A stretch of 64,000 nucleotides of DNA from Theionarchaea archaeon (GCA_018992685.1 JACVGT010000003.1:156585-220584), one strand, 5' to 3'. Counted from the stretch's first letter, positions 1 through 64,000 are shown. Numbers and translations are program-made. The notes: generated by a model not told the origin, from the letters alone.

Positions 1-446
1 CTAGGAAGTATATAACACTTATCGTGTACATATATGCATATATAGCTTCGATAGCGCAAGGACTGATTCTTGACGGAAGAGGAATGACGTTCTCCAAAAC
101 CCATTATACTCTCAGATCAGGATGCTCGTCCTAGACAAGGAGAGGAGTAACGTATGTCATGGCAACGACATACTCTGAACCTCGACCATGCCAGACACCA
201 ACGTGTATGAGCTGACAGGATCCTTTTCTGGGCAGGAATCGAGACCGGGTCATGGGCCGGGACTTCAACCAAAAGGGTGGTGAGTTGATGATTTTCTTTT
301 TAATTCTCCCAAAACATCATTCTGCGGATTTTCAGGACCATGTGGCACAGGCAAGGCAACTACCACCACACTGACCCCAGAATTGATGCATCCTTCAACA
401 TTTCCAAATAGAAAAGCATATAAACTTCTGTGATACAAAAAAAGAG

Positions 447-2351
447 ATGATGCTCAAAAAGAGAGTCTGGATTGCCTTTCTTGTAGTGGTTCTCATTCTA
501 TCTTTGATTCCTGTCTATGGAGACCCTGCTGAACCAAGAAACGACATTAGCACAGCAGATACCAGAGTCTTCGATCTCATAAATAAGCTTGACTGGGGCT
601 ACGGCAAGAATGGAGAACATCGCCAGAGTCTGCTGATGGCTGGCCATCTCCTCTGGATGGCATATCAAGATGAAAACTGGGATGACAAGGACCCTCAGAA
701 ACCCAAGGGACCTCTGGAAAAGGCCTTCATTCTGGGCGCAATAGATGATGCCTTGGAAGCGTTGAACCGATTCTCAAAAGACAGTCAGGGAAAGCCGCGG
801 CGTCTCGATGCTGATGATGGTGTAAACACCGCGTTCCACCAGTGGGTGGCTGAAATCATTGAAAGGCTGGAAAGCGCCAAGAAAGAACTGGAAAAAAACT
901 TCTATGGGACTCCTCAGCACCTGAAGGATGCTCTCAAGGGACTTGTGGACATCTGGTCAGGGAAATCAGAAGCTTCCAGCAGTGCAAAGAAGGCAGGCGA
1001 GGACGCGCAGGAAAACCTCTGTCAGTGGGATGCAAACCCACAGCCCTCACCTGGAACTACTCCCACTCCTCCGTGGACACCGCCCAAAAAAGACGGAAAG
1101 CCGGTGCCAACTAGGGTAGGTGGAGATGAGGTACCGGTACCAAAACGCAGGCTGCACCTGGATCTTCAGAAACTTCTCATTGAGATCTTCAAGAAGAACG
1201 AGAGGAATATCAGGAACCTCCCCAAGTGGCTCGAACGAAATCCGACTAACATGAAAGACCATGCTGGCACTGTAGCAGATGAAGCCCTCAAGCTGCTGAA
1301 GATTCTCAGGGCAATTGCCCGATTATTGGATGTCCCCTTGAAACCCATCGCATTGTACAAGAATGTTTACGTGTACACAGACCCTCAAGGAGGATGGGGT
1401 CGGTTTCCAGGAGGGACGCCCGTGTCAACAGGATCGGCTGGCGCAGATATTGAGACAGTCATTGTGGATTCAAGAGGACCGGATTTATCTGTGTACTTTG
1501 CAATGAACGGGACTGTAGAGGAAAAAGACGGAAAGGAAATCAGTTTGCTCATTGATCGAGATTCTGATTCCAGTACTGGCTCTAGTGAAGCCATCTATGG
1601 CGGACTGGGGATAGACACATCCGTGGGATTGTACTGTTCAGCCTCCTCTCCTGCTCAGTGGAACCTGCAAGTGTGGGAGATAACAAACGGGGAATGGGTC
1701 ATGATTGAGGAACTGGATTCCTCTCTGTGGGACATATCAGACAATGTGGTGGAGTTCACTGTACCTGATTTTGAGGAAATGCTGGGAATCGAGACGCACT
1801 TTTTCAGCTGGATAGCAATGGCCTATGAGGACGGTAATGTAGATATGGGCCCGGATGAACCAGTTATATCCTTTTCTCAGGTGTTGCCTGAAGCTTTCAG
1901 CGTGCTGGCTCAGGGAGCAGACTATGATCTCAATCAGGATTTCGCCAGGTACTTCTCTGAGTATACTACAGATACTGATGCTGTATTCAAGGTTCACCTG
2001 GGAGGTTCTGCCATACACGAAGGGTTGTGGAGGAAGTACGGTGCCTTCTTCATGAAGGACGAGGGAGGACATTATTCCAGAATAGTCTACGAAGAGGAGG
2101 AGTACCAAGGTGCATGGGGAGAGGTAGACTACTGCATTCTGGTCTTTGAGGTGACCCGAGAGGGCATAGCAGTGAACGTTGCAGGTATTACCCGTTATGG
2201 AACGAGGGGTGGACTGCAGTGGTTAATGGAACACTGGGACGTTGTGACGCCATCTGAGGAGGCCCCGTTGGTGTTGATCTTGGAGTGGGCTGACGAAAAC
2301 CACAATGGGTCAGTAGATTCTGAGGAAACAGTGGAGATCAAAGTGATCTAA
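447..2351 (+). CDS. Secreted/surface protein with helical N-domain, Pro-rich linker and S-layer-type C-terminal domain
   Basis: N-terminal signal peptide (MMLKKRVWIAFLVVVLILSLIPVYG). Linker PQPSPGTTPTPPWTPP. C-terminal VNVAGITRYGTRGGLQWL...W.DENHNGSVD resembles archaeal S-layer-associated C-terminal domains. Confidence 0.6.
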   Translation: MMLKKRVWIAFLVVVLILSLIPVYGDPAEPRNDISTADTRVFDLINKLDWGYGKNGEHRQSLLMAGHLLWMAYQDENWDDKDPQKPKGPLEKAFILGAIDDALEALNRFSKDSQGKPRRLDADDGVNTAFHQWVAEIIERLESAKKELEKNFYGTPQHLKDALKGLVDIWSGKSEASSSAKKAGEDAQENLCQWDANPQPSPGTTPTPPWTPPKKDGKPVPTRVGGDEVPVPKRRLHLDLQKLLIEIFKKNERNIRNLPKWLERNPTNMKDHAGTVADEALKLLKILRAIARLLDVPLKPIALYKNVYVYTDPQGGWGRFPGGTPVSTGSAGADIETVIVDSRGPDLSVYFAMNGTVEEKDGKEISLLIDRDSDSSTGSSEAIYGGLGIDTSVGLYCSASSPAQWNLQVWEITNGEWVMIEELDSSLWDISDNVVEFTVPDFEEMLGIETHFFSWIAMAYEDGNVDMGPDEPVISFSQVLPEAFSVLAQGADYDLNQDFARYFSEYTTDTDAVFKVHLGGSAIHEGLWRKYGAFFMKDEGGHYSRIVYEEEEYQGAWGEVDYCILVFEVTREGIAVNVAGITRYGTRGGLQWLMEHWDVVTPSEEAPLVLILEWADENHNGSVDSEETVEIKVI

Positions 2352-2492
2352 CCTGGCGATGTACAGTGGAATGGGAGGAGACCTGCACCACCAAAGGTGA
2401 ACAGAAAGTATGGAGTGTTCTGTTTCATCCCCCCCTTGTGGAAATCCTTAAAACATACAGGCCACCAGGAGTTATCAAGAGATGAAGATCCA

Positions 2493-3470
2493 ATGCAATC
2501 TGTCATTGAAACTCAATCCCTGACCAAAATCTTCAACCAGAAGACCATAGCAGTTAATGATCTCTATTTAACAGTTCCTGAGAACTCAATCTACGGATTT
2601 CTAGGGCCAAATGGGGCCGGAAAGACCACCACGATCAAGCTGATGCTGGGATTGATTCGTCCATCTGCGGGATCCGTCCGCATGTTTGGTGCCCCAGTGA
2701 GAATGGATTCTTCAGATGTGAGACGGAGAATTGGCTATTTGCCCACACAGCCCGGGTTCCCTGATGCCATGACTCCCATAACCTATCTGGACTTCATTGG
2801 CAAAGTGTTCGGCATTCCCAGACAGGTTCGGATACCACGGATCACGGAATTGATTCGGAGCGTTGATCTGCTGCCTCTGTCTTCTTCAGAAATCAAGAGG
2901 TTCTCCACCGGTGAGATTACTCGAATCGCAATGGCTGCATGCTTGATAAACGATCCAGAACTCCTCATACTGGATGAACCAACGCTGGGACTGGATCCTA
3001 TAGGGCGGGCATCCACGGTCAAACTCATCACAGAGCTGGGAAACAGGGAAGGAAAGACCGTCTTTGTTTCTTCTCACATTCTGGCTGACATCGAACGGTT
3101 CTGTACCCATGTTGGCATCATAAACAGTGGCAAGCTCATATTCAACGGGACTGTTACTGAAGTGAAGAAACTCATCAGAACCAATACGGTGGAATTACAG
3201 GTTGAAGGCAAAACAGAGTCATTTCTTTCAGAATTGGAAGCGATTCCTCATATTACGAATGTACAATCACTCAGGCACGCCATAAGGATTAGCATTGATC
3301 CTCAGTACCACTCTGAGACACTGTTGGACATTTTCAAGATCTTGATTGAGAGGAACCTCGAGTTGGTCTCCCTCAATTTGGGATCCGAAACTCTTGAAGA
3401 AGCATTTCTGGATTTGCTGGAGGAGGAGAAGTCACATGGATTTTTACGAGCAATCTCAAGAAGGGCGTAG
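2493..3470 (+). CDS. ABC transporter ATP-binding protein (ABC-2/drug exporter type)
   Basis: Walker A GPNGAGKTT, signature variant FSTGE, Walker B LILDEPT, H-loop SSH. Start moved to ATG 2493 (MQSVIETQSLTK). Confidence 0.93.
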   Translation: MQSVIETQSLTKIFNQKTIAVNDLYLTVPENSIYGFLGPNGAGKTTTIKLMLGLIRPSAGSVRMFGAPVRMDSSDVRRRIGYLPTQPGFPDAMTPITYLDFIGKVFGIPRQVRIPRITELIRSVDLLPLSSSEIKRFSTGEITRIAMAACLINDPELLILDEPTLGLDPIGRASTVKLITELGNREGKTVFVSSHILADIERFCTHVGIINSGKLIFNGTVTEVKKLIRTNTVELQVEGKTESFLSELEAIPHITNVQSLRHAIRISIDPQYHSETLLDIFKILIERNLELVSLNLGSETLEEAFLDLLEEEKSHGFLRAISRRA

Positions 3471-4194
3471 TATTCGACATCATCTGGAGCGAAATGTCTT
3501 TCTGGTCTTATTCAATCATGAGATACGATCAGGATTCAGGAATCCTCTACAGAGGGGATGGATTGCTGCGATCCTCTTTCTTGGATCACTTCTTACTCTT
3601 GGTAGCAAGAACCTGGAGGCCATCAGTGCGCTACTGGTTCTGTTCATCTTTTTCGGGAGTATTGTCACACTTGTACTTTCCTCATTTTCTATATCAGGGG
3701 AGATAAATAGAATTGCAGACTCTCTGTTAAGCAAATCAGTGAAGCGCTGGGAATATGTACTCTCCAAGACGGTATCACAGGCTGTGATTGTAGCAGTGGT
3801 ATACCTGCTGGGAGTCTTGCTGCAGGTAGGAATCCTGTGGAGACTTAATTTCCTCCCAGAACTCTTGGATTATGGGAACCTATTCTTCTTCATTATGCTT
3901 GTGGGACTTGTTCTGATATTCTTTTCTTCTGCTGGCGTGATGTTTTCTTCCTTGTTTTCGAGAACAGTGCTCTCACTTCTTTCAGGGTTCATTGTGTGGT
4001 TTCTCCTCGTATTTCTCTTCCTGGCCACGGGGTGGAACTTCATGTACTCACCAGTGGAGATTTTTGAGCATTTTCTGCCCATCCTGGAGGGTTCGTGGGA
4101 TGTTGAATTCTGGAAGATAATCCTCTTCTATGCGGGTTCTTCGTGTGTGTTCTCCCTTGTTTCGTTATTGTGGTTCTACCAGAGGGATCTGTGA
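3436..4194 (+). CDS. ABC-2 type permease
   Basis: About six hydrophobic segments and an ISGE...LLSKSVKRWEYVLSK motif. Overlaps the ATPase 3' end. ATG 3436 follows a GGAGGAG RBS. Confidence 0.88.
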   Translation: MDFYEQSQEGRSIRHHLERNVFLVLFNHEIRSGFRNPLQRGWIAAILFLGSLLTLGSKNLEAISALLVLFIFFGSIVTLVLSSFSISGEINRIADSLLSKSVKRWEYVLSKTVSQAVIVAVVYLLGVLLQVGILWRLNFLPELLDYGNLFFFIMLVGLVLIFFSSAGVMFSSLFSRTVLSLLSGFIVWFLLVFLFLATGWNFMYSPVEIFEHFLPILEGSWDVEFWKIILFYAGSSCVFSLVSLLWFYQRDL

Positions 4195-4478
4195 AACCGT
4201 GGATTCTGAACATTGTGGGTGATACACTGAGCATGAAGGATGCAGCTCCCCAGAAATTGACAGAGTGTGGTGATACACACAAGGAATGGTGAAGAGCAGC
4301 GATTGGCGGGCAGCCCCTCCCTCATCGGGTAGGAAGACGAGTGGGTCCCAGCCTGATCTTGAAAGAATTCCTCGGCTCTGCTCTGAAAGAAAAGTATGTT
4401 ACGATTCAGAAGCAGCGAGCCTACTAGAAGAGAAAGCAGAAGATAAGTAGTTGTTCTCTGTTCATTTCAGGCTCAAAT

Positions 4479-5294
4479 TCATCCATGAGCCAGTTCTTTT
4501 GTGCCAACAAAGATTCCATATCCAAAATAGTCAAACACGTTCAATGGTATTTTCGTTGCCTCTATTGTCATCTCTTTGATTACTTTTCTGTAGACAGGGT
4601 CTGTGAAGAACAGCGAGACGAGTCTCCCCCATGGTTTGATTACGTCTTTGAGACTTACCATCTTGAGTTCATTGCTGAACTGGGAGAGATATGCAGTCTT
4701 GCGGGGACTCGCTACAACGACATGTAGTCCGGCTCCTTCTAACAGTGTTTCCCAACCGTCAGGTGACTCTGGCTCAACTCCCATTATTCTGGAGAAGGAC
4801 TTCACAAGACTATCAGGGGGTGGAGTTATCCAGGTAGTCTCATTGATCCCAACAAATCCTCCTGTTTTGACCACACGTCCATACTCACTCATTGCTCTTT
4901 CCTTGTCAGGGACAAATGCGGTGACAGACTCACTCACAACAGCATCGAACTGATTATCTTCAAAAGGGAGATTCATAGCATCTGCCACCTGGACCTCAAC
5001 CGCCTCTTCAACACCTTCCTCTTGTGCTCTTTCCCTCGAACGAATTACCATCTCTTCTCGAATATCCACTGCTGCAACGGTACAACCATAGGTCTTTGCC
5101 ATGAAACATGCTGCACTTCCTACGCCGCATCCAACGTCCAGCACATACGAATCTCTTCCAACATGGCATGATTCAGCCAGATCCTGCGTGGCTTCCAATC
5201 CACCCATGTGGTTTGTAATTCCCAGTAAGGATTGCAGCTCAAAATATGATTTCTTCAGATCTACCTGCTGGCTAAAACCCTTCGTTTTCATCAC
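4479..5294 (-). CDS. Class I SAM-dependent methyltransferase
   Basis: Motif I VLDVGCGVG, plus ADAMNLPFEDNQFDAV and RVVKTGG. Confidence 0.9.
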   Translation of the reverse strand: MMKTKGFSQQVDLKKSYFELQSLLGITNHMGGLEATQDLAESCHVGRDSYVLDVGCGVGSAACFMAKTYGCTVAAVDIREEMVIRSRERAQEEGVEEAVEVQVADAMNLPFEDNQFDAVVSESVTAFVPDKERAMSEYGRVVKTGGFVGINETTWITPPPDSLVKSFSRIMGVEPESPDGWETLLEGAGLHVVVASPRKTAYLSQFSNELKMVSLKDVIKPWGRLVSLFFTDPVYRKVIKEMTIEATKIPLNVFDYFGYGIFVGTKELAHG

Positions 5295-5314
5295 CTTCTG
5301 TATGAGGTTTTAGC

Positions 5315-5381
5315 ATTTAAATCTTTGTTTGAAGAACACATGAATATGTATTCACATATTTCTGACCTGACCTGACCTGAC
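5315..5381 (-). promoter_or_regulatory. TATA box with upstream inverted repeat and (CTGAC)4 microsatellite, upstream of the methyltransferase
   Basis: ATTTAAAT at 5315-5322. AATATGT-attc-ACATATT at 5343-5360. CTGAC x4 at 5362-5381. Confidence 0.4.
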
Positions 5382-5704
5382 TGTCTCCCGTTCTCTATGA
5401 CTCTGGAACGTGCAGGAACGATGATGTTCACTTCCACGACGTGAAATGTAGCTCCATTCAAAGTCTCTTGGAACCGCATGTCAGGTTTGCACTATTTCGT
5501 GCAAACCCAGCGTATTTATCTCTGTACATCATGCTTCTTGTGGAAAGTGAAATGCCTTTCGGCGCAGGGAACAAGGTCTTTCACCGCTTTTCCTCCTTTT
5601 CCTTTTTTTTGGGCTGTCTTCAATCTAGCCGGCATCTGCCTCTCCAGGTGAACCTTCTTATCAGACATCAAAACAGTTATATATACACGTGTAAAGGGTG
5701 ATAT

Positions 5705-6181
5705 ATGTTAAAGAAGAAAGGAGTCAAGATTACGGAGAGACAATACGAATTGGTGAAGATGTTTGAGAAACAGGGTTCAGTCCACAAAGTATGCACAGTT
5801 ACCACCAGCCAGGCAGATCTCTCCAAGAAACTGGGCATTACCAGGCAGGCATTACATACACATCTCAAGAGTCTGAAAGATGAAGGCCTCATCAGAACAG
5901 GGAGAGGATTCATCGATCTCACAGAAAAAGCTCTGGAATTTCTGGAAACCAGAACAGGTGAAGCCTACATCGTCATCAGAACAGACCCTCAGAGAAGAAG
6001 AGAAGTTCTCAACAATGTGTCCCAACTGGAATTTCACAAATTATGCAGGACCACGGGGGATGCAGATATCATTATTACAGTAGAAAGAAAGAATTTGGAC
6101 AACGCTATAGAAGAAATTCAGAAAATGGAAGGAATAAGAGAAGCTACCACCCATATCCTTTTGGAATGCAGATGGGAGTAA
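5705..6181 (+). CDS. Lrp/AsnC-family transcriptional regulator (wHTH + RAM domain)
   Basis: SQADLSKKLGITRQALHTHLKSLKDEGLI HTH. C-terminal TGDADIII...IQKMEGIREATTHI RAM-like domain. Confidence 0.85.
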   Translation: MLKKKGVKITERQYELVKMFEKQGSVHKVCTVTTSQADLSKKLGITRQALHTHLKSLKDEGLIRTGRGFIDLTEKALEFLETRTGEAYIVIRTDPQRRREVLNNVSQLEFHKLCRTTGDADIIITVERKNLDNAIEEIQKMEGIREATTHILLECRWE

Positions 6182-6211
6182 CTCACGGTGCCTTCAGACC
6201 TCTGCGTGTCG

Positions 6212-6805
6212 TCAGGATTTCTTGAGCAATTCCCGTATTCTCTTTCCCATACTCTCACAGGTTTGAACGGCCAGAGGATCTTTCTTCACAAACCGCCATC
6301 CATCATCTTTCTGCAGGCTACCAGCTACAAAGAACCCTTCTGAGACGGGATCTTCACAGGTGCCAAATACCAGCATCCCGTGCCCGAGAGCAAAGTTTAC
6401 GAGACTGGAAGCCACCATTTCCTGACCACCATTTCTCAGTCCCGCGTGGGTAATAACTGCACAGTATTTGTTCTTGAGTCTTGTACTCTGCATTTTCATT
6501 GTTCTGGACCGGTCAATGAAGGTCTTCATCACGGCGGGAACTTGTCCAAAGTAGGAGGGTGCACCCAATATGATGCAGTCCGCCTCAAGCAACGCATGTT
6601 CAATTCTGGTCATGTCATCCTCTTTGGGGCATCTGCGTTCTCTCACACAGAGATCGCAACCATCACAGTTCTGTATCGTGTACTCTGATAGATAGATAAT
6701 GTCAGTTTCAATGGAGGGGTCTTCCACTGCTGAGAGGACCTCCTCTACCAAGAAGGATGTATTCCCTTTCTTTCTGGGACTTCCCACGACACCAACTACT
6801 TTCAT
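6212..6805 (-). CDS. Flavodoxin-fold iron-sulfur flavoprotein / NADPH-dependent FMN reductase family
   Basis: GSPRKKGNT, CDGCDLC..C (ISF Fe-S motif), GAPSYFG, RNGGQE. Confidence 0.9.
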   Translation of the reverse strand: MKVVGVVGSPRKKGNTSFLVEEVLSAVEDPSIETDIIYLSEYTIQNCDGCDLCVRERRCPKEDDMTRIEHALLEADCIILGAPSYFGQVPAVMKTFIDRSRTMKMQSTRLKNKYCAVITHAGLRNGGQEMVASSLVNFALGHGMLVFGTCEDPVSEGFFVAGSLQKDDGWRFVKKDPLAVQTCESMGKRIRELLKKS

Positions 6806-6995
6806 GCAGTATGTGTTCTTCTAATTCTTTTAAATGTGTCGTGTTGCACCTGCAACACTGATGAAAAGAGTCATCGGAGCCCGCCGGGCAGAACAACAAA
6901 ACACTCTTGGAACCAGGGTCGGCACATATCTCTCGGGCTCCTATCTCATCTTATCTTTAGAAACATTTATATGAGGAGACTGCATAGGAGGCCCA

Positions 6996-7244
6996 ATGAA
7001 AATGTGCTGGGAACTCAATGAGGGCTGCGTGTGCAAATGGATGCACCCCTCGGAAGCACCTTGTCCAGCGTTCAGGGATCGAAAAGGATGCTGGGAAATC
7101 GATTGGATTGGTATTATTTCCAACCTGCCCCCCGATAAAAGAGAATACTGGAAGAAATTTATGAAGAAGTGTGCAGGCTGTCCCGTCTATCAAGAACACA
7201 AGGAAGAGAAGGACCAGACATTAGAGAAGGTTGAGTCATTATAG
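6996..7244 (+). CDS. Small Cys-rich protein (two-CW-domain-like)
   Basis: MCWE...CPAF...GCWE...CAGCPVY pattern. GGAGG RBS and a TTTATA box upstream. Confidence 0.7.
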   Translation: MKMCWELNEGCVCKWMHPSEAPCPAFRDRKGCWEIDWIGIISNLPPDKREYWKKFMKKCAGCPVYQEHKEEKDQTLEKVESL

Positions 7245-7431
7245 CAGGCGATGCTGCGGCGAGCGGGGAGAGAATTTTGGAATCGTCTAAAATAGAGGTA
7301 GCGAATTCTTCATGAAAATCGAGGATTGAGTTTTTCATGACTTCCTGGTTTTCTGATCTGCCCACATGTATTAGAGGGACATTCTCATCTGCGACTCTTT
7401 CACGTTAATTCTCCGGCAGATCTCCTCAGAA

Positions 7432-9024
7432 CTACAACATCCCCTTCATGGCCAATTCCTGCCGCAGGTATTTGAACGGCAAACTTCCTGCCCGGAGCAG
7501 AACGTCATGAAATGCTTGTTCCGAATAGGCCTTTCCCAGGTGGTTCTTAACGTCTTCTCGCAGTTCCAAAAGCATGTGCTTACCCAGAAGGTAGCTCAGG
7601 GGATAACCTGGGGTCTGCGTGTATCGCTTGACTTCTGCTTTCGCTGTGCTCAGTGACATTCCTGTCTCTCTCCGTAAGAAGGTCAGGGCCTGATCAAAGG
7701 TCATTGTCCTGCAGTGAAGACTCACATCTATGACAATCCTCACAGCCCGAAAGATAATGTCAACCGTCTGGACGAATTGGATTCTTGGGTCCCCAAGCCC
7801 ATGATATCGCATGATTTCTTCGCAGTAGTGGGCCCATCCTTCAATAAATTCAGGTGCAGTGCTGAGCTGTCGTACAAGAGAAGAATTCCGACTGGCCCAG
7901 ACGGCCTGCAAATGGTGTCCAGGATAGGCCTCATGGACAGACGTATTCACGATGGAGGACTTATCATGTTCGGTGAGAAGGTGATCATCCACAGGAGTGA
8001 CGAAGTAGATTCCCATTTGATCATCTTCGAAGGGTGCGGGGGGGAAATAAGCCGCTGTGGGGACTATGTGTCGCAAAAAGACGGGAGTTTCTTCCACAAC
8101 AAGGCGTTCTCCCCGGGGTAAGGAGGCTATCTGTTCACTGGTTACCAGGTCACGTACTTTCTCGATGGCTTCACCATACTGTCTGAATGCATCCTGGAAG
8201 GTGGAAGGATGGTCATCTCGTATCTGAGTCCTCACCTGCTCAACTGACAGCTGGGGGTCGATCCTGGAAGCCAGTATCTTGAGGTGCTCTTTTTCTTTCA
8301 AGAGGTACTCCTCCCCGAGATGAAGGATTTCATCTGCAGCCATTCCCAGCTCTCTGACCTCGAGCAACCTTTCAAAGAGAGGCCTTCCGAGAGTGGGTTC
8401 TCCTTCACAGAGTAGTTCAGACAGCCATTCCACATAGGAAGATAGAGCCTCAGCTGTCCTCGCAGAAGCTTCATCCAGATCGTCGGTCTCCACACCCTTT
8501 TGTTTCGCAGTGGAAGAGATGACCTGAAAGAAGAGAGGAAGAACAGTACACGATTCAACAGCCATGTCCCGCCATAATGCAGCAGGTGCAGAAATTCGAC
8601 TCTTGATCTCCCTAATGAATAAGGGACACTGCTGTAACCGGGCAGTGATAGACTCCAGCCGAGTTTCAAAAGGCGCGAATTCCCGGGAAAACAAGGGCAC
8701 GATAGCATAACCGATGATTGATGCACAATCAGGATCCCTTTCCCACATGCGAATTTCCTGCTCCTGGAAGAGATATTCTCTGGTAATTGAAATCATCAGG
8801 TCATAGTCAATCTGTTTCTCCCGTGACAGGTCTTTTCTGTCTATCACCTGCATTCTCTCGAGGTGTTCCGAGACTCCTTCAATGAAGACGGAATGAGATT
8901 CTCTGGTTCCAGAAGGCATTTTCTTATCATACTGATGCAGTCCAAATCCAGTGGCAAGGTCAGGCCTGAATTCCATAAGAGAGTAGAAGGCGTCACGTAC
9001 GGCGCTATCGAATTCATCATCCAT
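7432..9024 (-). CDS. DUF885 family predicted zinc metallopeptidase (cytoplasmic, no signal peptide)
   Basis: HEAYPGHHLQ, EGWAHYCE, EVKRYTQTPGYPLSYLLG and FHDVLL motifs. Confidence 0.9.
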   Translation of the reverse strand: MDDEFDSAVRDAFYSLMEFRPDLATGFGLHQYDKKMPSGTRESHSVFIEGVSEHLERMQVIDRKDLSREKQIDYDLMISITREYLFQEQEIRMWERDPDCASIIGYAIVPLFSREFAPFETRLESITARLQQCPLFIREIKSRISAPAALWRDMAVESCTVLPLFFQVISSTAKQKGVETDDLDEASARTAEALSSYVEWLSELLCEGEPTLGRPLFERLLEVRELGMAADEILHLGEEYLLKEKEHLKILASRIDPQLSVEQVRTQIRDDHPSTFQDAFRQYGEAIEKVRDLVTSEQIASLPRGERLVVEETPVFLRHIVPTAAYFPPAPFEDDQMGIYFVTPVDDHLLTEHDKSSIVNTSVHEAYPGHHLQAVWASRNSSLVRQLSTAPEFIEGWAHYCEEIMRYHGLGDPRIQFVQTVDIIFRAVRIVIDVSLHCRTMTFDQALTFLRRETGMSLSTAKAEVKRYTQTPGYPLSYLLGKHMLLELREDVKNHLGKAYSEQAFHDVLLRAGSLPFKYLRQELAMKGML

Positions 9025-9172
9025 AGCTTCCCTGTATTTGACACTATAAAAGTATTTACTTTGGGTTGTTCAGCATTAATTACTGCACAGATCTTGGCAT
9101 CGTAATGCTTATAAGGAACAGAGGCGTAGAATGTCAGCAACGCGTTCTTTGTCTCGTAAAGGAGGAATTGTG

Positions 9173-9529
9173 ATGAAACATACCATATGTCACATTGAAT
9201 GGTCTTCAACAGATCTTGAGAGAACAAAAAAGTTTCTTTCTGGGCTTTTCGAATGGGAATTCGAATATTGGGGAGAGAACTACTTGCTATTCAGCCCACC
9301 TGAGGGTGTGGGGGGAGGAATAGCACAAGTGGAGAACGTCAATCCGGGTGATTCTCCTCTGATTCATGTTGAAGTGGATGAGATCGAGCCATACCTAGAA
9401 AAAGCGAAGCAGCTGGGTGGGTGTGTGGCAGCCCCAAAGACAGAAATTCCTACGGTAGGGTGGTATGCAGTCCTCACCGACCCTGATGGGAATCTGGTAG
9501 GTCTCTTCCAAGGGATAAAGGAAGAATAA
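9173..9529 (+). CDS. VOC/glyoxalase family protein
   Basis: CHIEW..TDLER...F, GGGI, VDEI...LEKA..LGG, GWYAVLTDPDGN. ATG 9173 follows GGAGG. Confidence 0.9.
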   Translation: MKHTICHIEWSSTDLERTKKFLSGLFEWEFEYWGENYLLFSPPEGVGGGIAQVENVNPGDSPLIHVEVDEIEPYLEKAKQLGGCVAAPKTEIPTVGWYAVLTDPDGNLVGLFQGIKEE

Positions 9530-9717
9530 TTCCCTTTTTCTATTTTTACGTCCACAAAATGAGGAAGCAGATTGTTATCTGTGGTGTTTCTCTCTCTGTT
9601 GCAGCATTGTGAATGGTTCTGAAGACTGGTGCTAACTATGGAATGGCGTTCTGACGTGAATGGGACTCCAGGTGTGTCATGAACAATGTTTAAAAAGGGT
9701 GGACCGCACTCTTTCCC

Positions 9718-9936
9718 ATGTGCCTTGCAATTCCTGGCAAAGTCGTAGAGATTTCTGGGTCAGAGGGTACGGTAGATTTTGGCGGTGTCAAACAGAAGGT
9801 ACGAATAGATTTGATACTGGATTTGAAGCCGGGTGACTATGTCATAGTTCATACGGGGTTTGCAATCGAGAAGCTGGACGAAAAGGACGCTCTGGAAACT
9901 CTGGAATTGTGGAAAGAACTTGCAGAATACATGTGA
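9718..9936 (+). CDS. hypC: Hydrogenase maturation chaperone HypC
   Basis: MCLAIPGKV start and GDYVIVHTGFAI. Confidence 0.97.
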   Translation: MCLAIPGKVVEISGSEGTVDFGGVKQKVRIDLILDLKPGDYVIVHTGFAIEKLDEKDALETLELWKELAEYM

Positions 9937-9958
9937 TTTTATGGTAGGAATAGGGTCA

Positions 9959-10999
9959 ATGCTTGACGACATACGTGGCATAGCTTCTTCCCTGCCACAC
10001 ACCAAGATCATGCACGTATGTGGGACCCATGAACAGAGTATCGTCCAGTACGGGCTGCGTTCTTTGCTTCCTGATACGGTGGAGATCATTGCAGGACCCG
10101 GATGCCCGGTGTGTATTACACCCAAATATGACATAGACACTGCAGTGTTTTTGACCAAGAAAGGGATGGTGGTCACCACGTTTGGGGACATGTACAAGGT
10201 TCCGTCCACAGAGTCACTGTCCGATGCGAAGTCCAGGGGGGCAGATATTCGAATTGTGTACAGCATCAGCAATGCAGTGGAGATGGCAAGAAGAAATCCA
10301 GGAAAAGAGATCGTCCATTTTGGGATTGGGTTTGAGACGACAGCACCCACGACAGCACTTGTGGTGAGAGATGCACCGGAGAATTTCTCTGTGCTGTGCT
10401 GCCACCGATTGATACCTCCTGCACTCTTGTTCCTTCTGGGACTGGGTGCTATTGACATTCAGGGGTTCATCAATCCAGGCCATGTTTCTGCAATCATTGG
10501 ATCGAAACCCTACAGGGTGATATCTGAAAAATATAGGATTCCTCAGGTGGTGGCAGGGTTTGAGGCTGAGGATCTTGTGAGGGGTATCCTGATGCTATTG
10601 AACCAGTTACGAGAGGGAAAGGCAGAAGTTGAAAACGAATACACCAGGGTTGTAAAAGAAGAGGGGAACGTGGTAGCCCAGAAGGTCATGGAGGAGGTTT
10701 TCGAGGTAGTGGATGCTGATTGGAGAGCATTGCCCAGGATTCCGGGTTCTGGATATGAGTTATCGGAGAAGTATGAGGAGCAGAACGCGCGACGGAAGTT
10801 CGAGGATTTGCTGGAGGATTTTGTCTTTGAGGATAGCGAGCCCAAGGGATGTCGGTGTGGTGAGGTTCTGCGGGGTCTGGTCTATCCTGAGGAATGTCCT
10901 CTGTTCAGGAAGGTGTGCACTCCTGTGAACCCTGTGGGGCCATGCATGGTATCCAGGGAAGGTTCCTGCAGCATCAAATATCGGTATGGTCGGGAATAG
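9959..10999 (+). CDS. hypD: Hydrogenase maturation protein HypD
   Basis: MHVCGTHE, GPGCPVC, GFETTAP, PGHVS, C-terminal CRCG...CPLF...C...PVGPCMVS.EGSC. Start probably ATG 9959 (or 9941). Confidence 0.97.
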   Translation: MLDDIRGIASSLPHTKIMHVCGTHEQSIVQYGLRSLLPDTVEIIAGPGCPVCITPKYDIDTAVFLTKKGMVVTTFGDMYKVPSTESLSDAKSRGADIRIVYSISNAVEMARRNPGKEIVHFGIGFETTAPTTALVVRDAPENFSVLCCHRLIPPALLFLLGLGAIDIQGFINPGHVSAIIGSKPYRVISEKYRIPQVVAGFEAEDLVRGILMLLNQLREGKAEVENEYTRVVKEEGNVVAQKVMEEVFEVVDADWRALPRIPGSGYELSEKYEEQNARRKFEDLLEDFVFEDSEPKGCRCGEVLRGLVYPEECPLFRKVCTPVNPVGPCMVSREGSCSIKYRYGRE

Positions 11000-11031
11000 G
11001 AGAATCAGTTATTGATTTGACTGTACTGGGA

Positions 11032-11406
11032 TTACTGGTCTGGTTTTTCAATTCGTATGGACTTGATGTTTAGTTCTCTTCCTTCAGTGATCTCTAGGTC
11101 TCTGCTTCCACATTCACATTCAATGACTGGGAAGATGTAATGATCGTCGGGTGTCCTGTCCCATCGGAATTCTCTCCCACATTTCTTACACGTGAGTTTT
11201 GAGGGCTTGGAAGTTATATTGATAAGAGCTCCTTCTGCCAGAGTGTTTTCGATAACGAGTTCCAGGCAGAACTGGAACTGTTCAGGATTCAGAAAGAGGA
11301 GTTCACCGATTTCTATGTTGATTTCATGGATCTTGGTGGCCTGTTCTTCCTGTGCTTTCTTCAGGATGATATCAACCACTGAGGTGGCCATGGATAGTTC
11401 ATGCAT
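11032..11406 (-). CDS. hypA: Hydrogenase nickel chaperone HypA
   Basis: MHELSMA start, CKKC and CECGS zinc site, GRELNIKSI. Confidence 0.95.
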   Translation of the reverse strand: MHELSMATSVVDIILKKAQEEQATKIHEINIEIGELLFLNPEQFQFCLELVIENTLAEGALINITSKPSKLTCKKCGREFRWDRTPDDHYIFPVIECECGSRDLEITEGRELNIKSIRIEKPDQ

Positions 11407-11928
11407 TGATGGTACTGTTTGAAGATGGTTAAAAGCGTTTCTGTCTGGAGGGGTGGTAAGAAGAATGTGTTACAGAGTCTACTTAACTTTCCCATCCATC
11501 AGATCATACTCAAAATCGGCACTCCTGAATTAGGCGCTTTTTCACAAAGAAAAGCTCGTTAAGAGCACCTCTTCACGTAGCAGCTAATTTTCTTGTTCTT
11601 CCTTTTGTCACTCAGCTGAGGAATTATGCTTTTGAGTGAAATTGTCACCTTCTTAGCGAGATTTTGTTACATTCCCTATTGATTCAAATTGATGCTTTGA
11701 GCTATCTCGGCCAAGGCCAGAGTCCTTTTTCTCTACTCATACTTCAAATGGGGCATTGAATGCCAGATCACATAAGACGAAAATTATGACCCAAAAGTTT
11801 ATAAATAATGATTCATCTAATCATGCAGGCAAACTTCGGGCCGAGGAGGGATCTAGATCATATTCAGAAAGAAGGTTAGAGAACAGAAGACAGTTCTCCA
11901 GAATGAGGATGAACCTTTTGGAAAGTTC

Positions 11929-14900
11929 ATGAAAGGCTATTTTTCTCTTCGAAACAGCAATATCTTCGTTTTTATGTTGTTGAGTGTAATACCAGCTGCT
12001 CTTTGTCAGTTATTGTACACTAAGCTCAATGTCATACATGTTAAGGGAATCATCTACACGTTTTTCTTCAGATTTAATTATGCATCTTTGGGAATTCCTG
12101 TTGAACAGGATTATCTAGTTCAAGCGTTTGTAGTCCTGTTTTTCCTGAATCTGGGATTAATTGCTATAAAGATAATTGGATGGGGTCTATCAGGTGAGGA
12201 GAAAGATGTTATTGTATCTGATTCTGAAAAGTATTTCTTTCTGGCAATGGTCGCACTGTATGTCCTTATTCTCGTTTTGGCGGGCCCTCCTTTCTTGACT
12301 TGGATCTTCATCCCACTCTTGGTACTCCTTTATATGTTGACTAGAACGTCCAGCAAAGTGGTAATCTTATTCACACTTCTGCTTCTTAATCTTATTCTTT
12401 TCGCCTTCTATTATAGGCATTTTGACTTCAACGTTGTGATTGGAGGCAGACAAGATGGAATTCTGACTTTCATGGCGAAGATAGGTTTTTCCTGGCTCTA
12501 TATTCTGCCCTACAATTTCTTCATATTCTTTCCTCTGGTAATCGCCACCTATTTCTTGGATTTTCGCTATCCTGAGAAGTATATTTCTTCGTTTTTTGAT
12601 GTTGTCTTTCACGAGAACATGGTCGCTGTTTTTGTGGGACTTCTTCTGAATGTGACTCTTTCAGTTATCCCCCTCTTTATTGTGATGATTCAACCAGACA
12701 CTTTCATTGATCCGTCAAGAGGGATAGTAGAAAGGATGATTTTCACCGTTCACAATACTTTTGCTCAGGAGGAAAGTAAGGGCTTAGGGATCTTTGAAAC
12801 AATTGCACTATTACATTTCTGGATAGGTTCATTCACTCTGTGGTTTACACCTTTCTTCGTGAGTTTTGCCCAGCTTGAGACCAAATTCGAAGCGAGTTTT
12901 GATAGAAATCTAAGGGAAACTATTCAGAAAATGAAGGATCACATCGTCATCATTGGATTTGGCAATTTAGGGAGGAAAGTCTGTTCTGACTTGATTGAAA
13001 GAGACGTAGTCTCACGTAAGAACGATACTTTCGAGATATTTACTCCTGATTTGGAAGTAAGAAAGATATGTAGATCACTTCTTGTTGTAGACTCAAAAGA
13101 CCAGCTCTTCGATCGTGTCCACACCGATCCAATACTTCAGAATGTTGGCGTTGCTAGAAGAAGGATAGGAGTTGCAGGGGAAAGAGAAGATATCTTGATT
13201 CCGGCGATTATTGGAGATATAAATAGCGAAACGACTAGAGAAAGTGCTCAATTGAAAAGGTCAAAACTCTTCATATCAGCTCCTTCTGACTATACTGCGA
13301 CATTCATTCTTTCTAAGTTCGCGAACCGCAACAACTTGAGTAGCATAATATCTGTTGAGGATAGCGCTCAAAAGGACTATTTTTCTCCAAAAGTGACTGC
13401 TCATGATACTTTTCTCATTTATCCGGCTTTTCAGGAAGGTGTTTCACTGGGTAGAATTGTCTCTCTTTGCTATTTCAGGATCTTGGAAGAGAAAAAAGAG
13501 TCTGAATCCGGAAGTCTCAACATTGTGATCTGTGGAGATGGGAAACAGATTCACTATATTATGGAGACATTCTGGATGGAAACCGAAAGAACAGGTCTGG
13601 CCAATCAATGGATTTCTAAGACCGCAGAGGATCCAAAATCACCTAAGAGAGAAATATATGATCTCCCAGTGACTATCCTGACAGAAAGTGTCGAACTTGA
13701 AAAGAGGAGCAGGAAGAAGAAAGATCAGGAGGACGAGGCACAGAGAAAGATTGTAGAAATCATTAGACGATCATCCCTTGTTGGAGGGAATGACGCCCAC
13801 ATAAGGGTAGATGTTATCCTTGATTTTCCTGATAGATTAAAGAGGATAGAGGAGATTATTGCTTCAAAAGAGCCGGAAATTATAGTGGTTACTTCAAATA
13901 AGATTCAAGATGTTTCCAGAATATTCCACGAATGGGTAGTAGCCATAGAGAGATATAACTCGTCAAAGGACAGAAGCTATAAGCCAGCCATAATTGTGGG
14001 AGTTCTTGGAAATGAATATGAGGAAGTTCAGGACATTCTACTATACTACGCAAAGATGGAGCCTGAATCAGGTCTAAAATTTCCTATTCAGTTCTTGGAC
14101 GCAGCCGTTAGAGTTTATGATGATTCTACTGAAAAGATCGGGGGTTTGGCACAATCTTTTGCCAGAAAAGGAAACCTCAAGCATGACGACAGAGTTGTCG
14201 GAAAGGTCATGGAACCTTTTGCTCTTTATTGTTGTGTGGAGGATCTTCCCGGGAGTTTGGGAGATGTCCTTGCAAATCTTTCAGGCGTTGAGTTTTCTGA
14301 TGCAATTCTCAATAAAGCAGAAAGTACTCTGTCCATGCATCTTTGTAGGTTTCAGGGTTGTTCTGGTGTTCACAATTATTCATTTTTTGCGAATGCTGAA
14401 TTGCATGATGCGGGTAAAAAGCAGAAAAAAGGAAAAATATTTTGTAGTTTATTTCAGAGCGAGAGTGGAGACCCGGAGAGAAGGAGAAAGACGAAAGAAT
14501 CCATAACAAAGTTGTTGAAGGTTGAGTGCGTGACTGGAGTGTTAGGCACTATGTCTGGATTACTTCGACTCCGGAAAATCTGTTATTGCTGTGATCGCAG
14601 AATAAATTGTTCTATCGCTTCTTACTTACGCAAGATTGAGAATCTGGTGAAGAACAGAGACTATTACATCAATTTAGAGAAGACCAGAAAACTACCTGAG
14701 GGAACTGTGAAGAAAGAACTTGAAAGGTTCTTTGTGAATCCAGATTTCCACTGTTCCGAGATAAACAAAGAGAAGTATCTGGAATTGCCAAGAGCCACGA
14801 TATTGGTCTGTTGTAGACATTCAAAAGTCACAGGCTCACTTTCAACTGCGATCAACAATCTGCTCCTAAAGAAAGTAGAAAGGACAATCCAAGATGGGAA

Positions 14901-15312
14901 TGATGTTGCAGACATTACCTACTTAAGATCCTATGAATGCTATAATCCTTCTCTGACTCACATAGAATTTTACGGAAACTGGATTAGTGTGAAGAACGAA
15001 GAAAGGGACACCATCCTCAAGAGCGATGGAGTTATCGATTCTGTCTTCCTCAATGTTGTCACAAGAAAGGAGGAGTGGTCTCACTATGCAAGAACACTTT
15101 GCCAATCATTGAACAAAATCTACAACAACGAGTCATACGAACTTTGGACAGATAGTGCAGATTCTCCAAATATATTTGCTGTAATCCGCAAAGCATTCAT
15201 AGAAGGAAGATGTTCCGATGATCAAAGCCCAGGGAAAGCACGTCTTAAGTGTAAAAAGCAGAAATGTATAGTCCATGACAAAATGAGACTGCTAGAGGAC
15301 AGATTGGAATGA
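11929..15312 (+). CDS. Large polytopic membrane protein with RCK/TrkA_N-like Rossmann domains and putative ACT-like C-terminal domains
   Basis: First ~310 aa contain many hydrophobic segments. DHIVIIGFGNLGRKV is RCK-like, with a second NIVICGDGK. EDLPGSLGDVLANL and KVTGSLSTAINNL resemble ACT starts. AT-rich. May start upstream at ATC/ATA 11857-11860. Confidence 0.6.
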   Translation: MKGYFSLRNSNIFVFMLLSVIPAALCQLLYTKLNVIHVKGIIYTFFFRFNYASLGIPVEQDYLVQAFVVLFFLNLGLIAIKIIGWGLSGEEKDVIVSDSEKYFFLAMVALYVLILVLAGPPFLTWIFIPLLVLLYMLTRTSSKVVILFTLLLLNLILFAFYYRHFDFNVVIGGRQDGILTFMAKIGFSWLYILPYNFFIFFPLVIATYFLDFRYPEKYISSFFDVVFHENMVAVFVGLLLNVTLSVIPLFIVMIQPDTFIDPSRGIVERMIFTVHNTFAQEESKGLGIFETIALLHFWIGSFTLWFTPFFVSFAQLETKFEASFDRNLRETIQKMKDHIVIIGFGNLGRKVCSDLIERDVVSRKNDTFEIFTPDLEVRKICRSLLVVDSKDQLFDRVHTDPILQNVGVARRRIGVAGEREDILIPAIIGDINSETTRESAQLKRSKLFISAPSDYTATFILSKFANRNNLSSIISVEDSAQKDYFSPKVTAHDTFLIYPAFQEGVSLGRIVSLCYFRILEEKKESESGSLNIVICGDGKQIHYIMETFWMETERTGLANQWISKTAEDPKSPKREIYDLPVTILTESVELEKRSRKKKDQEDEAQRKIVEIIRRSSLVGGNDAHIRVDVILDFPDRLKRIEEIIASKEPEIIVVTSNKIQDVSRIFHEWVVAIERYNSSKDRSYKPAIIVGVLGNEYEEVQDILLYYAKMEPESGLKFPIQFLDAAVRVYDDSTEKIGGLAQSFARKGNLKHDDRVVGKVMEPFALYCCVEDLPGSLGDVLANLSGVEFSDAILNKAESTLSMHLCRFQGCSGVHNYSFFANAELHDAGKKQKKGKIFCSLFQSESGDPERRRKTKESITKLLKVECVTGVLGTMSGLLRLRKICYCCDRRINCSIASYLRKIENLVKNRDYYINLEKTRKLPEGTVKKELERFFVNPDFHCSEINKEKYLELPRATILVCCRHSKVTGSLSTAINNLLLKKVERTIQDGNDVADITYLRSYECYNPSLTHIEFYGNWISVKNEERDTILKSDGVIDSVFLNVVTRKEEWSHYARTLCQSLNKIYNNESYELWTDSADSPNIFAVIRKAFIEGRCSDDQSPGKARLKCKKQKCIVHDKMRLLEDRLE

Positions 15313-15331
15313 ATGTCCCAAGAAGTCTTGG

Positions 15332-15646
15332 CTATAGACAGTTTTGCTCAATGAACTCCTGCAACTCTCTTTTTGACTTGACGGCAACCTCTCGAATAAA
15401 AGGTTCCCCATTCTTGAAGATTATGAAAGTGGGGAGTCCTGAAATATCATACTTCTGAGCAGTATATTTGTTCCTATCTACATTTAATTTGCAGATCTTT
15501 ACTTTTCCTTTGTATTCTTGTTCCAGTTCCTTCAACATATCCTCAATTGCCTTGCAGGGTAGACACCATGAAGCCCAGAAATCCACCAGTACAGGTGTAT
15601 CACATTCCAAGACCTCCTTCTCAAACATCCTGTCAGTAATCTCCAT
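15332..15646 (-). CDS. trxA: Thioredoxin
   Basis: VLVDFWASWCLPCK active site and ISGLPTFIIFKNG. Confidence 0.95.
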   Translation of the reverse strand: MEITDRMFEKEVLECDTPVLVDFWASWCLPCKAIEDMLKELEQEYKGKVKICKLNVDRNKYTAQKYDISGLPTFIIFKNGEPFIREVAVKSKRELQEFIEQNCL

Positions 15647-15654
15647 CTATCCAC

Positions 15655-17163
15655 CTACCTGTCCAGTACAGGTCTATACCCCGTATCTTCCCTCGTCCCA
15701 GGCTCATACACTTCAAGAATGTCAGATTCCTTCTTGAACCCATCCCACCTCGTTCTTGGCATCACCAGGTGTACCTTCTCCTCAATCCTTTTCTTAATCT
15801 CCGGGCGTATCAAGAGCTCCACCATCCTCGAAATCTCCTTTTCCAGTGGTACCTCCGGTTCAAACCCAAACGTGTGAGGAAGTTTCTTCGACACTACCTC
15901 CAATGGGTGTTTATCTGCCTCCACTCTCGGATTCTCCACCTTCTGTATCCTCACATCCAGCCCCGCTTTCCTCCCTGCCTCAGCCACCGTCTCTGCCAGT
16001 ACACTCAATTTACATAACCCTGAAACCTGGTTCACCACATCATACTGTCCTGGCTCAGGGGGCGATACAATCAGCCGCACCATGCACTCCATAGCATCCT
16101 CCAGAGCAATGAACCCTCGAATCTGTTCCCCTGTTCCATAGATCGTCAACGGCATCCCCACGACGACCTGGGCCACAAACCGATTCACCACAGTCCCGAA
16201 CCATTCATCCACATCCAATCTCGTGCGCAGCCTCGAATCCTCTGCTACTTCATCCGTGTGGACCCCATAGATCACTCCCTGCATCACATCATACGACCTC
16301 AGCCACCAGTACTTACAAGCTTCATACACATTAAACGTATCCTGCACTTTACTCACATGATAAAATGATAGTGGGTCCCGGGGTGTCAACTCACCCCCCA
16401 GGCTCCATTCCCTGTTGTCCCATTTCATGACTGCATCTGCAGGAAAAATCCCCTCAAATAATGGTCTGCCCGTCAGAGGGCTCCCGTACTCGCCCATGGT
16501 ACCCAGCTTTATTAAACACGTTTCCGGGACGACCTCTTTGATCAGAAACAACAGCCCAAGAGTCCCCAGAACATTGTTCTCCTGCACACGTACTGCATGG
16601 TTGCAGTCCACCATACTGTATGGTGCAGACGGTATTTCCGCATAGTGGACAATTGCTTCTGGCTTGACCTCTTCAATGAACTCTTTCATTTTTGCCCTAT
16701 CCAGAATGTCAGCCCTTCTAAAATTAATATTGACACCCAGGACTTCTCTGGCCACATGCAATCTCTCTGTCATTCGTTCAATTGGAACAATAGTATGTGC
16801 ACCCTTTTCCATGACACAATCCCTGCGCAGAAAATTGTCCACCCCGCTGACCTTGAACCCCAGTCTCCCCAGCTTTAGCGCCAGGGTCCATCCCAGATAC
16901 CCATCAATGCCCAGGATCATGACTCGCATATTCTTCAACATCAGCCCGTATTGGAAAGGAACCCATTCCGGGCACTCCTCAAAGGTAATGGAGGGTTCAA
17001 AATGGCCCAGTTCTGGTCTCCGGCCACACTCAATGACAATCATTCCTTCTTCAACACTTTTGATATTTTCCATGGACTGTCCACATGCCCTGAAATCTAC
17101 ATTTCCTTTGAAGATGGCTGCAGGACAGTTCCAGCAGGTTTTTTCAGCATTATGAGCTTTCAT
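15655..17163 (-). CDS. agl3: UDP-sulfoquinovose synthase (Agl3/SqdB family) with extra N-terminal Cys-rich domain
   Basis: GIDGYLGW, PSAPYSM, KLGTMGEYG, FYHVSK, QGVIYG and RLDVDEWFGTVVNRF are SqdB-family motifs. About 78-aa N-terminal extension with five Cys. Confidence 0.85.
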   Translation of the reverse strand: MKAHNAEKTCWNCPAAIFKGNVDFRACGQSMENIKSVEEGMIVIECGRRPELGHFEPSITFEECPEWVPFQYGLMLKNMRVMILGIDGYLGWTLALKLGRLGFKVSGVDNFLRRDCVMEKGAHTIVPIERMTERLHVAREVLGVNINFRRADILDRAKMKEFIEEVKPEAIVHYAEIPSAPYSMVDCNHAVRVQENNVLGTLGLLFLIKEVVPETCLIKLGTMGEYGSPLTGRPLFEGIFPADAVMKWDNREWSLGGELTPRDPLSFYHVSKVQDTFNVYEACKYWWLRSYDVMQGVIYGVHTDEVAEDSRLRTRLDVDEWFGTVVNRFVAQVVVGMPLTIYGTGEQIRGFIALEDAMECMVRLIVSPPEPGQYDVVNQVSGLCKLSVLAETVAEAGRKAGLDVRIQKVENPRVEADKHPLEVVSKKLPHTFGFEPEVPLEKEISRMVELLIRPEIKKRIEEKVHLVMPRTRWDGFKKESDILEVYEPGTREDTGYRPVLDR

Positions 17164-18427
17164 TGTACCACCCTAAACATTCAGTGAGTATGGGGACTAC
17201 GTTCTCTACGGTGGGACTCTCAACAGGAGTGCAGTCCCCCCGAACGAAAACAAAAGCATCCTCCTGAGTGTGTTTTCCAGGCAGGATATCTCTGTCAAGT
17301 GGCGCCCCGGATAGAATGCCCCCCTTTAGATTGACACCTCGGGCAGGCATGAGCACCAGATCAGGCCCTGCCTCCGTGTAGGGGCCATGATATATTTGGG
17401 GATTCTCATGGATGCAGGATATGGCTTTCTGCCCATTGATTTCCAGGGATTTTAATGTATAACACAATTCTGAAATCACTGCCTCTTCTTCTCCAGGTTC
17501 CACATACCCACGTGGGTACTTTCCCTTCTTGTTGATGTAAATCCTTCCGGGGTCCAAGGCAAAGGCCCTACTACCTTCCTGAATATTGTTGTACCCCTTT
17601 CTGGGGTCTTTTTCACTGCGCAGGAATCCTGCTTCTTCCAGGATACAGTTGACATTCAGGTTATACTGTGTCTGCTCCATCCCGTGATCGGACAAGATGA
17701 TAAGTGCATCATCAGGATTTAATTTCTCCCCGAATTCCCTGAGAGCTTCATCAATGCGAGAGAAAAACTGAAGAAACTGCCCGCGATATTTGTGTGATTC
17801 ATCCTCATAGGCATCCCATAAAAAGTGGCCAAGCCTATCGCTCCCTGTAAATACTACCATGAACACATCCCACTTGATCCTTTCCCACAGATAGTGTGAG
17901 AAGGCTACTCGTGATTCTAATGCCTCAAATAATTCTTTGAAGAGAATCATTGGGAATTTCCGCGCCTTCTTAGTATCTATGTCGACCGTATAGTTGAATT
18001 CATTCAAAACCTCCAGAAGATTGCTGGGATAAACGGCACGTTCCAGATCCGGGGAAATGAATCCAGAAACGAGGACCCCGTTGAGAGAAGACGCAGGGTA
18101 TGTGGAAGGGACGTTGATGATGCAAAATTCTCCCTGCTTCTGCCAGAAAGGGCTAGCCTTCAGCCTTTTAGAGTTGGGAAAAGAGAGGGTATATGTGGAG
18201 GGAAAGAGCTCTGTGAATCCGTACACACTGTGTTCTCCTGGGTTTTTGCCGGTAATGATGGAGCTCCACGAGACGGATGATACTTCAGGAATTGAAGATG
18301 TCATCTGAGTGAATGCGCCTGTTTCCCGAAGCTCGCCGAAGTAGGGCATGACACCTTGCTGTGATAGTTCGTCCATGAGTCTGAAAGGAACACCATCGAT
18401 TCCTATGATGACAGCTCTCTTGTTCAT
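17150..18427 (-). CDS. Alkaline-phosphatase-superfamily protein (type I phosphodiesterase/nucleotide pyrophosphatase-like)
   Basis: IIGIDGVP, SSIPEVSSVSWSSIITGKNPGEHSVYGF, DRLGH, ILSDHGM, GKH. Confidence 0.88.
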   Translation of the reverse strand: MNKRAVIIGIDGVPFRLMDELSQQGVMPYFGELRETGAFTQMTSSIPEVSSVSWSSIITGKNPGEHSVYGFTELFPSTYTLSFPNSKRLKASPFWQKQGEFCIINVPSTYPASSLNGVLVSGFISPDLERAVYPSNLLEVLNEFNYTVDIDTKKARKFPMILFKELFEALESRVAFSHYLWERIKWDVFMVVFTGSDRLGHFLWDAYEDESHKYRGQFLQFFSRIDEALREFGEKLNPDDALIILSDHGMEQTQYNLNVNCILEEAGFLRSEKDPRKGYNNIQEGSRAFALDPGRIYINKKGKYPRGYVEPGEEEAVISELCYTLKSLEINGQKAISCIHENPQIYHGPYTEAGPDLVLMPARGVNLKGGILSGAPLDRDILPGKHTQEDAFVFVRGDCTPVESPTVENVVPILTECLGWYNESS

Positions 18428-18824
18428 TCACTTTTCTTATGCGTACACCTTTAAAAGGTTTACTACAAAATGGAGTAACTCCTGAGTGAGGGAGTTATTG
18501 TCTTTCGTAGTATCAAGTGGAAGAGGGCCACAGGTTACGGAGGCCTCCACACTCAGGAGGAATGGGGTCACAGTCCGACGATGCGAGCCTCCCCGGGTTG
18601 ACACGCTCGATACTTTTGAACCCCCTTCATGATCCTTGTCTTCCCACTCTTTTTATCGTTGATGGGTTGTCTGGGATAACCATGATTGAGACATCTCAGA
18701 CGTGATCTCTTTCTTTTGTGACTGCTGCAGAGAACATACTCTTGGAGGTACGTAGTCGTATTTTTCCGCCGCTCTTGGGCAAGCCTTAATACAGGCACGG
18801 AATGGTAGCACCGGGGGAATTATC

Positions 18825-19505
18825 ATTCCAATTAAAGACCTACCCAAGTCAGAACGACCCCGTGAGCGGCTGGCTCAACTGGGAGGTGACAGCCTTTCTC
18901 TCCAGGAACTTCTGGCCGTTGTGCTGGGAACAGGTACCAGAAATGGACAGAATGCAGTAGAGGTAGCTTCGCAGCTTTTGAAGGTATTTGATGGTAACTT
19001 AGGCTCTCTTTTTTCTGCCTCTGTTGAAGAACTTTCTGTAGTAGAAGGGATAGGGTTTGCCAAAGCCTGCAAAATAAAGGCAGTGTTTGAATTGGGAAAA
19101 CGGATTATCTCCTATTGCAGGGAAGAACGCCCACACATTCAGTCCTCAATAGATGTTGTGAGTCTAGTGCTCCCCCACATGACATATCTAACGAGAGAAG
19201 AATTCAGGGTTATCCTCCTGGATTCCAAGAACAGGGTGATTGCTCATGAAATCGTGTCCGTGGGTTCACTGGACATGACGGTGGTCCATCCCAGAGAGGT
19301 CTTTCGTCCAGCAGTTTCTCATGCAGCAGCTTCCATCATTCTGGTACACAACCACCCTTCAGGTGATCCGACGCCTTCTCAACACGATATCCTGCTCACT
19401 CAGGATCTGTGCACCTGTGGGAAAATCCTGGACATAGAAGTCGTGGACCACATCATTGTTGGACGCCCCGACTATGTCAGTTTGAAGTACCGGGATCTCA
19501 TGTAG
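18825..19505 (+). CDS. radC: RadC family JAB-domain protein
   Basis: Conserved N-terminus IKDLPKSERPRERL lies upstream of the track's GTG 18921. HhH GIGFAKA, VHPREVF, HNHPSGDPTPS..D, DHIIVG. No in-frame ATG/GTG/TTG before the motif, so the start is placed at ATT 18825. Confidence 0.92.
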   Translation: MPIKDLPKSERPRERLAQLGGDSLSLQELLAVVLGTGTRNGQNAVEVASQLLKVFDGNLGSLFSASVEELSVVEGIGFAKACKIKAVFELGKRIISYCREERPHIQSSIDVVSLVLPHMTYLTREEFRVILLDSKNRVIAHEIVSVGSLDMTVVHPREVFRPAVSHAAASIILVHNHPSGDPTPSQHDILLTQDLCTCGKILDIEVVDHIIVGRPDYVSLKYRDLM

Positions 19506-19695
19506 GGTCAACTCAACCACGAATGGATAACTAGTTCAGCCCTTTGTACACGCTGTGGAGACATAGATGGTCAAGAGTTACTTCTTCCAGAAAGGGAGTG
19601 CTGTCCTTCCCGGACTGTTTATGCTGTCTTCAAGAGATATGACACTGCAACGCATCGGAATCCAAGGAAAGCTTTTTTAATGGGGAGATTAGGGT

Positions 19696-20373
19696 GTGAC
19701 GATGACCCACGATCTGGAAGAGATGTTCAAGCATTTACATACAGGAGAGAGTATACAGACTGAGTTCTATCCATATGCTGGAATACGACATTCAATTCGC
19801 AAGAGAAAGGGAAAAATCCTAATCAGAATCAGTGATACTTTCTCGGAGGCTCCACAGGATGTCCTACTGGCTCTGGGGAGGATTCTACTGGCAAAATTGA
19901 ATAAGAGTCACGTTTCGAAGAAGGATCGGACTGTGTACAATCAATATGTGGCAAGTGAGGAGCTGCAGGACAGGGCGACTGCCATCCTTTCAAACCGTAA
20001 AAGAGCAGTACGCATTATGAAAGGGAACCATAGAAGTCTGGCAGACAGCTTTCAGCGGGTTAATGCAGCATACTTTGGCGGATCTATGGAGAAGCCTACC
20101 TTAACCTGGGGGATAAAGAGAGCCCACCGCACTCTGGGGAGGTATGACCTGCAGAGAGACATCGTGTTTCTCTCCCCCGTTCTTGATTCATATGAGGTGC
20201 CTGAAGAATTCCTGGATTTCATTATGTATCATGAACTATTGCACAAGAAACACGGCCTTCGGGAAAAAGGAGGGAGGATCTGGGCTCATACGCGACAGTT
20301 CAGAAACGATGAAAAGAGATTTTATAACTATGAGCAAATGAAGAAGATAATGAGTCAGATAGCGAAAACGTAG
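19696..20373 (+). CDS. SprT-like / YgjP-M48-type zincin metalloprotease
   Basis: F.RVNAAYF, TLGRY, SPVLD...VP...IMYHELLH, HTRQFR..E. Confidence 0.8.
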   Translation: MTMTHDLEEMFKHLHTGESIQTEFYPYAGIRHSIRKRKGKILIRISDTFSEAPQDVLLALGRILLAKLNKSHVSKKDRTVYNQYVASEELQDRATAILSNRKRAVRIMKGNHRSLADSFQRVNAAYFGGSMEKPTLTWGIKRAHRTLGRYDLQRDIVFLSPVLDSYEVPEEFLDFIMYHELLHKKHGLREKGGRIWAHTRQFRNDEKRFYNYEQMKKIMSQIAKT

Positions 20374-20413
20374 CCCTGAGAGCTGGAAAACGGGGCTGAG
20401 GGTAGAGGAAGGA

Positions 20414-20721
20414 ACGACGCGCTCGATGATGGGGGCTTCCTCCTGTACTTACAGTACAGCCTTTCTCCCCCCCGCTACCCCTCAAGCATCCGACGTTCCT
20501 ACTACCGCTGCTTCCTTCCGGACCTGACGGGATTCACAAGATAAGGAAGATTGATCCACCTTCCTCCGAAAGGGACCTCTTCTTCCGCAGATCAAGAGGG
20601 ACGAGAGTTCATAGTCGGGACAGCACGCAGTTGCAGAATTCCGCCGTCGCTCATCGAGCTTCGGCCCCTGCTTAAAGACCATTCAGGTTACAGGAACGGC
20701 CTACCTTCCCGGCCTAGTCAT
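20414..20721 (-). ncRNA. ffs: Archaeal signal recognition particle (7S) RNA
   Basis: Minus strand begins AUGACUAGGCCGGG...CCUGUAACCUGAA (Alu domain with UGUAA motif). Helix 8 GUCAGGUCCGGAAGGAAGCAGC at 20507-20528. GCUCGAUGA pairs with UCAUCGAGC to close helix 5. About 308 nt, intergenic. Confidence 0.95.
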
Positions 20722-20740
20722 ATCTTCTATCCTCTTTGAC

Positions 20741-20747
20741 TTATAAA
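20741..20747 (-). promoter_or_regulatory. TATA box of the SRP RNA gene
   Basis: TTTATAA on the minus strand, 20-26 nt upstream of the predicted 5' end. Confidence 0.7.
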
Positions 20748-20889
20748 GGTTATCGAACCGGCAGTGATTTGCAGCTGACAGATGGCCATCATCTACGATT
20801 CCTGTTTCTTGAGGCTGAAAGTGGACTTTAGCCATTTGGCTGCAGAATTGCTTCAAGTATGCTTATAAACCAGGAGGAAACTGTATGTC

Positions 20890-22173
20890 ATGGACTACAA
20901 GGTAATCCACGATTCTTTACACGGGTCCATTAAACTGGAAGGTATATTCCTCGAATTGATGGATGCACCTGAGCTGCAGAGGCTTCATCATATCCGCCAA
21001 CTGGGAATGGCATATCTCGTATTCCCTGGCGCAAACCATACCCGCTTCTCGCATTCCTTGGGCACATATTTCATAGCTTCACAGATTGCAGAAGAGCTGC
21101 AGTTGTCTGAGAATGATCAGAGAATAGTCGCTGTGGCAGCCCTCCTTCACGACATCGGTCACGGCCCCTTTTCGCATACACTGGAATACGCATTTCATTC
21201 TCTTCACAGAATCAACCACACAGATCAGACATCCAGGATCATAACAGGCGAGATAGATATTATCCCTCAGCGCCCTCACGTGGAAAGGCACACTATCGCC
21301 CAAATCCTGGAGGACTATGACACCCACCCGAAGGAAGTGAGTGAACTCATTCAGGGTATGAAGGTTCCATATGAATGGACGCTGACTCCCTGGCTGGAAG
21401 ATAATCCTCAAAAGGTCAGTCCTTTGACCCAGATTATTCATGGAGAAATAGATGCAGATCAGCTGGACTACCTGCTGCGGGACTCCTACTACACTGGTGT
21501 AGCCTACGGAGTAGTTGATCTCCCCTATCTCTTGCACACGCTTGAGTTGCATAATACTACCCTGTCCATCAACCCGAAGGGCGTGGAAGCTGCAGAAGCC
21601 CTGCTTGTAGCCAGGTCTCTGATGTTCAGTTCGGTGTACTATCATCATGCAGTACGCATTGCAGAAACTATGCTCACCAGAGCAGCAGAAGATACCCTTG
21701 GAGAGCACCCAGAAATAATGGCCATGTCGGACGGGGAATTCTTTGCATATTTGGAAAAAGGAACACCATACCAACGGGATTTGGCTGCCCGGTTAAGGTA
21801 CAGGAATCTTTTCAAGAGAGTGTACATGGTCTCTGCAGAAGAATCTGAATATCCATTACAGGATGTCATAGCAGAATTGTCAGATTCAGAATCTCGAAAA
21901 GAGAAAGAACACACTCTCTGCAGGAAGGCAGGCATCCCCCAGGGATTTGCCTTGATTGACATTCCAGAAAGAGATATCTCTCTTTCTGAGCCTCGCATGG
22001 CACGGCCCAGTATTCTGGTGTATGATGGAGAATTCAGACGGCTGTCAGAATACACCCCTACAGCAGCAGCGCTTCAGAAAAGGAAAGTCCCCTCCTGGAG
22101 CCTCATGGTATCCTCGCCCCCTGAGTATGTGAAAAAGGTGAGAAGGGTCTGTGACAAAGTCATTTTCAGTTGA
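20890..22173 (+). CDS. HD-domain phosphohydrolase (SAMHD1/dNTPase-like)
   Basis: IHDSLHG, QRLHHIRQLG, FPGANHTRFSHSLG, LLHDIGHGPFSH, DADQLDYLLRDSYYTG, VYYHH. Confidence 0.92.
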   Translation: MDYKVIHDSLHGSIKLEGIFLELMDAPELQRLHHIRQLGMAYLVFPGANHTRFSHSLGTYFIASQIAEELQLSENDQRIVAVAALLHDIGHGPFSHTLEYAFHSLHRINHTDQTSRIITGEIDIIPQRPHVERHTIAQILEDYDTHPKEVSELIQGMKVPYEWTLTPWLEDNPQKVSPLTQIIHGEIDADQLDYLLRDSYYTGVAYGVVDLPYLLHTLELHNTTLSINPKGVEAAEALLVARSLMFSSVYYHHAVRIAETMLTRAAEDTLGEHPEIMAMSDGEFFAYLEKGTPYQRDLAARLRYRNLFKRVYMVSAEESEYPLQDVIAELSDSESRKEKEHTLCRKAGIPQGFALIDIPERDISLSEPRMARPSILVYDGEFRRLSEYTPTAAALQKRKVPSWSLMVSSPPEYVKKVRRVCDKVIFS

Positions 22174-22197
22174 ATGAACCCTTTGTGGGTCCATTCT

Positions 22198-22267
22198 CCG
22201 CTGTGAACAGCGAGAGAGGAAAAAAAAGGAAAAAAAAGGAAAAAAACGCAGCACAGCCAAGTACTGC
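22198..22267 (-). terminator. Hairpin plus triple oligo-U tract (terminator-like on the minus strand)
   Basis: Minus strand GCAGTAC-ttggct-GTGCTGC (22248-22267) followed by (T7-8CC)x3 (22218-22246) and a second small hairpin. Confidence 0.45.
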
Positions 22268-22822
22268 AAACAACAAAATTGCTTTTGATTCTCCTTATTT
22301 AAACTTTTTGCTGGCCAACCTCTTCTTCTGCGGCGGTTGAGTGTTGCCTGCAGTGAAGAGACACCCTAGGGACGTTTTGTCGGGTGAAAGCCAGATAGAT
22401 GTTCTGACGTATAGATACGCGTACCTGAGAATCAGCGAGGAGTCATTTGGAGGACGCCCTCTGTGACAAGACACAGCCGATAGTATGAGATTGAGAACGA
22501 CACCCGTCCGCCGGATATCCACACTCTCCAAATGGCCCCTCTTGACAGAAGGCCACCAGTAGATCGACATGTAGAACATTTCTGCACACTATTTGCAAGA
22601 TTCACAATGTAATTATCATGAGCAAGTATCCTCTTTGAGAAGTTAAACCTCTTTTTTATATGAAGTTCAATGAAACAGCGTTTTGACTATTTCATTCATC
22701 CTATATTACCTCTACCGATTCACCAATTGGTGAGAGGGAATATAAAAGTTTGCTCCATGTGGGGAGCGGTAAGACCTTTAGAGAGATTTCTGACCACACG
22801 GTCAGGAAGATAAAGAGAATAG

Positions 22823-23356
22823 TGTACCCTTTTCTGGAACTACCTGGAAGACATAGTTTATGAGCCATCGAAAATAGCTATAGAATATCCAGAAGAACCT
22901 CCCGAAAAAGGAAGTTCACATTATGGATGGATGATATTCCCCTACGTTAGGTACAATTTGAGGACTGGTTACACACCCATCGTGAAGAAGTTACATATAG
23001 CTTTTGATTCTTTCTGCAAGGGAATTGACTATCTATTAAATATATCTACAGTATTATTACCTTATTACCCGTTAGGATTCAAGTTATACTCACAGCAGTT
23101 TCTCGTTTTCTGGTCGGACTACGAAGATTTACTATGCAAGTCTTTTAGTTTTCTACCGTGCCACACGTCAATTACCAAGGCAGATGATGCCATATTTGTA
23201 TATGTAAGTGTTGAGAAAGGGCTGCTTGAAAAAAGGTTACTTCAATTCTGTTTTAAGATGAGTGATATGGGATATATTGACCGCTTTTGGAGTTCAATCC
23301 CCATATATCACCGGATACCTGATGAGCATGGACTAACCAGGACTTCCACCACCTGA
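22823..23356 (+). pseudogene. Probable 5'-truncated remnant of a hypothetical protein with an HTH-like segment
   Basis: Frame is open from 22823 and reads as protein-like (YEPSKIAIEYPEEPPEKGSSHYGWMIFPYVRYNLRTGYTPIVKKLHIAFDSF...) well before the first ATG at 22931. No RBS. AT-rich. Confidence 0.45.
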
Positions 23357-23479
23357 ACCTCCATCTCCACATATACTACTATCTTGAATCCCCTTCAATA
23401 GTTCAAGTGGGATTATGTTCAATAGTTCAAGTGGGATTATGTTCAATGGTTCAAAGGGCCAATCCTTTAGAAAGTTCAT
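23333..23479 (-). CDS. Unannotated 48-aa peptide with Cys/Gly-rich C-terminal tail
   Basis: MNFLKDWPFEPLNIIPLELLNIIPLELLKGIQDSSICGDGGSGGGSPG*. GAGGTGA RBS at 23486-23492. TTTTTAAT box at 23513-23520. Confidence 0.7.
   Translation of the reverse strand: MNFLKDWPFEPLNIIPLELLNIIPLELLKGIQDSSICGDGGSGGGSPG
23394..23454. repeat. 24-bp tandem repeat (2.5 copies), in frame within the small peptide gene
   Basis: TTCAATAGTTCAAGTGGGATTATG at 23394-23417 and 23418-23441, then a partial TTCAATGGTTCAA. Confidence 0.9.
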
Positions 23480-23751
23480 ACATCTTCACCTCACTGCTAC
23501 TTTACAGAACTGATTAAAAATATTTGGGTAATAATTGCGTAAAAAACTGGAAGTTAAATGTGCATATTTATTCCACTGTAATTGACTAAAGCAATCTATG
23601 AGACATCCTGGTTCAAAGCTATTGTTGTATGGATAGCGTACATCATAGTGATTGTGATTGTTTTGGTGATCCTGGCAGTCCTTGGAATTGTAGCAGGGCT
23701 GGTTTTTCTGTAAGTGCCCATATCCTTTCTCTTTTCATCTACTTCCTCTCA

Positions 23752-24444
23752 TTACACTGGCTGTTCTTCCAGTACGAAATTCATGAGTTTCATCTCAGCT
23801 TTACGCAAGTGCTCCCACGCTGTGCTGGTGCTGATCCCCATGTCAACAGCTATGGTCTTGATATCAGTTTTCCGGGGAAATGAATAGTATCCGTGTTCAA
23901 AAGCAGCATGGATTATCTTCCGCTGCATTTCTGTGAGGTGAACGTCACCTGAAAGCGGCCAGGACCACTTCAGGAAGGACATTTTTCTGGCGTGATCATT
24001 GCGCACAATTTTCTTTATCTTGTATTCCAGGTTCGCCTTGGTGAGGAGATCGAAGTACTCCTGCAGTGATACGTCTTTGTACACAATCCCCGAGATCACT
24101 TCCTTTTCCTCCTGGACTATGATTGGATAATCAAGGATAAATCCCATTTTGTTGGTCTCTCTGATGACGGAATTTGCCTCAGGTCCAATGATGTACCTCA
24201 ACTTGGTAATGTTTTCTGCACTGACGACATCAATGATGGTGACGTCGTCTGGAACATGAGAAATGCACTGCTGGACCTCATGATTGTGTTCAGCCTTTGA
24301 GAATTTCACTGATAATTCAATGTACACACTCCCATCTTTGAATACGTCTGCTCGATCTATGAGACATGTCTTGACATGATCCAACCTGGAGACTCTGTTG
24401 CACAATCCTCCTGTGTGGTATATGTTTAGACGAGCATAATACAT
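23752..24444 (-). CDS. Bacterio-opsin activator (HTH_10) family transcriptional regulator
   Basis: C-terminal LTEMQRKIIHAAFEHGYYSFPRKTDIKTIAVDMGISTSTAWEHLRKAEMKL. Confidence 0.92.
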   Translation of the reverse strand: MYYARLNIYHTGGLCNRVSRLDHVKTCLIDRADVFKDGSVYIELSVKFSKAEHNHEVQQCISHVPDDVTIIDVVSAENITKLRYIIGPEANSVIRETNKMGFILDYPIIVQEEKEVISGIVYKDVSLQEYFDLLTKANLEYKIKKIVRNDHARKMSFLKWSWPLSGDVHLTEMQRKIIHAAFEHGYYSFPRKTDIKTIAVDMGISTSTAWEHLRKAEMKLMNFVLEEQPV

Positions 24445-24803
24445 TACGTCTACTTTTTCTTCCTTGTTTTTAAGGGTTTCCCGGATTCAATGTTAATTTG
24501 AGAAACCGGAGCTATTTTTAGTTGGTAGAAATAAAGGAGATTCTTTATTTCGAAAGAATCCCAAAAAATAAAAGAAGTATCTTTTACCTTATATTACAAG
24601 AACTCTGTTCATTGCTGGGTAAAACTACTATCAAGAACCGTGAGACTTTTCCTTTCAGGAGTATCATTATTTTCATGAAGTATTCTGGTGCATAGTCCAG
24701 CCTCTTTCGTCACGTCTTCGTGTGATTTTGCCTGCAAATCCACTAAGAATGAGTCAGATGGATTATTCAGGCAGCTTTCGTTCTGAAATGGACAGTCAAG
24801 GAA

Positions 24804-26069
24804 CTACCAGGCCATGTTATAGTGGGTTTTCATCAGTTCCACGAATTTGTCCCACTCTCCTCCCACAGGATCAGGTAGAGAAAAGTGAGTCTCAATAACA
24901 TCCGGGTCTTTCAATCCTCCACCTGTGATTACGCTTACTACAGTGTCTTGGGCATCTATATGTCCCGAGTCATGCAGAGTTTTGGCCGCAGCAATCGCAG
25001 CAGCAGAAGTTGTGCTGGCATAAATACCCTCGTGAGTCGCCAGGGAGAAGACGGCTTCCAGAATGTCACCATCTTCTACCGTAAGGGCCACACCCCCTGA
25101 GTCTTTTACAGCTCTGTAAGCCTGGTAACCCACCTGTGGCACCAGAATGTGCTTGGCAATGGTGGGGGCAGTTTCAACTCTCTGGATGCATTCTGCACCG
25201 CTGGTGAGGGTCTTGGTAAGAGATCCCCCAGCAGATGACTCAACAGCCACCATCTGGGGAAGTGCGTCAATGAACCCTGTGGTATAGAGATCCTGGAACC
25301 CTCTCCACACGGCAAACAGCCCAAATCCCATTCCAGTGGGAACGATCACATAGTCTGGAACATTCCATGAAAGCTGTTCGCAGATTTCAAATGCCACAGT
25401 TTTTCTCCCTTCTTCACTGTAAGGATCTCCTGTGGGTGATCTGGTGTAGCTGCTGACGGGATGTGCATGCAATGTGTCCACGCATGTTTTCATGAGGACA
25501 TACCTGTCTTCGTATTTCTTCAGGTAGACCACCTTTCCACCATACGAGAGGGTCTGCAAGATGGCCTGCATGGATTCGTCCTGGTTTTCAAAACTGATTA
25601 CCTGGAGACCGGAGACAGCCCCGTACGCTGCCGCTGCAGCAGCAGTATTTCCCCCTCCCGCGATGAGATGGCGGGATCCGAACTTCCTTGCCACGGTAGC
25701 TCCCACAGCAGCCGATCTGTCCTTGAACGTGTGGGTGGGATTCCTTGATTCATCTTTAGCACACAAATGATGGAGTCCAAGGGCTGGGCCCAGTTTCCTG
25801 CAGGGCAGAAGGGGGGTTCCTCCCTCTCCCAGAGTAAGACTCGATTCAGGGTCAACAGGAAGGAATTCCTGCCACTTCCATACTCCCTGCACGCACCTTT
25901 TCTTCAACACTTTCCTAGATACAGTCTCTTTTATCTTCTCGTAATCATAGTCGACAACGACGTTTGATTGAAACCGATCCGTCTTGCAGCGTGGGCACCC
26001 CTCGAACATCCGCTCCAGTGGGTACTGAGCTCCACAATGCAAGCATTTCAGCATACGCTCATACATCAT
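24804..26069 (-). CDS. Threonine-synthase-like PLP enzyme (fold type II), paralog 1
   Basis: N-terminal CLHC...CPRC, TLGEGGTPL, KDESRNPTHTFKDR, VPTGMG, ITGGGLKD. Atypical GGGN in place of SSGN. Start ATG 26069/26066. Confidence 0.82.
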   Translation of the reverse strand: MMYERMLKCLHCGAQYPLERMFEGCPRCKTDRFQSNVVVDYDYEKIKETVSRKVLKKRCVQGVWKWQEFLPVDPESSLTLGEGGTPLLPCRKLGPALGLHHLCAKDESRNPTHTFKDRSAAVGATVARKFGSRHLIAGGGNTAAAAAAYGAVSGLQVISFENQDESMQAILQTLSYGGKVVYLKKYEDRYVLMKTCVDTLHAHPVSSYTRSPTGDPYSEEGRKTVAFEICEQLSWNVPDYVIVPTGMGFGLFAVWRGFQDLYTTGFIDALPQMVAVESSAGGSLTKTLTSGAECIQRVETAPTIAKHILVPQVGYQAYRAVKDSGGVALTVEDGDILEAVFSLATHEGIYASTTSAAAIAAAKTLHDSGHIDAQDTVVSVITGGGLKDPDVIETHFSLPDPVGGEWDKFVELMKTHYNMAW

Positions 26070-27135
26070 TCTTCCTCCTTGAAACCATGTCCACGATCTC
26101 CTCAGGAGCCATTCCGCTGAGTCCCAAGCGCTCACATGTCACTCCCCTTTCCCAGTAGTCAGTACCGTCAACCACTGACCAAGCCCCAACCAACATTCTG
26201 GCACCAGGAGCTGGAATCTTGAGCATATCACACAGGGAGACGAGTGGAACAAGGCCATAGATTAATTCTTCCCGGACATAGCTCAAAGGATCTGGTAACA
26301 CGTACTCACGGACGGCCTCCCAGTTCTTGATTGTCTGATAGGTCGTCTCTCCCTTCACTGCGTAATAGTCCTGAATCATTGTGGCTGCACTCTTGAGATC
26401 CAGCCCCAGAGTATGGCACAGGGCCAGCCGTTCTGAATCCGCAGCGTCCACAGCCCTTGCAACTCTGGGGGATATTCCCTCCGAATAGAACCAGAAGGTT
26501 TCAGAGTCCTCTTCTACACGGTTCATGTTGAAAAGAGCAATTGGCACGTGGATCACGGGGTTATAATTTTCAAGGCTGGTTTCCAGAACACTTCGCCCCG
26601 GAACGAGTTGCGGCACATAGGCATGGAGCTTCTCATACACAGAATTCAGTCTATCTGGAGGGTAGGTTGCCATTCTCACAGTACTCTTTTCTCCGGAAAT
26701 ACGGACGTGACCTGGTTCCACCACTCTGCAGGCCAGTGGCAACAGGGTCGTTTCTGCTATTGTGACGTCAGTTCGATCAGATTCTCTTAAGAGATGCTGG
26801 AGTCTCAGGGCGGCCCAGTATCCAGTGAACACGACAATGACTGCATGCTCCTGAAGATAGGGGAGACTCTGTTCTACCAATGACTCGTGCCCTCCAGCTC
26901 GTGCAGTGACCAGTACATAGGGAACATTGGAAACGACAGTTTCAAGATCACACGACGCTGCCTGTATTGCAGCCTCTCCTTCCAGGATTCCTGATACCTT
27001 CAGTCTGCGAGAGCCGGCAAGGGAGGCAATCCTTTCTGGGGTTCTGTTGTAGAGAAAAAGATCGTGGCCTTTGAGGGCTAGATAGCCAGCAATCCCCTGC
27101 CCGGCACTGCCAGCTCCCAGGACTGCAAATTTCAC
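26059..27135 (-). CDS. NAD/NADP-dependent opine (octopine/nopaline) dehydrogenase family protein
   Basis: AVLGAGSAGQG Rossmann motif, ETTLLPLACR, LETSLENYNPVIH, FYSEGI, YVREELIYGLVP, G.DYW. GTG start 27135 follows GGAGG. Confidence 0.88.
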   Translation of the reverse strand: MKFAVLGAGSAGQGIAGYLALKGHDLFLYNRTPERIASLAGSRRLKVSGILEGEAAIQAASCDLETVVSNVPYVLVTARAGGHESLVEQSLPYLQEHAVIVVFTGYWAALRLQHLLRESDRTDVTIAETTLLPLACRVVEPGHVRISGEKSTVRMATYPPDRLNSVYEKLHAYVPQLVPGRSVLETSLENYNPVIHVPIALFNMNRVEEDSETFWFYSEGISPRVARAVDAADSERLALCHTLGLDLKSAATMIQDYYAVKGETTYQTIKNWEAVREYVLPDPLSYVREELIYGLVPLVSLCDMLKIPAPGARMLVGAWSVVDGTDYWERGVTCERLGLSGMAPEEIVDMVSRRKNDV

Positions 27136-27241
27136 ATAGATTCCTCCTGCAGCCAACATGAGTGGCAATCTTCACTCAGTTGGGATTACCCCTTGTGGCG
27201 GAATCTTAAATTATTATTGCCTGAATACTTCGGCAAAGTTC

Positions 27242-27256
27242 TTATAAACAATTGTT
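27242..27256 (+). promoter_or_regulatory. TATA box with overlapping palindrome in the divergent intergenic region
   Basis: TTATAAA at 27242-27248 immediately followed by perfect palindrome AACAATTGTT at 27247-27256. Confidence 0.45.
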
Positions 27257-27314
27257 CACAAATAATGAGCTAGGATTGGCAGGATTCGCATTCTGTTAAT
27301 CGAGAGGTGATTCT

Positions 27315-28442
27315 ATGTCAGATTGTTCAGTTATTGGGATGAATAAAGACGATCTGGACACACCGTGTCTCCTGGTAGATTTGGATGTTGTTGAAAAGAA
27401 CATTAAGACAATGGCTGACTACTATAGAAAGAAGGAAGGTGCAGCCCTGCGTCCCCATCAAAAAGGACACAGACTTCCTATAATAGGAAAGAAACAGGTT
27501 GAAGCGGGAGCCAAAGGAGTTTCTATGACCTCTCTGGGTCTTGCAGAGTATTATGCACAGTGTGGATTCTCAGATATCCTGGTGACCAATGAGGTGGCAG
27601 GGTATAACAAGATGAGACGGGTAGCAACTCTCTCCAAACAGGCAGATGTCACTGTGGGCGTAGATAGTATCGAAAATGCGATGAAGCTGGGAGATGTGGC
27701 ACGCGAGATGGACACAGTGATACAGGTAGGTGTAGAACTCTACATGGGAACGGGCACGTGTGGAGTAGACATGAAAGATGCAGGGTCTCTGATAAAGAAG
27801 ATCACCACGGTAGGTGGAGTCATGTTCAGGGGTGTCTGGTGGCACCAGGGTTCTCTGGCTGATATTATTAACTGGGAGGAAAGAAAACAGGCCCATTTCA
27901 AGACTCTGGATAGGGTGGCCATGCTGAAGTCAGAGCTTGAGAAAGAGGATATTTCTCTTGAGATTATCAGTGGAGGATTTACGTGTACCTGGGACATCAC
28001 CCCTGAGTACGGTGGACTGGAGAATGTTGAGGTTCAGGCCGGAAGCTATGTATTCAGTGACTGGTGTTCCCACGAAAGCGAAGGGCTCGATGTATTTGAC
28101 TATGCATTGACTGTCCTGACCAGATGCATCAGTCGGCCCCAGCCAGATGAGATATGCTTCGATGCAGGCATGAATGCGTGTTCTGATGAACACACTGACA
28201 GCTATTTGAATGTCGTGGGGTTCAAGATCAAAGGCATGGAAGGGATAAAGAGGGTAAAACAGCGTGAAGAATTGTCCATGGTGAAGGTTGAAAAGCCTCC
28301 ATCAGATATTCGTATAGGAGATACCGTGGAGTTGATACCTCCTCATTCTGATACCACGGCCAAGCTTCATGACAGGTATTACGGAGTACGCAAAGGGAGA
28401 GTAGAAGCTGTTTTTCCTAACTACGGAAGGGGACTTCTCTAG
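27315..28442 (+). CDS. D-threonine aldolase / DSD1-like PLP enzyme (alanine racemase fold III)
   Basis: DLDTPCLLVDLD, LRPHQKGH, EVQAGSYVFSD, ALTVLTRCISRP, DAG, IPPHSDTT. Confidence 0.87.
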   Translation: MSDCSVIGMNKDDLDTPCLLVDLDVVEKNIKTMADYYRKKEGAALRPHQKGHRLPIIGKKQVEAGAKGVSMTSLGLAEYYAQCGFSDILVTNEVAGYNKMRRVATLSKQADVTVGVDSIENAMKLGDVAREMDTVIQVGVELYMGTGTCGVDMKDAGSLIKKITTVGGVMFRGVWWHQGSLADIINWEERKQAHFKTLDRVAMLKSELEKEDISLEIISGGFTCTWDITPEYGGLENVEVQAGSYVFSDWCSHESEGLDVFDYALTVLTRCISRPQPDEICFDAGMNACSDEHTDSYLNVVGFKIKGMEGIKRVKQREELSMVKVEKPPSDIRIGDTVELIPPHSDTTAKLHDRYYGVRKGRVEAVFPNYGRGLL

Positions 28443-28462
28443 GGTAATGTGAGGAGTGTGTC

Positions 28463-30145
28463 ATGAAGATCACGACTGTAGAAAAAGCGTATGACATTGT
28501 GGTAGTGGGGGGAGGAGGTGCAGGCGCTCAGGCGGCCCTTTCTGCTTCTGCTACTGCCAGTGACCTGAAGATAGCACTTGTTGACAAGGGCATCCTAGGG
28601 AGATCGGGGTGCACGATTTTAGGCAGTTTTTCCTGCAATGCAGCTCTCGGTTCCGGGGGATCTGGAGATAGCCCTCGGGCACATTTTCTGGACACGATCA
28701 AGGAAGGACGATACATCAATGACCAATCGCTGGTGAGAGTGTATACTGAAAAGGCACCAGAACGTGTTGTGGCCCTGCACAGAGAAGGTCCCGTTTTTGA
28801 AGAGGAGGATGGGGAACTGAAGCAGGATATGGTACCTGGACACTCGTTTCCCCGGGCAGTCTTCAACAATCTGCATACAGGGAAGAGTATGATTGTGGCT
28901 CTGATGAAACAGGTGAAGAGAGCCCCTATAGATGTATATGATGAATGCATGATCTTTGACGTGGTGTGTGAGGGCAATGAAATCCGAGGAGTAGTTGCAT
29001 ACGACCTCGCAGGCAGGATCATAGTCTTTTCATGCAAGGCAGTGATCATTGCAGCTGGAGGATGTGGGCAGCTCTACCCTCACAGTACTACCAGCAGGGG
29101 AGCAACAGGAGATGGACTCGTCTTGGCCTACAAAGCGGGAGCAGAGCTTCAGGACCTGGAATTCATCCAGTTTTTTCCCACAGCTCAATGTTATCCTCGG
29201 CTGTTGAAATTAAACCCCACCATACCTTCTATGCTGCGCTACAAGGGGGGGTGTAGATTGTACAATGCAGAAGGCCATGAATTCATGAAGGAAAAGAATC
29301 CCCAGTGGCGGTTTAGCGTAACCCGAGACGAGCTGTCCAAAGCTATCTATACGGAAATCAAGGAGGGAAGAGGAACTCCTCATGGCGGGGTGTACATGGA
29401 TGTCCTCCATCTGACAGAACAGGAAATCACTGATATATTCTCATTTGCCAACCTTTTTGATGACCTGTTGAAGACAGGCATAGACTTGCGAAAGGATCGA
29501 ATTGAGACGACTGTTGCAGCTCATTTTTCCATGGGCGGCATTCGGGTTGATGAGACCTTCGCTACATGTGTTGGCGGGCTGTTTGCTGCAGGGGAAGCTG
29601 CTGCAGGGATACACGGGGCAAACAGGCTGCCGGGAAATGCGTTGTCAGAGATTCTGGTGACAGGGCACGAAGCAGGAAGGAGAGCTGCAGAATACGCACG
29701 CAAGACGGAATTCCACGAGATCGAGGGAACAGAGAGTGTCAGGAAGATTGAGGGCACCATGGAGAGAACAGGTGACAGTACCCCCATAGCCATGAAGAAG
29801 GAGATACAGAGGACACTGTGGGAACACGCAGGAGTAGTCAGGAACGAGAAAGGACTCATGAATGGCATAGCAACACTTGAGAGAATAAGAGAAGATATGT
29901 CAAGAGTTGAGATATCCACTGAGACGTTGGTGTGGAATAAAGAACTGGTAGACTTCCTTGAAATGGAGTTCATGGTGGAAATGGGTCTGCTGTTGACCAG
30001 AGCAGCACTATTCAGGACAGAATCGAGGGGATCCCACTTCAGAGAGGATTACCCTGAGAGTGATTCATCCTGGATAGTAAATGTCGTGCTGCGCAACGGA
30101 ACCTGTAGAAGGGAACCCGTGATGATGGAGGAATCAGATGACTGA
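28463..30145 (+). CDS. SdhA/FrdA/NadB-family FAD oxidoreductase of uncertain substrate
   Basis: VVGGGGAG, TGDG...A, EFIQFFPT, RDELSKAI, HFSMGG, HGANRLPGNAL, RTESRGSHFREDYP. Confidence 0.88.
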   Translation: MKITTVEKAYDIVVVGGGGAGAQAALSASATASDLKIALVDKGILGRSGCTILGSFSCNAALGSGGSGDSPRAHFLDTIKEGRYINDQSLVRVYTEKAPERVVALHREGPVFEEEDGELKQDMVPGHSFPRAVFNNLHTGKSMIVALMKQVKRAPIDVYDECMIFDVVCEGNEIRGVVAYDLAGRIIVFSCKAVIIAAGGCGQLYPHSTTSRGATGDGLVLAYKAGAELQDLEFIQFFPTAQCYPRLLKLNPTIPSMLRYKGGCRLYNAEGHEFMKEKNPQWRFSVTRDELSKAIYTEIKEGRGTPHGGVYMDVLHLTEQEITDIFSFANLFDDLLKTGIDLRKDRIETTVAAHFSMGGIRVDETFATCVGGLFAAGEAAAGIHGANRLPGNALSEILVTGHEAGRRAAEYARKTEFHEIEGTESVRKIEGTMERTGDSTPIAMKKEIQRTLWEHAGVVRNEKGLMNGIATLERIREDMSRVEISTETLVWNKELVDFLEMEFMVEMGLLLTRAALFRTESRGSHFREDYPESDSSWIVNVVLRNGTCRREPVMMEESDD

Positions 30146-30452
30146 AACTGCAATAGTCACCATTTTTAGATTTAATCCAGAAAGAGACGATTGTCCCAGA
30201 ATGGAGGAATTCGAAATACCATTTGACCCGAAAAAGACTGTTCTGGAGGTTCTGCAATACATTTACGAAGAAAAGGATGGATCACTGGCCTTCAGAGAGT
30301 CCTGCAGGTCTGGGTTCTGCAGCACGTGCGGGGTCACTGTTGATGGGAACCGCTGCCTGGCGTGCACAACCTACATGAAAAGAAAAATGACGATAGAACC
30401 TCTTGCACATCACAGAGTACTGAGAGACCTTGTAGTCGAGATGAAGAAGTGA
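30138..30452 (+). CDS. Stand-alone 2Fe-2S protein (SdhB/FrdB N-terminal domain only)
   Basis: IFRFNPE, SLAFRESCRSGFCSTCGV...LAC, IEPL...VLRDLVV. Lacks the 4Fe-4S/3Fe-4S domain. Confidence 0.88.
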   Translation: MTETAIVTIFRFNPERDDCPRMEEFEIPFDPKKTVLEVLQYIYEEKDGSLAFRESCRSGFCSTCGVTVDGNRCLACTTYMKRKMTIEPLAHHRVLRDLVVEMKK

Positions 30453-30563
30453 ACAATTCTCTCTCTGTAATTTTTCCTGAAGACGCACTCTCTCGGGGGT
30501 TGTTCTCTTTGTTTGAGGAAATCTTTTTAAGGAAGGCCAGCAAAATGACATGAGGTGCAAAAA

Positions 30564-30905
30564 ATGGCAGATTGGACAGCCCTAGGAACCGGGCTTATCA
30601 TAAACGTGATCCTAGGGACAATTGTACTGCACTTGGCGGCACGATTTGGGAAGGTTGACGACGCGACCATAGTGAAAGCATTTATGGCTGCATTGATCGT
30701 TGCAATATTGGGGCTGGTTCTTGGCTACGTCTACTATCTGGGCGGAATCATTGCGTTCATCCTGGCAATAGTAGTCATCAAATATGTGTACGCCACCAGC
30801 TGGGGAAAGGCAGTCATTACGTGGATACTGTACATCATCCTGATGATCGTCCTCCTCATCATTGTTGGATTGATCCTTGGGGTGTCTTACCTTGCACTTG
30901 GGTGA
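30564..30905 (+). CDS. Small integral membrane protein (about 4 TM)
   Basis: Almost entirely hydrophobic. GAGGTG RBS. T-rich terminator follows. Confidence 0.75.
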   Translation: MADWTALGTGLIINVILGTIVLHLAARFGKVDDATIVKAFMAALIVAILGLVLGYVYYLGGIIAFILAIVVIKYVYATSWGKAVITWILYIILMIVLLIIVGLILGVSYLALG

Positions 30906-31143
30906 CCTGTTTCTTTCTTTTCCTTTTTTCTTTTCGGTTTTTTCTTTCGTCTCTTTGAGTGGTACGCTGCAGAGGGTCGTTCACCTGAAAAGCACCCGAA
31001 TTCGGTACCATCGACATTTTTGTCCCACGGCATGACAAAAGAAAGATATTTACATGCCATACTGAGTCTCTATGATCACTTAAAAGAATTCAGACTGAAG
31101 TGTGTGGGAAAACTCTTAAGAACCGTTCTTTCAATATCAATGT

Positions 31144-31509
31144 ATGAAACCAGTCTACACAGAGAAAGCACCAAAACCAGTGGGTCCGTACTCACAGGCC
31201 GTGAAGAGCAACGGATTCCTGTTCGTTTCGGGGCAATTAGGAGTGGACGTCAAAGGAATCACGACGGATACCATAGAAGGTCAGACAGAGCAATGTATCC
31301 TCAACATACGAAACATTCTTGAACAGGAGGGATTGTCACTGGAGAAAGTAGTCAAGGCTACTGTCTACCTTGCGGATATGAATGATTTTCAGAAGATGAA
31401 CTCTGTTTATGAGAAATATTTTACAGGAAAGCCTGCGCGAGCTGCTGTAGGAGTCTCTTTGCTGAAGAACTTCAAGGTTGAGATCGAGGTTGTAGCAACC
31501 TATCAATAA
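31144..31509 (+). CDS. ridA: RidA/YjgF family imine deaminase
   Basis: APKPVGPYSQAV, FVSGQL, VVKATVYLADMNDF..MN.VY, PARAAV, VEIEVVA. Confidence 0.93.
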   Translation: MKPVYTEKAPKPVGPYSQAVKSNGFLFVSGQLGVDVKGITTDTIEGQTEQCILNIRNILEQEGLSLEKVVKATVYLADMNDFQKMNSVYEKYFTGKPARAAVGVSLLKNFKVEIEVVATYQ

Positions 31510-31695
31510 TGGACCGGAGCACCTGCAGGAATATTCCTCACGTCCTCCTCCTTTTCATTTTTTGCGAACTGATCCTCCAGGGTTGATGACAAAGAGTTCT
31601 CTGGATACAATATGCTGGAGCGCTCTTGAGAAAACCCGTATATTTCCGGAACAATGCTTTTCAAGATCATCCCTAGTTGGACTACTGGTGGTATT

Positions 31696-32862
31696 GTGAA
31701 AGCTGCAGACCGAACTGAATCTGTTACGTATGCTATAGGAGATGTGGTAGTTCCTGCACGTGAGCTCCAGAGAAAGGGGGCTGACATCATGTGGCTGAAT
31801 TTGGGGGATCCTGACAAATTCGATTTTGACACACCACTTCATATCAAAGAGGCTGCTGTCAAAGCCATGAGTACATACAATGGATATGCAGACTCGGAAG
31901 GCCTTCCTGCATTGCGAGAGGCAGTTGCGTCCAGAGAAAAGAGGAAAAATGGTATTTCAGTTTCTAAAGAGGACGTTTTTATTACAAATGGGACTTCTGA
32001 AGCAATTCAGATGATCTATGGGGCGTTGCTCAATCCTGGAGATGAAATTCTGGTGCCAGGTCCGACATACCCCCCCTATACATCGCTGGCCCGGTTTTTT
32101 GATGCAGTTCCCGTCCCCTATGTGACCGTGGAGAAGGAGAACTGGTCCCCTGATATTGATGACATACGAAAGAGGCTGTCAGATAAGACACGGGCCATCC
32201 TGCTGATCAACCCCAATAATCCCACAGGTGCTCTCTACAGCAGAAAGTGTGTGGAAGCAATTGCTGGACTGGCAGCTGAGCATGGTGCTGTGGTGATTTC
32301 TGATGAGATATACGATACCATGACATTCGAGGAACAGCACTACAGCCCTTCCCGGGTTGAGGATGTGCCTGTTATTGTAATTGATGGAATGTCAAAGGCG
32401 TATCTCTCCACTGGATGGCGAGTGGGATGGACCGTATTCAATGATCACAACGGAATCCTGGCAGAGATCAAGGATGCCTGTGTGAAGCAACTGCGGCTGA
32501 GGATTAGTGCAAATTCAGTGATGCAGGAGGCCGCAGTTGCTGCCCTGAATGGCTCCCAGGATCACATAAAGAACGTTGCCGAGAAGCTCAAGGAACGGAG
32601 AGACTTCATGTACAAGAGGTTGAATGAGATCGAGGGCATAACAACCCAGAAGCCCATGGGGGCCTTTTATATCTTTCCGAAAGTGGACTGTGAGGATGAC
32701 AAGAGGTTTGTCCTCGATATCCTTGAGAATACACACGTTTTGTTTGTACACGGGTCGGGATTCGGCCCATATGGAAAGGGACATTTCCGATCAATTTTCC
32801 TCCCACCCATAGAAACCCTGGAAAAGGCCATGAATGCGGTGGAAACTTTCATGACACGATGA
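31696..32862 (+). CDS. Class I/II aminotransferase (alanine aminotransferase-like)
   Basis: V.YAI, LNLGDP, Y.DSEG, TNGTSE, INPNNPTGA, SDEIYD, GMSKAYLSTGWRVGW. Probable GTG start 31696. Confidence 0.9.
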   Translation: MKAADRTESVTYAIGDVVVPARELQRKGADIMWLNLGDPDKFDFDTPLHIKEAAVKAMSTYNGYADSEGLPALREAVASREKRKNGISVSKEDVFITNGTSEAIQMIYGALLNPGDEILVPGPTYPPYTSLARFFDAVPVPYVTVEKENWSPDIDDIRKRLSDKTRAILLINPNNPTGALYSRKCVEAIAGLAAEHGAVVISDEIYDTMTFEEQHYSPSRVEDVPVIVIDGMSKAYLSTGWRVGWTVFNDHNGILAEIKDACVKQLRLRISANSVMQEAAVAALNGSQDHIKNVAEKLKERRDFMYKRLNEIEGITTQKPMGAFYIFPKVDCEDDKRFVLDILENTHVLFVHGSGFGPYGKGHFRSIFLPPIETLEKAMNAVETFMTR

Positions 32863-33026
32863 TCGCAAGAGGAAGCCGCCTCTTCCCACATGTGAACACT
32901 GGGGGCAATGGTTTCAATTGAAATCGTCCATGGCCAGAAAAGAGTCGAAATCTCTATCAGATATGTGACAGGTCAAAAAGCCCTCGCTCTTAATTTCCTT
33001 TTCCAGGATATGCAGAACGCAGCAGG

Positions 33027-34085
33027 CTACATCCTCTTGTTCAGTATGTCACTGATTTCCCGTGTGGCTTTCAATCCACTCCCTGTCAACACGGCTGCCC
33101 GTGATTTTGAGGGGTCTACCTTTCTCAGAGCGGCCATCACAGACGCAGACGTGGGTTCAATGAACAATCCCAGGCTGACAGCTTTCTTCAGGCCTTCAGC
33201 TATTTCCTTTTCTGAAACAACCACAAGTTCCCCATTCTGCCGGACGATTTTCAGTATCTCCTGCAGTCGCGGCGGGTGTTCCACGAGCAATCCCTCGGCC
33301 ACAGACTTTTCACATGTCCTCTCTTTCTCATACAGTGCATTGTACACAGGTGAACACACTTCAGGCTGTACTCCCACCAGGTTGGGGATCCGCTCAATCA
33401 CATCAGACTCATACAGGTGCTTGAATCCCAAATAGGCTCCGTAATACAGCGAGCCTGACCCCACAGGTACAACCACGACATCAGGCACGTCCCAGTCGAG
33501 CTGCTCGCCAATCTCGTATGCAATTGTCTTCATTCCCTGTAGAAACCAGGGATTCCACTGGTGAGATGCATAGTACACAGTCTCAGCCCGTTTCAGTGCC
33601 TCCTTCCTGGTATCCTCGCGGGTTCCTTCAACCTTCCTCATGTCTGCCCCGAATGCTTCTATTTGAAAGACTTTCCCCTGCGAAGCATAGGCCGGGACGT
33701 AAATCTCAGCCGTGATTCCAGCTCTGGCAGCATATGCAGCAATGGAGGCACCCGCATTTCCTGAAGAATCCTCCACAATTCGAGGTATGTTGTGGCGGTG
33801 CAGGACAGACATCATCACTGTTGAACCTCTATCCTTGAAGGACCCGGTGGGAAAGAAGAAATCAAGTTTGTAATAACAGTTATCAATGAAAACGAAAGGA
33901 GTATGTCCTTCGTCAAAGGATACACGTTTTTCCGTGCCCAAGTAGGGCTGATAACGCCACAGTGATGATCCCTTCAGCTCTCTAACATCAAACTGCTGTT
34001 CTTCTAGTACCTCTACAGGGCCTCCACAGACACACTTCCAAGCAGTCTCTTCCACTTCGTGACCGCATCGAGAACACACAATCAT
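33027..34085 (-). CDS. Threonine-synthase-like PLP enzyme, paralog 2
   Basis: CSRC...[49 protein letters not shown]-coupled to tfb. Confidence 0.85.
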
Positions 34086-34987
34086 ACATCCACGTCCAGG
34101 CCCAGCTTGTCCTGAAAGTCTTTATACCTGTTCCGCACGGTCACCTCCGTCACTTTGGCAATCTCTGACACTTCCCTCTGTGTCTTCCTCTCGTCATGTT
34201 CAATACTTGAAATATACAAAGCAGCAGCCGCAGCACCCATGGGTCCCTTTCCAGACGTGAGACCCAAATCCATTGCCTGCTTCAGAATTTCTACAGCCCT
34301 TCTCTGGACCTGTGCAGAAACTCCCAGTTCAGAAGCAAACCGAGGAATGTAATCCAGTGGGTTGGTAGGTGGGAGCCTGATACCTAGCTCTCTCATAATG
34401 TATCGGTAACTACGTCCAATTTCCTTCTTTTCCACCCGTGCATACTCAGCAATTTCATCCAGGGTTCTGGGCACCTTGCACTTCCTGCACGATGCATACA
34501 GACATCCTGCTGTTACTCCTTCAATGCTTCTCCCTCTTACTAATCCCTCTTCAATTGCGCGCCTATACAGAATAGCTGCCGCCTCCCTGATATTCTTGGG
34601 AAGCTGCATGTGGGAGGATAGCCGGTTTAGTTCAGTCAAAGCGAAAGCCAAATTACGAGACATGGCATCAGAGACCCTAATCCTCCGCTGCCACTTACGC
34701 ATCCTGTAAATCTGAGCTCTTTTTCCAGGGTTTAAATCTCTTCCATGGATGTCTCTATCTCTCCAGTCGATATCAGTAGACAACCCCTTATCATGGATCA
34801 TGTAAGTCATTGGGGCTCCGGTACGTTCTCTTTTGTCTCTCTGTTCAGAATCAAAAGCACGCCATTCAGGACCTGAATCCAGCAAGGTTTCCTTCACAAC
34901 CAGCCCACATTCAGAACAGATTACCTCAGCCCTATCATAATCGTGGTAGAGGTTAATACTACCACATTCGGGACATTGGTCATTCAT
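34082..34987 (-). CDS. tfb: Transcription initiation factor IIB (TFB)
   Basis: CPECGS zinc ribbon, GPEWRAF, HDKGLST, two cyclin repeats (RGRSIEG; TSGKGP), [11 protein letters not shown]. Confidence 0.98.
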
Positions 34988-35177
34988 GGTTTCTCCCTCT
35001 CTCTCGGAAAAAAGGTAACACCTTGATCAGACCTTCTAGTATTGCCTGTTTAAATAACTTTCGCTCTATGGTGCAGTGATGCAACTGATTCTGGTAAACA
35101 GAGCTGAAAAAGAAAAGGACACCTTCCATTATTTATTACTCTCAGTGATAAAATACATTTTAAAGGTGGGGTAAGAA

Positions 35178-36506
35178 ATGGATAGCATGACACTGGTACA
35201 CCTTGGTATTGACAGCACTGATTCATTGACCAAAGGGATGTGCACCAGCTACCTGGGTACAGTACTTGCTAAGAGAGTTCTCCGCGCTGGCGCTGTTTTG
35301 GCTGATTATCCCAATTTAATACGCCTGAACCCAAACATCCCGTATAAGACCAGGGGGAATGGGGCTGTAGTCCTGCGGTTGGAGGTTCCAGATTCCCAGG
35401 TTCGAGACATGGTGGAATATGCTCAGGAGACGGTAGAGGAACTTGCAGTGTTTTCTGATCCACAGACCAATCCGGGCATTGCTGTTCTGAAAGGAAGGGT
35501 TCCAGATGTCTTACATCACTTTTATGAAAGAGCGTTGCACCGGCTCCTCACAGTAAGGGAGGCCTACAGCACAGCAGAGAAGGCAGGAGCTTTTCTCAAA
35601 GGGTATAAGAATAGGAGAGGCGTTGTGGGGGCACTGGCGGGCGTTGGTGAGCCATTGCTGCACGATCACACGTTCGAACTACTGGTGTACAGGAAAGAGG
35701 AGAACTGGGGAAAAGATAGGCACATAAATGAAGAATCAGTTATTAGAATGGATAAGACAGTTGACGATGTTTTTTTTAACTATGATAACGAGGAGAAAAC
35801 GGTATGTATAGCCCCACACACGGTATGCCCTGTGCTTGCGGGTATCAGGGGGGAATCGGCAGAAAGCGTGTTGCGGGGACTTTCCATGATAGACCTGGGA
35901 GAAGAGTTCACGGATTCTGTGATCTTCAGGACGAATCAGCACACTAATGTACACTTCGAAAGGGTCAGGACAGTGGCAGAGATTAGGGATTATAGTTCTG
36001 TCATTGTTGAAGGTACGGTATCTGGATATCCCATGATTATCCGCGGAGGGCATGTTTTCTTCGAGCTCGAGAACAATGGGGTGATCCGCTGCGCTGCCTT
36101 TGAACCCACCAAGAGCTTCCGGGAGGTCGTTCGTCGCTTGCAGGCAGGAGACACAATCCGGGCATATGGAGGCTGCAATCGTGGGGGAAAGAACAGGGTA
36201 AAGACCATCAATCTTGAACGGCTGGACATCATAGCAGTTAGGAATCATGTGTATTCCAATCCTATTTGTTCCTCATGTGGGAAATCAATGAGTTCTGAAG
36301 GAAAGGGGAAAGGGTTTCAGTGCAAACGATGCAAAGTCAGAAAGGTAGAAAAAGAACTCGTCAGGATTGAAAGAGAGATTTCACCAGGTTCTTATGAACC
36401 ACCACCATCAGCGTGGAGGCATCTGTACAAGATGCTGGGGAGAAAAAGGACAAACAAAGGAAAACCTGATGTGATAGAATCCTGGATACAAGTGCGGAAG
36501 GGTTAG
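35178..36506 (+). CDS. tiaS: tRNA(Ile2) agmatinylcytidine synthetase TiaS
   Basis: GIDSTDS..GMCTSY, LIRLNPNIPYKTRGNGA, PVLAGIRG, FRTNQHT, GGHVFF, AAFEPT, C-terminal zinc ribbon, RHL.K. Confidence 0.96.
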   Translation: MDSMTLVHLGIDSTDSLTKGMCTSYLGTVLAKRVLRAGAVLADYPNLIRLNPNIPYKTRGNGAVVLRLEVPDSQVRDMVEYAQETVEELAVFSDPQTNPGIAVLKGRVPDVLHHFYERALHRLLTVREAYSTAEKAGAFLKGYKNRRGVVGALAGVGEPLLHDHTFELLVYRKEENWGKDRHINEESVIRMDKTVDDVFFNYDNEEKTVCIAPHTVCPVLAGIRGESAESVLRGLSMIDLGEEFTDSVIFRTNQHTNVHFERVRTVAEIRDYSSVIVEGTVSGYPMIIRGGHVFFELENNGVIRCAAFEPTKSFREVVRRLQAGDTIRAYGGCNRGGKNRVKTINLERLDIIAVRNHVYSNPICSSCGKSMSSEGKGKGFQCKRCKVRKVEKELVRIEREISPGSYEPPPSAWRHLYKMLGRKRTNKGKPDVIESWIQVRKG

Positions 36507-36518
36507 TGACTCATGGAC

Positions 36519-38816
36519 TTATTGGAGTGCGGTCTCATATATCGTGAAGGCATTGGACAACTCATGCAGGATATCGCCAATCCACGTTCTTGCAGCTTTG
36601 AATGTGTTTTCCCGGTCACTTCCTGCTATGATAATGATCGTTTGTCCCTCAGAGAATACATTGTATTTAACAAAGACTTTTTGAGCTCCTTCTTCTTCCA
36701 AAGACGCTTTCTCTTCCTCTGTCAGGAGCAGGCTTACCACGTCGGTGACCACCCGTGCTTGATGTCCTCCCAGGATGACTAGGTGTTTTCGGGATTTCAG
36801 TGCTTCAAGGCACACGTGACATGAGCTCTTCTCCACAGGAAATCCCTGCCTGTGTAACATGCTAACCACGAACTCCCCCGCTTCTTCGTCAAAGGCATTG
36901 TTAACCACGGTGACAGGTTCAGTGACATCGTACACCAGGAACCCGTGATCTTCAACAGTAACCTCTCCCGGATTGTCAACAGTCTCTGGAGACGACAGGA
37001 ATGGATAGAACGTACCACTGGCCACTGGCCATCCCGTGTGCAGGCGGATCTCCTGGAGGTCTGGGGTACTGTCTGAAATTCCAGACAAGTTTAAAACTCT
37101 CAATATGAGCGTATTTTCCTTTACAAAGGGCAGGATAATTATTCTCTCTGCATCGACCTCAAAAATAGCGGGTATGTCCAGTGCTTCTAGAACGGCTGAG
37201 AAATCAGACGTGGCCTCTTCTCCATTTCCTCTCTCTTCTGGAATCCACCAGTCGTAAAAGGGCCGGACGTCACGATAGTACTCCATTCCCACGGGCGGAA
37301 CCATTACAGCGTATTCAGGTAGTGGATTGACGGTTCGTTCTTCCCCCCATTCATCATATTGACCCGCCTCTCCCGTTGCCACAACCTGACCTCCCTGTTC
37401 CACAAATGCTTTCACCTTCTCAATATCTGTATCTCCCATGCAGGCTGTATTGGGTAGTATCACTGTATGGAACGCATCCAGATCATCGAGCGAGAAGAGA
37501 ACCTTGTAGGGAACATTGAATTCCAGAAGCATCATGGATATTCCCATGAACTCAGTGTAAAAGTCTCCTTCATACTCATGCTGGTAGAAATCAATGGTGC
37601 CCTTAGAGTAGTACACTCCCACATTCGCCCACATCTCTGGACCGTGGTAATACTCAGCATACTGATCAATCCAGGCGAAGATCTTCTTCTGCTGGGTCAG
37701 ATCAGCTGTCCCAGACATGTATGGTGCTTTTGTGTCGTAGAAATTGCACCCTGCAGTCAGGACAGAGGCAGAAAGCATTCTTTGACCTTCACCATCAGAG
37801 GAATACGCCAGAATCCATGACGGGTGGTCTGTGTCCAGTCCTCTGTAAAAAAGATAGGTGGCCAAGTCCCTCAGATAGTTGTAATAATCATGTGTTTTCT
37901 CACTATATGACGCTGCAGGATATTCATGCGCCAGACAGTCTGTAACCCTTCTCAGGAGGACAGGGCTCCACGCCTCCCTCACACTTCCCACGTCAATGCC
38001 GTGCCAGTGTTCTACAATGAGTTCGCACACAGGATTGACTGCCTTTATGGCATCGTTCAATTCTTTGATGAAGCTGGTGATAACATTCTGTCTCCATAGA
38101 ATCCAGGTTTTCCAGGTCTTATCATCCCAGTCAACAGTATCAGGAAGCCTTGATCCTGTATCTTCTCTGAATTTCCGTCTGCAGTCTTCACAGTGGCAGG
38201 CCCAGTTGTCTTCCCAGTCTCCGAAATCACAGAGGAATTTGGGAATGTCAACCCAGATGCCGTCAATGCCAGTACCAGCCAGCCTCCTGAAATTGGATTT
38301 GACTATCTGGCTGTATTCAGGGTCATTGGGACACAGCCATACATCCTCATCAACCTCACCCACCCAGAAGGCTACATCCCCGTAGAAGACTGCTTTCCTT
38401 CCGTCCATGCCTACCTGCAGCCACTCGGGGTGGTCTGTGTAGATACTGTGGGTTCCCTCGTCGGCTGCACCATCTTTGTTGCGATCAACGTCAGGAGTGA
38501 CGATTTCCAGGGGCCCCTGGTAGATGATTAATGCCATATCAGGGTAGTTTTCATGAAGGTATGCGGAGGCCTTCTCGAGAAACTGAAGGTCAGATGACCA
38601 GTCCCCCTCCAGCAGGGGATCTGAAACCCAGGTTAAAATGACTGACTGACCCCCCTCATGAAGTTCATCAATAGTCTCTGTCATTTCCTGGTCTGTCATA
38701 TCTGGCCAGAGGACGCCTCCTGCAATACGTGCTGAATCAATCCAGGATTGCTGGGTTGCTGCTGGTATCAATGATACAAGTAAGAAGATGATGATCAGGC
38801 ACGATGCTCGTCTCAT
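36519..38816 (-). CDS. Secreted glycoside-hydrolase-like TIM-barrel protein with GH42-type trimerisation domain and S-layer-like C-terminal domain
   Basis: Signal peptide. HPEWLQ, LCPN.P.Y, GIDGIWVD, CHCEDCRRKF. VILPNTACM...FVEQGG.VVATG. C-terminal LVILGG...IIIAGSDRENT. Confidence 0.7.
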   Translation of the reverse strand: MRRASCLIIIFLLVSLIPAATQQSWIDSARIAGGVLWPDMTDQEMTETIDELHEGGQSVILTWVSDPLLEGDWSSDLQFLEKASAYLHENYPDMALIIYQGPLEIVTPDVDRNKDGAADEGTHSIYTDHPEWLQVGMDGRKAVFYGDVAFWVGEVDEDVWLCPNDPEYSQIVKSNFRRLAGTGIDGIWVDIPKFLCDFGDWEDNWACHCEDCRRKFREDTGSRLPDTVDWDDKTWKTWILWRQNVITSFIKELNDAIKAVNPVCELIVEHWHGIDVGSVREAWSPVLLRRVTDCLAHEYPAASYSEKTHDYYNYLRDLATYLFYRGLDTDHPSWILAYSSDGEGQRMLSASVLTAGCNFYDTKAPYMSGTADLTQQKKIFAWIDQYAEYYHGPEMWANVGVYYSKGTIDFYQHEYEGDFYTEFMGISMMLLEFNVPYKVLFSLDDLDAFHTVILPNTACMGDTDIEKVKAFVEQGGQVVATGEAGQYDEWGEERTVNPLPEYAVMVPPVGMEYYRDVRPFYDWWIPEERGNGEEATSDFSAVLEALDIPAIFEVDAERIIILPFVKENTLILRVLNLSGISDSTPDLQEIRLHTGWPVASGTFYPFLSSPETVDNPGEVTVEDHGFLVYDVTEPVTVVNNAFDEEAGEFVVSMLHRQGFPVEKSSCHVCLEALKSRKHLVILGGHQARVVTDVVSLLLTEEEKASLEEEGAQKVFVKYNVFSEGQTIIIIAGSDRENTFKAARTWIGDILHELSNAFTIYETALQ

Positions 38817-39164
38817 GATCTATGTGACCTGTCCATTGATATAAGTCTATGGTGACGTTGTCAGAAGATGAAATCCGGCACTATCTCATCGCAAAGTAGA
38901 GTTCAAAAGGGAAGTCACAAAAGTATCTGAGTACGTAGAATGAAGGCTTCGGGAAAGAGATTACCAAAATCAATTCCTTAGATTGGCAAAATACCCATGC
39001 AGTGCGTTTTAACACCTTTTTGATGTTATCTGCTAGCTCATTCAATTCGTTCTTTGAAAATTCTTCTACATTTCCACTGGCACACTAGTATGCACAATCC
39101 TGCAGCAGCTGGAATTGATATTAAAAACACAAAGCTTTTATAAATTAGTTACAATATGAGAGTG

Positions 39165-39413
39165 ATGGATGATAAATTAGGCGAAGAGATTATCAGAAAG
39201 CTTGAGATGCTAATCAGGATAACAGCAATCAGTGCAGTCAGGGACGAAAGCCTTGAAGACAAGATAAGGATACTATCAACTGCTGGGCTCAAGAATACAG
39301 AAATCGCTGATATATTAGGGAAGAGTCAGTCGAACATAGGAGTAAGGCTTTCGATGATCAGAAAGAAAAAGGCAAAAATCGTCGAAAATGAGTGTGAAGA
39401 ATCTCAACAATGA
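39165..39413 (+). CDS. Small coiled-coil + HTH protein (array member 1)
   Basis: EEIIRKLEMLIRI helix, KIRILSTAGLKNTEIADILGKSQSNIGVRL HTH. TTTTATAA at 39136-39143 suggests a leaderless start at ATG 39165. Confidence 0.78.
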   Translation: MDDKLGEEIIRKLEMLIRITAISAVRDESLEDKIRILSTAGLKNTEIADILGKSQSNIGVRLSMIRKKKAKIVENECEESQQ

Positions 39414-39488
39414 AAATCCAAAATCAGATTGCCGAAAATCAAGATACCAAAGGAAATGTTCTAAATGGGCCCGATATATGGGTTGACA

Positions 39489-40316
39489 TCATGATATACT
39501 CAATTTGCTGTATGCAAAGAGTATTCTCGCTGTGTCAGTCCCATCAATTACGCAATAATAGAGTTTCATATTCTTGCTTCCGCTAAGATTGGAAACGCAT
39601 GTCTCTAGTAGTTTTATGACATCCGTATCTATCTCTCCAACATGCTGAACTACAAACAATTCTGCTGGTTCTGTCATAAGTCTCAATACCTGATTTCCTC
39701 TCTTTCCACATTTGTCTATTGTGAGTTTTCTTACAGAGGGACCTTTAAGAAGAAAAGCTGTGCTTATTCTTTTCCCTCTTAAAATGATGCGAGAAGAATA
39801 GAGATCACTTCTTTCACCTCCCCAATCCTCAGGGATGAATTTCTCCCCAATAATGGAGGCCAATGATTCTTTTAATTTTCTTTCACTCATTTTCACAGGG
39901 ACAAAATCTTTGACAGCCTTAGGATTAACATTCCTGACTTTCCTAAAGGAATCAATGTCATCAACATATACTCTTTCACAAGAGGTTGAAATATCCGAAG
40001 ATTTCGATATTTTCGCCTTTCTCTTGATTTCTTTCAGAACAGGTTCGAATTCATAATTCAGTCTGGTCAGGAGATCTACCAATAGTCTTCTCTTGGTTGT
40101 TGTGGTGTTGATTCTGAAAAAATCGGTCTTGATCTTGTTCATTTCCCTGATGAAGGTCTCTTCATCCGGAATGCGTGAATTCTCCTCTACCCAAGACAAA
40201 TAGACTTGAGAAGCTCTGATCGGAAAATCATCACTTGGTTCCAAACCTTCTGCTCTTATAAAATCCATGACAAGAGAAAGTATCCTTTTCTTCTTGCTCT
40301 TAGAAATAACTGGCAT
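39489..40316 (-). CDS. Predicted restriction-endonuclease-fold (PD-(D/E)XK-like) nuclease with helical N-terminal domain
   Basis: C-terminal domain SE..LKE...DWGGERSDLY...TAFLLKG...GNQVLRL...FVVQH...YCVIDG.D.ARIL has the helix-E / beta-D / beta-K / helix-Q layout of Mrr-like nucleases. Assigned by eye. Confidence 0.55.
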   Translation of the reverse strand: MPVISKSKKKRILSLVMDFIRAEGLEPSDDFPIRASQVYLSWVEENSRIPDEETFIREMNKIKTDFFRINTTTTKRRLLVDLLTRLNYEFEPVLKEIKRKAKISKSSDISTSCERVYVDDIDSFRKVRNVNPKAVKDFVPVKMSERKLKESLASIIGEKFIPEDWGGERSDLYSSRIILRGKRISTAFLLKGPSVRKLTIDKCGKRGNQVLRLMTEPAELFVVQHVGEIDTDVIKLLETCVSNLSGSKNMKLYYCVIDGTDTARILFAYSKLSIS

Positions 40317-40325
40317 CCAATCCCC

Positions 40326-40709
40326 TTACATATCGTTTATTCCGAATTCTTGCTTCAGGATTCGGCTGATCCCAAGAATTCTATCCACCTTTCTTTTCCT
40401 GTAAATGCGATGGCCTTCACTCGTTAATTTCCATAATTCAATTAGCCCTTCATTCTTCAGGCTGGTCAATTCCCGGGATACGTTGGATTCTTTCATTTGA
40501 AGAAGCTCCGTGATATCATCAACCGTTCTTTTTTCATTTACAGCTAAAAAGACCTCAGCTTTCCTTTTTGATTTTCCAAAAAAGCTCATGATCTCAGCCA
40601 GTATGTTGTCTTTATTTGCTTTTGTAAGCAGTTCCATCGAGCAATCTATAGCTTCCAGATGCCATTTTATTTCTCTAATGTCTCTCGTGGCTTCATCGCT
40701 CTCAACCAT
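40326..40709 (-). CDS. Coiled-coil + winged-HTH protein (array member 2)
   Basis: IREIKWHLEAID helix, KRKAEVFLAVNEKRTVDDITELLQMKESNVSRELTSLKNEGLI. ATG 40709 just after the upstream stop. Confidence 0.8.
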   Translation of the reverse strand: MVESDEATRDIREIKWHLEAIDCSMELLTKANKDNILAEIMSFFGKSKRKAEVFLAVNEKRTVDDITELLQMKESNVSRELTSLKNEGLIELWKLTSEGHRIYRKRKVDRILGISRILKQEFGINDM

Positions 40710-40713
40710 TTCA

Positions 40714-41028
40714 TCACTTCCCAATCGGAAATATCTTTTTATAGAATTTGCCACCAGGTTTGTCAACTTCATAGATAATGCCCAGTTCTTCCCATTCCGC
40801 TAGGATTGGTGACAAAGTTCCACTAGTGACACCTATGATGTCTGCTATTTCATTTACGCTATGAGCCCCATCACATGCATTGTACCCCCTGATGTAATTT
40901 TGCTTCAAATTATTCCGCTTTCCATGCACAACAATTTCTCTCACTTCATCTTCGTCGAAGGCAATTCTTCTTAGAAGGGAAATTATGATCTCATTTTGTT
41001 CGATGATCTTTTCTAGTTCCTGTTTCAT
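40714..41028 (-). CDS. Coiled-coil + winged-HTH protein (array member 3)
   Basis: LEKIIEQNEIIISLL, YNACDGAHSVNEIADIIGVTSGTLSPILAEWEELGII. ATG 41028 follows GAAGGTG (alternative start 41067). Confidence 0.8.
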   Translation of the reverse strand: MKQELEKIIEQNEIIISLLRRIAFDEDEVREIVVHGKRNNLKQNYIRGYNACDGAHSVNEIADIIGVTSGTLSPILAEWEELGIIYEVDKPGGKFYKKIFPIGK

Positions 41029-41063
41029 GCTAACACCTTCAGGTTTCTGACGTTGAACGTGGT

Positions 41064-41177
41064 TCATAGATGCCTCTTATTCTTCCTCATCTCTAGATCC
41101 CTGGTTGCTCGTCTCAGCAAGAACTCTTCCTCATGCTCTAGCAATCTCTTGAAGACATCTTCATTCTTCTTGCTCAT
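41064..41177 (-). CDS. Unannotated 37-aa charged helical peptide inside the wHTH operon
   Basis: MSKKNEDVFKRLLEHEEEFLLRRATRDLEMRKNKRHL*. Start overlaps the upstream gene end. Stop forms ATGA with ATG 41067. Confidence 0.55.
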   Translation of the reverse strand: MSKKNEDVFKRLLEHEEEFLLRRATRDLEMRKNKRHL

Positions 41178-41550
41178 TCACATCAACTTCCTCTACGATT
41201 TCTTCATTCTTCTTTTCAGCCGATTCGGTCTCCGGGGGCTGTATGCCTACTTCTTCCAATGAAAAGACCTTACGATATCTCTTCTTGTAATCTGGATGAA
41301 TTTCCATTATACCCATAGCACACCATTTTTTCCAATGATTTCTCACAGTTTTTGACGCAACACCTGCAATCTTTGCAATTTCAGGGCTGCTTCTACCATC
41401 ACTTAATTCATATATGAGTTTTTTGGAAATATCATCTAGCTCTGATTCCAGAATCACTTTGACGTTCTGCATGCCCTGAAATTTCGTCCACTTTAGGATT
41501 TCTTCTAACACTTCCAGGAGCTTCCTGCTGGATTCCACCTCCTCCTTCAC
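41161..41550 (-). CDS. Coiled-coil + winged-HTH protein with acidic tail (array member 4)
   Basis: LLEVLEEILKW, KKLIYELSDGRSSPEIAKIAGVASKTVRNHWKKW..MGIM. GTG start overlaps the upstream TAG. Confidence 0.8.
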   Translation of the reverse strand: MKEEVESSRKLLEVLEEILKWTKFQGMQNVKVILESELDDISKKLIYELSDGRSSPEIAKIAGVASKTVRNHWKKWCAMGIMEIHPDYKKRYRKVFSLEEVGIQPPETESAEKKNEEIVEEVDVNEQEE

Positions 41551-41849
41551 TAAATCACCCTTTGTGGAAAGCGCTTTCCATCTTCTAATCTGAAAGTAAC
41601 AAGGCCTTCATCTTCCAAGTCCTTGATGGTCAGGCGAACATATTCGCCTGAAACTCTAGCCTTCTTTGCAATCTCACTCATTTCGTTGCGTCCATCACAA
41701 AGCTCATATATCTTCTGCTTCTTTGGAGTTGAGAGAATTGTATACCTCTTTTCCATCATATCCTTGCTGGCAATGACCTTTAGTAGAGCAATGACTTGAT
41801 CCAGTTTTCCTTCGAGTGATCTTAGATCACTTGATGTTTCTGATGTCAT
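41550..41849 (-). CDS. Coiled-coil + winged-HTH protein (array member 5)
   Basis: LEGKLDQVIALLK, KKQKIYELCDGRNEMSEIAKKARVSGEYVRLTIKDLEDEGLV. ATG 41849. Confidence 0.8.
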   Translation of the reverse strand: MTSETSSDLRSLEGKLDQVIALLKVIASKDMMEKRYTILSTPKKQKIYELCDGRNEMSEIAKKARVSGEYVRLTIKDLEDEGLVTFRLEDGKRFPQRVI

Positions 41850-41869
41850 AGTATTCTGTAGACAATAAC

Positions 41870-41878
41870 ATTTAAATA
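41870..41878. promoter_or_regulatory. Palindromic TATA element probably shared by divergent wHTH genes
   Basis: ATTTAAAT(A) sits mid-way in the 47-bp gap between starts at 41849 (-) and 41897 (+). Confidence 0.55.
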
Positions 41879-41896
41879 GTTTACTGTTAAGTTTAC

Positions 41897-42235
41897 TTGG
41901 GTGATCACATAGGAAAGAAAGAAGACATAGAAGTACTCTGGCAGATAAACAAAAACCTAGAGGAAATCTCAATCAAGATAGATCAGCTAATCTCCTTGTA
42001 CAGGTTTGTCCAAGAACATGAACTCGAATGCTTCAGAGAAAAAGTACTTGGGAAATCAAAGATCAGGAGAGAGATCTACGGCATGTGCGATGGAACAAAA
42101 ACAGTCCAAGAAATAGCACGAAGGGCAAACAGATCAATTCAACATGTCAGTATGATTCTCAAGACACTGGAAAGAGGTAGACTGATTGAATCAAGAGAAG
42201 TGGGAAAGAAAAAGTACTATATCCGGATAGCATAA
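41897..42235 (+). CDS. Coiled-coil + winged-HTH protein (array member 6)
   Basis: LEEISIKIDQLISL, IRREIYGMCDGTKTVQEIARRANRSIQHVSMILKTLERGRLI. Start TTG 41897 or ATA 41909. Confidence 0.8.
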   Translation: MGDHIGKKEDIEVLWQINKNLEEISIKIDQLISLYRFVQEHELECFREKVLGKSKIRREIYGMCDGTKTVQEIARRANRSIQHVSMILKTLERGRLIESREVGKKKYYIRIA

Positions 42236-42335
42236 TGACCTTGAGGTGGCAGGATAGATACAAATGTCATTGGGACAACAGATTGGATCGCAGCGATTAC
42301 GATGGATGAAAGAATTCTCAGGAAAAGGAAACATG

Positions 42336-42545
42336 TCAAGAAAGAAGTTCCACCTCAAGCTCTAACAAAGAGGGTATCTCTATTTGCTCTCCTCTCTCAA
42401 GCAATTCAAGAAAGTGTACTTCAACAGCCTTTTTTATATTATTAATCAGTTCATCCAGAGTCCCCCCCTGTGTGAAAATATTCTCTCCGATCCCACGGGC
42501 GCACCGACACTCACTATCATTATATACTTCCATTTTCACGAGCAT
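42336..42545 (-). CDS. HicB/UPF0150-like antitoxin, orphan
   Basis: CARGIGENIFTQGGTLDELINNIKKAVEVH matches the HicB TQG.T.EE...N..EA pattern. No HicA ORF adjacent. Confidence 0.72.
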   Translation of the reverse strand: MLVKMEVYNDSECRCARGIGENIFTQGGTLDELINNIKKAVEVHFLELLERGEQIEIPSLLELEVELLS

Positions 42546-42745
42546 TGCTGTCTTGAGTAATTTGGATTATTGAACTTTGTGGACTTATTGGCTGTCTTCG
42601 AACCTCCCCATGACGTTCCTATTCGAACAAGGAATCCCTGACGGCATAAGCATCACAGCTCATTCTCGCTCATCACAAGGCAAGAAGATACCAAACTAGG
42701 AGTGATAATACAAACCTTTTTTAGGTTCCATCCTTCACCACCCTC

Positions 42746-43531
42746 ATGAAAAAATTGGTCTTGGCCCTTTTCATGCTTGGGACGCTGGCCGCATCTCAAG
42801 GAAGAATAGCATGGTACGGGGAACGAGAATTTGACGAAAATGTGGCATCCCTGGAGCGGCAGGGATACACTGTGAAGTACGTTGACAGTATTGATGAGAA
42901 AACGCTCTCCCGATACGACGTTCTTGTAGTCTGCCTTGCTGAACCATCCCAGAAGGAAAAAGAAGCAATCCTGGACTTTGTGGAAGCAGGAGGTGGTCTC
43001 CTGATCCTCTATAACGCCATGACACACAGCAGCATTGAAGAGGTACTCTCCGGGTATCAGCTGGAAAAAACAGCTGAAGGAGACAGCAACATTGTCTTCC
43101 CATTTCTGCCAGAAGATAAAATAGATGAGCTGAGGAAGAGAATCTCCATTTCTCAGAAAGGAAAAGGAAGAACGCTCGCGGTGGGATACGATCCTGTGGC
43201 GTTCCAGGCAGTGAGTCTGCTATTTGACGTGGACAAGCTACTCGAATTCGGGATGGACTGGCTCTGTCAGGATTGGCATGCAGAACAGACACAGAGTGAG
43301 ATAGCCAAGAACCGATTTTCACTTGCCGTGGTGCTGGGAATTGTGGCAGTTGCTCTGATAGCGGGATATGTCTTGTACAGAAAGAGGAAGCTGAAAGCAC
43401 CAGAGAAACCTGAGTCGAAGGAATCAGAAAAAGCAGAAAAAATACGAGAGTTGAAGGCGAGATTTGTATACGGGGAGGTTTCAAGGGACGAATATCAGAG
43501 AGAACTGGAAAGACTGGAACATTCTGATTGA
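42746..43531 (+). CDS. Membrane-anchored protein with GATase-like extracellular domain and C-terminal SHOCT-like tail
   Basis: Signal peptide, YDVLVV...ILDFVEAGGGLLI, one TM helix, LKARFVYGEVSRDEYQRE. Confidence 0.7.
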   Translation: MKKLVLALFMLGTLAASQGRIAWYGEREFDENVASLERQGYTVKYVDSIDEKTLSRYDVLVVCLAEPSQKEKEAILDFVEAGGGLLILYNAMTHSSIEEVLSGYQLEKTAEGDSNIVFPFLPEDKIDELRKRISISQKGKGRTLAVGYDPVAFQAVSLLFDVDKLLEFGMDWLCQDWHAEQTQSEIAKNRFSLAVVLGIVAVALIAGYVLYRKRKLKAPEKPESKESEKAEKIRELKARFVYGEVSRDEYQRELERLEHSD

Positions 43532-43570
43532 CGGGGAACCCTCTCGGATGAAAAAGAATAAAGAAAGGAA

Positions 43571-44782
43571 TTACATCTGAGGAGCGTCTCTTCCCTCATA
43601 CGTGAATCTGAATCCAGTATCCTTGTCTGGTGGATTTTCCTTCAATATCACACTTGAAGCCACCACTCGCTGTATCTGGTTCGTTCCCTCATAGATCTGC
43701 AGCAGCTTTGCGTCTCGCATCAGTTTCCCAGCAGGATACTCTTCCAGGTACCCATACCCGCCCATGATCTGCACACAGTCTACTGCATTCTGCATGGCAG
43801 CATCAGAAGCGAAATACTTGGCGAAAGCAGATTCTTTACTGTTCCTCATCCCGTTATCGGCCAGCCAGGCTGCATACCGTGTCAGCCACCGAGCAGCCTC
43901 TGTCCTGCAGTCCATGTCAGACAATGTGAAAGAAATCCCCTGGTTCGCTCCAATGGGCTTACCAAATTGATGGCGAATATTGCTGAATTTTGCAGCCTCG
44001 TGCACGCATCTCTGGGCAACTCCAGTGGCAATGGCTGCAATTCCTGCTCTGGTCTTGTCCAATGTCATCATGGCAATCTTGAACCCATCTCCCACCTTGC
44101 CAATGAGACAATCCTCCGGTATATGCACATCTGTGAACATGACTTCTGACTGCACCGAGTTTTTCTGGCCCATCTTCCTTTCTATGTGGCCAATTTCCAC
44201 ACCCTTTGAGTCTGCAGGTACCATGAAACAGGCCAGCCCCTTGTACCCTTTTGAGGGATCAGTAGTGACAAACACACTATGCAAAGAAGCGAGCGGAGCA
44301 TTGGTAATAAAACATTTCGCTCCATTAATCACCCATCCATCTCCCTCTTTTGTGGCTGTAGTCTTGATGGATGCTGCGTCAGAGCCAGATTCCCTTTCTG
44401 TCAAACAAAATGCTCCAAATTGTACCTTTTTCCCCGTGATCAAGGGTGTAATATATTTCTTGAGCTGTTCCATAGTGGCACCAATCAGAATGGGAGCAAA
44501 AGCCAGGTTGTTGCACATGATGGAGGTGGCCAACCCTGCACATCCATACCCAGTTGCCTCTGATACCAGTGTCTCTTCAACCAGTGAGCGTCCTGGACCA
44601 CTTGCTTCTTTCGGTACATGCAAATTCATTAATCCCCATTCGTATGCTTTCTGGACTACGTCCATGGGACACTCATCTTTTCTCTCGAGATCAGCAGCCA
44701 CTGGTGTAATATATTCATGAGTGAACTCTTTTGCCTTGTTGAAGAGTTCTTCTTCTCCTGATGACAGCTTAAAGTCTACCAT
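43571..44782 (-). CDS. Acyl-CoA dehydrogenase
   Basis: FCLTERESGSD, INGAKCFITN, KMG, TLDKTR, R.QFGKPI, QIMGGYGY, RDAKLLQIYEGTNQIQR. ATG 44782 follows GGAGG. Confidence 0.95.
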   Translation of the reverse strand: MVDFKLSSGEEELFNKAKEFTHEYITPVAADLERKDECPMDVVQKAYEWGLMNLHVPKEASGPGRSLVEETLVSEATGYGCAGLATSIMCNNLAFAPILIGATMEQLKKYITPLITGKKVQFGAFCLTERESGSDAASIKTTATKEGDGWVINGAKCFITNAPLASLHSVFVTTDPSKGYKGLACFMVPADSKGVEIGHIERKMGQKNSVQSEVMFTDVHIPEDCLIGKVGDGFKIAMMTLDKTRAGIAAIATGVAQRCVHEAAKFSNIRHQFGKPIGANQGISFTLSDMDCRTEAARWLTRYAAWLADNGMRNSKESAFAKYFASDAAMQNAVDCVQIMGGYGYLEEYPAGKLMRDAKLLQIYEGTNQIQRVVASSVILKENPPDKDTGFRFTYEGRDAPQM

Positions 44783-44906
44783 GATCGTTCCTCCTGAGGT
44801 CACCTTGTTCAGGCCTATTTAAATGTTTACATGTGCCTATGGTGCTCAATTTAACCCATCGAGGATAGCCAAAAACCCGGGAAACTGAGGGAAATGCAGA
44901 ATACCA

Positions 44907-47900
44907 TCAGCCTTCTTTCAGTATTTCAAGGAGAAGGTCCACAAGCTCTTCGTAGTTATTGTCTCTCTGATTGCTCCAGTAGTTGGAGGCAATGTAATTC
45001 CCTGCGTAGTAGTACTCCTCAAGTTGCTTGCAGCACAGTTCTATGCGAGACAGTAACTCCTGTACTCTGGCCCACTTTTCAGGATACTTCTTATCCAGAC
45101 CTTTGTCCAGGACCAGATTCAGCAGCTGTTTTATCAGATCCTCCAGGTTCTCACAGCATGGAGCTTCCCTGCGCCATTCCACATCCACTCCTGAGTCCCT
45201 GATCTTTTCGATAAGTTCCTTGTACCTGGCGTAGCAATCCATCATTCCTCCGTACGCTAGAGGCTGCAGTGATACCTGTGTCCGATGGATCGTTCCCGTG
45301 GGCAGGGTAACCAGAGCAGAATCATCATCAGATACAGGAAATCCATTGGGAGGTGTTCCCGTGGCAGTCACTACATTTAGGGCAGGAGATTCCTCCCCGT
45401 TCACATATGCCTCGAATGTGATGGTTATCGTTTCCCCCGTATCAAGAGGACCCACATTGGCCCAGATGAGAGTCATTGTGCTGTCTGGATCCACAACTGT
45501 TTGATCTGGGGAGATGTTGGCTGCATCCTGATAGGTCAGTCCTAGAGACAAGACGTCCACGACCTTCACAGGGTCGAGAGGAACTTCTCCGGTATTCGTT
45601 ATGGTCAACGTGAACGTCACGTTCTGGCCTGGATTCAAAGAAGAGGGAGCTACTGACTTAACCACGTGGATGGCTGGGGCGGCCACGCCAACGGGTGATG
45701 TGTCTTCATCAGACACATCCCCGATGACAGACGTGCCAATGACAATGGCCCTGTTGACGAAGGTTCCTACTCTTCCCGGATCCACCTCCGCTTCGAAGCT
45801 CACCGTAATGATGTCACTCGGATTCATGGCCCCTATGTTCAACCAGGTCAATGTCTGTGTTCTATCAGAGTTATCCACGGTAAAATCAGGCTCATACGGC
45901 AGTCCAGCCACAATGGCTGTTCCTGGTCTGTAGGTCAATCCATCAGGGAGAATGTCTGTCAGCTGCACAGGATCGAGTATCATGTCCCCCGTGTTTTCAA
46001 TGGTCAATTCAAAGTAGACAATTCCTCCGGGGGACGGTACATTAATCTGGGTATTCAGGGTTATCTTCATGAGATCTGTACCGGGCGCGCGCACTGTCCA
46101 CTCATCATCTACTGGTGGATAGTGTCTTTCATATGGGCTGATGCCAAGGAGGGTGGAATAATCTGTAATAGTAGTCACATTAGTGAATACACCCCCCTGA
46201 GGCGGGATGACTGCATCATATTCTAGAATGACGGTGCTACCCACAGGGATTATGGTGTAGCTCCAGGTTACGGTGTTTCCCACAACAGAGGTTGCCGTGG
46301 CTTGAGGTGTGGACGCAATCGATCCTGTATCCAGGATAAGACCCGTCGGCACCACATCTTCGATACTCACGTCGTATGCAGGTGACGTACCTTGATTCTG
46401 AATGGTAATCGTGTAGTGGATGGTATCTCCGGGGAGTCCTTCGGTGATGGACCCCTGCTTATTGATGATGAGGTCGGGCTCAATGATCTCGACATCTGCA
46501 TCATCTGACAGATCGAAAGGTACACCTTCTTCTGTTCCAGTGGATCGCGCCCAGTTTGTCAACGTGACACCATCCTGGTTGGTCACAACGTCCTGGACCC
46601 TTGCTGTTACCGTGATATCCACCGTGTTGGGCCCGGTGAAATTGCCCAGAGTCCAGGTAATTGACTGCCCCACCACCACAGGTACAGGAGATAATCCCAA
46701 GGTGTCATTGTAGGTCGAACTCACGTACTCCAGTCCTGCAGGCAGGGTGTCTATGACCAGGACATTCTCGTAAGAAGAAGCACCCCAGTAGGAAATTGAC
46801 ACATCAAATGTTATTTCTTCCCCAATGGTGGCAGTCTGCACGTCAGGAGTCTTAAATATCCCCTCTACAGTCTGGACCCATGCAGTGTCTGTAGCCGTAC
46901 TGTACACACAGCCTGTAGAACAGTACCCGTTGACAACCACTGTATCAGTGCCCAATGTGCCTGTGATGTCAGCAGAAAGGGTAGCAGTCCACGTACCTCC
47001 AATAGGGATGGGCGCTGACACATTCCAGGTCACCGTGTTCCCCACCACTGCGGGGATTTCCCCCCCGGATCCATTTCCTGCTGCAATGTTGATGAAGTTC
47101 AGGCTGAGAGAATCGACCACATCTACAGATTCTGCCTGGTAGTTGCCTGTGTTGGTAACGGTTATGGTCCACGTGGTACTTCCTCCAGGGGGTCTGGTCA
47201 CTATCTCGGGAGTCTTGCTCACAGTGAGCACAGGAGTCAGGGGCGTGACATTTCTCGTGTTGGTGCGGGTGTAATGCTGGTCACATGCATTGTCAAAATC
47301 AACATACACAGTATTGACATCGGGGGTGACAGTTCCGCAGCTGGTACCATCATCAATAATCCTGAATTGGAGGACCACTGTCTGCCCCTCTGTCATGGGC
47401 CCGATGACCCATATTGGACGAGTCAAGTCTGCAGGGGGTTCAGGACTGGGGCTGGGACCTGAAACCATGGAATCGTAGTAGAATCCCGCAGGTAAATCTG
47501 ACGTAATTACAACATTGTATGCAGTTGGACCATTGTTTCGCACTGTTACGGTGATTTCACCATTGCACGTGGTGATAGTGCCCAGGGTTTGAGAAATGGT
47601 AAATGAAGAGGTGGTTCTCAGGTATCCCGTGTCGCACGACTGTGGCTCTCTGCAGGGGTCAACAGCCGGGGTTGTGGGGTTGTCATTGCACCCGTAGTGG
47701 ACACACGCAGTATTGGTGGTTGGGCTCGCCGTACATTCACCTGCATCTACCGTAGCATAGACAGAGTAGGTCACTGTCTGGCCTACCAGCAAATCTCCAT
47801 GTACCCAGGGATCAGCCTGCGTACCTGATCCTCCTCCGGGAGGAGCAGGGGTCACAGAAGAGAACGTCATGTTACTGGGGAATACATCCCAGAATTCCAC

Positions 47901-50900
47901 ATTGTACGCGGTGGAGGCTCCTGTGTTGGATATGCGAATACGCCACTCAATGAGGTCTCCTGGTTCTGCATTGACGGTATTGGTGTAGGAGGCCTGGCCT
48001 GCTGTGACATTTCTCCCGTCCTTGACAATGGAAATTGTGGGTTCTCTCACAGGCAGGGTGGACCGTGATTCAGGGCTGATTTTCAGTTCCCGGCACACAC
48101 TCTCATAGTACGCTTCTGAAACGACCGTTCTGTTCCCATTTGGAAAATCACATCCTGCAATAACATCAAAGGAAATTGAACGGGTGACGCCAGGATCAAT
48201 GGAAGAGAGAAATGCTGCTTCAGTACTGGTCCACACCAGGGGATTGGCCAGTGGGTCCTGGGGCTCTCCTGGTACGCCTGTCCCCGCTACATAGTCTAGT
48301 CCCAGAGGCAGTGTGACTCTCACCTCGACATTGTAGATTGTTGTGAGTCCCGCATTCTTCACCTGGACAGTGATGGTGTCCTGTTCACACAGGTTAATGT
48401 AAGCGGGCAGGATGTTTGTGGTGACAGCATATGCAGGAGGAATTGCCACAGTAGAGTGATCAGTGACTGCGGGCTGGCAGTCCACACCCAGGCAACCCCA
48501 GCTTGCTGCAACATCATTGTCCAGATTTGTGCATCCAACGAGGTCTGCTGTTAGCGTAATGACTCTGGTTTCCCCGGCAGGAATCTCGTTGAAGCTCCAG
48601 TTCACCCCGTTAATGGGGGTACCCAGGTGATCCTGATTGACGGTAATGGTGACCGGCACAGGGTTACCCAGCAGGTCGGTGGCTGATGAAGAATTATACT
48701 GTAGATCAGACCCCAGAATGTCATCAACCCACACACTGTACGCAGTACCGCTCCCCGAATTGGTGACATAGATGGTCCAGGTGACTTGATTCTGAGTGGC
48801 GTAGATCAGCTCGGGTGTCTTTTTTATGAACAACGAAGCCTCCAGAAGATACGGGCATCCTGCAACCGTGTGCGAACATTCTCTGTCTGGCTGGGCATCA
48901 TCCCAGCACTTCCCGTCCCAGTAGACACTGGCCGAGTTATCAGCAGGCGTGCCGCACCGCTTCTGGAACGTTACCAGAATCTGGGCAGCTACCTGGGTGA
49001 CAAAACTGTCTCCATAGTCGAATTCCAGTCGGTCTGCATAGGTCGTCAGCGTGGGGACGGGACCTGTGTAACCAGTGACAGTTACTGCATAATTCTGGAT
49101 GGGAACAACTACCAGGACATCATATGCACCCACTGCTGATGTTCTGGTGACATCTATGCTCACATTGCAGGATTCGCAGCTACTGATGAAATCAGGTATC
49201 GTGTTAATGCTAATATTCATCTGTGCTTGATTTATGGTAACATACACTGTTTCCTGCAATTCCTGGTCGGGCTGACACGACCCCCCCTGCTTCCCCGTGT
49301 CCAAGACAGACCAGTCGTAGAACGAGTAGGTGGGTTCACAACAACCAGGAGAAGAAGCATCGGTGGTCTGGAGCGTGTACTGGATGGTCAACGTGGAATT
49401 TCTTACCGCAGGGAAGGGTACACAGCTCGAGTAATCACCTGTGCTGAAATCTAGAACGAGCTGGCCTCCCACAATATTTGGTGCAATAACAATTGAGCAG
49501 GTGTTAACCCCGTCATCCACCGTCACTGATAGAGAGCCGGCAACATACGTCTGGAAATTGGCCATGTCCTCGTAGAATACGAGATCTGTCCAGCTGACGT
49601 CATCCCACCAGACATCATCATAAAACTGATAGGTGTTGGTATAATATATGTCAGTACACTTCTCGAACCCCGTGGTGGAAGAGACTGCCTTCTCAGAATC
49701 ATAGTATTCCTCACACTCCAAAGCTGTGGTCTGGGAGGACGATGCAGTTAGAGTACAGCCACAACAATCAGTCATAGAAGCCGTCACTGTGTTGGTGGCA
49801 TATGTGTAGCAATACAATTCACATTGGGAGTAATTTGGAGATTGAAGAGTGATGGTGGTATTCAGTCCTGCGGTGGCGGCGACCACCCACGTAATGGTGC
49901 TTCCCACTACAGTGCCTCCTCCTGCATCCACAATGGTGAATCCACCGGGTATGGTATCCACCACGGTGATATTGCCAGCATTCCCTCCTCCGCAGGAAAG
50001 CGGACCTGAATAGGCAGCCGCAATGGTATACGTAATGGATTCTCCCAGATATATCTCCGGAGGAGCTCCAGTCTTACTGAGTGTGAGACTGGGTACACTG
50101 GTCACAGAAAGGTTCCCATACTGCACGGGAGGATAGAACACTTCTCCACAGTCGTCGTAGTACTCGGGTTGGAACAATATCCTCTGTGAGGGAAGTCCCG
50201 AACACCAGTCTGAATGAGTCAGTGTGAACATCAGATTCACTGTGGACCCCGCAGGAATGTCCCCTATGAAGAATCGGTCAAACACGCTGTCATAGGAAGC
50301 TCCTGCAGGTCCAAGAACTGTGACAAAAAGGGGACCGAAATCCACATAAAGATAAAAACTGTGAGCTGCTCCTGTGCCAGAATTGGTGATAGGTATGGTA
50401 AACTGTGTTCCGGCAGAGCAGTAGTCTAACTGGAAATCAGGGAGCACATACGAAATTTCAGGTTCTTCTACGATAAGCTGTACAGAGGCTTGGGTGGTTT
50501 CTGTCTGGCAGGGGGTACCATTGCAACTCCATACTGCCTGGGCATCGTTTTCCAGCCCGCTGCAGGCAATGACCTCAGCATATACGTCAATCAGTACTTG
50601 GTCTCCTGGTTTCATGAGCTGCAGGGCAGGTATGTAGGAATAATCCCATGTAACAGTGGGGAGCCCAGAGGTGTCTCCTGAAGTGGATTGAACAGCGTCA
50701 AACAGGAGCCCAGCACCCAACGTGTCCTGTACGCGTACGTTCTGAATGGGGCCAAACCCAGTACTGGTTACAGTCAGAGTCCAGTGTACGGTATCATTGA
50801 GATGGGCAGGTATGACAGAGGGAGTCTTGGTGATGGTGACAGCACCAGGCTGAACCGTCAGGTAGATGGAACCCTGAGATGAGCCTGCATCATGGGTAAC

Positions 50901-51269
50901 ATCCACCAGAATCTGACCAGAGACAGCTGCGCACGTGACGTAGAGAGAGATGACAGCGTTCCAGGAATCCAGCGGTGGCAAATCCCCTGCGCCCCAGGTG
51001 ATGGTCTGTCCCACCACTGTACCGCCTCCACCGTCAACAATAGTGAAGTCAGCAGGAATCGTAGCCAGGACTGTCACATTGGTAGCAGACTCTGAAGAAG
51101 ATGTATTCTCAATGGTAATAGTATAATCATACTGTTGACACATGTTGACTGATGCAGTCCCCACAATGTCAACAGCCAGCACAGGCTGTGAACCGATGTA
51201 ATAAACGTTGAAAAAGAGCGATAACCCAATAAGTACAATACTTCCCAGTCTCTTCATACTTTTAGCCAT
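44907..51269 (-). CDS. Giant (~2120 aa) surface protein with tandem DUF11/Ig-like repeats and helical C-terminal domain
   Basis: Signal peptide after ATG 51269 (GGAGG RBS). Many K...(Y/W)TITV.NTG...NV.V.D.LP.GL.Y repeats. Many paired Cys. Ends in a helical ...AGNYIASNYW... domain. Confidence 0.85.
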   Translation of the reverse strand: MAKSMKRLGSIVLIGLSLFFNVYYIGSQPVLAVDIVGTASVNMCQQYDYTITIENTSSSESATNVTVLATIPADFTIVDGGGGTVVGQTITWGAGDLPPLDSWNAVISLYVTCAAVSGQILVDVTHDAGSSQGSIYLTVQPGAVTITKTPSVIPAHLNDTVHWTLTVTSTGFGPIQNVRVQDTLGAGLLFDAVQSTSGDTSGLPTVTWDYSYIPALQLMKPGDQVLIDVYAEVIACSGLENDAQAVWSCNGTPCQTETTQASVQLIVEEPEISYVLPDFQLDYCSAGTQFTIPITNSGTGAAHSFYLYVDFGPLFVTVLGPAGASYDSVFDRFFIGDIPAGSTVNLMFTLTHSDWCSGLPSQRILFQPEYYDDCGEVFYPPVQYGNLSVTSVPSLTLSKTGAPPEIYLGESITYTIAAAYSGPLSCGGGNAGNITVVDTIPGGFTIVDAGGGTVVGSTITWVVAATAGLNTTITLQSPNYSQCELYCYTYATNTVTASMTDCCGCTLTASSSQTTALECEEYYDSEKAVSSTTGFEKCTDIYYTNTYQFYDDVWWDDVSWTDLVFYEDMANFQTYVAGSLSVTVDDGVNTCSIVIAPNIVGGQLVLDFSTGDYSSCVPFPAVRNSTLTIQYTLQTTDASSPGCCEPTYSFYDWSVLDTGKQGGSCQPDQELQETVYVTINQAQMNISINTIPDFISSCESCNVSIDVTRTSAVGAYDVLVVVPIQNYAVTVTGYTGPVPTLTTYADRLEFDYGDSFVTQVAAQILVTFQKRCGTPADNSASVYWDGKCWDDAQPDRECSHTVAGCPYLLEASLFIKKTPELIYATQNQVTWTIYVTNSGSGTAYSVWVDDILGSDLQYNSSSATDLLGNPVPVTITVNQDHLGTPINGVNWSFNEIPAGETRVITLTADLVGCTNLDNDVAASWGCLGVDCQPAVTDHSTVAIPPAYAVTTNILPAYINLCEQDTITVQVKNAGLTTIYNVEVRVTLPLGLDYVAGTGVPGEPQDPLANPLVWTSTEAAFLSSIDPGVTRSISFDVIAGCDFPNGNRTVVSEAYYESVCRELKISPESRSTLPVREPTISIVKDGRNVTAGQASYTNTVNAEPGDLIEWRIRISNTGASTAYNVEFWDVFPSNMTFSSVTPAPPGGGSGTQADPWVHGDLLVGQTVTYSVYATVDAGECTASPTTNTACVHYGCNDNPTTPAVDPCREPQSCDTGYLRTTSSFTISQTLGTITTCNGEITVTVRNNGPTAYNVVITSDLPAGFYYDSMVSGPSPSPEPPADLTRPIWVIGPMTEGQTVVLQFRIIDDGTSCGTVTPDVNTVYVDFDNACDQHYTRTNTRNVTPLTPVLTVSKTPEIVTRPPGGSTTWTITVTNTGNYQAESVDVVDSLSLNFINIAAGNGSGGEIPAVVGNTVTWNVSAPIPIGGTWTATLSADITGTLGTDTVVVNGYCSTGCVYSTATDTAWVQTVEGIFKTPDVQTATIGEEITFDVSISYWGASSYENVLVIDTLPAGLEYVSSTYNDTLGLSPVPVVVGQSITWTLGNFTGPNTVDITVTARVQDVVTNQDGVTLTNWARSTGTEEGVPFDLSDDADVEIIEPDLIINKQGSITEGLPGDTIHYTITIQNQGTSPAYDVSIEDVVPTGLILDTGSIASTPQATATSVVGNTVTWSYTIIPVGSTVILEYDAVIPPQGGVFTNVTTITDYSTLLGISPYERHYPPVDDEWTVRAPGTDLMKITLNTQINVPSPGGIVYFELTIENTGDMILDPVQLTDILPDGLTYRPGTAIVAGLPYEPDFTVDNSDRTQTLTWLNIGAMNPSDIITVSFEAEVDPGRVGTFVNRAIVIGTSVIGDVSDEDTSPVGVAAPAIHVVKSVAPSSLNPGQNVTFTLTITNTGEVPLDPVKVVDVLSLGLTYQDAANISPDQTVVDPDSTMTLIWANVGPLDTGETITITFEAYVNGEESPALNVVTATGTPPNGFPVSDDDSALVTLPTGTIHRTQVSLQPLAYGGMMDCYARYKELIEKIRDSGVDVEWRREAPCCENLEDLIKQLLNLVLDKGLDKKYPEKWARVQELLSRIELCCKQLEEYYYAGNYIASNYWSNQRDNNYEELVDLLLEILKEG

Positions 51270-51828
51270 TTCAGTTCCTCCTTTTTGCTTCACCCTCCTC
51301 TCAGTCCGGAGTATAAAAAGATATGCATAACACATGGTTTTGACATGATTCATGACATTGTAGTGAGCCATTTGCGGTAAAAAGCGTTTTCCTACTATTA
51401 TAATCGTAGCCCTTACAATGGGATTATAGTCCCCTATTTCAAGGCATAATCTACGTATCAGACAACCGAGCAGAGCTTTCATTGCCACGCAAGAGGATTT
51501 AGGCTGAAAAAAACAACGCTCTCATGGATGCAGTTGATTTTTTAACTTAGTATGATCAGGATACTGCGAGACATGAAGAGAATTTCTTGACGTTTCATTT
51601 TTCTGAGAACTGCAGCTTTTCCAGCATTCAACCGACAGGATTCATTTGTTGGGACAATTGCAGTTACGTTTGATCAAATTGCTGTACTTTTGGAAGACGT
51701 TCAAAATGATGAGAAAAACTGGCTCCTTACGGACTCGAGGACTCTCACACCTGTGAAACTCGCAGCCGAGCGATATGTTTAAGTACTCAGAAGTAGAGAG
51801 CATATTTGTAATTCCCGAGGTGAAGAGT

Positions 51829-52263
51829 GTGACTACCTACAAATCGGTGTCTGGCAAGAAAGGCACATCTCCTGTAATAGCTGTTGTTCTCATGGTTGCC
51901 GTCGCTGTTGCTATTTCAGTCACTGTTTATGCTTGGAGTTCGGGATTCATATCAAAAAAGAGCACGCAGGAAGCTGTCAGTGCAGAATCCTTGATTCTGG
52001 AATCTATACAGTTGAGTGGAACCAACCTTGTTCTTCATATCAGGAGTCATGACCCTTCTGCCGTTTATCTTGATGCAGTCTATGTTGAGGGGGAATTGAG
52101 GGCAAGCAAGATGGGATATAGGCTGGGGGGTGATTCTGTTACGCCTGTGGACTTGACGTCTCTAGTCAACTCAAAGGGTGGTGACGGCAATTTCCAGGAC
52201 GGAGACCGGGTGATGCTGGTGACAACGCGTGGAACCCAGATTCAATTTGTGGTGAAAGATTAG
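51829..52263 (+). CDS. Archaeal type IV pilin-like protein (class III signal peptide)
   Basis: KKG|TSPVIAVVLMVAVAVAISVTVYAW. GTG 51829 follows GAGGTGA. Confidence 0.85.
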   Translation: MTTYKSVSGKKGTSPVIAVVLMVAVAVAISVTVYAWSSGFISKKSTQEAVSAESLILESIQLSGTNLVLHIRSHDPSAVYLDAVYVEGELRASKMGYRLGGDSVTPVDLTSLVNSKGGDGNFQDGDRVMLVTTRGTQIQFVVKD

Positions 52264-52326
52264 ATCCTATCCCGGTAAGTTCAAGGGAGTGTAGCCTGCA
52301 GATATTTGAGAGTACAGGGTGCCGGT

Positions 52327-52776
52327 TCACAGAAACGTGTCCAGAGTAGTCTGGTAGGGTGATTCAGGCACGGTAGAAGTGAGGCCTTCTTTTTTCATTC
52401 TTTTCACTGCATTGATCCTCAGTCTCTCGTCAGGGAACAAATACTGCGATCTCCGTATCACCTTCATGCTCTCCAGGGAAAACAGCCCCACACAGGGAGT
52501 TCTCAGCAGACTTCGAGAGAACCTGCGGGCTGCAATGTAAAAGTACTCGCACACTTCCCCGTATACGGACAGATACTCGGCTGCCAGCTTGGAACCTACG
52601 CGTGCTTTCCAGTCCTTGACCTCTATACCCACAATGTACCAGCGCCTGCCGTTCTGGTATACAGCAACGATGTCCCCGTAGTAGCATACGTCTGATCGGT
52701 CCCTGTATGGCTTCATGTGGAATTCTTTTTCCACGTGTATGGGAGTTCCATGTTCTCGAATATGTTCCACAATCAT
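52327..52776 (-). CDS. PD-(D/E)XK nuclease, MmcB-like, with C-terminal PIP-box
   Basis: EKE...GDIVAV...IVGIEVK...Y...CEYFYIA. Ends YQTTLDTFL. ATGA-coupled to polB2. Confidence 0.68.
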   Translation of the reverse strand: MIVEHIREHGTPIHVEKEFHMKPYRDRSDVCYYGDIVAVYQNGRRWYIVGIEVKDWKARVGSKLAAEYLSVYGEVCEYFYIAARRFSRSLLRTPCVGLFSLESMKVIRRSQYLFPDERLRINAVKRMKKEGLTSTVPESPYQTTLDTFL

Positions 52777-54926
52777 AGATATTCCCTTAAGGTAAGTTGA
52801 TTTATATTGTTACAGTACTCTTTGAGTTTTCTTTCACTGGTGAAGGGAGACAGCATGTGATGACCAGCTCTCAGCAGTAGTTCTGCATATTTCTCCCTGT
52901 CATACTCAGTATCTTCCATCAATTCAGGAATGGATACTCTGTTTGTGGCTTTCCTGGCTTTCCAGTCTCGTATGATGTAGCGCACTGTCTGACCAGGATG
53001 ACGTTCCACCCCTTCCTTTTTCAACTTTTCGAGTGCAGCCACAGATAAATTGGCTACCCTATACTCTTCCAGGTGACGGCTGATATCAATGGAGATCACC
53101 AGGTCTTCCAGAGCTACATCTCCCTGTAACACAGCACCAACATACGTATTAACTACGCCCAACGCATCAGGGAGGTACCTGAAAAAGTGGGGTACACTCT
53201 CTGCCTGGGCCAGGGTTACCAACATCTCTTCCTGCATGTGCTTGACAAGAGGAGGCTGGTCACTCCTCCGCAGTTCTATCCCTCTTGCTTTTAGTTCTCC
53301 ATCAATAACCCCATAGTAACTGGTCAATGATCCAATACCTACCTGGGAAGGTAGAAATACAATCCAGGAGTACATCCCCTCAAGTTCCAGAGGGATGCCA
53401 ATTTTATCTGAAACTATATTACAGAGCTCTTCAAAATCCTTACGGGGCGCCTCTTTTTTCACCCATAATGAATCCACAATACCATGTAAGACTTCGAATC
53501 CCAGTTCTTCAGCTATGTGCATGGAAGTGAGCAGTATCTCACGAGCGTAGGCTGTGACTGATTCATGACATTCTATGCGACCAAATCGGGCATTCCTATA
53601 CCCTAAATAACCAAAACAGGTTACCAGTACCCATTTTAATAGAGTTCTCCTTCCTTTTACATGGGGATCCCCTTTGTACAGCGCTTTTTTTACAATCAAT
53701 GGTTTTACTACATCCGGTATGAACCCCCGTCTCTTTTCGCAGATGGTATACTCCAGGACGGGTACTCTCCTTCCCGAATCAGGACAGCAGGTACATAACA
53801 CTGTCTCGGGAGAGATATTGAACTCATTGATAATATTGGGATACAGAGAACTGAAGTCCACTTCTCCCACATACGGGTGGATACCCACCTGTGGCTCCAG
53901 AATGTGACCCCCCCGATCTGCTTTTACCAGCTGCAAGGCAGTCTTGAACTGTTCAGGAGTCTGCTTTCTCCAGGGGATTAACACCTTTCGTCTGTATGCT
54001 TCATGTAACTGCATGGAAGAGATAGCCGTTCCGGGAGATAATCGTGACAGTCGCTGTACAGGTATACGGGACATTCGAGAGAGTTCTATCAATCCATCCA
54101 GTCCTCCTTCTCTGTAGTGGAAGGAACTCTTGGTATCAATGTGTATTCTCCCTTTCAGTAAATACTGGGGCGGCTTGTACACGATCCGCCCGTATGAGAA
54201 ATAGGACGTTCCCTCCTTGCCGAACCAACCAGGCTCCCTCCCCAGTTCCAGCGGAATCTGATGGGCCTGACCTCGTTGTAGAAGATAGGGAATTGCGAAC
54301 TCGTCTCCTCCATGTGAATACACAATGTCAGGATCCAGAATGCGCACTGTTTTCACAAAATCGGTGAGGATACTCTCCTCTGTCCCGTCTAGTTCAAAGG
54401 AACAATCAGTATCCCGTAACACAATCCCCGCTAAGGGGTCTGTGAAAGAGTGAATACCTTTCGTCTGTATTACCACGTCAAAGAAAAGTTCTTTTAGAGG
54501 AGGAGTATCATATTCAACTGCAAAAGGAGAATCTTCTTCTATTTTCATCATAGGAAAAGAATCTCTTTCAAAAAAGTAGCGTTGAGGAAAACTGATATCT
54601 ACATTGAACAGTTCATAGAGTTCATATCCTCCTAGTCGATCAATCTCTGCTGCCAGTTCCTGTAGAGTATATTGATTGAGAACTATCTTTAATACAGGAG
54701 CTTTCTTGGTGAAGGAGACGGACTGCACCTCATGGTGGGTGTGGGAAACGGAAGGTAGATCTTCCACGTATAGACGCAATGCATCTTCTTTCTCTTTTTC
54801 TGCAGCACGAACATAAAACCAGGGTGAAAACCTCTCTTTCTTTAGAAATGATCTCCCATTATAATACCAGATCTTCATACAGGCTTCCCTATAATCGGGG
54901 TAACAGTCAATCAGAAACATGTTCAA
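52773..54926 (-). CDS. polB2: Family B DNA polymerase, PolB2 group
   Basis: Motif A DFSSLYPNII, motif B KWVLVTCFGYLG, variant motif C HGIVDSLWV. Degenerate exonuclease motifs (GGDEFAIPYL, GGLDGLIELS). SPET..C.CC. C-terminal QLTLREYL. Confidence 0.92.
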   Translation of the reverse strand: MNMFLIDCYPDYREACMKIWYYNGRSFLKKERFSPWFYVRAAEKEKEDALRLYVEDLPSVSHTHHEVQSVSFTKKAPVLKIVLNQYTLQELAAEIDRLGGYELYELFNVDISFPQRYFFERDSFPMMKIEEDSPFAVEYDTPPLKELFFDVVIQTKGIHSFTDPLAGIVLRDTDCSFELDGTEESILTDFVKTVRILDPDIVYSHGGDEFAIPYLLQRGQAHQIPLELGREPGWFGKEGTSYFSYGRIVYKPPQYLLKGRIHIDTKSSFHYREGGLDGLIELSRMSRIPVQRLSRLSPGTAISSMQLHEAYRRKVLIPWRKQTPEQFKTALQLVKADRGGHILEPQVGIHPYVGEVDFSSLYPNIINEFNISPETVLCTCCPDSGRRVPVLEYTICEKRRGFIPDVVKPLIVKKALYKGDPHVKGRRTLLKWVLVTCFGYLGYRNARFGRIECHESVTAYAREILLTSMHIAEELGFEVLHGIVDSLWVKKEAPRKDFEELCNIVSDKIGIPLELEGMYSWIVFLPSQVGIGSLTSYYGVIDGELKARGIELRRSDQPPLVKHMQEEMLVTLAQAESVPHFFRYLPDALGVVNTYVGAVLQGDVALEDLVISIDISRHLEEYRVANLSVAALEKLKKEGVERHPGQTVRYIIRDWKARKATNRVSIPELMEDTEYDREKYAELLLRAGHHMLSPFTSERKLKEYCNNINQLTLREYL

Positions 54927-55161
54927 CCTTCTTTTTTAGTGCAGTAATTTCCTTCTCATGTTCCAACAAAATAGCCAGACTCATGGCATCAAATACATCT
55001 AATGGGGCCATGTAACTGGAAGCAGAAGCATGTTCTCTCACTTTTTTCATCAGTTCATCAAATGCTTCTCGATCCTTCTTTCGCAGTGCTTTTTTGAATG
55101 CATTCCATTTTTGTATTTCAGATTCTGTAAGCATGCGGTAGGTGGGAGCTGTCCTACCCAT
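54907..55161 (-). CDS. Small helical PolB2-associated protein
   Basis: MGRTAPTYR...W..F.KALR..DRE.FD.L pattern typical of the small gene encoded upstream of archaeal PolB2. Confidence 0.82.
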   Translation of the reverse strand: MGRTAPTYRMLTESEIQKWNAFKKALRKKDREAFDELMKKVREHASASSYMAPLDVFDAMSLAILLEHEKEITALKKKVEHVSD

Positions 55162-55732
55162 GGGTATTCCTCCAGGAGTCCAGTGTTTTCTGGTATGGGG
55201 GGATAAGAGGTATCTGGAATGTCTGCTGGTCAACAGATAGTATCATTCCATTCTTTTTCATTTTGAAAGAAACATGAGAGTCAAAGATTTTCAAATTGTT
55301 TTTATGATCTGTTACCACAACGGGTATATCATATGTCTTTACTATCTCTTTTAATCTGAATAAGAGTTTTTTATATAAGACAGTTGCTATCTCCTCTTCT
55401 ACATCATCGGAGTGGAAAAGGTCACTGAAGGATGAGACCACCACCACAGAAGGAGCATTCTCCTGCATGAAAGCAGGGAGTGCTCTCGTAATCAACATCT
55501 TCAACTGGAATATGGTAAAAGCCCTGGAAACATACACCCGTTCCATAGCGTTCATGTCTAACCGTTCACAGAAGGAGGAAAGAATAAAGGGGTCAAACCG
55601 GTTTCCACCATCAATAATAAGGGAGGGTGCCCGTTTCACCAGGAGGTAGGCTGTGAATTCTTTGAGTAGATGAGGATCACCTTCCACGAGGTATAACTGG
55701 GAATGCAGGGAAATTTCGTCGAAATAATGCAT
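55154..55732 (-). CDS. Inactivated RadA/RecA-fold protein (PolB2-associated, ImuA-analogue)
   Basis: IIDGGNRFDPF and VYVSRAFTIFQL RadA-like motifs. No Walker A lysine. Ends YQKTLDSW. Confidence 0.85.
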   Translation of the reverse strand: MHYFDEISLHSQLYLVEGDPHLLKEFTAYLLVKRAPSLIIDGGNRFDPFILSSFCERLDMNAMERVYVSRAFTIFQLKMLITRALPAFMQENAPSVVVVSSFSDLFHSDDVEEEIATVLYKKLLFRLKEIVKTYDIPVVVTDHKNNLKIFDSHVSFKMKKNGMILSVDQQTFQIPLIPPYQKTLDSWRNTHG

Positions 55733-56050
55733 AATCCAAAAGAGAAATTATGGCATTTATAAGTTTAGATAGAGCATTGGAAAAATATTCACAGTTATTT
55801 TACGCAATAACAAACATATTCTACTGTAAATGTGACATCCGTACGTGAGAGAATATCCTGACCCAAACACCAAACATCTTATGTTCCTGTGACCGGCGTT
55901 CTTTCCCCCTGCACATTCTACCTCTCAGAGGAGGAGCGTTCCCCTCACCTATCCGTCAATTATCAGATACGCGATATCGGGAACTCTATAGATACCGAAA
56001 CTTTTTTATATACCCTCTTTGAATAGAGTATATCCCAGGGAGGTATCGAG

Positions 56051-56440
56051 TTGCCTGACATAAGCTTCTTGAGGAAAAATGTTCGAGGAATCAAAGGTGT
56101 TTTCCTCACCAAGGAGGGAGAGATCCTCGATGTAGATGTGGAGCTTGGCGAAGATGTGAAATATCTCTCCAAGAGCATTTCTTATCTACTCGAGGTTATA
56201 TGTGACAAAAAAGGAGACGTCAGAAAACTATCCATCGTGGGAAATGACCGGTTCTTCATTTTCTTTCACGACTCATATGTGTTGGGCGTCATAACTTCAG
56301 AAGATGTCAACGTGCCACTGCTCAATGTGGTAGCAGGCCGGATGCTGGAACATGTGGAAGTTCCCAAAGAGCAGATGGAAAAACTGGTAAAAGAAGCCAA
56401 AGATGAAGTTCTGGAACGCCTAGACGCTTTCATTGGATAA
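56051..56440 (+). CDS. Roadblock/LC7-like protein
   Basis: V.GIKGVFLTKEGEIL...YVLGVITSEDVNVPLL pattern. TTG start follows GGAGGT. Confidence 0.65.
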   Translation: MPDISFLRKNVRGIKGVFLTKEGEILDVDVELGEDVKYLSKSISYLLEVICDKKGDVRKLSIVGNDRFFIFFHDSYVLGVITSEDVNVPLLNVVAGRMLEHVEVPKEQMEKLVKEAKDEVLERLDAFIG

Positions 56441-57151
56441 TCAGAGTGTGCATCTCATGGATGACTGAGCAGGTAGAGGGTTTGATGTTCAGCACTTTTT
56501 CACTGGTTGATTGAGATCGACTTTTTCATTCCATGAGGGTGATTCTTAAGTGAGTGCACAGTTGTCAAAAAGAGGGGAAAGGTTGGAGCTGTATACTTAC
56601 TTGTAAATCCACCTATTTAACTGTTTCATTGATACCATTTACCCCGTACTGACATCGAGTGGATGGTTGTCCTGTAGGACCCCAAAAATGGATAGAACGC
56701 TTTCAATCGATTCTAATGTACATGAATGTTGTTTGATGTGGAGACTGACGCAGCATCAACCTGTATCCGAATTTCTGTTTATCCTAGATCCCTATTTCAA
56801 GTTCAGGCACGGGGCGTTGTGCAGGCGTTTGCCCTCAGCTCACTCGAGGCTACGCGTGAATTATACACCGCATGTCGAACAGGTACCCTCCGGGATCTAT
56901 TCCTCTTATCTCACGGCCCTCTTTATCCTGATGGCACCATGAGAAGGTACTGACTTTGACGAAAAAGATTTACTTGCCATAACCGAAAACTATAAAAGGA
57001 AGGGAGAAAAAGTAGGATTCCGTGCATAGTGAGTATTTCCTTAATTTGCTGTAGAGGAAATAATTGTCTCCTCTAGGTGAAGTTGTGCTGTATGAAGAGC
57101 AGAGACCATAAGGAGGAAAGATTATGTTTGTGACACCGATGGAGGGGTTGC

Positions 57152-59401
57152 ATGATCACTGCCTGTGAAGCAGATAATGCAATTCCCGACCGTTCCCTAG
57201 AAGACCAGATCGAGCTCTCTTCCAATGCCCTGACCGTCCTGGAAAAACGTTACCTAAAAAAGGATGAACACGGCAATGTCGTAGAAACTCCTGAAGAATT
57301 ATTCAGGAGAGTGGCTCACAACGTTGCGTCTGCAGATTTACTCTATGATCCTGAAGCAGATAGTACTGCTCTGGAAGAAAAGTTCTACAATGTGATGACG
57401 AGCCTGGAATTCTTGCCCAACTCTCCTACACTTATGAATGCGGGACGCGAATTACAGCAGCTTTCTGCGTGCTTTGTGTTACCCATTGCAGATTCCATGG
57501 AGTCTATCTTTCAAGCCATAAAATATACTGCACTCATCCACAAGAGTGGTGGGGGCACTGGATTCTCCTTTTCTCGGTTGAGGCCAGCACACGATGTGGT
57601 TCACTCCACTGGTGGGATAGCATCAGGACCCGTGTCATTCATGAAGGTATTTGATGCAGCAACTGAAGCAGTGAAACAGGGAGGAACCCGCAGAGGAGCA
57701 AATATGGCTATTCTGTATGTGGACCATCCTGACATTCTCGAGTTTATCACGTGCAAAGAGAACGATACTACTCTAAACAATTTCAACATTTCTGTTGGAA
57801 TCACGGAGCGATTCATGGAGGCAGTAAAATCAGAAGGAGAGTTTGAACTGGTGAATCCGCGGAATGGAGAAGTGACCCGAAAAGTTGCAGCTCGACAGGT
57901 TTTCGACCTCATCGTTAAGATGGCATGGAAGAATGGAGAACCAGGAATCATCTTTCTGGACAGGATCAACAGAGATAACCCGACACCGGAGATCGGGGAG
58001 ATTGAATCCACCAATCCCTGTGGAGAACAGCCACTGCTTCCCTATGAATCGTGTAATCTGGGGTCCATCAATCTATCCAAGATGGTGAGGGCGGGAAAAA
58101 TCGACTATAACCATCTGAAGAGCGTCGTATGGCTAGCAGTCCATTTTCTGGATAATGTTATTGACAAGAACAACTTCCCGTTCCCTGAAATGGAAGAAAC
58201 GACCAAAGGAAACAGGAAGATCGGACTGGGAGTGATGGGATTTGCCGACATGCTCATCGCTCTGGGTATTCCTTATAACTCTCACAGAGCACTGAAGATC
58301 GCAGAAAACGTCATGAGGTTCATATCCGAGGAGTCCACGAAAGCTTCCACAGAACTGGCAAGGAACCGAGGAGCATTCCCCAATTTTTCCCGTTCTGTGT
58401 TTGCTGAGCCGATCCGTAATGCCTCCCGGACGACTATTGCACCCACCGGGTCTCTGAGTATTATTGCCAATTGTTCCTCGGGGATTGAACCATTGTTTGC
58501 TGTCTCATTTGTCCGCAAGAACATTTTAAATGACGTGGTAATGGTTGAGGTCAATCCCTTATTTGAAGAAATAGCTAGAGAAAGGGGGTTCTATAGTGTG
58601 GAGTTGATTGAGGACATAGCCAGAACAGGAAGTCTCCGCGAAACAGACGTTCCGCCTGATGTGCAGGAACTGTTTGTCACTGCTCACGATATCTCACCTG
58701 AATGGCATGTGAGAATGCAGGCTGCGTTCCAGAACCACACTGACAATGCTGTTTCCAAGACTGTTAACTTCCCACATTCTGCAACTGAAGAGGATGTGGC
58801 CCGAGTCTTTGAACTTGCCTATGAGTTGGGATGCAAGGGGGTCACTGTATACAGGGATGGTTCGCGGGAAACCCAGGTCTTGAACAGGGGTGCCGGGAAG
58901 GAAAAAGAAGGGGAAAAAGAGGTGCAGAAAGCTCCCAGGCCCCGCCCTGAATTGACAGTGGGGGGGACAGTGAAGATTACTACGGGATGCGGAAGCCTGT
59001 ACGTGACCATTAACGAGGATGAACACGGGTTGTGTGAAGTGTTTGCCCGCATGGGAAAGTCAGGCGGCTGTATTTCGTCACACTCTGAAGCCATTGGGCG
59101 CCTCATTTCACTTGCCCTGCGAGCTGGTGTAGGGACAGAGTCTGTTATGAGGCAGTTGAAAGGAATCAGATGTCCCAAACCGGCCTTCCACAACGGGGAG
59201 AAAGTGCTCTCCTGCGCGGATGCCATTCAGATTGCAATCCAGCGGTACATCCACAATGGGGCGAGTTCTGTACAGCTCAGCCTTGACCAGCTCAGCGAGG
59301 GGCTGTGGGGAAGGTGCCCTGAGTGCCCTGAATGCGGTGCTATGCTGGAAATGCAGGAAGGATGCTTGAAGTGCAGGTCTTGCGGATATTCAGAGTGTTG
59401 A
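57152..59401 (+). CDS. nrdJ: Class II (adenosylcobalamin-dependent) ribonucleotide reductase with C-terminal TSCPD/zinc-ribbon region
   Basis: [73 protein letters not shown], terminal CPEC...C.SCGYS.C. No intein seen. Confidence 0.96.
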
Positions 59402-59592
59402 CCTTCTATCCTTTCCTTTTTTTTGAATACTGATATGACGTTACAAATGAAGAAGTATGAAGAACGAGAATACCTGAAGGCGTCTCCATCCCTATCCCAT
59501 CTGGGAGTCACTATTCTTCACCAGATTATCCTGAAGAATATAGCAGCTCCCCTTTGATAACCTTTTTAACTCTTTTTATCAAGGGGTCTTTG

Positions 59593-61038
59593 ATGAGCTT
59601 AGAGTCTTTTGTGAGAACACTGAAAAGCTACGGATACAGCAGCCAGTATGTCGCACAGGTTATGAACACCCTGCTACGCTCATACACGGAACACACATCT
59701 TCCCGAAGGATTGTGCCAACCAAGGAAACGGGCCTTCTGGTGGCCTTCCGCATTCTTTCTGACAAGGGAACTTACCTAGTCTTTACATCCCAGGGGCTGG
59801 CCACTGCAGAACAGCTCATAGCTGAAAGAGTTCGCAGCATTTCTCGGGACGTGATGACTCCAGAATTCTTTTTCGTCTTGACTTTCATGTACCCTCATCT
59901 AGAGGACCTGGAAATCCAGTTTCTACGTTCTCTCACGCCACTGGGCGAAGCATATGACAGGGTGATGACTATGTTGCAGCGATCGGGACTGGCCTACCTG
60001 GAAGGAGACACTGTCAAAGCCCCTAGAACTCTCTGCACGTTCTTTGTATTCCCTTTCAAGGAGGAACCATTCCAGCAGGCTATCAGGCAGATCAGAGCAT
60101 ACATCAGAGTCTCCGCTCTCAATCGAAGGATTATGAAGGTAACCTTTTCGGATATGAAGGACTGCAAAGAAGAGGTTATGACAGCGATTCAGGATATGAG
60201 GTCTCAAGGCATCATCAAAGAATTCGTCAGGGATAAAGGATACACTTTCCGGGTGCTGGATGCTGCTGCTTACAAACAATACGTCCAGGGTCTTCTCCAG
60301 GAAGCACTGACTGCGTTTCGATTTGTTCCCCCATCTCCTGAATTCCATCCCCCGGTGCACTGCGGGTGGGACTCAGTGGGATTGCTGGATGAATATCCCG
60401 TCCCCCAGGACATGCCCATGAATATTCTTTTGTTTGGAGATCCCGGTCCTTTGAAGCAACTGTGGGCACAGCATTTCCTCTATGGAGAACTTCTCAATAA
60501 CAAGGGGGCCATCTATCTGAGTGTGAATTCGCCTCCTGATGAGGTAAGAAGGAATTTTCTGCGATTCAACAAGGATATCTCACCGTTTGAGCAGAAGGGA
60601 ACCCTCATCTTTATCGATTGCTATCCCCGCCGGCAGAAATCGTCTCAGCTGTATTCTGCTCCCATTGACACCAGTTCTCTCACTGATTTTGCCATGGTCC
60701 TCTCAGATGCCCACCAGGGCATGAATACTCAGCAGGGCATATGCGTCATTGATTCCCTCTCCAATGTGATGCTGTACTCTGATCCTGAGCAGGTCATCAA
60801 GTTTGCAGTCAGCCAGGCATCTCGATTCAAAGAGTGGGGGTGGACAGGCCTTTTCATCGTTGAAAAAGGAGTAAATGATCAAAAAATTGAAAATTCATTG
60901 AAGTTTTTACTGGATGGCGTTTTTGAGATTGAAGATGATGAGTTCCGCATCCTGTGGATCCGGGGAATGGTAGACAGCCCGACGAGGTATGCCCTGGATA
61001 TCTCTTCACGAGGACTTGTCCTACTGCCCAAGAGGTGA
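59593..61038 (+). CDS. KaiC/RAD55-like RecA-fold domain fused to an uncharacterised N-terminal region
   Basis: C-terminal NILLFGDPGPLKQ (degenerate Walker A), FIDCY, VIDSLS, LLDGVFEI, RILWIRG. Confidence 0.75.
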   Translation: MSLESFVRTLKSYGYSSQYVAQVMNTLLRSYTEHTSSRRIVPTKETGLLVAFRILSDKGTYLVFTSQGLATAEQLIAERVRSISRDVMTPEFFFVLTFMYPHLEDLEIQFLRSLTPLGEAYDRVMTMLQRSGLAYLEGDTVKAPRTLCTFFVFPFKEEPFQQAIRQIRAYIRVSALNRRIMKVTFSDMKDCKEEVMTAIQDMRSQGIIKEFVRDKGYTFRVLDAAAYKQYVQGLLQEALTAFRFVPPSPEFHPPVHCGWDSVGLLDEYPVPQDMPMNILLFGDPGPLKQLWAQHFLYGELLNNKGAIYLSVNSPPDEVRRNFLRFNKDISPFEQKGTLIFIDCYPRRQKSSQLYSAPIDTSSLTDFAMVLSDAHQGMNTQQGICVIDSLSNVMLYSDPEQVIKFAVSQASRFKEWGWTGLFIVEKGVNDQKIENSLKFLLDGVFEIEDDEFRILWIRGMVDSPTRYALDISSRGLVLLPKR

Positions 61039-62004
61039 TTGTCAATGGAAAGAGAGAATGTTCTGCCCAGTGAAGCCGCAAAGGCTCACACGGGGGAACA
61101 CATACTATTTCGCGCACTATCTACTGTATTTGAAGGAATAAGGGTGAAAAAAGTTGAACTGGGGAAGAGAAATTACTTCCTAGTTAATTACGGCCGGGAG
61201 CTTGAGGAAGAACGTCTTCTGCAGGCCGAATTACTGGCCAACAGAATTATTGCACAGGACATGTCAGTTATTACGGTGGTGAAACCCCGAAAAGATGTGA
61301 TGAGGGACTATCCGCACCTGAGAGTGAGGTGGGACAGGATATCTGACGAGAATGTCACGGTGGTGGAAGTGGAAGGCTTTGACTGGGCAGCCTGCGTGGG
61401 CGAGCACGTGCTCCACACAGGTTCCATTGAATGTATCATAATCACCCGGGTCAATTCTGTGGGTAATCATGAATACGAGATAGAGTTTGAAGTGGCTCAA
61501 CAGGCAATACTGGAGGCAGTGAAGCGAGGAGCACTGGCCCGGAATGTGGCCAGCCAGCTGAGAACGTCACTGGATCAGGTTCTTCCCACCGTGGCTAACT
61601 TGAAGGAGAAAACCCACCTACTCACTGAGTCTGTACGTCTCCTGACCTCACAGGTTTTTTCACATTTAGAGCCTGAATATATAGGGGAAATTCCAGTCTA
61701 CTGTGCCCAGGTCCCAGGAGGAGATAGAAAGGCAATCCAGAGAGAAGTAGCTCGTCTCACACGGGAGACTTCCTGTCTCGTTGTGATGGTGGAGCAGCTG
61801 GAGGACACCTTTCTCATAGCAGGGTGTAGCCCCAGCCTGAACCTTGACTGTACACAGCTCGTCCACGACCTCCTCCCCGAGGGAAAAGGGGGAGGGAAGC
61901 CTGAGCAGGCCATGGTGAGTTCTCCTCAGAAGGTGGATCTGTCCCAGATCACAGGGAAAATCAGGCAATTCCTAAGGCAATCAGGGCAAACAAGAGGCAA
62001 TTAG
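61039..62004 (+). CDS. Alanyl-tRNA editing protein (AlaX-like) with DHHA1/C-Ala domain
   Basis: AHTGEHIL and ACVGEHV zinc ligands, GKGGGKP. Probable start ATG 61045. Confidence 0.85.
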   Translation: MSMERENVLPSEAAKAHTGEHILFRALSTVFEGIRVKKVELGKRNYFLVNYGRELEEERLLQAELLANRIIAQDMSVITVVKPRKDVMRDYPHLRVRWDRISDENVTVVEVEGFDWAACVGEHVLHTGSIECIIITRVNSVGNHEYEIEFEVAQQAILEAVKRGALARNVASQLRTSLDQVLPTVANLKEKTHLLTESVRLLTSQVFSHLEPEYIGEIPVYCAQVPGGDRKAIQREVARLTRETSCLVVMVEQLEDTFLIAGCSPSLNLDCTQLVHDLLPEGKGGGKPEQAMVSSPQKVDLSQITGKIRQFLRQSGQTRGN

Positions 62005-63226
62005 TCCCCAAAAAGTCCATGAACCCGGATATCATGGGGATAACCACACTGTCAGGATCAAGTCCAAATCGAGTGGAAGCAACAGCAGCATAGTAGGAGA
62101 GGAAACAGACCACCACAGCTATGAGCAGTCCAGCATACAGACATGCCTGCACCACGAGGTATAGTGGGGGGAAATCCAATCCCAAGATCGCACTGGCACC
62201 AAATGCCAGAACGCCGATAGCAGGGAACAGCGTTATCCCCAGGAGTGCAATGACGGAGAAATCCTCCACTGCATCTGAAGGTGGCTTCCATGTGGATTCA
62301 ATCATACCCAGGTGAAGGGCAGTAGACAGCCGAGAGCTCAGGATCCCCCCCAAAGCTCCGCCTCCCTCCAGAAAGGGAGGAACTAGGGTGAGCAATCCAC
62401 TCATGATGAGAAACTGGTCAATTCTGCTGTTGATGACAATGCCCGATCCTGTACTCAAACAAGCAGATATCACCAGAATCCCCAGACTGTCTTTGACAAT
62501 TCGTGTGGGGAGAGGGGACTTTCTTCTCGCCATGAGTATTCCACTTATCACACACACGATCACAATGACGGCAAACACAACATATTTTACTTCGAGAAAC
62601 CGGATCGCTATGAACAGGCATGGCAGGGTTATCAAGTCACCCACAGACGTGATAAGAGGGGCAGTGACATTGTCCGGATCCCAGCCTCTCAGGAAACTCT
62701 GCACTGCGACCAGCAGAGTGAACAGCAGTATCAAGAGGCTGGAAATCAATCCCCCAAGTACTGATACCACTACCAGGTCAACAAACGAAATGGAAGCAAA
62801 CCCAAACACGTGAGCAGTGGCTCGGGACAGGGCTCCCAAGAAGAATGAAACTATGATTGTGAGGAACAGGGAGGCAGAAATATTCCCTGTAATAACAGGG
62901 GATCTACTGAGCCTGGAAATTTCCCCCATATGTAGAGAGGTGCTCAACCTCGACCCCAGTGAGGCAAAAATGTTCCCTCGCATACCAATGGCAGCGGGGA
63001 CCATGATCATCAGCCCGGGGAATAATTCCAGCACGTCAGAGAACGTTCCCAGAATGATACCTCCCACAAGAGATCCCAGAGAAGCAAGCACGAGAGAAAT
63101 GATACCTTGCCTGAAAACCGTGGCTCGAACAGAAATAAACTCAAGTTTGTCAGCTAGGGAGACCGCTATACGTCTTTTTTCCTTTATGGAAGTCCTTAAC
63201 CGTCGGATAATCGTTGTCCCATGCAA
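61961..63226 (-). CDS. MgtE-type divalent cation transporter (duplicated membrane domain)
   Basis: GMRGNIFASLGSRLST, GWDPDNVTAPLITSVGD and a second repeat GLDPDSVVIPMISGFMD. Confidence 0.9.
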   Translation of the reverse strand: MHGTTIIRRLRTSIKEKRRIAVSLADKLEFISVRATVFRQGIISLVLASLGSLVGGIILGTFSDVLELFPGLMIMVPAAIGMRGNIFASLGSRLSTSLHMGEISRLSRSPVITGNISASLFLTIIVSFFLGALSRATAHVFGFASISFVDLVVVSVLGGLISSLLILLFTLLVAVQSFLRGWDPDNVTAPLITSVGDLITLPCLFIAIRFLEVKYVVFAVIVIVCVISGILMARRKSPLPTRIVKDSLGILVISACLSTGSGIVINSRIDQFLIMSGLLTLVPPFLEGGGALGGILSSRLSTALHLGMIESTWKPPSDAVEDFSVIALLGITLFPAIGVLAFGASAILGLDFPPLYLVVQACLYAGLLIAVVVCFLSYYAAVASTRFGLDPDSVVIPMISGFMDFLGTNCLLFALIALGIA

Positions 63227-63410
63227 TCGCCTCAGTGTCTTGATTGTGGTGAACTCGTGTCTTATAAGCTTTTCTAATCACAGGTTCTCTGAAGGGAACC
63301 AACACCACTGTCTACCCTTCTACCCACTCTCCGGGAAAGGAACACAGCTTCCATAACCCCGCTCAACCGAACGCGATAATTGTCGTTCTTGCCATGGATC
63401 ATCTTTGGAA

Positions 63411-63776
63411 TCAAGATTGGTCTTGAGATGTCTTCTCCATGGCATCATACAGCTGCTGCACTGAAAAGGGCTTTGCCAGAAATGCCTTGCAGCCAGCTTT
63501 CAAGCAGTCCTCTTCTAGCTTGTCTTTATTGAATGCACTGATAGCCAGAATCCTCGCCTTCTCATCCTTTTCAATAATCCTTCTTGATGCTTCAGCTCCG
63601 CTAATATCAGGAAGCAGAATGTCCATGAGAACAAGATCTGGTTTCGTCTTGTCGTATAATTCCACAGCCTGCTCTCCAGTGGACGCTCTAGCCACGACTT
63701 CGTCTCCTCTCATCTTGAGGACCTCTTCCATGACATCCAGCATTTCTTTCCTATCGTCTACTATGAGTACTTTCAT
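63411..63776 (-). CDS. Single-domain response regulator (CheY-like)
   Basis: VLIVDD, PDLVLMDILLP..SG, ISA, FLAKPF. Confidence 0.93.
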   Translation of the reverse strand: MKVLIVDDRKEMLDVMEEVLKMRGDEVVARASTGEQAVELYDKTKPDLVLMDILLPDISGAEASRRIIEKDEKARILAISAFNKDKLEEDCLKAGCKAFLAKPFSVQQLYDAMEKTSQDQS

Positions 63777-63857
63777 TGACTCACCCGGAATTGTTTCGAT
63801 GAGTTCTTACCCCATTATGTTGACGAGATTATATAAAGGTAGTCCCCTCTACTTCTC

Positions 63858-64000
63858 TGTAATATCACCAGACATGGGTGACACTTTTGACACCACACAT
63901 AGGTAACACTTCTTATAAGTCTCATGGCAACCGCTCCTCATATCTCGCGTGAGGCGTTGCACCGTTGATGCCCATGTGAGACCTTTCGTGATTGTAGTAG
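63858..64000 (-). mobile_element. Right end of an IS481-family insertion sequence (continues beyond window)
   Basis: Terminus TGTAATATCACCAGACATGGGTGACACTT with internal repeat CACCACACATAGGTAACACTT. Adjacent to a transposase C-terminus. Confidence 0.8.
63922..64000 (-). CDS. C-terminal end of a DDE integrase-core transposase (partial)
   Basis: Minus-strand frame YYNHERSHMGINGATPHARYEERLP* matches the YN..R.H..L...TP...Y motif of IS481/IS3 transposases. Confidence 0.82.
   Translation of the reverse strand, partial: YYNHERSHMGINGATPHARYEERLP

Follow-up and report, generated by a model that had tools for sequence, protein, structure and literature searches.

A candidate archaeal conflict module combining an array of small winged-helix proteins with an interchangeable terminal effector

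Genes and features of a low-GC island

The window analysed here, a stretch of 64 kb from a Theionarchaea archaeon, encodes six small helix-turn-helix (HTH) proteins, A to F, and a 275-aa protein, N, within positions 39156-42235, and all seven open reading frames (ORFs) noted in the first-pass annotation are present. They lie in what it had rightly described as an AT-richer island, with a GC content of 0.37-0.41 over 39000-42500 against 0.45-0.53 elsewhere (500-base windows, 30000-50000). In G032, a congener of the same genus, both flanks (matching 38569-38817 and 42446-43525 at 78-81% identity) stand on one contig 101 nt apart, which represents the empty site. The features are as follows, with winged HTH abbreviated as wHTH.

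38818-42445, no strand: low-GC island of ~3.6 kb, inserted relative to the congener
39156-39413, plus: gene A, predicted 85-aa HTH protein of sigma-70 region 4 type, convergent with N
39489-40316, minus: N, whole ORF, 275 aa
39489-39974, minus: predicted C-terminal nuclease domain of N, residues ~115-275, 'DWGGE' family (AF2 pLDDT 92.7)
40002-40316, minus: N-terminal ~90-aa helical domain of N, the putative adaptor
40326-40709, minus: gene B, predicted 127-aa MarR/ArsR-like wHTH protein, 9 nt upstream of N
40714-41028, minus: gene C, predicted 104-aa wHTH protein (ORF reaches 41067; start set as in the related locus L082)
41064-41177, minus: 37-aa ORF, probably not a gene
41161-41550, minus: gene D, predicted wHTH protein of 129 aa, more strongly conserved than any other member of the array
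41550-41849, minus: gene E, predicted 99-aa wHTH protein, heading the minus-strand operon
41816-41908, no strand: putative divergent E/F promoter, with a TATA box and two flanking palindromes
41897-42235, plus: gene F, predicted 112-aa wHTH protein, divergent from E

For gene A, which has a TATA-like TTTTATAAA immediately upstream, the start at 39156 was adopted, the previously annotated 39165 also being possible, and for gene B the internal methionine that agrees with the orthologues was taken. On the minus strand, E, D, B and N follow one another at distances of -1 to 9 nt; the exception to this tight spacing is the D-C gap of 132 nt, which contains the 37-aa ORF. This ORF, which the first-pass annotation had counted in the minus-strand operon with the putative nuclease last, is probably not a gene: L082 lacks it, the D-C gap there measures 28 nt, and the DNA similarity between the two loci breaks at window positions 41028-41213.

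Between E and F, the TATA box TTTAAATA (41871-41878) is accompanied by the palindromes GTGATCTTAGATCAC (41816-41830) and GTGATCAC (41901-41908), each of which occurs a single time in the 64-kb window. This intergenic stretch is nearly identical to that of L082 and exceeds the coding DNA in conservation; we infer that the palindromes act as operators. A scan of nine ORFs chosen from the ORF list in 39156-42545 revealed neither a P-loop nor any other kind of NTPase domain, and no methyltransferase model matched, which sets the locus apart from type II restriction-modification. A HicAB toxin-antitoxin pair was considered at 42336-42545 and rejected: the HicB_lk_antitox match of this ORF (23.9 bits) is below the cutoff of 27, and there is no HicA-like ORF nearby.

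The small HTH proteins and the terminal protein N

Among the small proteins, B alone passes a Pfam cutoff (HTH_5, 25.7 bits over a gathering cutoff of 22), while A and C to F have weak HTH or wHTH matches under every family cutoff. The AF2 model of B (pLDDT 93.1) consists of helices at residues 2-31, 33-44, 48-56, 63-70 and 74-86, a beta wing at 90-105 and then C-terminal helices, the N-terminal helix comprising 30 residues. Foldseek matches it to MarR, SlyA, MepR, CadC, CzrA and SmtB (probability 1.0, E 7e-4 to 4e-3). As modelled, B therefore has the MarR/ArsR-SmtB plan, in which a wHTH is set between N- and C-terminal dimerisation helices. The N-terminal helix followed by an HTH, which the first-pass annotation had read as the common plan, accordingly appears in this model, but what it called a coiled coil is the ordinary dimerisation helix of the fold. 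C to F, whose weak Pfam matches include HTH_20 for F (E 1e-5), are putative wHTH regulators by comparison with family models, B being the one that was modelled. Gene A, earlier listed as a shorter and more distant member of the wHTH set, instead matches Sigma70_r4_2 (E 6e-4) and is better placed with HTH proteins resembling sigma-70 region 4.

The signature Y-x-x-(C/S)DG-x(4-5)-EIA that had been noted in four of the proteins is found literally in the translations of C, D, E and F, and E and F are paralogues (28% identity). A D-type profile run over the whole 3.0-Mb genome matches solely D, C and E of this cassette, which supports the earlier view of diverged paralogues.

The C-terminal domain of N matches no Pfam or PADLOC model. 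Its predicted structure was compared by VIA-align with 48,161 chains, and the top match is AF1548 (Z 8.3, rmsd 2.9, 106 aligned), followed by FokI (Z 7.2), MspJI (6.9), AspBHI (6.8), the R.BspD6I small subunit (6.5) and a NucS-type endonuclease (6.1); the best Foldseek matches are to MspJI (E 0.02, probability 0.91-0.98). The individual scores are middling, but since the matched nucleases form a consistent set, the modelled domain is assigned to the restriction-endonuclease fold (PD-(D/E)xK superfamily, alpha-beta-beta-beta-alpha-beta core), in line with its initial designation as the enzyme of the locus. Across 36 sequences of the family, E145, K191, Q209 and Q224 are invariant and D164, E168 and D171 nearly so. 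D171 and K191 are thus conserved; two positions ahead of K191, however, stands a leucine (AFLLKG) in place of the canonical D, E or Q, so that nuclease activity of N is not certain; E145, E168, D164, Q209 and Q224 could serve as substitutes in the predicted active site.

A search of PADLOC-DB v2 with N and 35 relatives gave no shared family, only five single-member matches (best E 0.0019-0.0036). The nuclease family comprises ~257 loci in representative bacterial and archaeal genomes. Its bacterial relatives include five loci with methyltransferase-nuclease-UvrD operons, and no more than five of these relatives adjoin an N6_N4 methylase; bacterial relatives also stand beside toxin-antitoxin (TA) or Abi genes. 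The adaptor domain of N, which likewise matches no Pfam model, shares 37% identity (E 5e-13) with the N-terminal part of the terminal protein of locus L097, the C-termini of the two proteins being different.

Related arrays and their terminal genes

Cassettes with orthologous wHTH types recur in a Hadarchaeota MAG (L002), in Halosimplex marinum (L018) and on a metagenome contig. Synteny extends over F / E D C B N in L082, whose cassette is 72-75% identical to the present one; C, D, E and F are 70%, 71%, 73% and 72% identical to their L082 counterparts. The gene immediately preceding N is a B orthologue in all three of L082, L002 and L018, and in the latter two, D-, A- and B-type orthologues directly precede a full-length N. 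Linkage of nuclease homologues to wHTH arrays in other genomes, on which the first-pass annotation had made its reading depend, is thus seen for full-length homologues in other archaea. The B and N genes overlap in both L002 and L018, and together with the gene order and the 9-nt spacing, this suggests that B is translationally coupled to N. Furthermore, 11 of 28 additional B homologues lie on a contig of the same length as that of an N homologue.

With the D-type wHTH protein as seed, 18 further archaeal loci were obtained (gene calls here and in the other related loci by a simple ORF finder), and all 18 have three to eight adjacent small wHTH genes on the same strand, followed by a variable end gene. 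D is 59-65% identical to the D-type genes of the Bathyarchaeia loci L094-L097 (whole-ORF BLASTP), and the mean column identity of the D-type alignment is 56%. C-type genes with 58-65% identity occur in L095, L097, L108, L111 and L129, and A-type orthologues within the arrays of L002 (79 aa), L018 (76 and 68 aa) and many of L094-L129. The end genes of the D-seeded loci are as follows.

DWGGE nuclease: 2 loci
Diverged DWGGE nuclease: 3 loci (hhalign probability 95.6)
'GID..QIK' protein with the same adaptor as N: 3 loci (by eye)
HEPN_Swt1: 2 loci, L103 and L107 (PADLOC PDC-M34B, E 1e-50 and 1e-39)
Ymh HEPN: 2 loci
Four-TM protein: 4 loci (by eye)
Another TM protein: 1 locus (by eye)
wHTH-PD-ExK: 2 loci
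wHTH-Schlafen/AlbA_2: 1 locus

The closer D homologues are mostly on contigs that show no N homologue, which fits the effector swapping looked at directly in the 18 loci. When the adaptor domain served as an independent seed, six new loci were found, all six with wHTH genes directly upstream and one with an effector read by eye as an HNH nuclease. Judged by sequence, the archaeal adaptor domain travels with the arrays and not with the nuclease domain. A search of its profile against 1.84 billion proteins yielded 153 cluster representatives, nearly all with the adaptor at residues ~1-90, and the C-termini behind it include nuclease, CHAT, TIR, nucleotide-cyclase, HNH and coiled-coil or membrane parts. 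Of the adaptor proteins, 82 have a length of 200 aa or more, and their C-termini form seven multi-member classes and nine singletons. Specifically, the CHAT class matches 8tl0 (E 2e-14; Atlas score 0.98), the TIR class AbTIR (E 5e-44) and another class a class III nucleotide cyclase (E 2e-30). The 'GID..QIK', HNH, AAA+ and TM classes and a 21-member class with a D..ExK motif were assigned by eye only, and Protein Data Bank profile searches with the 'GID..QIK' and 21-member classes found nothing. By the same visual reading, sister effectors have GID..QIK or D..ExK motifs of canonical type. Walker motifs, again read by eye, are present in P0230, a protein from elsewhere that also bears the adaptor.

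The distribution is patchy: within its own class, N was found in one of 133 genomes, and among Halobacteria in one of 401; the adaptor was found in seven of 401 genomes in the class of Ca. Bathyarchaeum tardum (G535), which holds L097. Flanking genes vary from locus to locus, and the arrays adjoin OLD-type ATPase-TOPRIM, type I restriction-modification, TIR, PIN and HepT genes as well as integrases.

Interpretation and comparison with known systems

Because a conserved core, swapped effectors, a patchy distribution and defence and mobile-element neighbours occur together, a role in conflict, as immunity or abortive infection, is the reading that we favour. The island probably belongs to a family of archaeal conflict modules that is undescribed and moves horizontally. 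Its members, whose most likely role is antiviral defence or abortive infection, have a core of several distinct small wHTH or HTH proteins (types A to F) and an interchangeable effector as the last gene. No published description of a wHTH-array module was found in the literature searched or in PADLOC, and the locus, for which a PADLOC check had been recommended, matches no PADLOC model. The proposal of an undescribed candidate defence system, with more than normal regulator usage, holds up in the light of the swapped effectors and recurring arrays.

To a more specific model we give an even chance: a previously undescribed archaeal immune system whose sensor would be a hetero-oligomer of three to eight small wHTH proteins, forming a DNA-bound platform without NTPase, cyclase core or guide RNA, onto which interchangeable effectors dock via a new ~90-aa adaptor, with the window carrying the nuclease-armed form. 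The first-pass annotation had proposed a sensor/antitoxin complex that hetero-oligomerises through the N-terminal helices, which is the speculative part of its reading. In the working proposed here for the conflict module, dimers of the wHTH proteins would occupy the palindromes of the E/F promoter and so repress the operon, while B, or a hetero-complex of the array, would hold the effector through the adaptor domain. An infection cue on DNA would then cause the effector to be released or recruited. N would cut DNA, whereas the effectors of sister modules would act by RNA cleavage, NAD depletion, proteolysis or membrane damage.

However, the beneficiary of the module may be a mobile element and not the host, since integrases or a terminase adjoin some arrays. 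The cassette would then belong to a small integrated element as its addiction or exclusion module, with the wHTH proteins as its repressors and antitoxin and an effector that kills cells losing the element or blocks rivals. We regard this as unlikely, even though integrases stand beside the arrays of L094, L107 and L111, an integrase fragment lies in L018, a terminase large subunit is encoded directly upstream of the L105 array, the island is inserted relative to the congener and the tight coupling of B and N recalls toxin-antitoxin pairs: the island in the window holds no integrase, replication gene or terminal repeats, no tRNA gene lies in the 64-kb window, comparison with L082 places the borders of the cassette at gene ends, and no relative was found in IMG/VR viral contigs. 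The two readings also overlap, because defence systems, too, ride on mobile elements.

It is rather improbable that N is a stand-alone type IV restriction nuclease dependent on modified DNA, with wHTH genes that only regulate transcription and form no complex. The structural matches of residues ~126-275, which after the uncharacterised AF1548 include FokI, MspJI, AspBHI and the R.BspD6I small subunit, agree with such a role, as do the lack of a methyltransferase in the island and the bacterial relatives, which often stand alone with a different N-terminal domain. One regulator would be enough for it, yet three to eight distinct wHTH types, each conserved in its own right, are found again in different phyla, the same arrays are followed by effectors other than restriction enzymes (HEPN, membrane, TIR-class and others), and the archaeal N-terminal domain accompanies the arrays. 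That ordinary transcription factors and a housekeeping DNA-repair nuclease are clustered by chance or for a metabolic regulon is very improbable: the MarR/ArsR fold of the small proteins is indeed common, but N and the adaptor each occur in at most ~2% of the genomes searched per class, the congener site is empty, the terminal genes are swapped among toxin-type domains and the flanking genes differ among loci.

Apart from CRISPR and restriction-modification, little of archaeal immunity has been charted, and the known systems are mostly bacterial finds. If true, the conflict-module reading adds a system built on a different principle, in which the conserved core is an array of small DNA-binding proteins, along with a new nuclease family that has no Pfam model. 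The new adaptor domain, which marks effectors, offers a handle for finding further immune genes, and the effector repertoire (TIR, CHAT, HEPN, cyclase) ties the module to a toolkit common to prokaryotic and eukaryotic innate immunity. As a full cassette is present in the cultured haloarchaeon Halosimplex marinum XH63, the hypothesis is directly testable.

Among known systems, the PADLOC candidate PDC-M34 shares its component PDC-M34B with the HEPN_Swt1 end genes of L103 and L107, but no array protein matches PDC-M34A, and N of the window has no PADLOC match. The logic of a conserved sensing core with swapped effectors is the same in type III CRISPR CARF effectors with Csa3, in CBASS and in NTPase conflict systems, where REase, HEPN, TIR, CHAT, TM and cyclase effectors are likewise attached through a small dedicated domain. 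NTPase conflict systems reportedly have effector-associated domains, and the core gene of their operons encodes a STAND or another NTPase. The present module, in contrast, has no CARF/SAVED domain, cyclase core, NTPase or CRISPR, and its core consists of small DNA-binding proteins only. The small proteins do weakly match the wHTH half of Csa3/CasR/CARF models (E 4e-7 to 1e-3, PADLOC-DB v2); an assignment to Csa3/CARF regulators was rejected, as the matches span only model positions ~105-230 of 305 and the proteins, at 85-129 aa, have no CARF domain.

FokI, MspJI/AspBHI and DpnI/HhiV4I-type enzymes, the last with a fused winged-helix (wH) domain (PMC11037411), are fusion endonucleases of type IV/IIS restriction; they resemble N in that an REase-fold nuclease is linked to a distinct part for recognition or as an adaptor. 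The use of winged-helix domains alongside a nuclease and the absence of a methyltransferase partner are further likenesses. However, the wH domain is fused in those enzymes, whereas here three to eight separate small wH proteins are encoded, N carries a helical adaptor and has no sequence-family membership (no Pfam or PADLOC match), and the same array is also paired with non-nuclease effectors. Finally, type II/IV toxin-antitoxin or Abi pairs with HTH antitoxins, such as AbiE (PMC3985639), share a small wHTH gene apparently coupled in translation to a toxic-type enzyme gene, likely autoregulation at a palindromic promoter, and a patchy, mobile distribution. Such pairs have one HTH partner, whereas the present module has many distinct, orthologous wHTH types conserved across phyla and an effector adaptor common to ~16 C-terminal classes.

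The island and its seven genes

In 500-base windows, GC content falls to 0.37-0.41 over 39000-42500, whereas the rest of 30000-50000 stays at 0.45-0.53. ORF calling yields seven real-looking genes in this region, six of them for small HTH proteins (A-F) and one for a predicted nuclease (N); the starts of B, C and E are the methionines that match the orthologs in L082, a metagenome contig with a syntenic cassette.

39156-39413, plus strand: A
39489-40316, minus strand: N, 275 aa
40326-40709, minus strand: B
40714-41028, minus strand: C
41161-41550, minus strand: D
41550-41849, minus strand: E
41897-42235, plus strand: F

A 37-aa peptide counted as an operon gene by the first-pass annotation is probably not a real gene, as its ORF is absent from the L082 cassette. 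In G032, a genome of the same genus, both island flanks lie on one contig, 101 nt apart, so that 38818-42445 was either inserted here or deleted in the other lineage. A repeat search and the ORF list gave no convincing terminal repeats at the edges and no integrase within the island, and a tRNA search found no convincing tRNA gene anywhere in the 64 kb. The host genome is archaeal, and the ORF at 35178-36506, upstream of the island, encodes TiaS (E 1e-92 to the Archaeoglobus enzyme).

Several further genes lie around the island. The minus-strand ORF 42336-42545 encodes a 69-aa HicB-like protein with a sub-cutoff Pfam score and no partner HicA; it is conserved in the congener only over its 5' third (42446-42545), which places the island edge inside this ORF. 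Adjoining the island, a secreted 765-aa protein (36519-38816, minus strand) is conserved in the congener and has weak glycoside-hydrolase-like matches, of which only Glyco_hydro_42M exceeds the cutoff, as well as an S-layer C-terminal match below it. Farther away, a 2193-aa ORF (44907-51488, minus strand) is rich in repeated domains, has a hydrophobic N-terminal stretch and is probably a giant surface protein.

The proposal of six small HTH proteins built from an N-terminal amphipathic helix followed by an HTH is borne out. All six match HTH or wHTH models, mostly under family cutoffs; in Pfam, B exceeds the cutoff for HTH_5 and A resembles sigma-70 region 4, while searches of nine ORFs against NCBIfam and PHROGs gave weak HTH-type matches only. 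In the AlphaFold2 model of B (pLDDT 93.1), an N-terminal helix of 30 residues leads into a winged HTH, with further helices at the C-terminus, and Foldseek places the model among MarR, SlyA, MepR, CadC, CzrA and SmtB. As modeled for B, the N-terminal helix of the small proteins is thus predicted to be the standard dimerisation helix of the MarR/ArsR-type fold. The YxxC/SDG...EIA signature noted at first occurs in four of the six, namely C, D, E and F, and the paralogy also stands: a D-type profile run over the whole 3.0-Mb genome recovers only D (5e-56), C (8e-5) and E (1e-4), making these three the nearest kin of one another in this genome.

Between the window and L082, the E/F intergenic stretch hardly differs. 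Its archaeal TATA box (41871-41878) has on either side one of two related palindromes (GTGATC..GATCAC; 41816-41830 and 41901-41908); each palindrome occurs once in the 64-kb window, and both are candidate operators. This conserved arrangement suggests that wHTH dimers may autoregulate the operon at the E/F promoter. A sigma-70 promoter scan, which has no relevance for an archaeon, did not rise above shuffles.

N folds into two domains in its AlphaFold2 model (pLDDT 92.7). Structural alignment matches residues ~144-269 to AF1548 (Z 8.3), FokI (7.2), MspJI (6.9), AspBHI (6.8), the R.BspD6I small subunit (6.5) and a NucS-type endonuclease (6.1); MspJI is also the best Foldseek match, and a language-model atlas points weakly to Mrr_cat. 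The model thereby assigns these residues a restriction-endonuclease fold, in agreement with the earlier view of N as the single putative nuclease. Across aligned relatives, four residues (E145, K191, Q209, Q224) never vary and five (D164, W165, G167, E168, D171) hardly do; a leucine stands two positions before K191, which makes the catalytic motif non-canonical. The helical bundle formed by residues 1-107 has generic helical-bundle matches only (Z up to 8.0, under the level counted as informative for helical proteins). Neither N nor 35 relatives matched Pfam, NCBIfam, PHROGs, PADLOC or PDB sequences, and profile A1 gave nothing meaningful against the Protein Data Bank.

A recurrent array with an exchangeable end gene

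The expected linkage of nuclease homologs to wHTH arrays is found in other loci. L082 shares 72-75% DNA identity with the window between the stop codons of N and F, and the same gene order (F, then E D C B N), with different flanks. In L002 (a Hadarchaeota MAG) and L018 (Halosimplex marinum), a full-length N is immediately preceded by D-, A- and B-type orthologs together with more small wHTH genes, and B overlaps N in both. Additionally, for 11 of 28 other B homologs among 5.8 billion protein clusters, the longest contig has the size of an N homolog's, from which we infer that they share a contig. The cassette is patchy: N occurs in 1/133 genomes of its own class (this genome alone) and 1/401 sampled Halobacteria. 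A metagenome scan with N returned 2 loci only, some 25 other full-length homologs being known from the cluster search; a B-type search of representative genomes returned two already known loci only, and 15 pattern matches of the N alignment in IMG/VR viral contigs yielded none confirmed.

D, the most conserved array member, has 49 homologs, mostly on contigs showing no N homolog. Its alignment retrieved 18 loci from representative genomes, labelled Bathyarchaeia/Bathyarchaeota (11), other Thermoproteota including Hecatellales, Thaumarchaeota including Nitrosotalea, Thermoplasmata, one unclassified archaeon and one Anaerolineales bin; D identity between this genome and Bathyarchaeia is 59-65%. 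All 18 have 3-8 adjacent small genes like types A-F, mostly on the same strand, and the end gene varies among them.

End genes of the D-seeded arrays
True DWGGE nuclease (the C-terminal family of N): L094, L101
Diverged DWGGE nuclease: L099, L107, L109 (hhalign probability 95.6 over 146 columns)
N-type N-terminal domain with 'GID..QIK' C-terminus: L095, L097, L111
HEPN_Swt1 with Rx4H motif: L103, L107 (match to PADLOC PDC-M34B)
Ymh-type HEPN: L102, L111
Four-TM proteins: L096, L100, L105, L108
Another TM protein: L104
wHTH fused to a D..ExK domain: L098, L106 (similar gene beside the L002 array)
wHTH fused to Schlafen/AlbA_2: L106
No class given: L110

The wHTH-D..ExK proteins (276-289 aa; L002:3441-4310, minus strand, L098:2181-3011, L106:3714-4544) lie inside or beside arrays and, on their motif, constitute a second predicted nuclease type of the system; the L098 and L106 copies lack Pfam matches with E of 0.01 or below, and the proteins have no PADLOC match. 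Two arrays contain two effector genes each, with a HEPN gene mid-array and an adaptor-bearing nuclease last (L107:5319-9746, L111:5435-8589), as if two modules had been joined head to tail. The four-TM end proteins form a ~210-aa family (L096:7830-8456, L100:3565-4188, L105:7894-8520, L108:7829-8464) with several hydrophobic helices and a conserved tail, SKHPFPK..LAGLS..AQLLK; it has no Pfam match over the cutoff and no PADLOC match, and a ~150-aa partner gene precedes it in L100 and L105.

Residues 9-84 of N share 37% identity (E 5e-13) with the start of the L097 end gene, the rest of which differs. A profile of this adaptor domain (A7, 11 sequences), searched against 1.84 billion representatives, matched 153 proteins with E no higher than 1e-3, 38 of them with E no higher than 1e-10; for nearly all 153 the match lies at residues ~1-90. 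The C-terminal parts were classed for the 82 matches of at least 200 aa.

C-terminal classes behind the adaptor domain
D..ExK motif: 21 (by eye)
DWGGE: 17
Diverged DWGGE: 15
'GID..QIK': 7
CHAT: 7 (E 2e-14 to 8tl0; Atlas score 0.98)
Coiled-coil/hydrophobic-tail: two groups of 3
Singletons: 9, among them a TIR domain (E 5e-44 to AbTIR), a class III nucleotide cyclase (E 2e-30) and, both by eye, a Walker-motif ATPase and an Rx4H HEPN

The 'GID..QIK' and 21-member D..ExK classes are putative nucleases from motifs read by eye, and their profiles had no match in the Protein Data Bank. In an independent test, the adaptor profile was run on 401 genomes of the class of G535 (Ca. Bathyarchaeum tardum, the source of L097). 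The domain occurs in 7/401, and the six new loci all have wHTH genes directly upstream of the effector, a B-type gene in 5/6; a contig end cuts one effector short, and one is an HNH nuclease by eye. Overall, B sits just ahead of the adaptor-bearing effector in 13 of the 18 loci that have one. This constant place suggests that B, or a hetero-complex, would dock the adaptor domain. Individual wHTH types are, in turn, conserved across phyla, which argues for fixed, distinct roles like those of subunits rather than a diversifying receptor set.

The nuclease domain outside the arrays

The C-terminal domain of N is widespread, with 257 loci confirmed in representative genomes, of which 80 were kept and 78 had ORFs called. 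Flanking ORFs were scanned at all four positions per locus for L002-L040 and for 94/147 ORFs of L041-L081, those dropped belonging mostly to actinomycete loci (the recurrent upstream ORF of ~1000 aa and the ORFs downstream). N-terminal parts in the bacterial loci are unlike the archaeal one. TA, Abi or R-M genes lie within two ORFs in at least 13 loci besides the kinase and methylase loci described below (PemK, PIN, HicA, AbiTii, Abi_2, HsdM/S, Mrr_cat, HEPN/Toprim).

In 22/78 loci, mostly labelled actinomycetes, a Ser/Thr kinase gene lies directly upstream of the DWGGE nuclease (L027, L030, L032, L033, L037, L041, L045, L048, L051, L052, L054, L055, L058, L059, L060, L062, L065, L066, L068, L072, L076, L078), whose N-terminal part differs from that of archaeal N. 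The kinase has ~456 aa and is accompanied by a ~1030-aa protein without Pfam match where scanned; this conserved three-gene unit looks like another undescribed system. Five bacterial loci (L050, L061, L071, L074, L075; three labelled Pseudomonadota) have an N6_N4 methylase (~1000 aa), the nuclease and a UvrD-type helicase (~700 aa) in a row, which looks like an R-M-like defence operon; L061 has an additional AAA_15/AAA_21 ATPase beside it.

Nature of the module and relation to known systems

The catalytic part of the end gene is freely exchanged between predicted nuclease, RNase, NADase-type, protease, cyclase and membrane domains. Together with the conserved multi-gene core, the dedicated end-gene domain and the patchy distribution, this marks a conflict system, as do, in combination with these features, the empty site in the congener and the array neighbours. 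The latter include defence-type genes (OLD-type ATPase, type I R-M, TIR, PIN, HepT) and mobile-element genes, namely integrases and a terminase:

L094:3547-4818, L107:2713-3903, L111:3024-4073: tyrosine integrase within ~2 kb of the array
L018:3041-3634: tyrosine integrase fragment near the array
L105:3450-4904: terminase large-subunit gene beside the array

Some modules therefore probably ride on integrated elements. The main rival reading is that the cassette serves a mobile element for addiction or exclusion; the integrase and terminase neighbours fit it, and it overlaps the immune reading. On balance, an immune or abortive-infection module is judged the fairly probable reading.

The core has no model in PADLOC-DB v2. 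A full-text search of open-access papers, confined to titles and abstract starts, returned no description of the system, nor do the term-matched passages of PMC4158269, PMC3710099 and PMC6563490 mention it. Within these sources, the initial impression that this is not a named system holds; these arCOGs could be listed in the gene-neighbourhood tables that accompany papers on archaeal dark matter and on HEPN.
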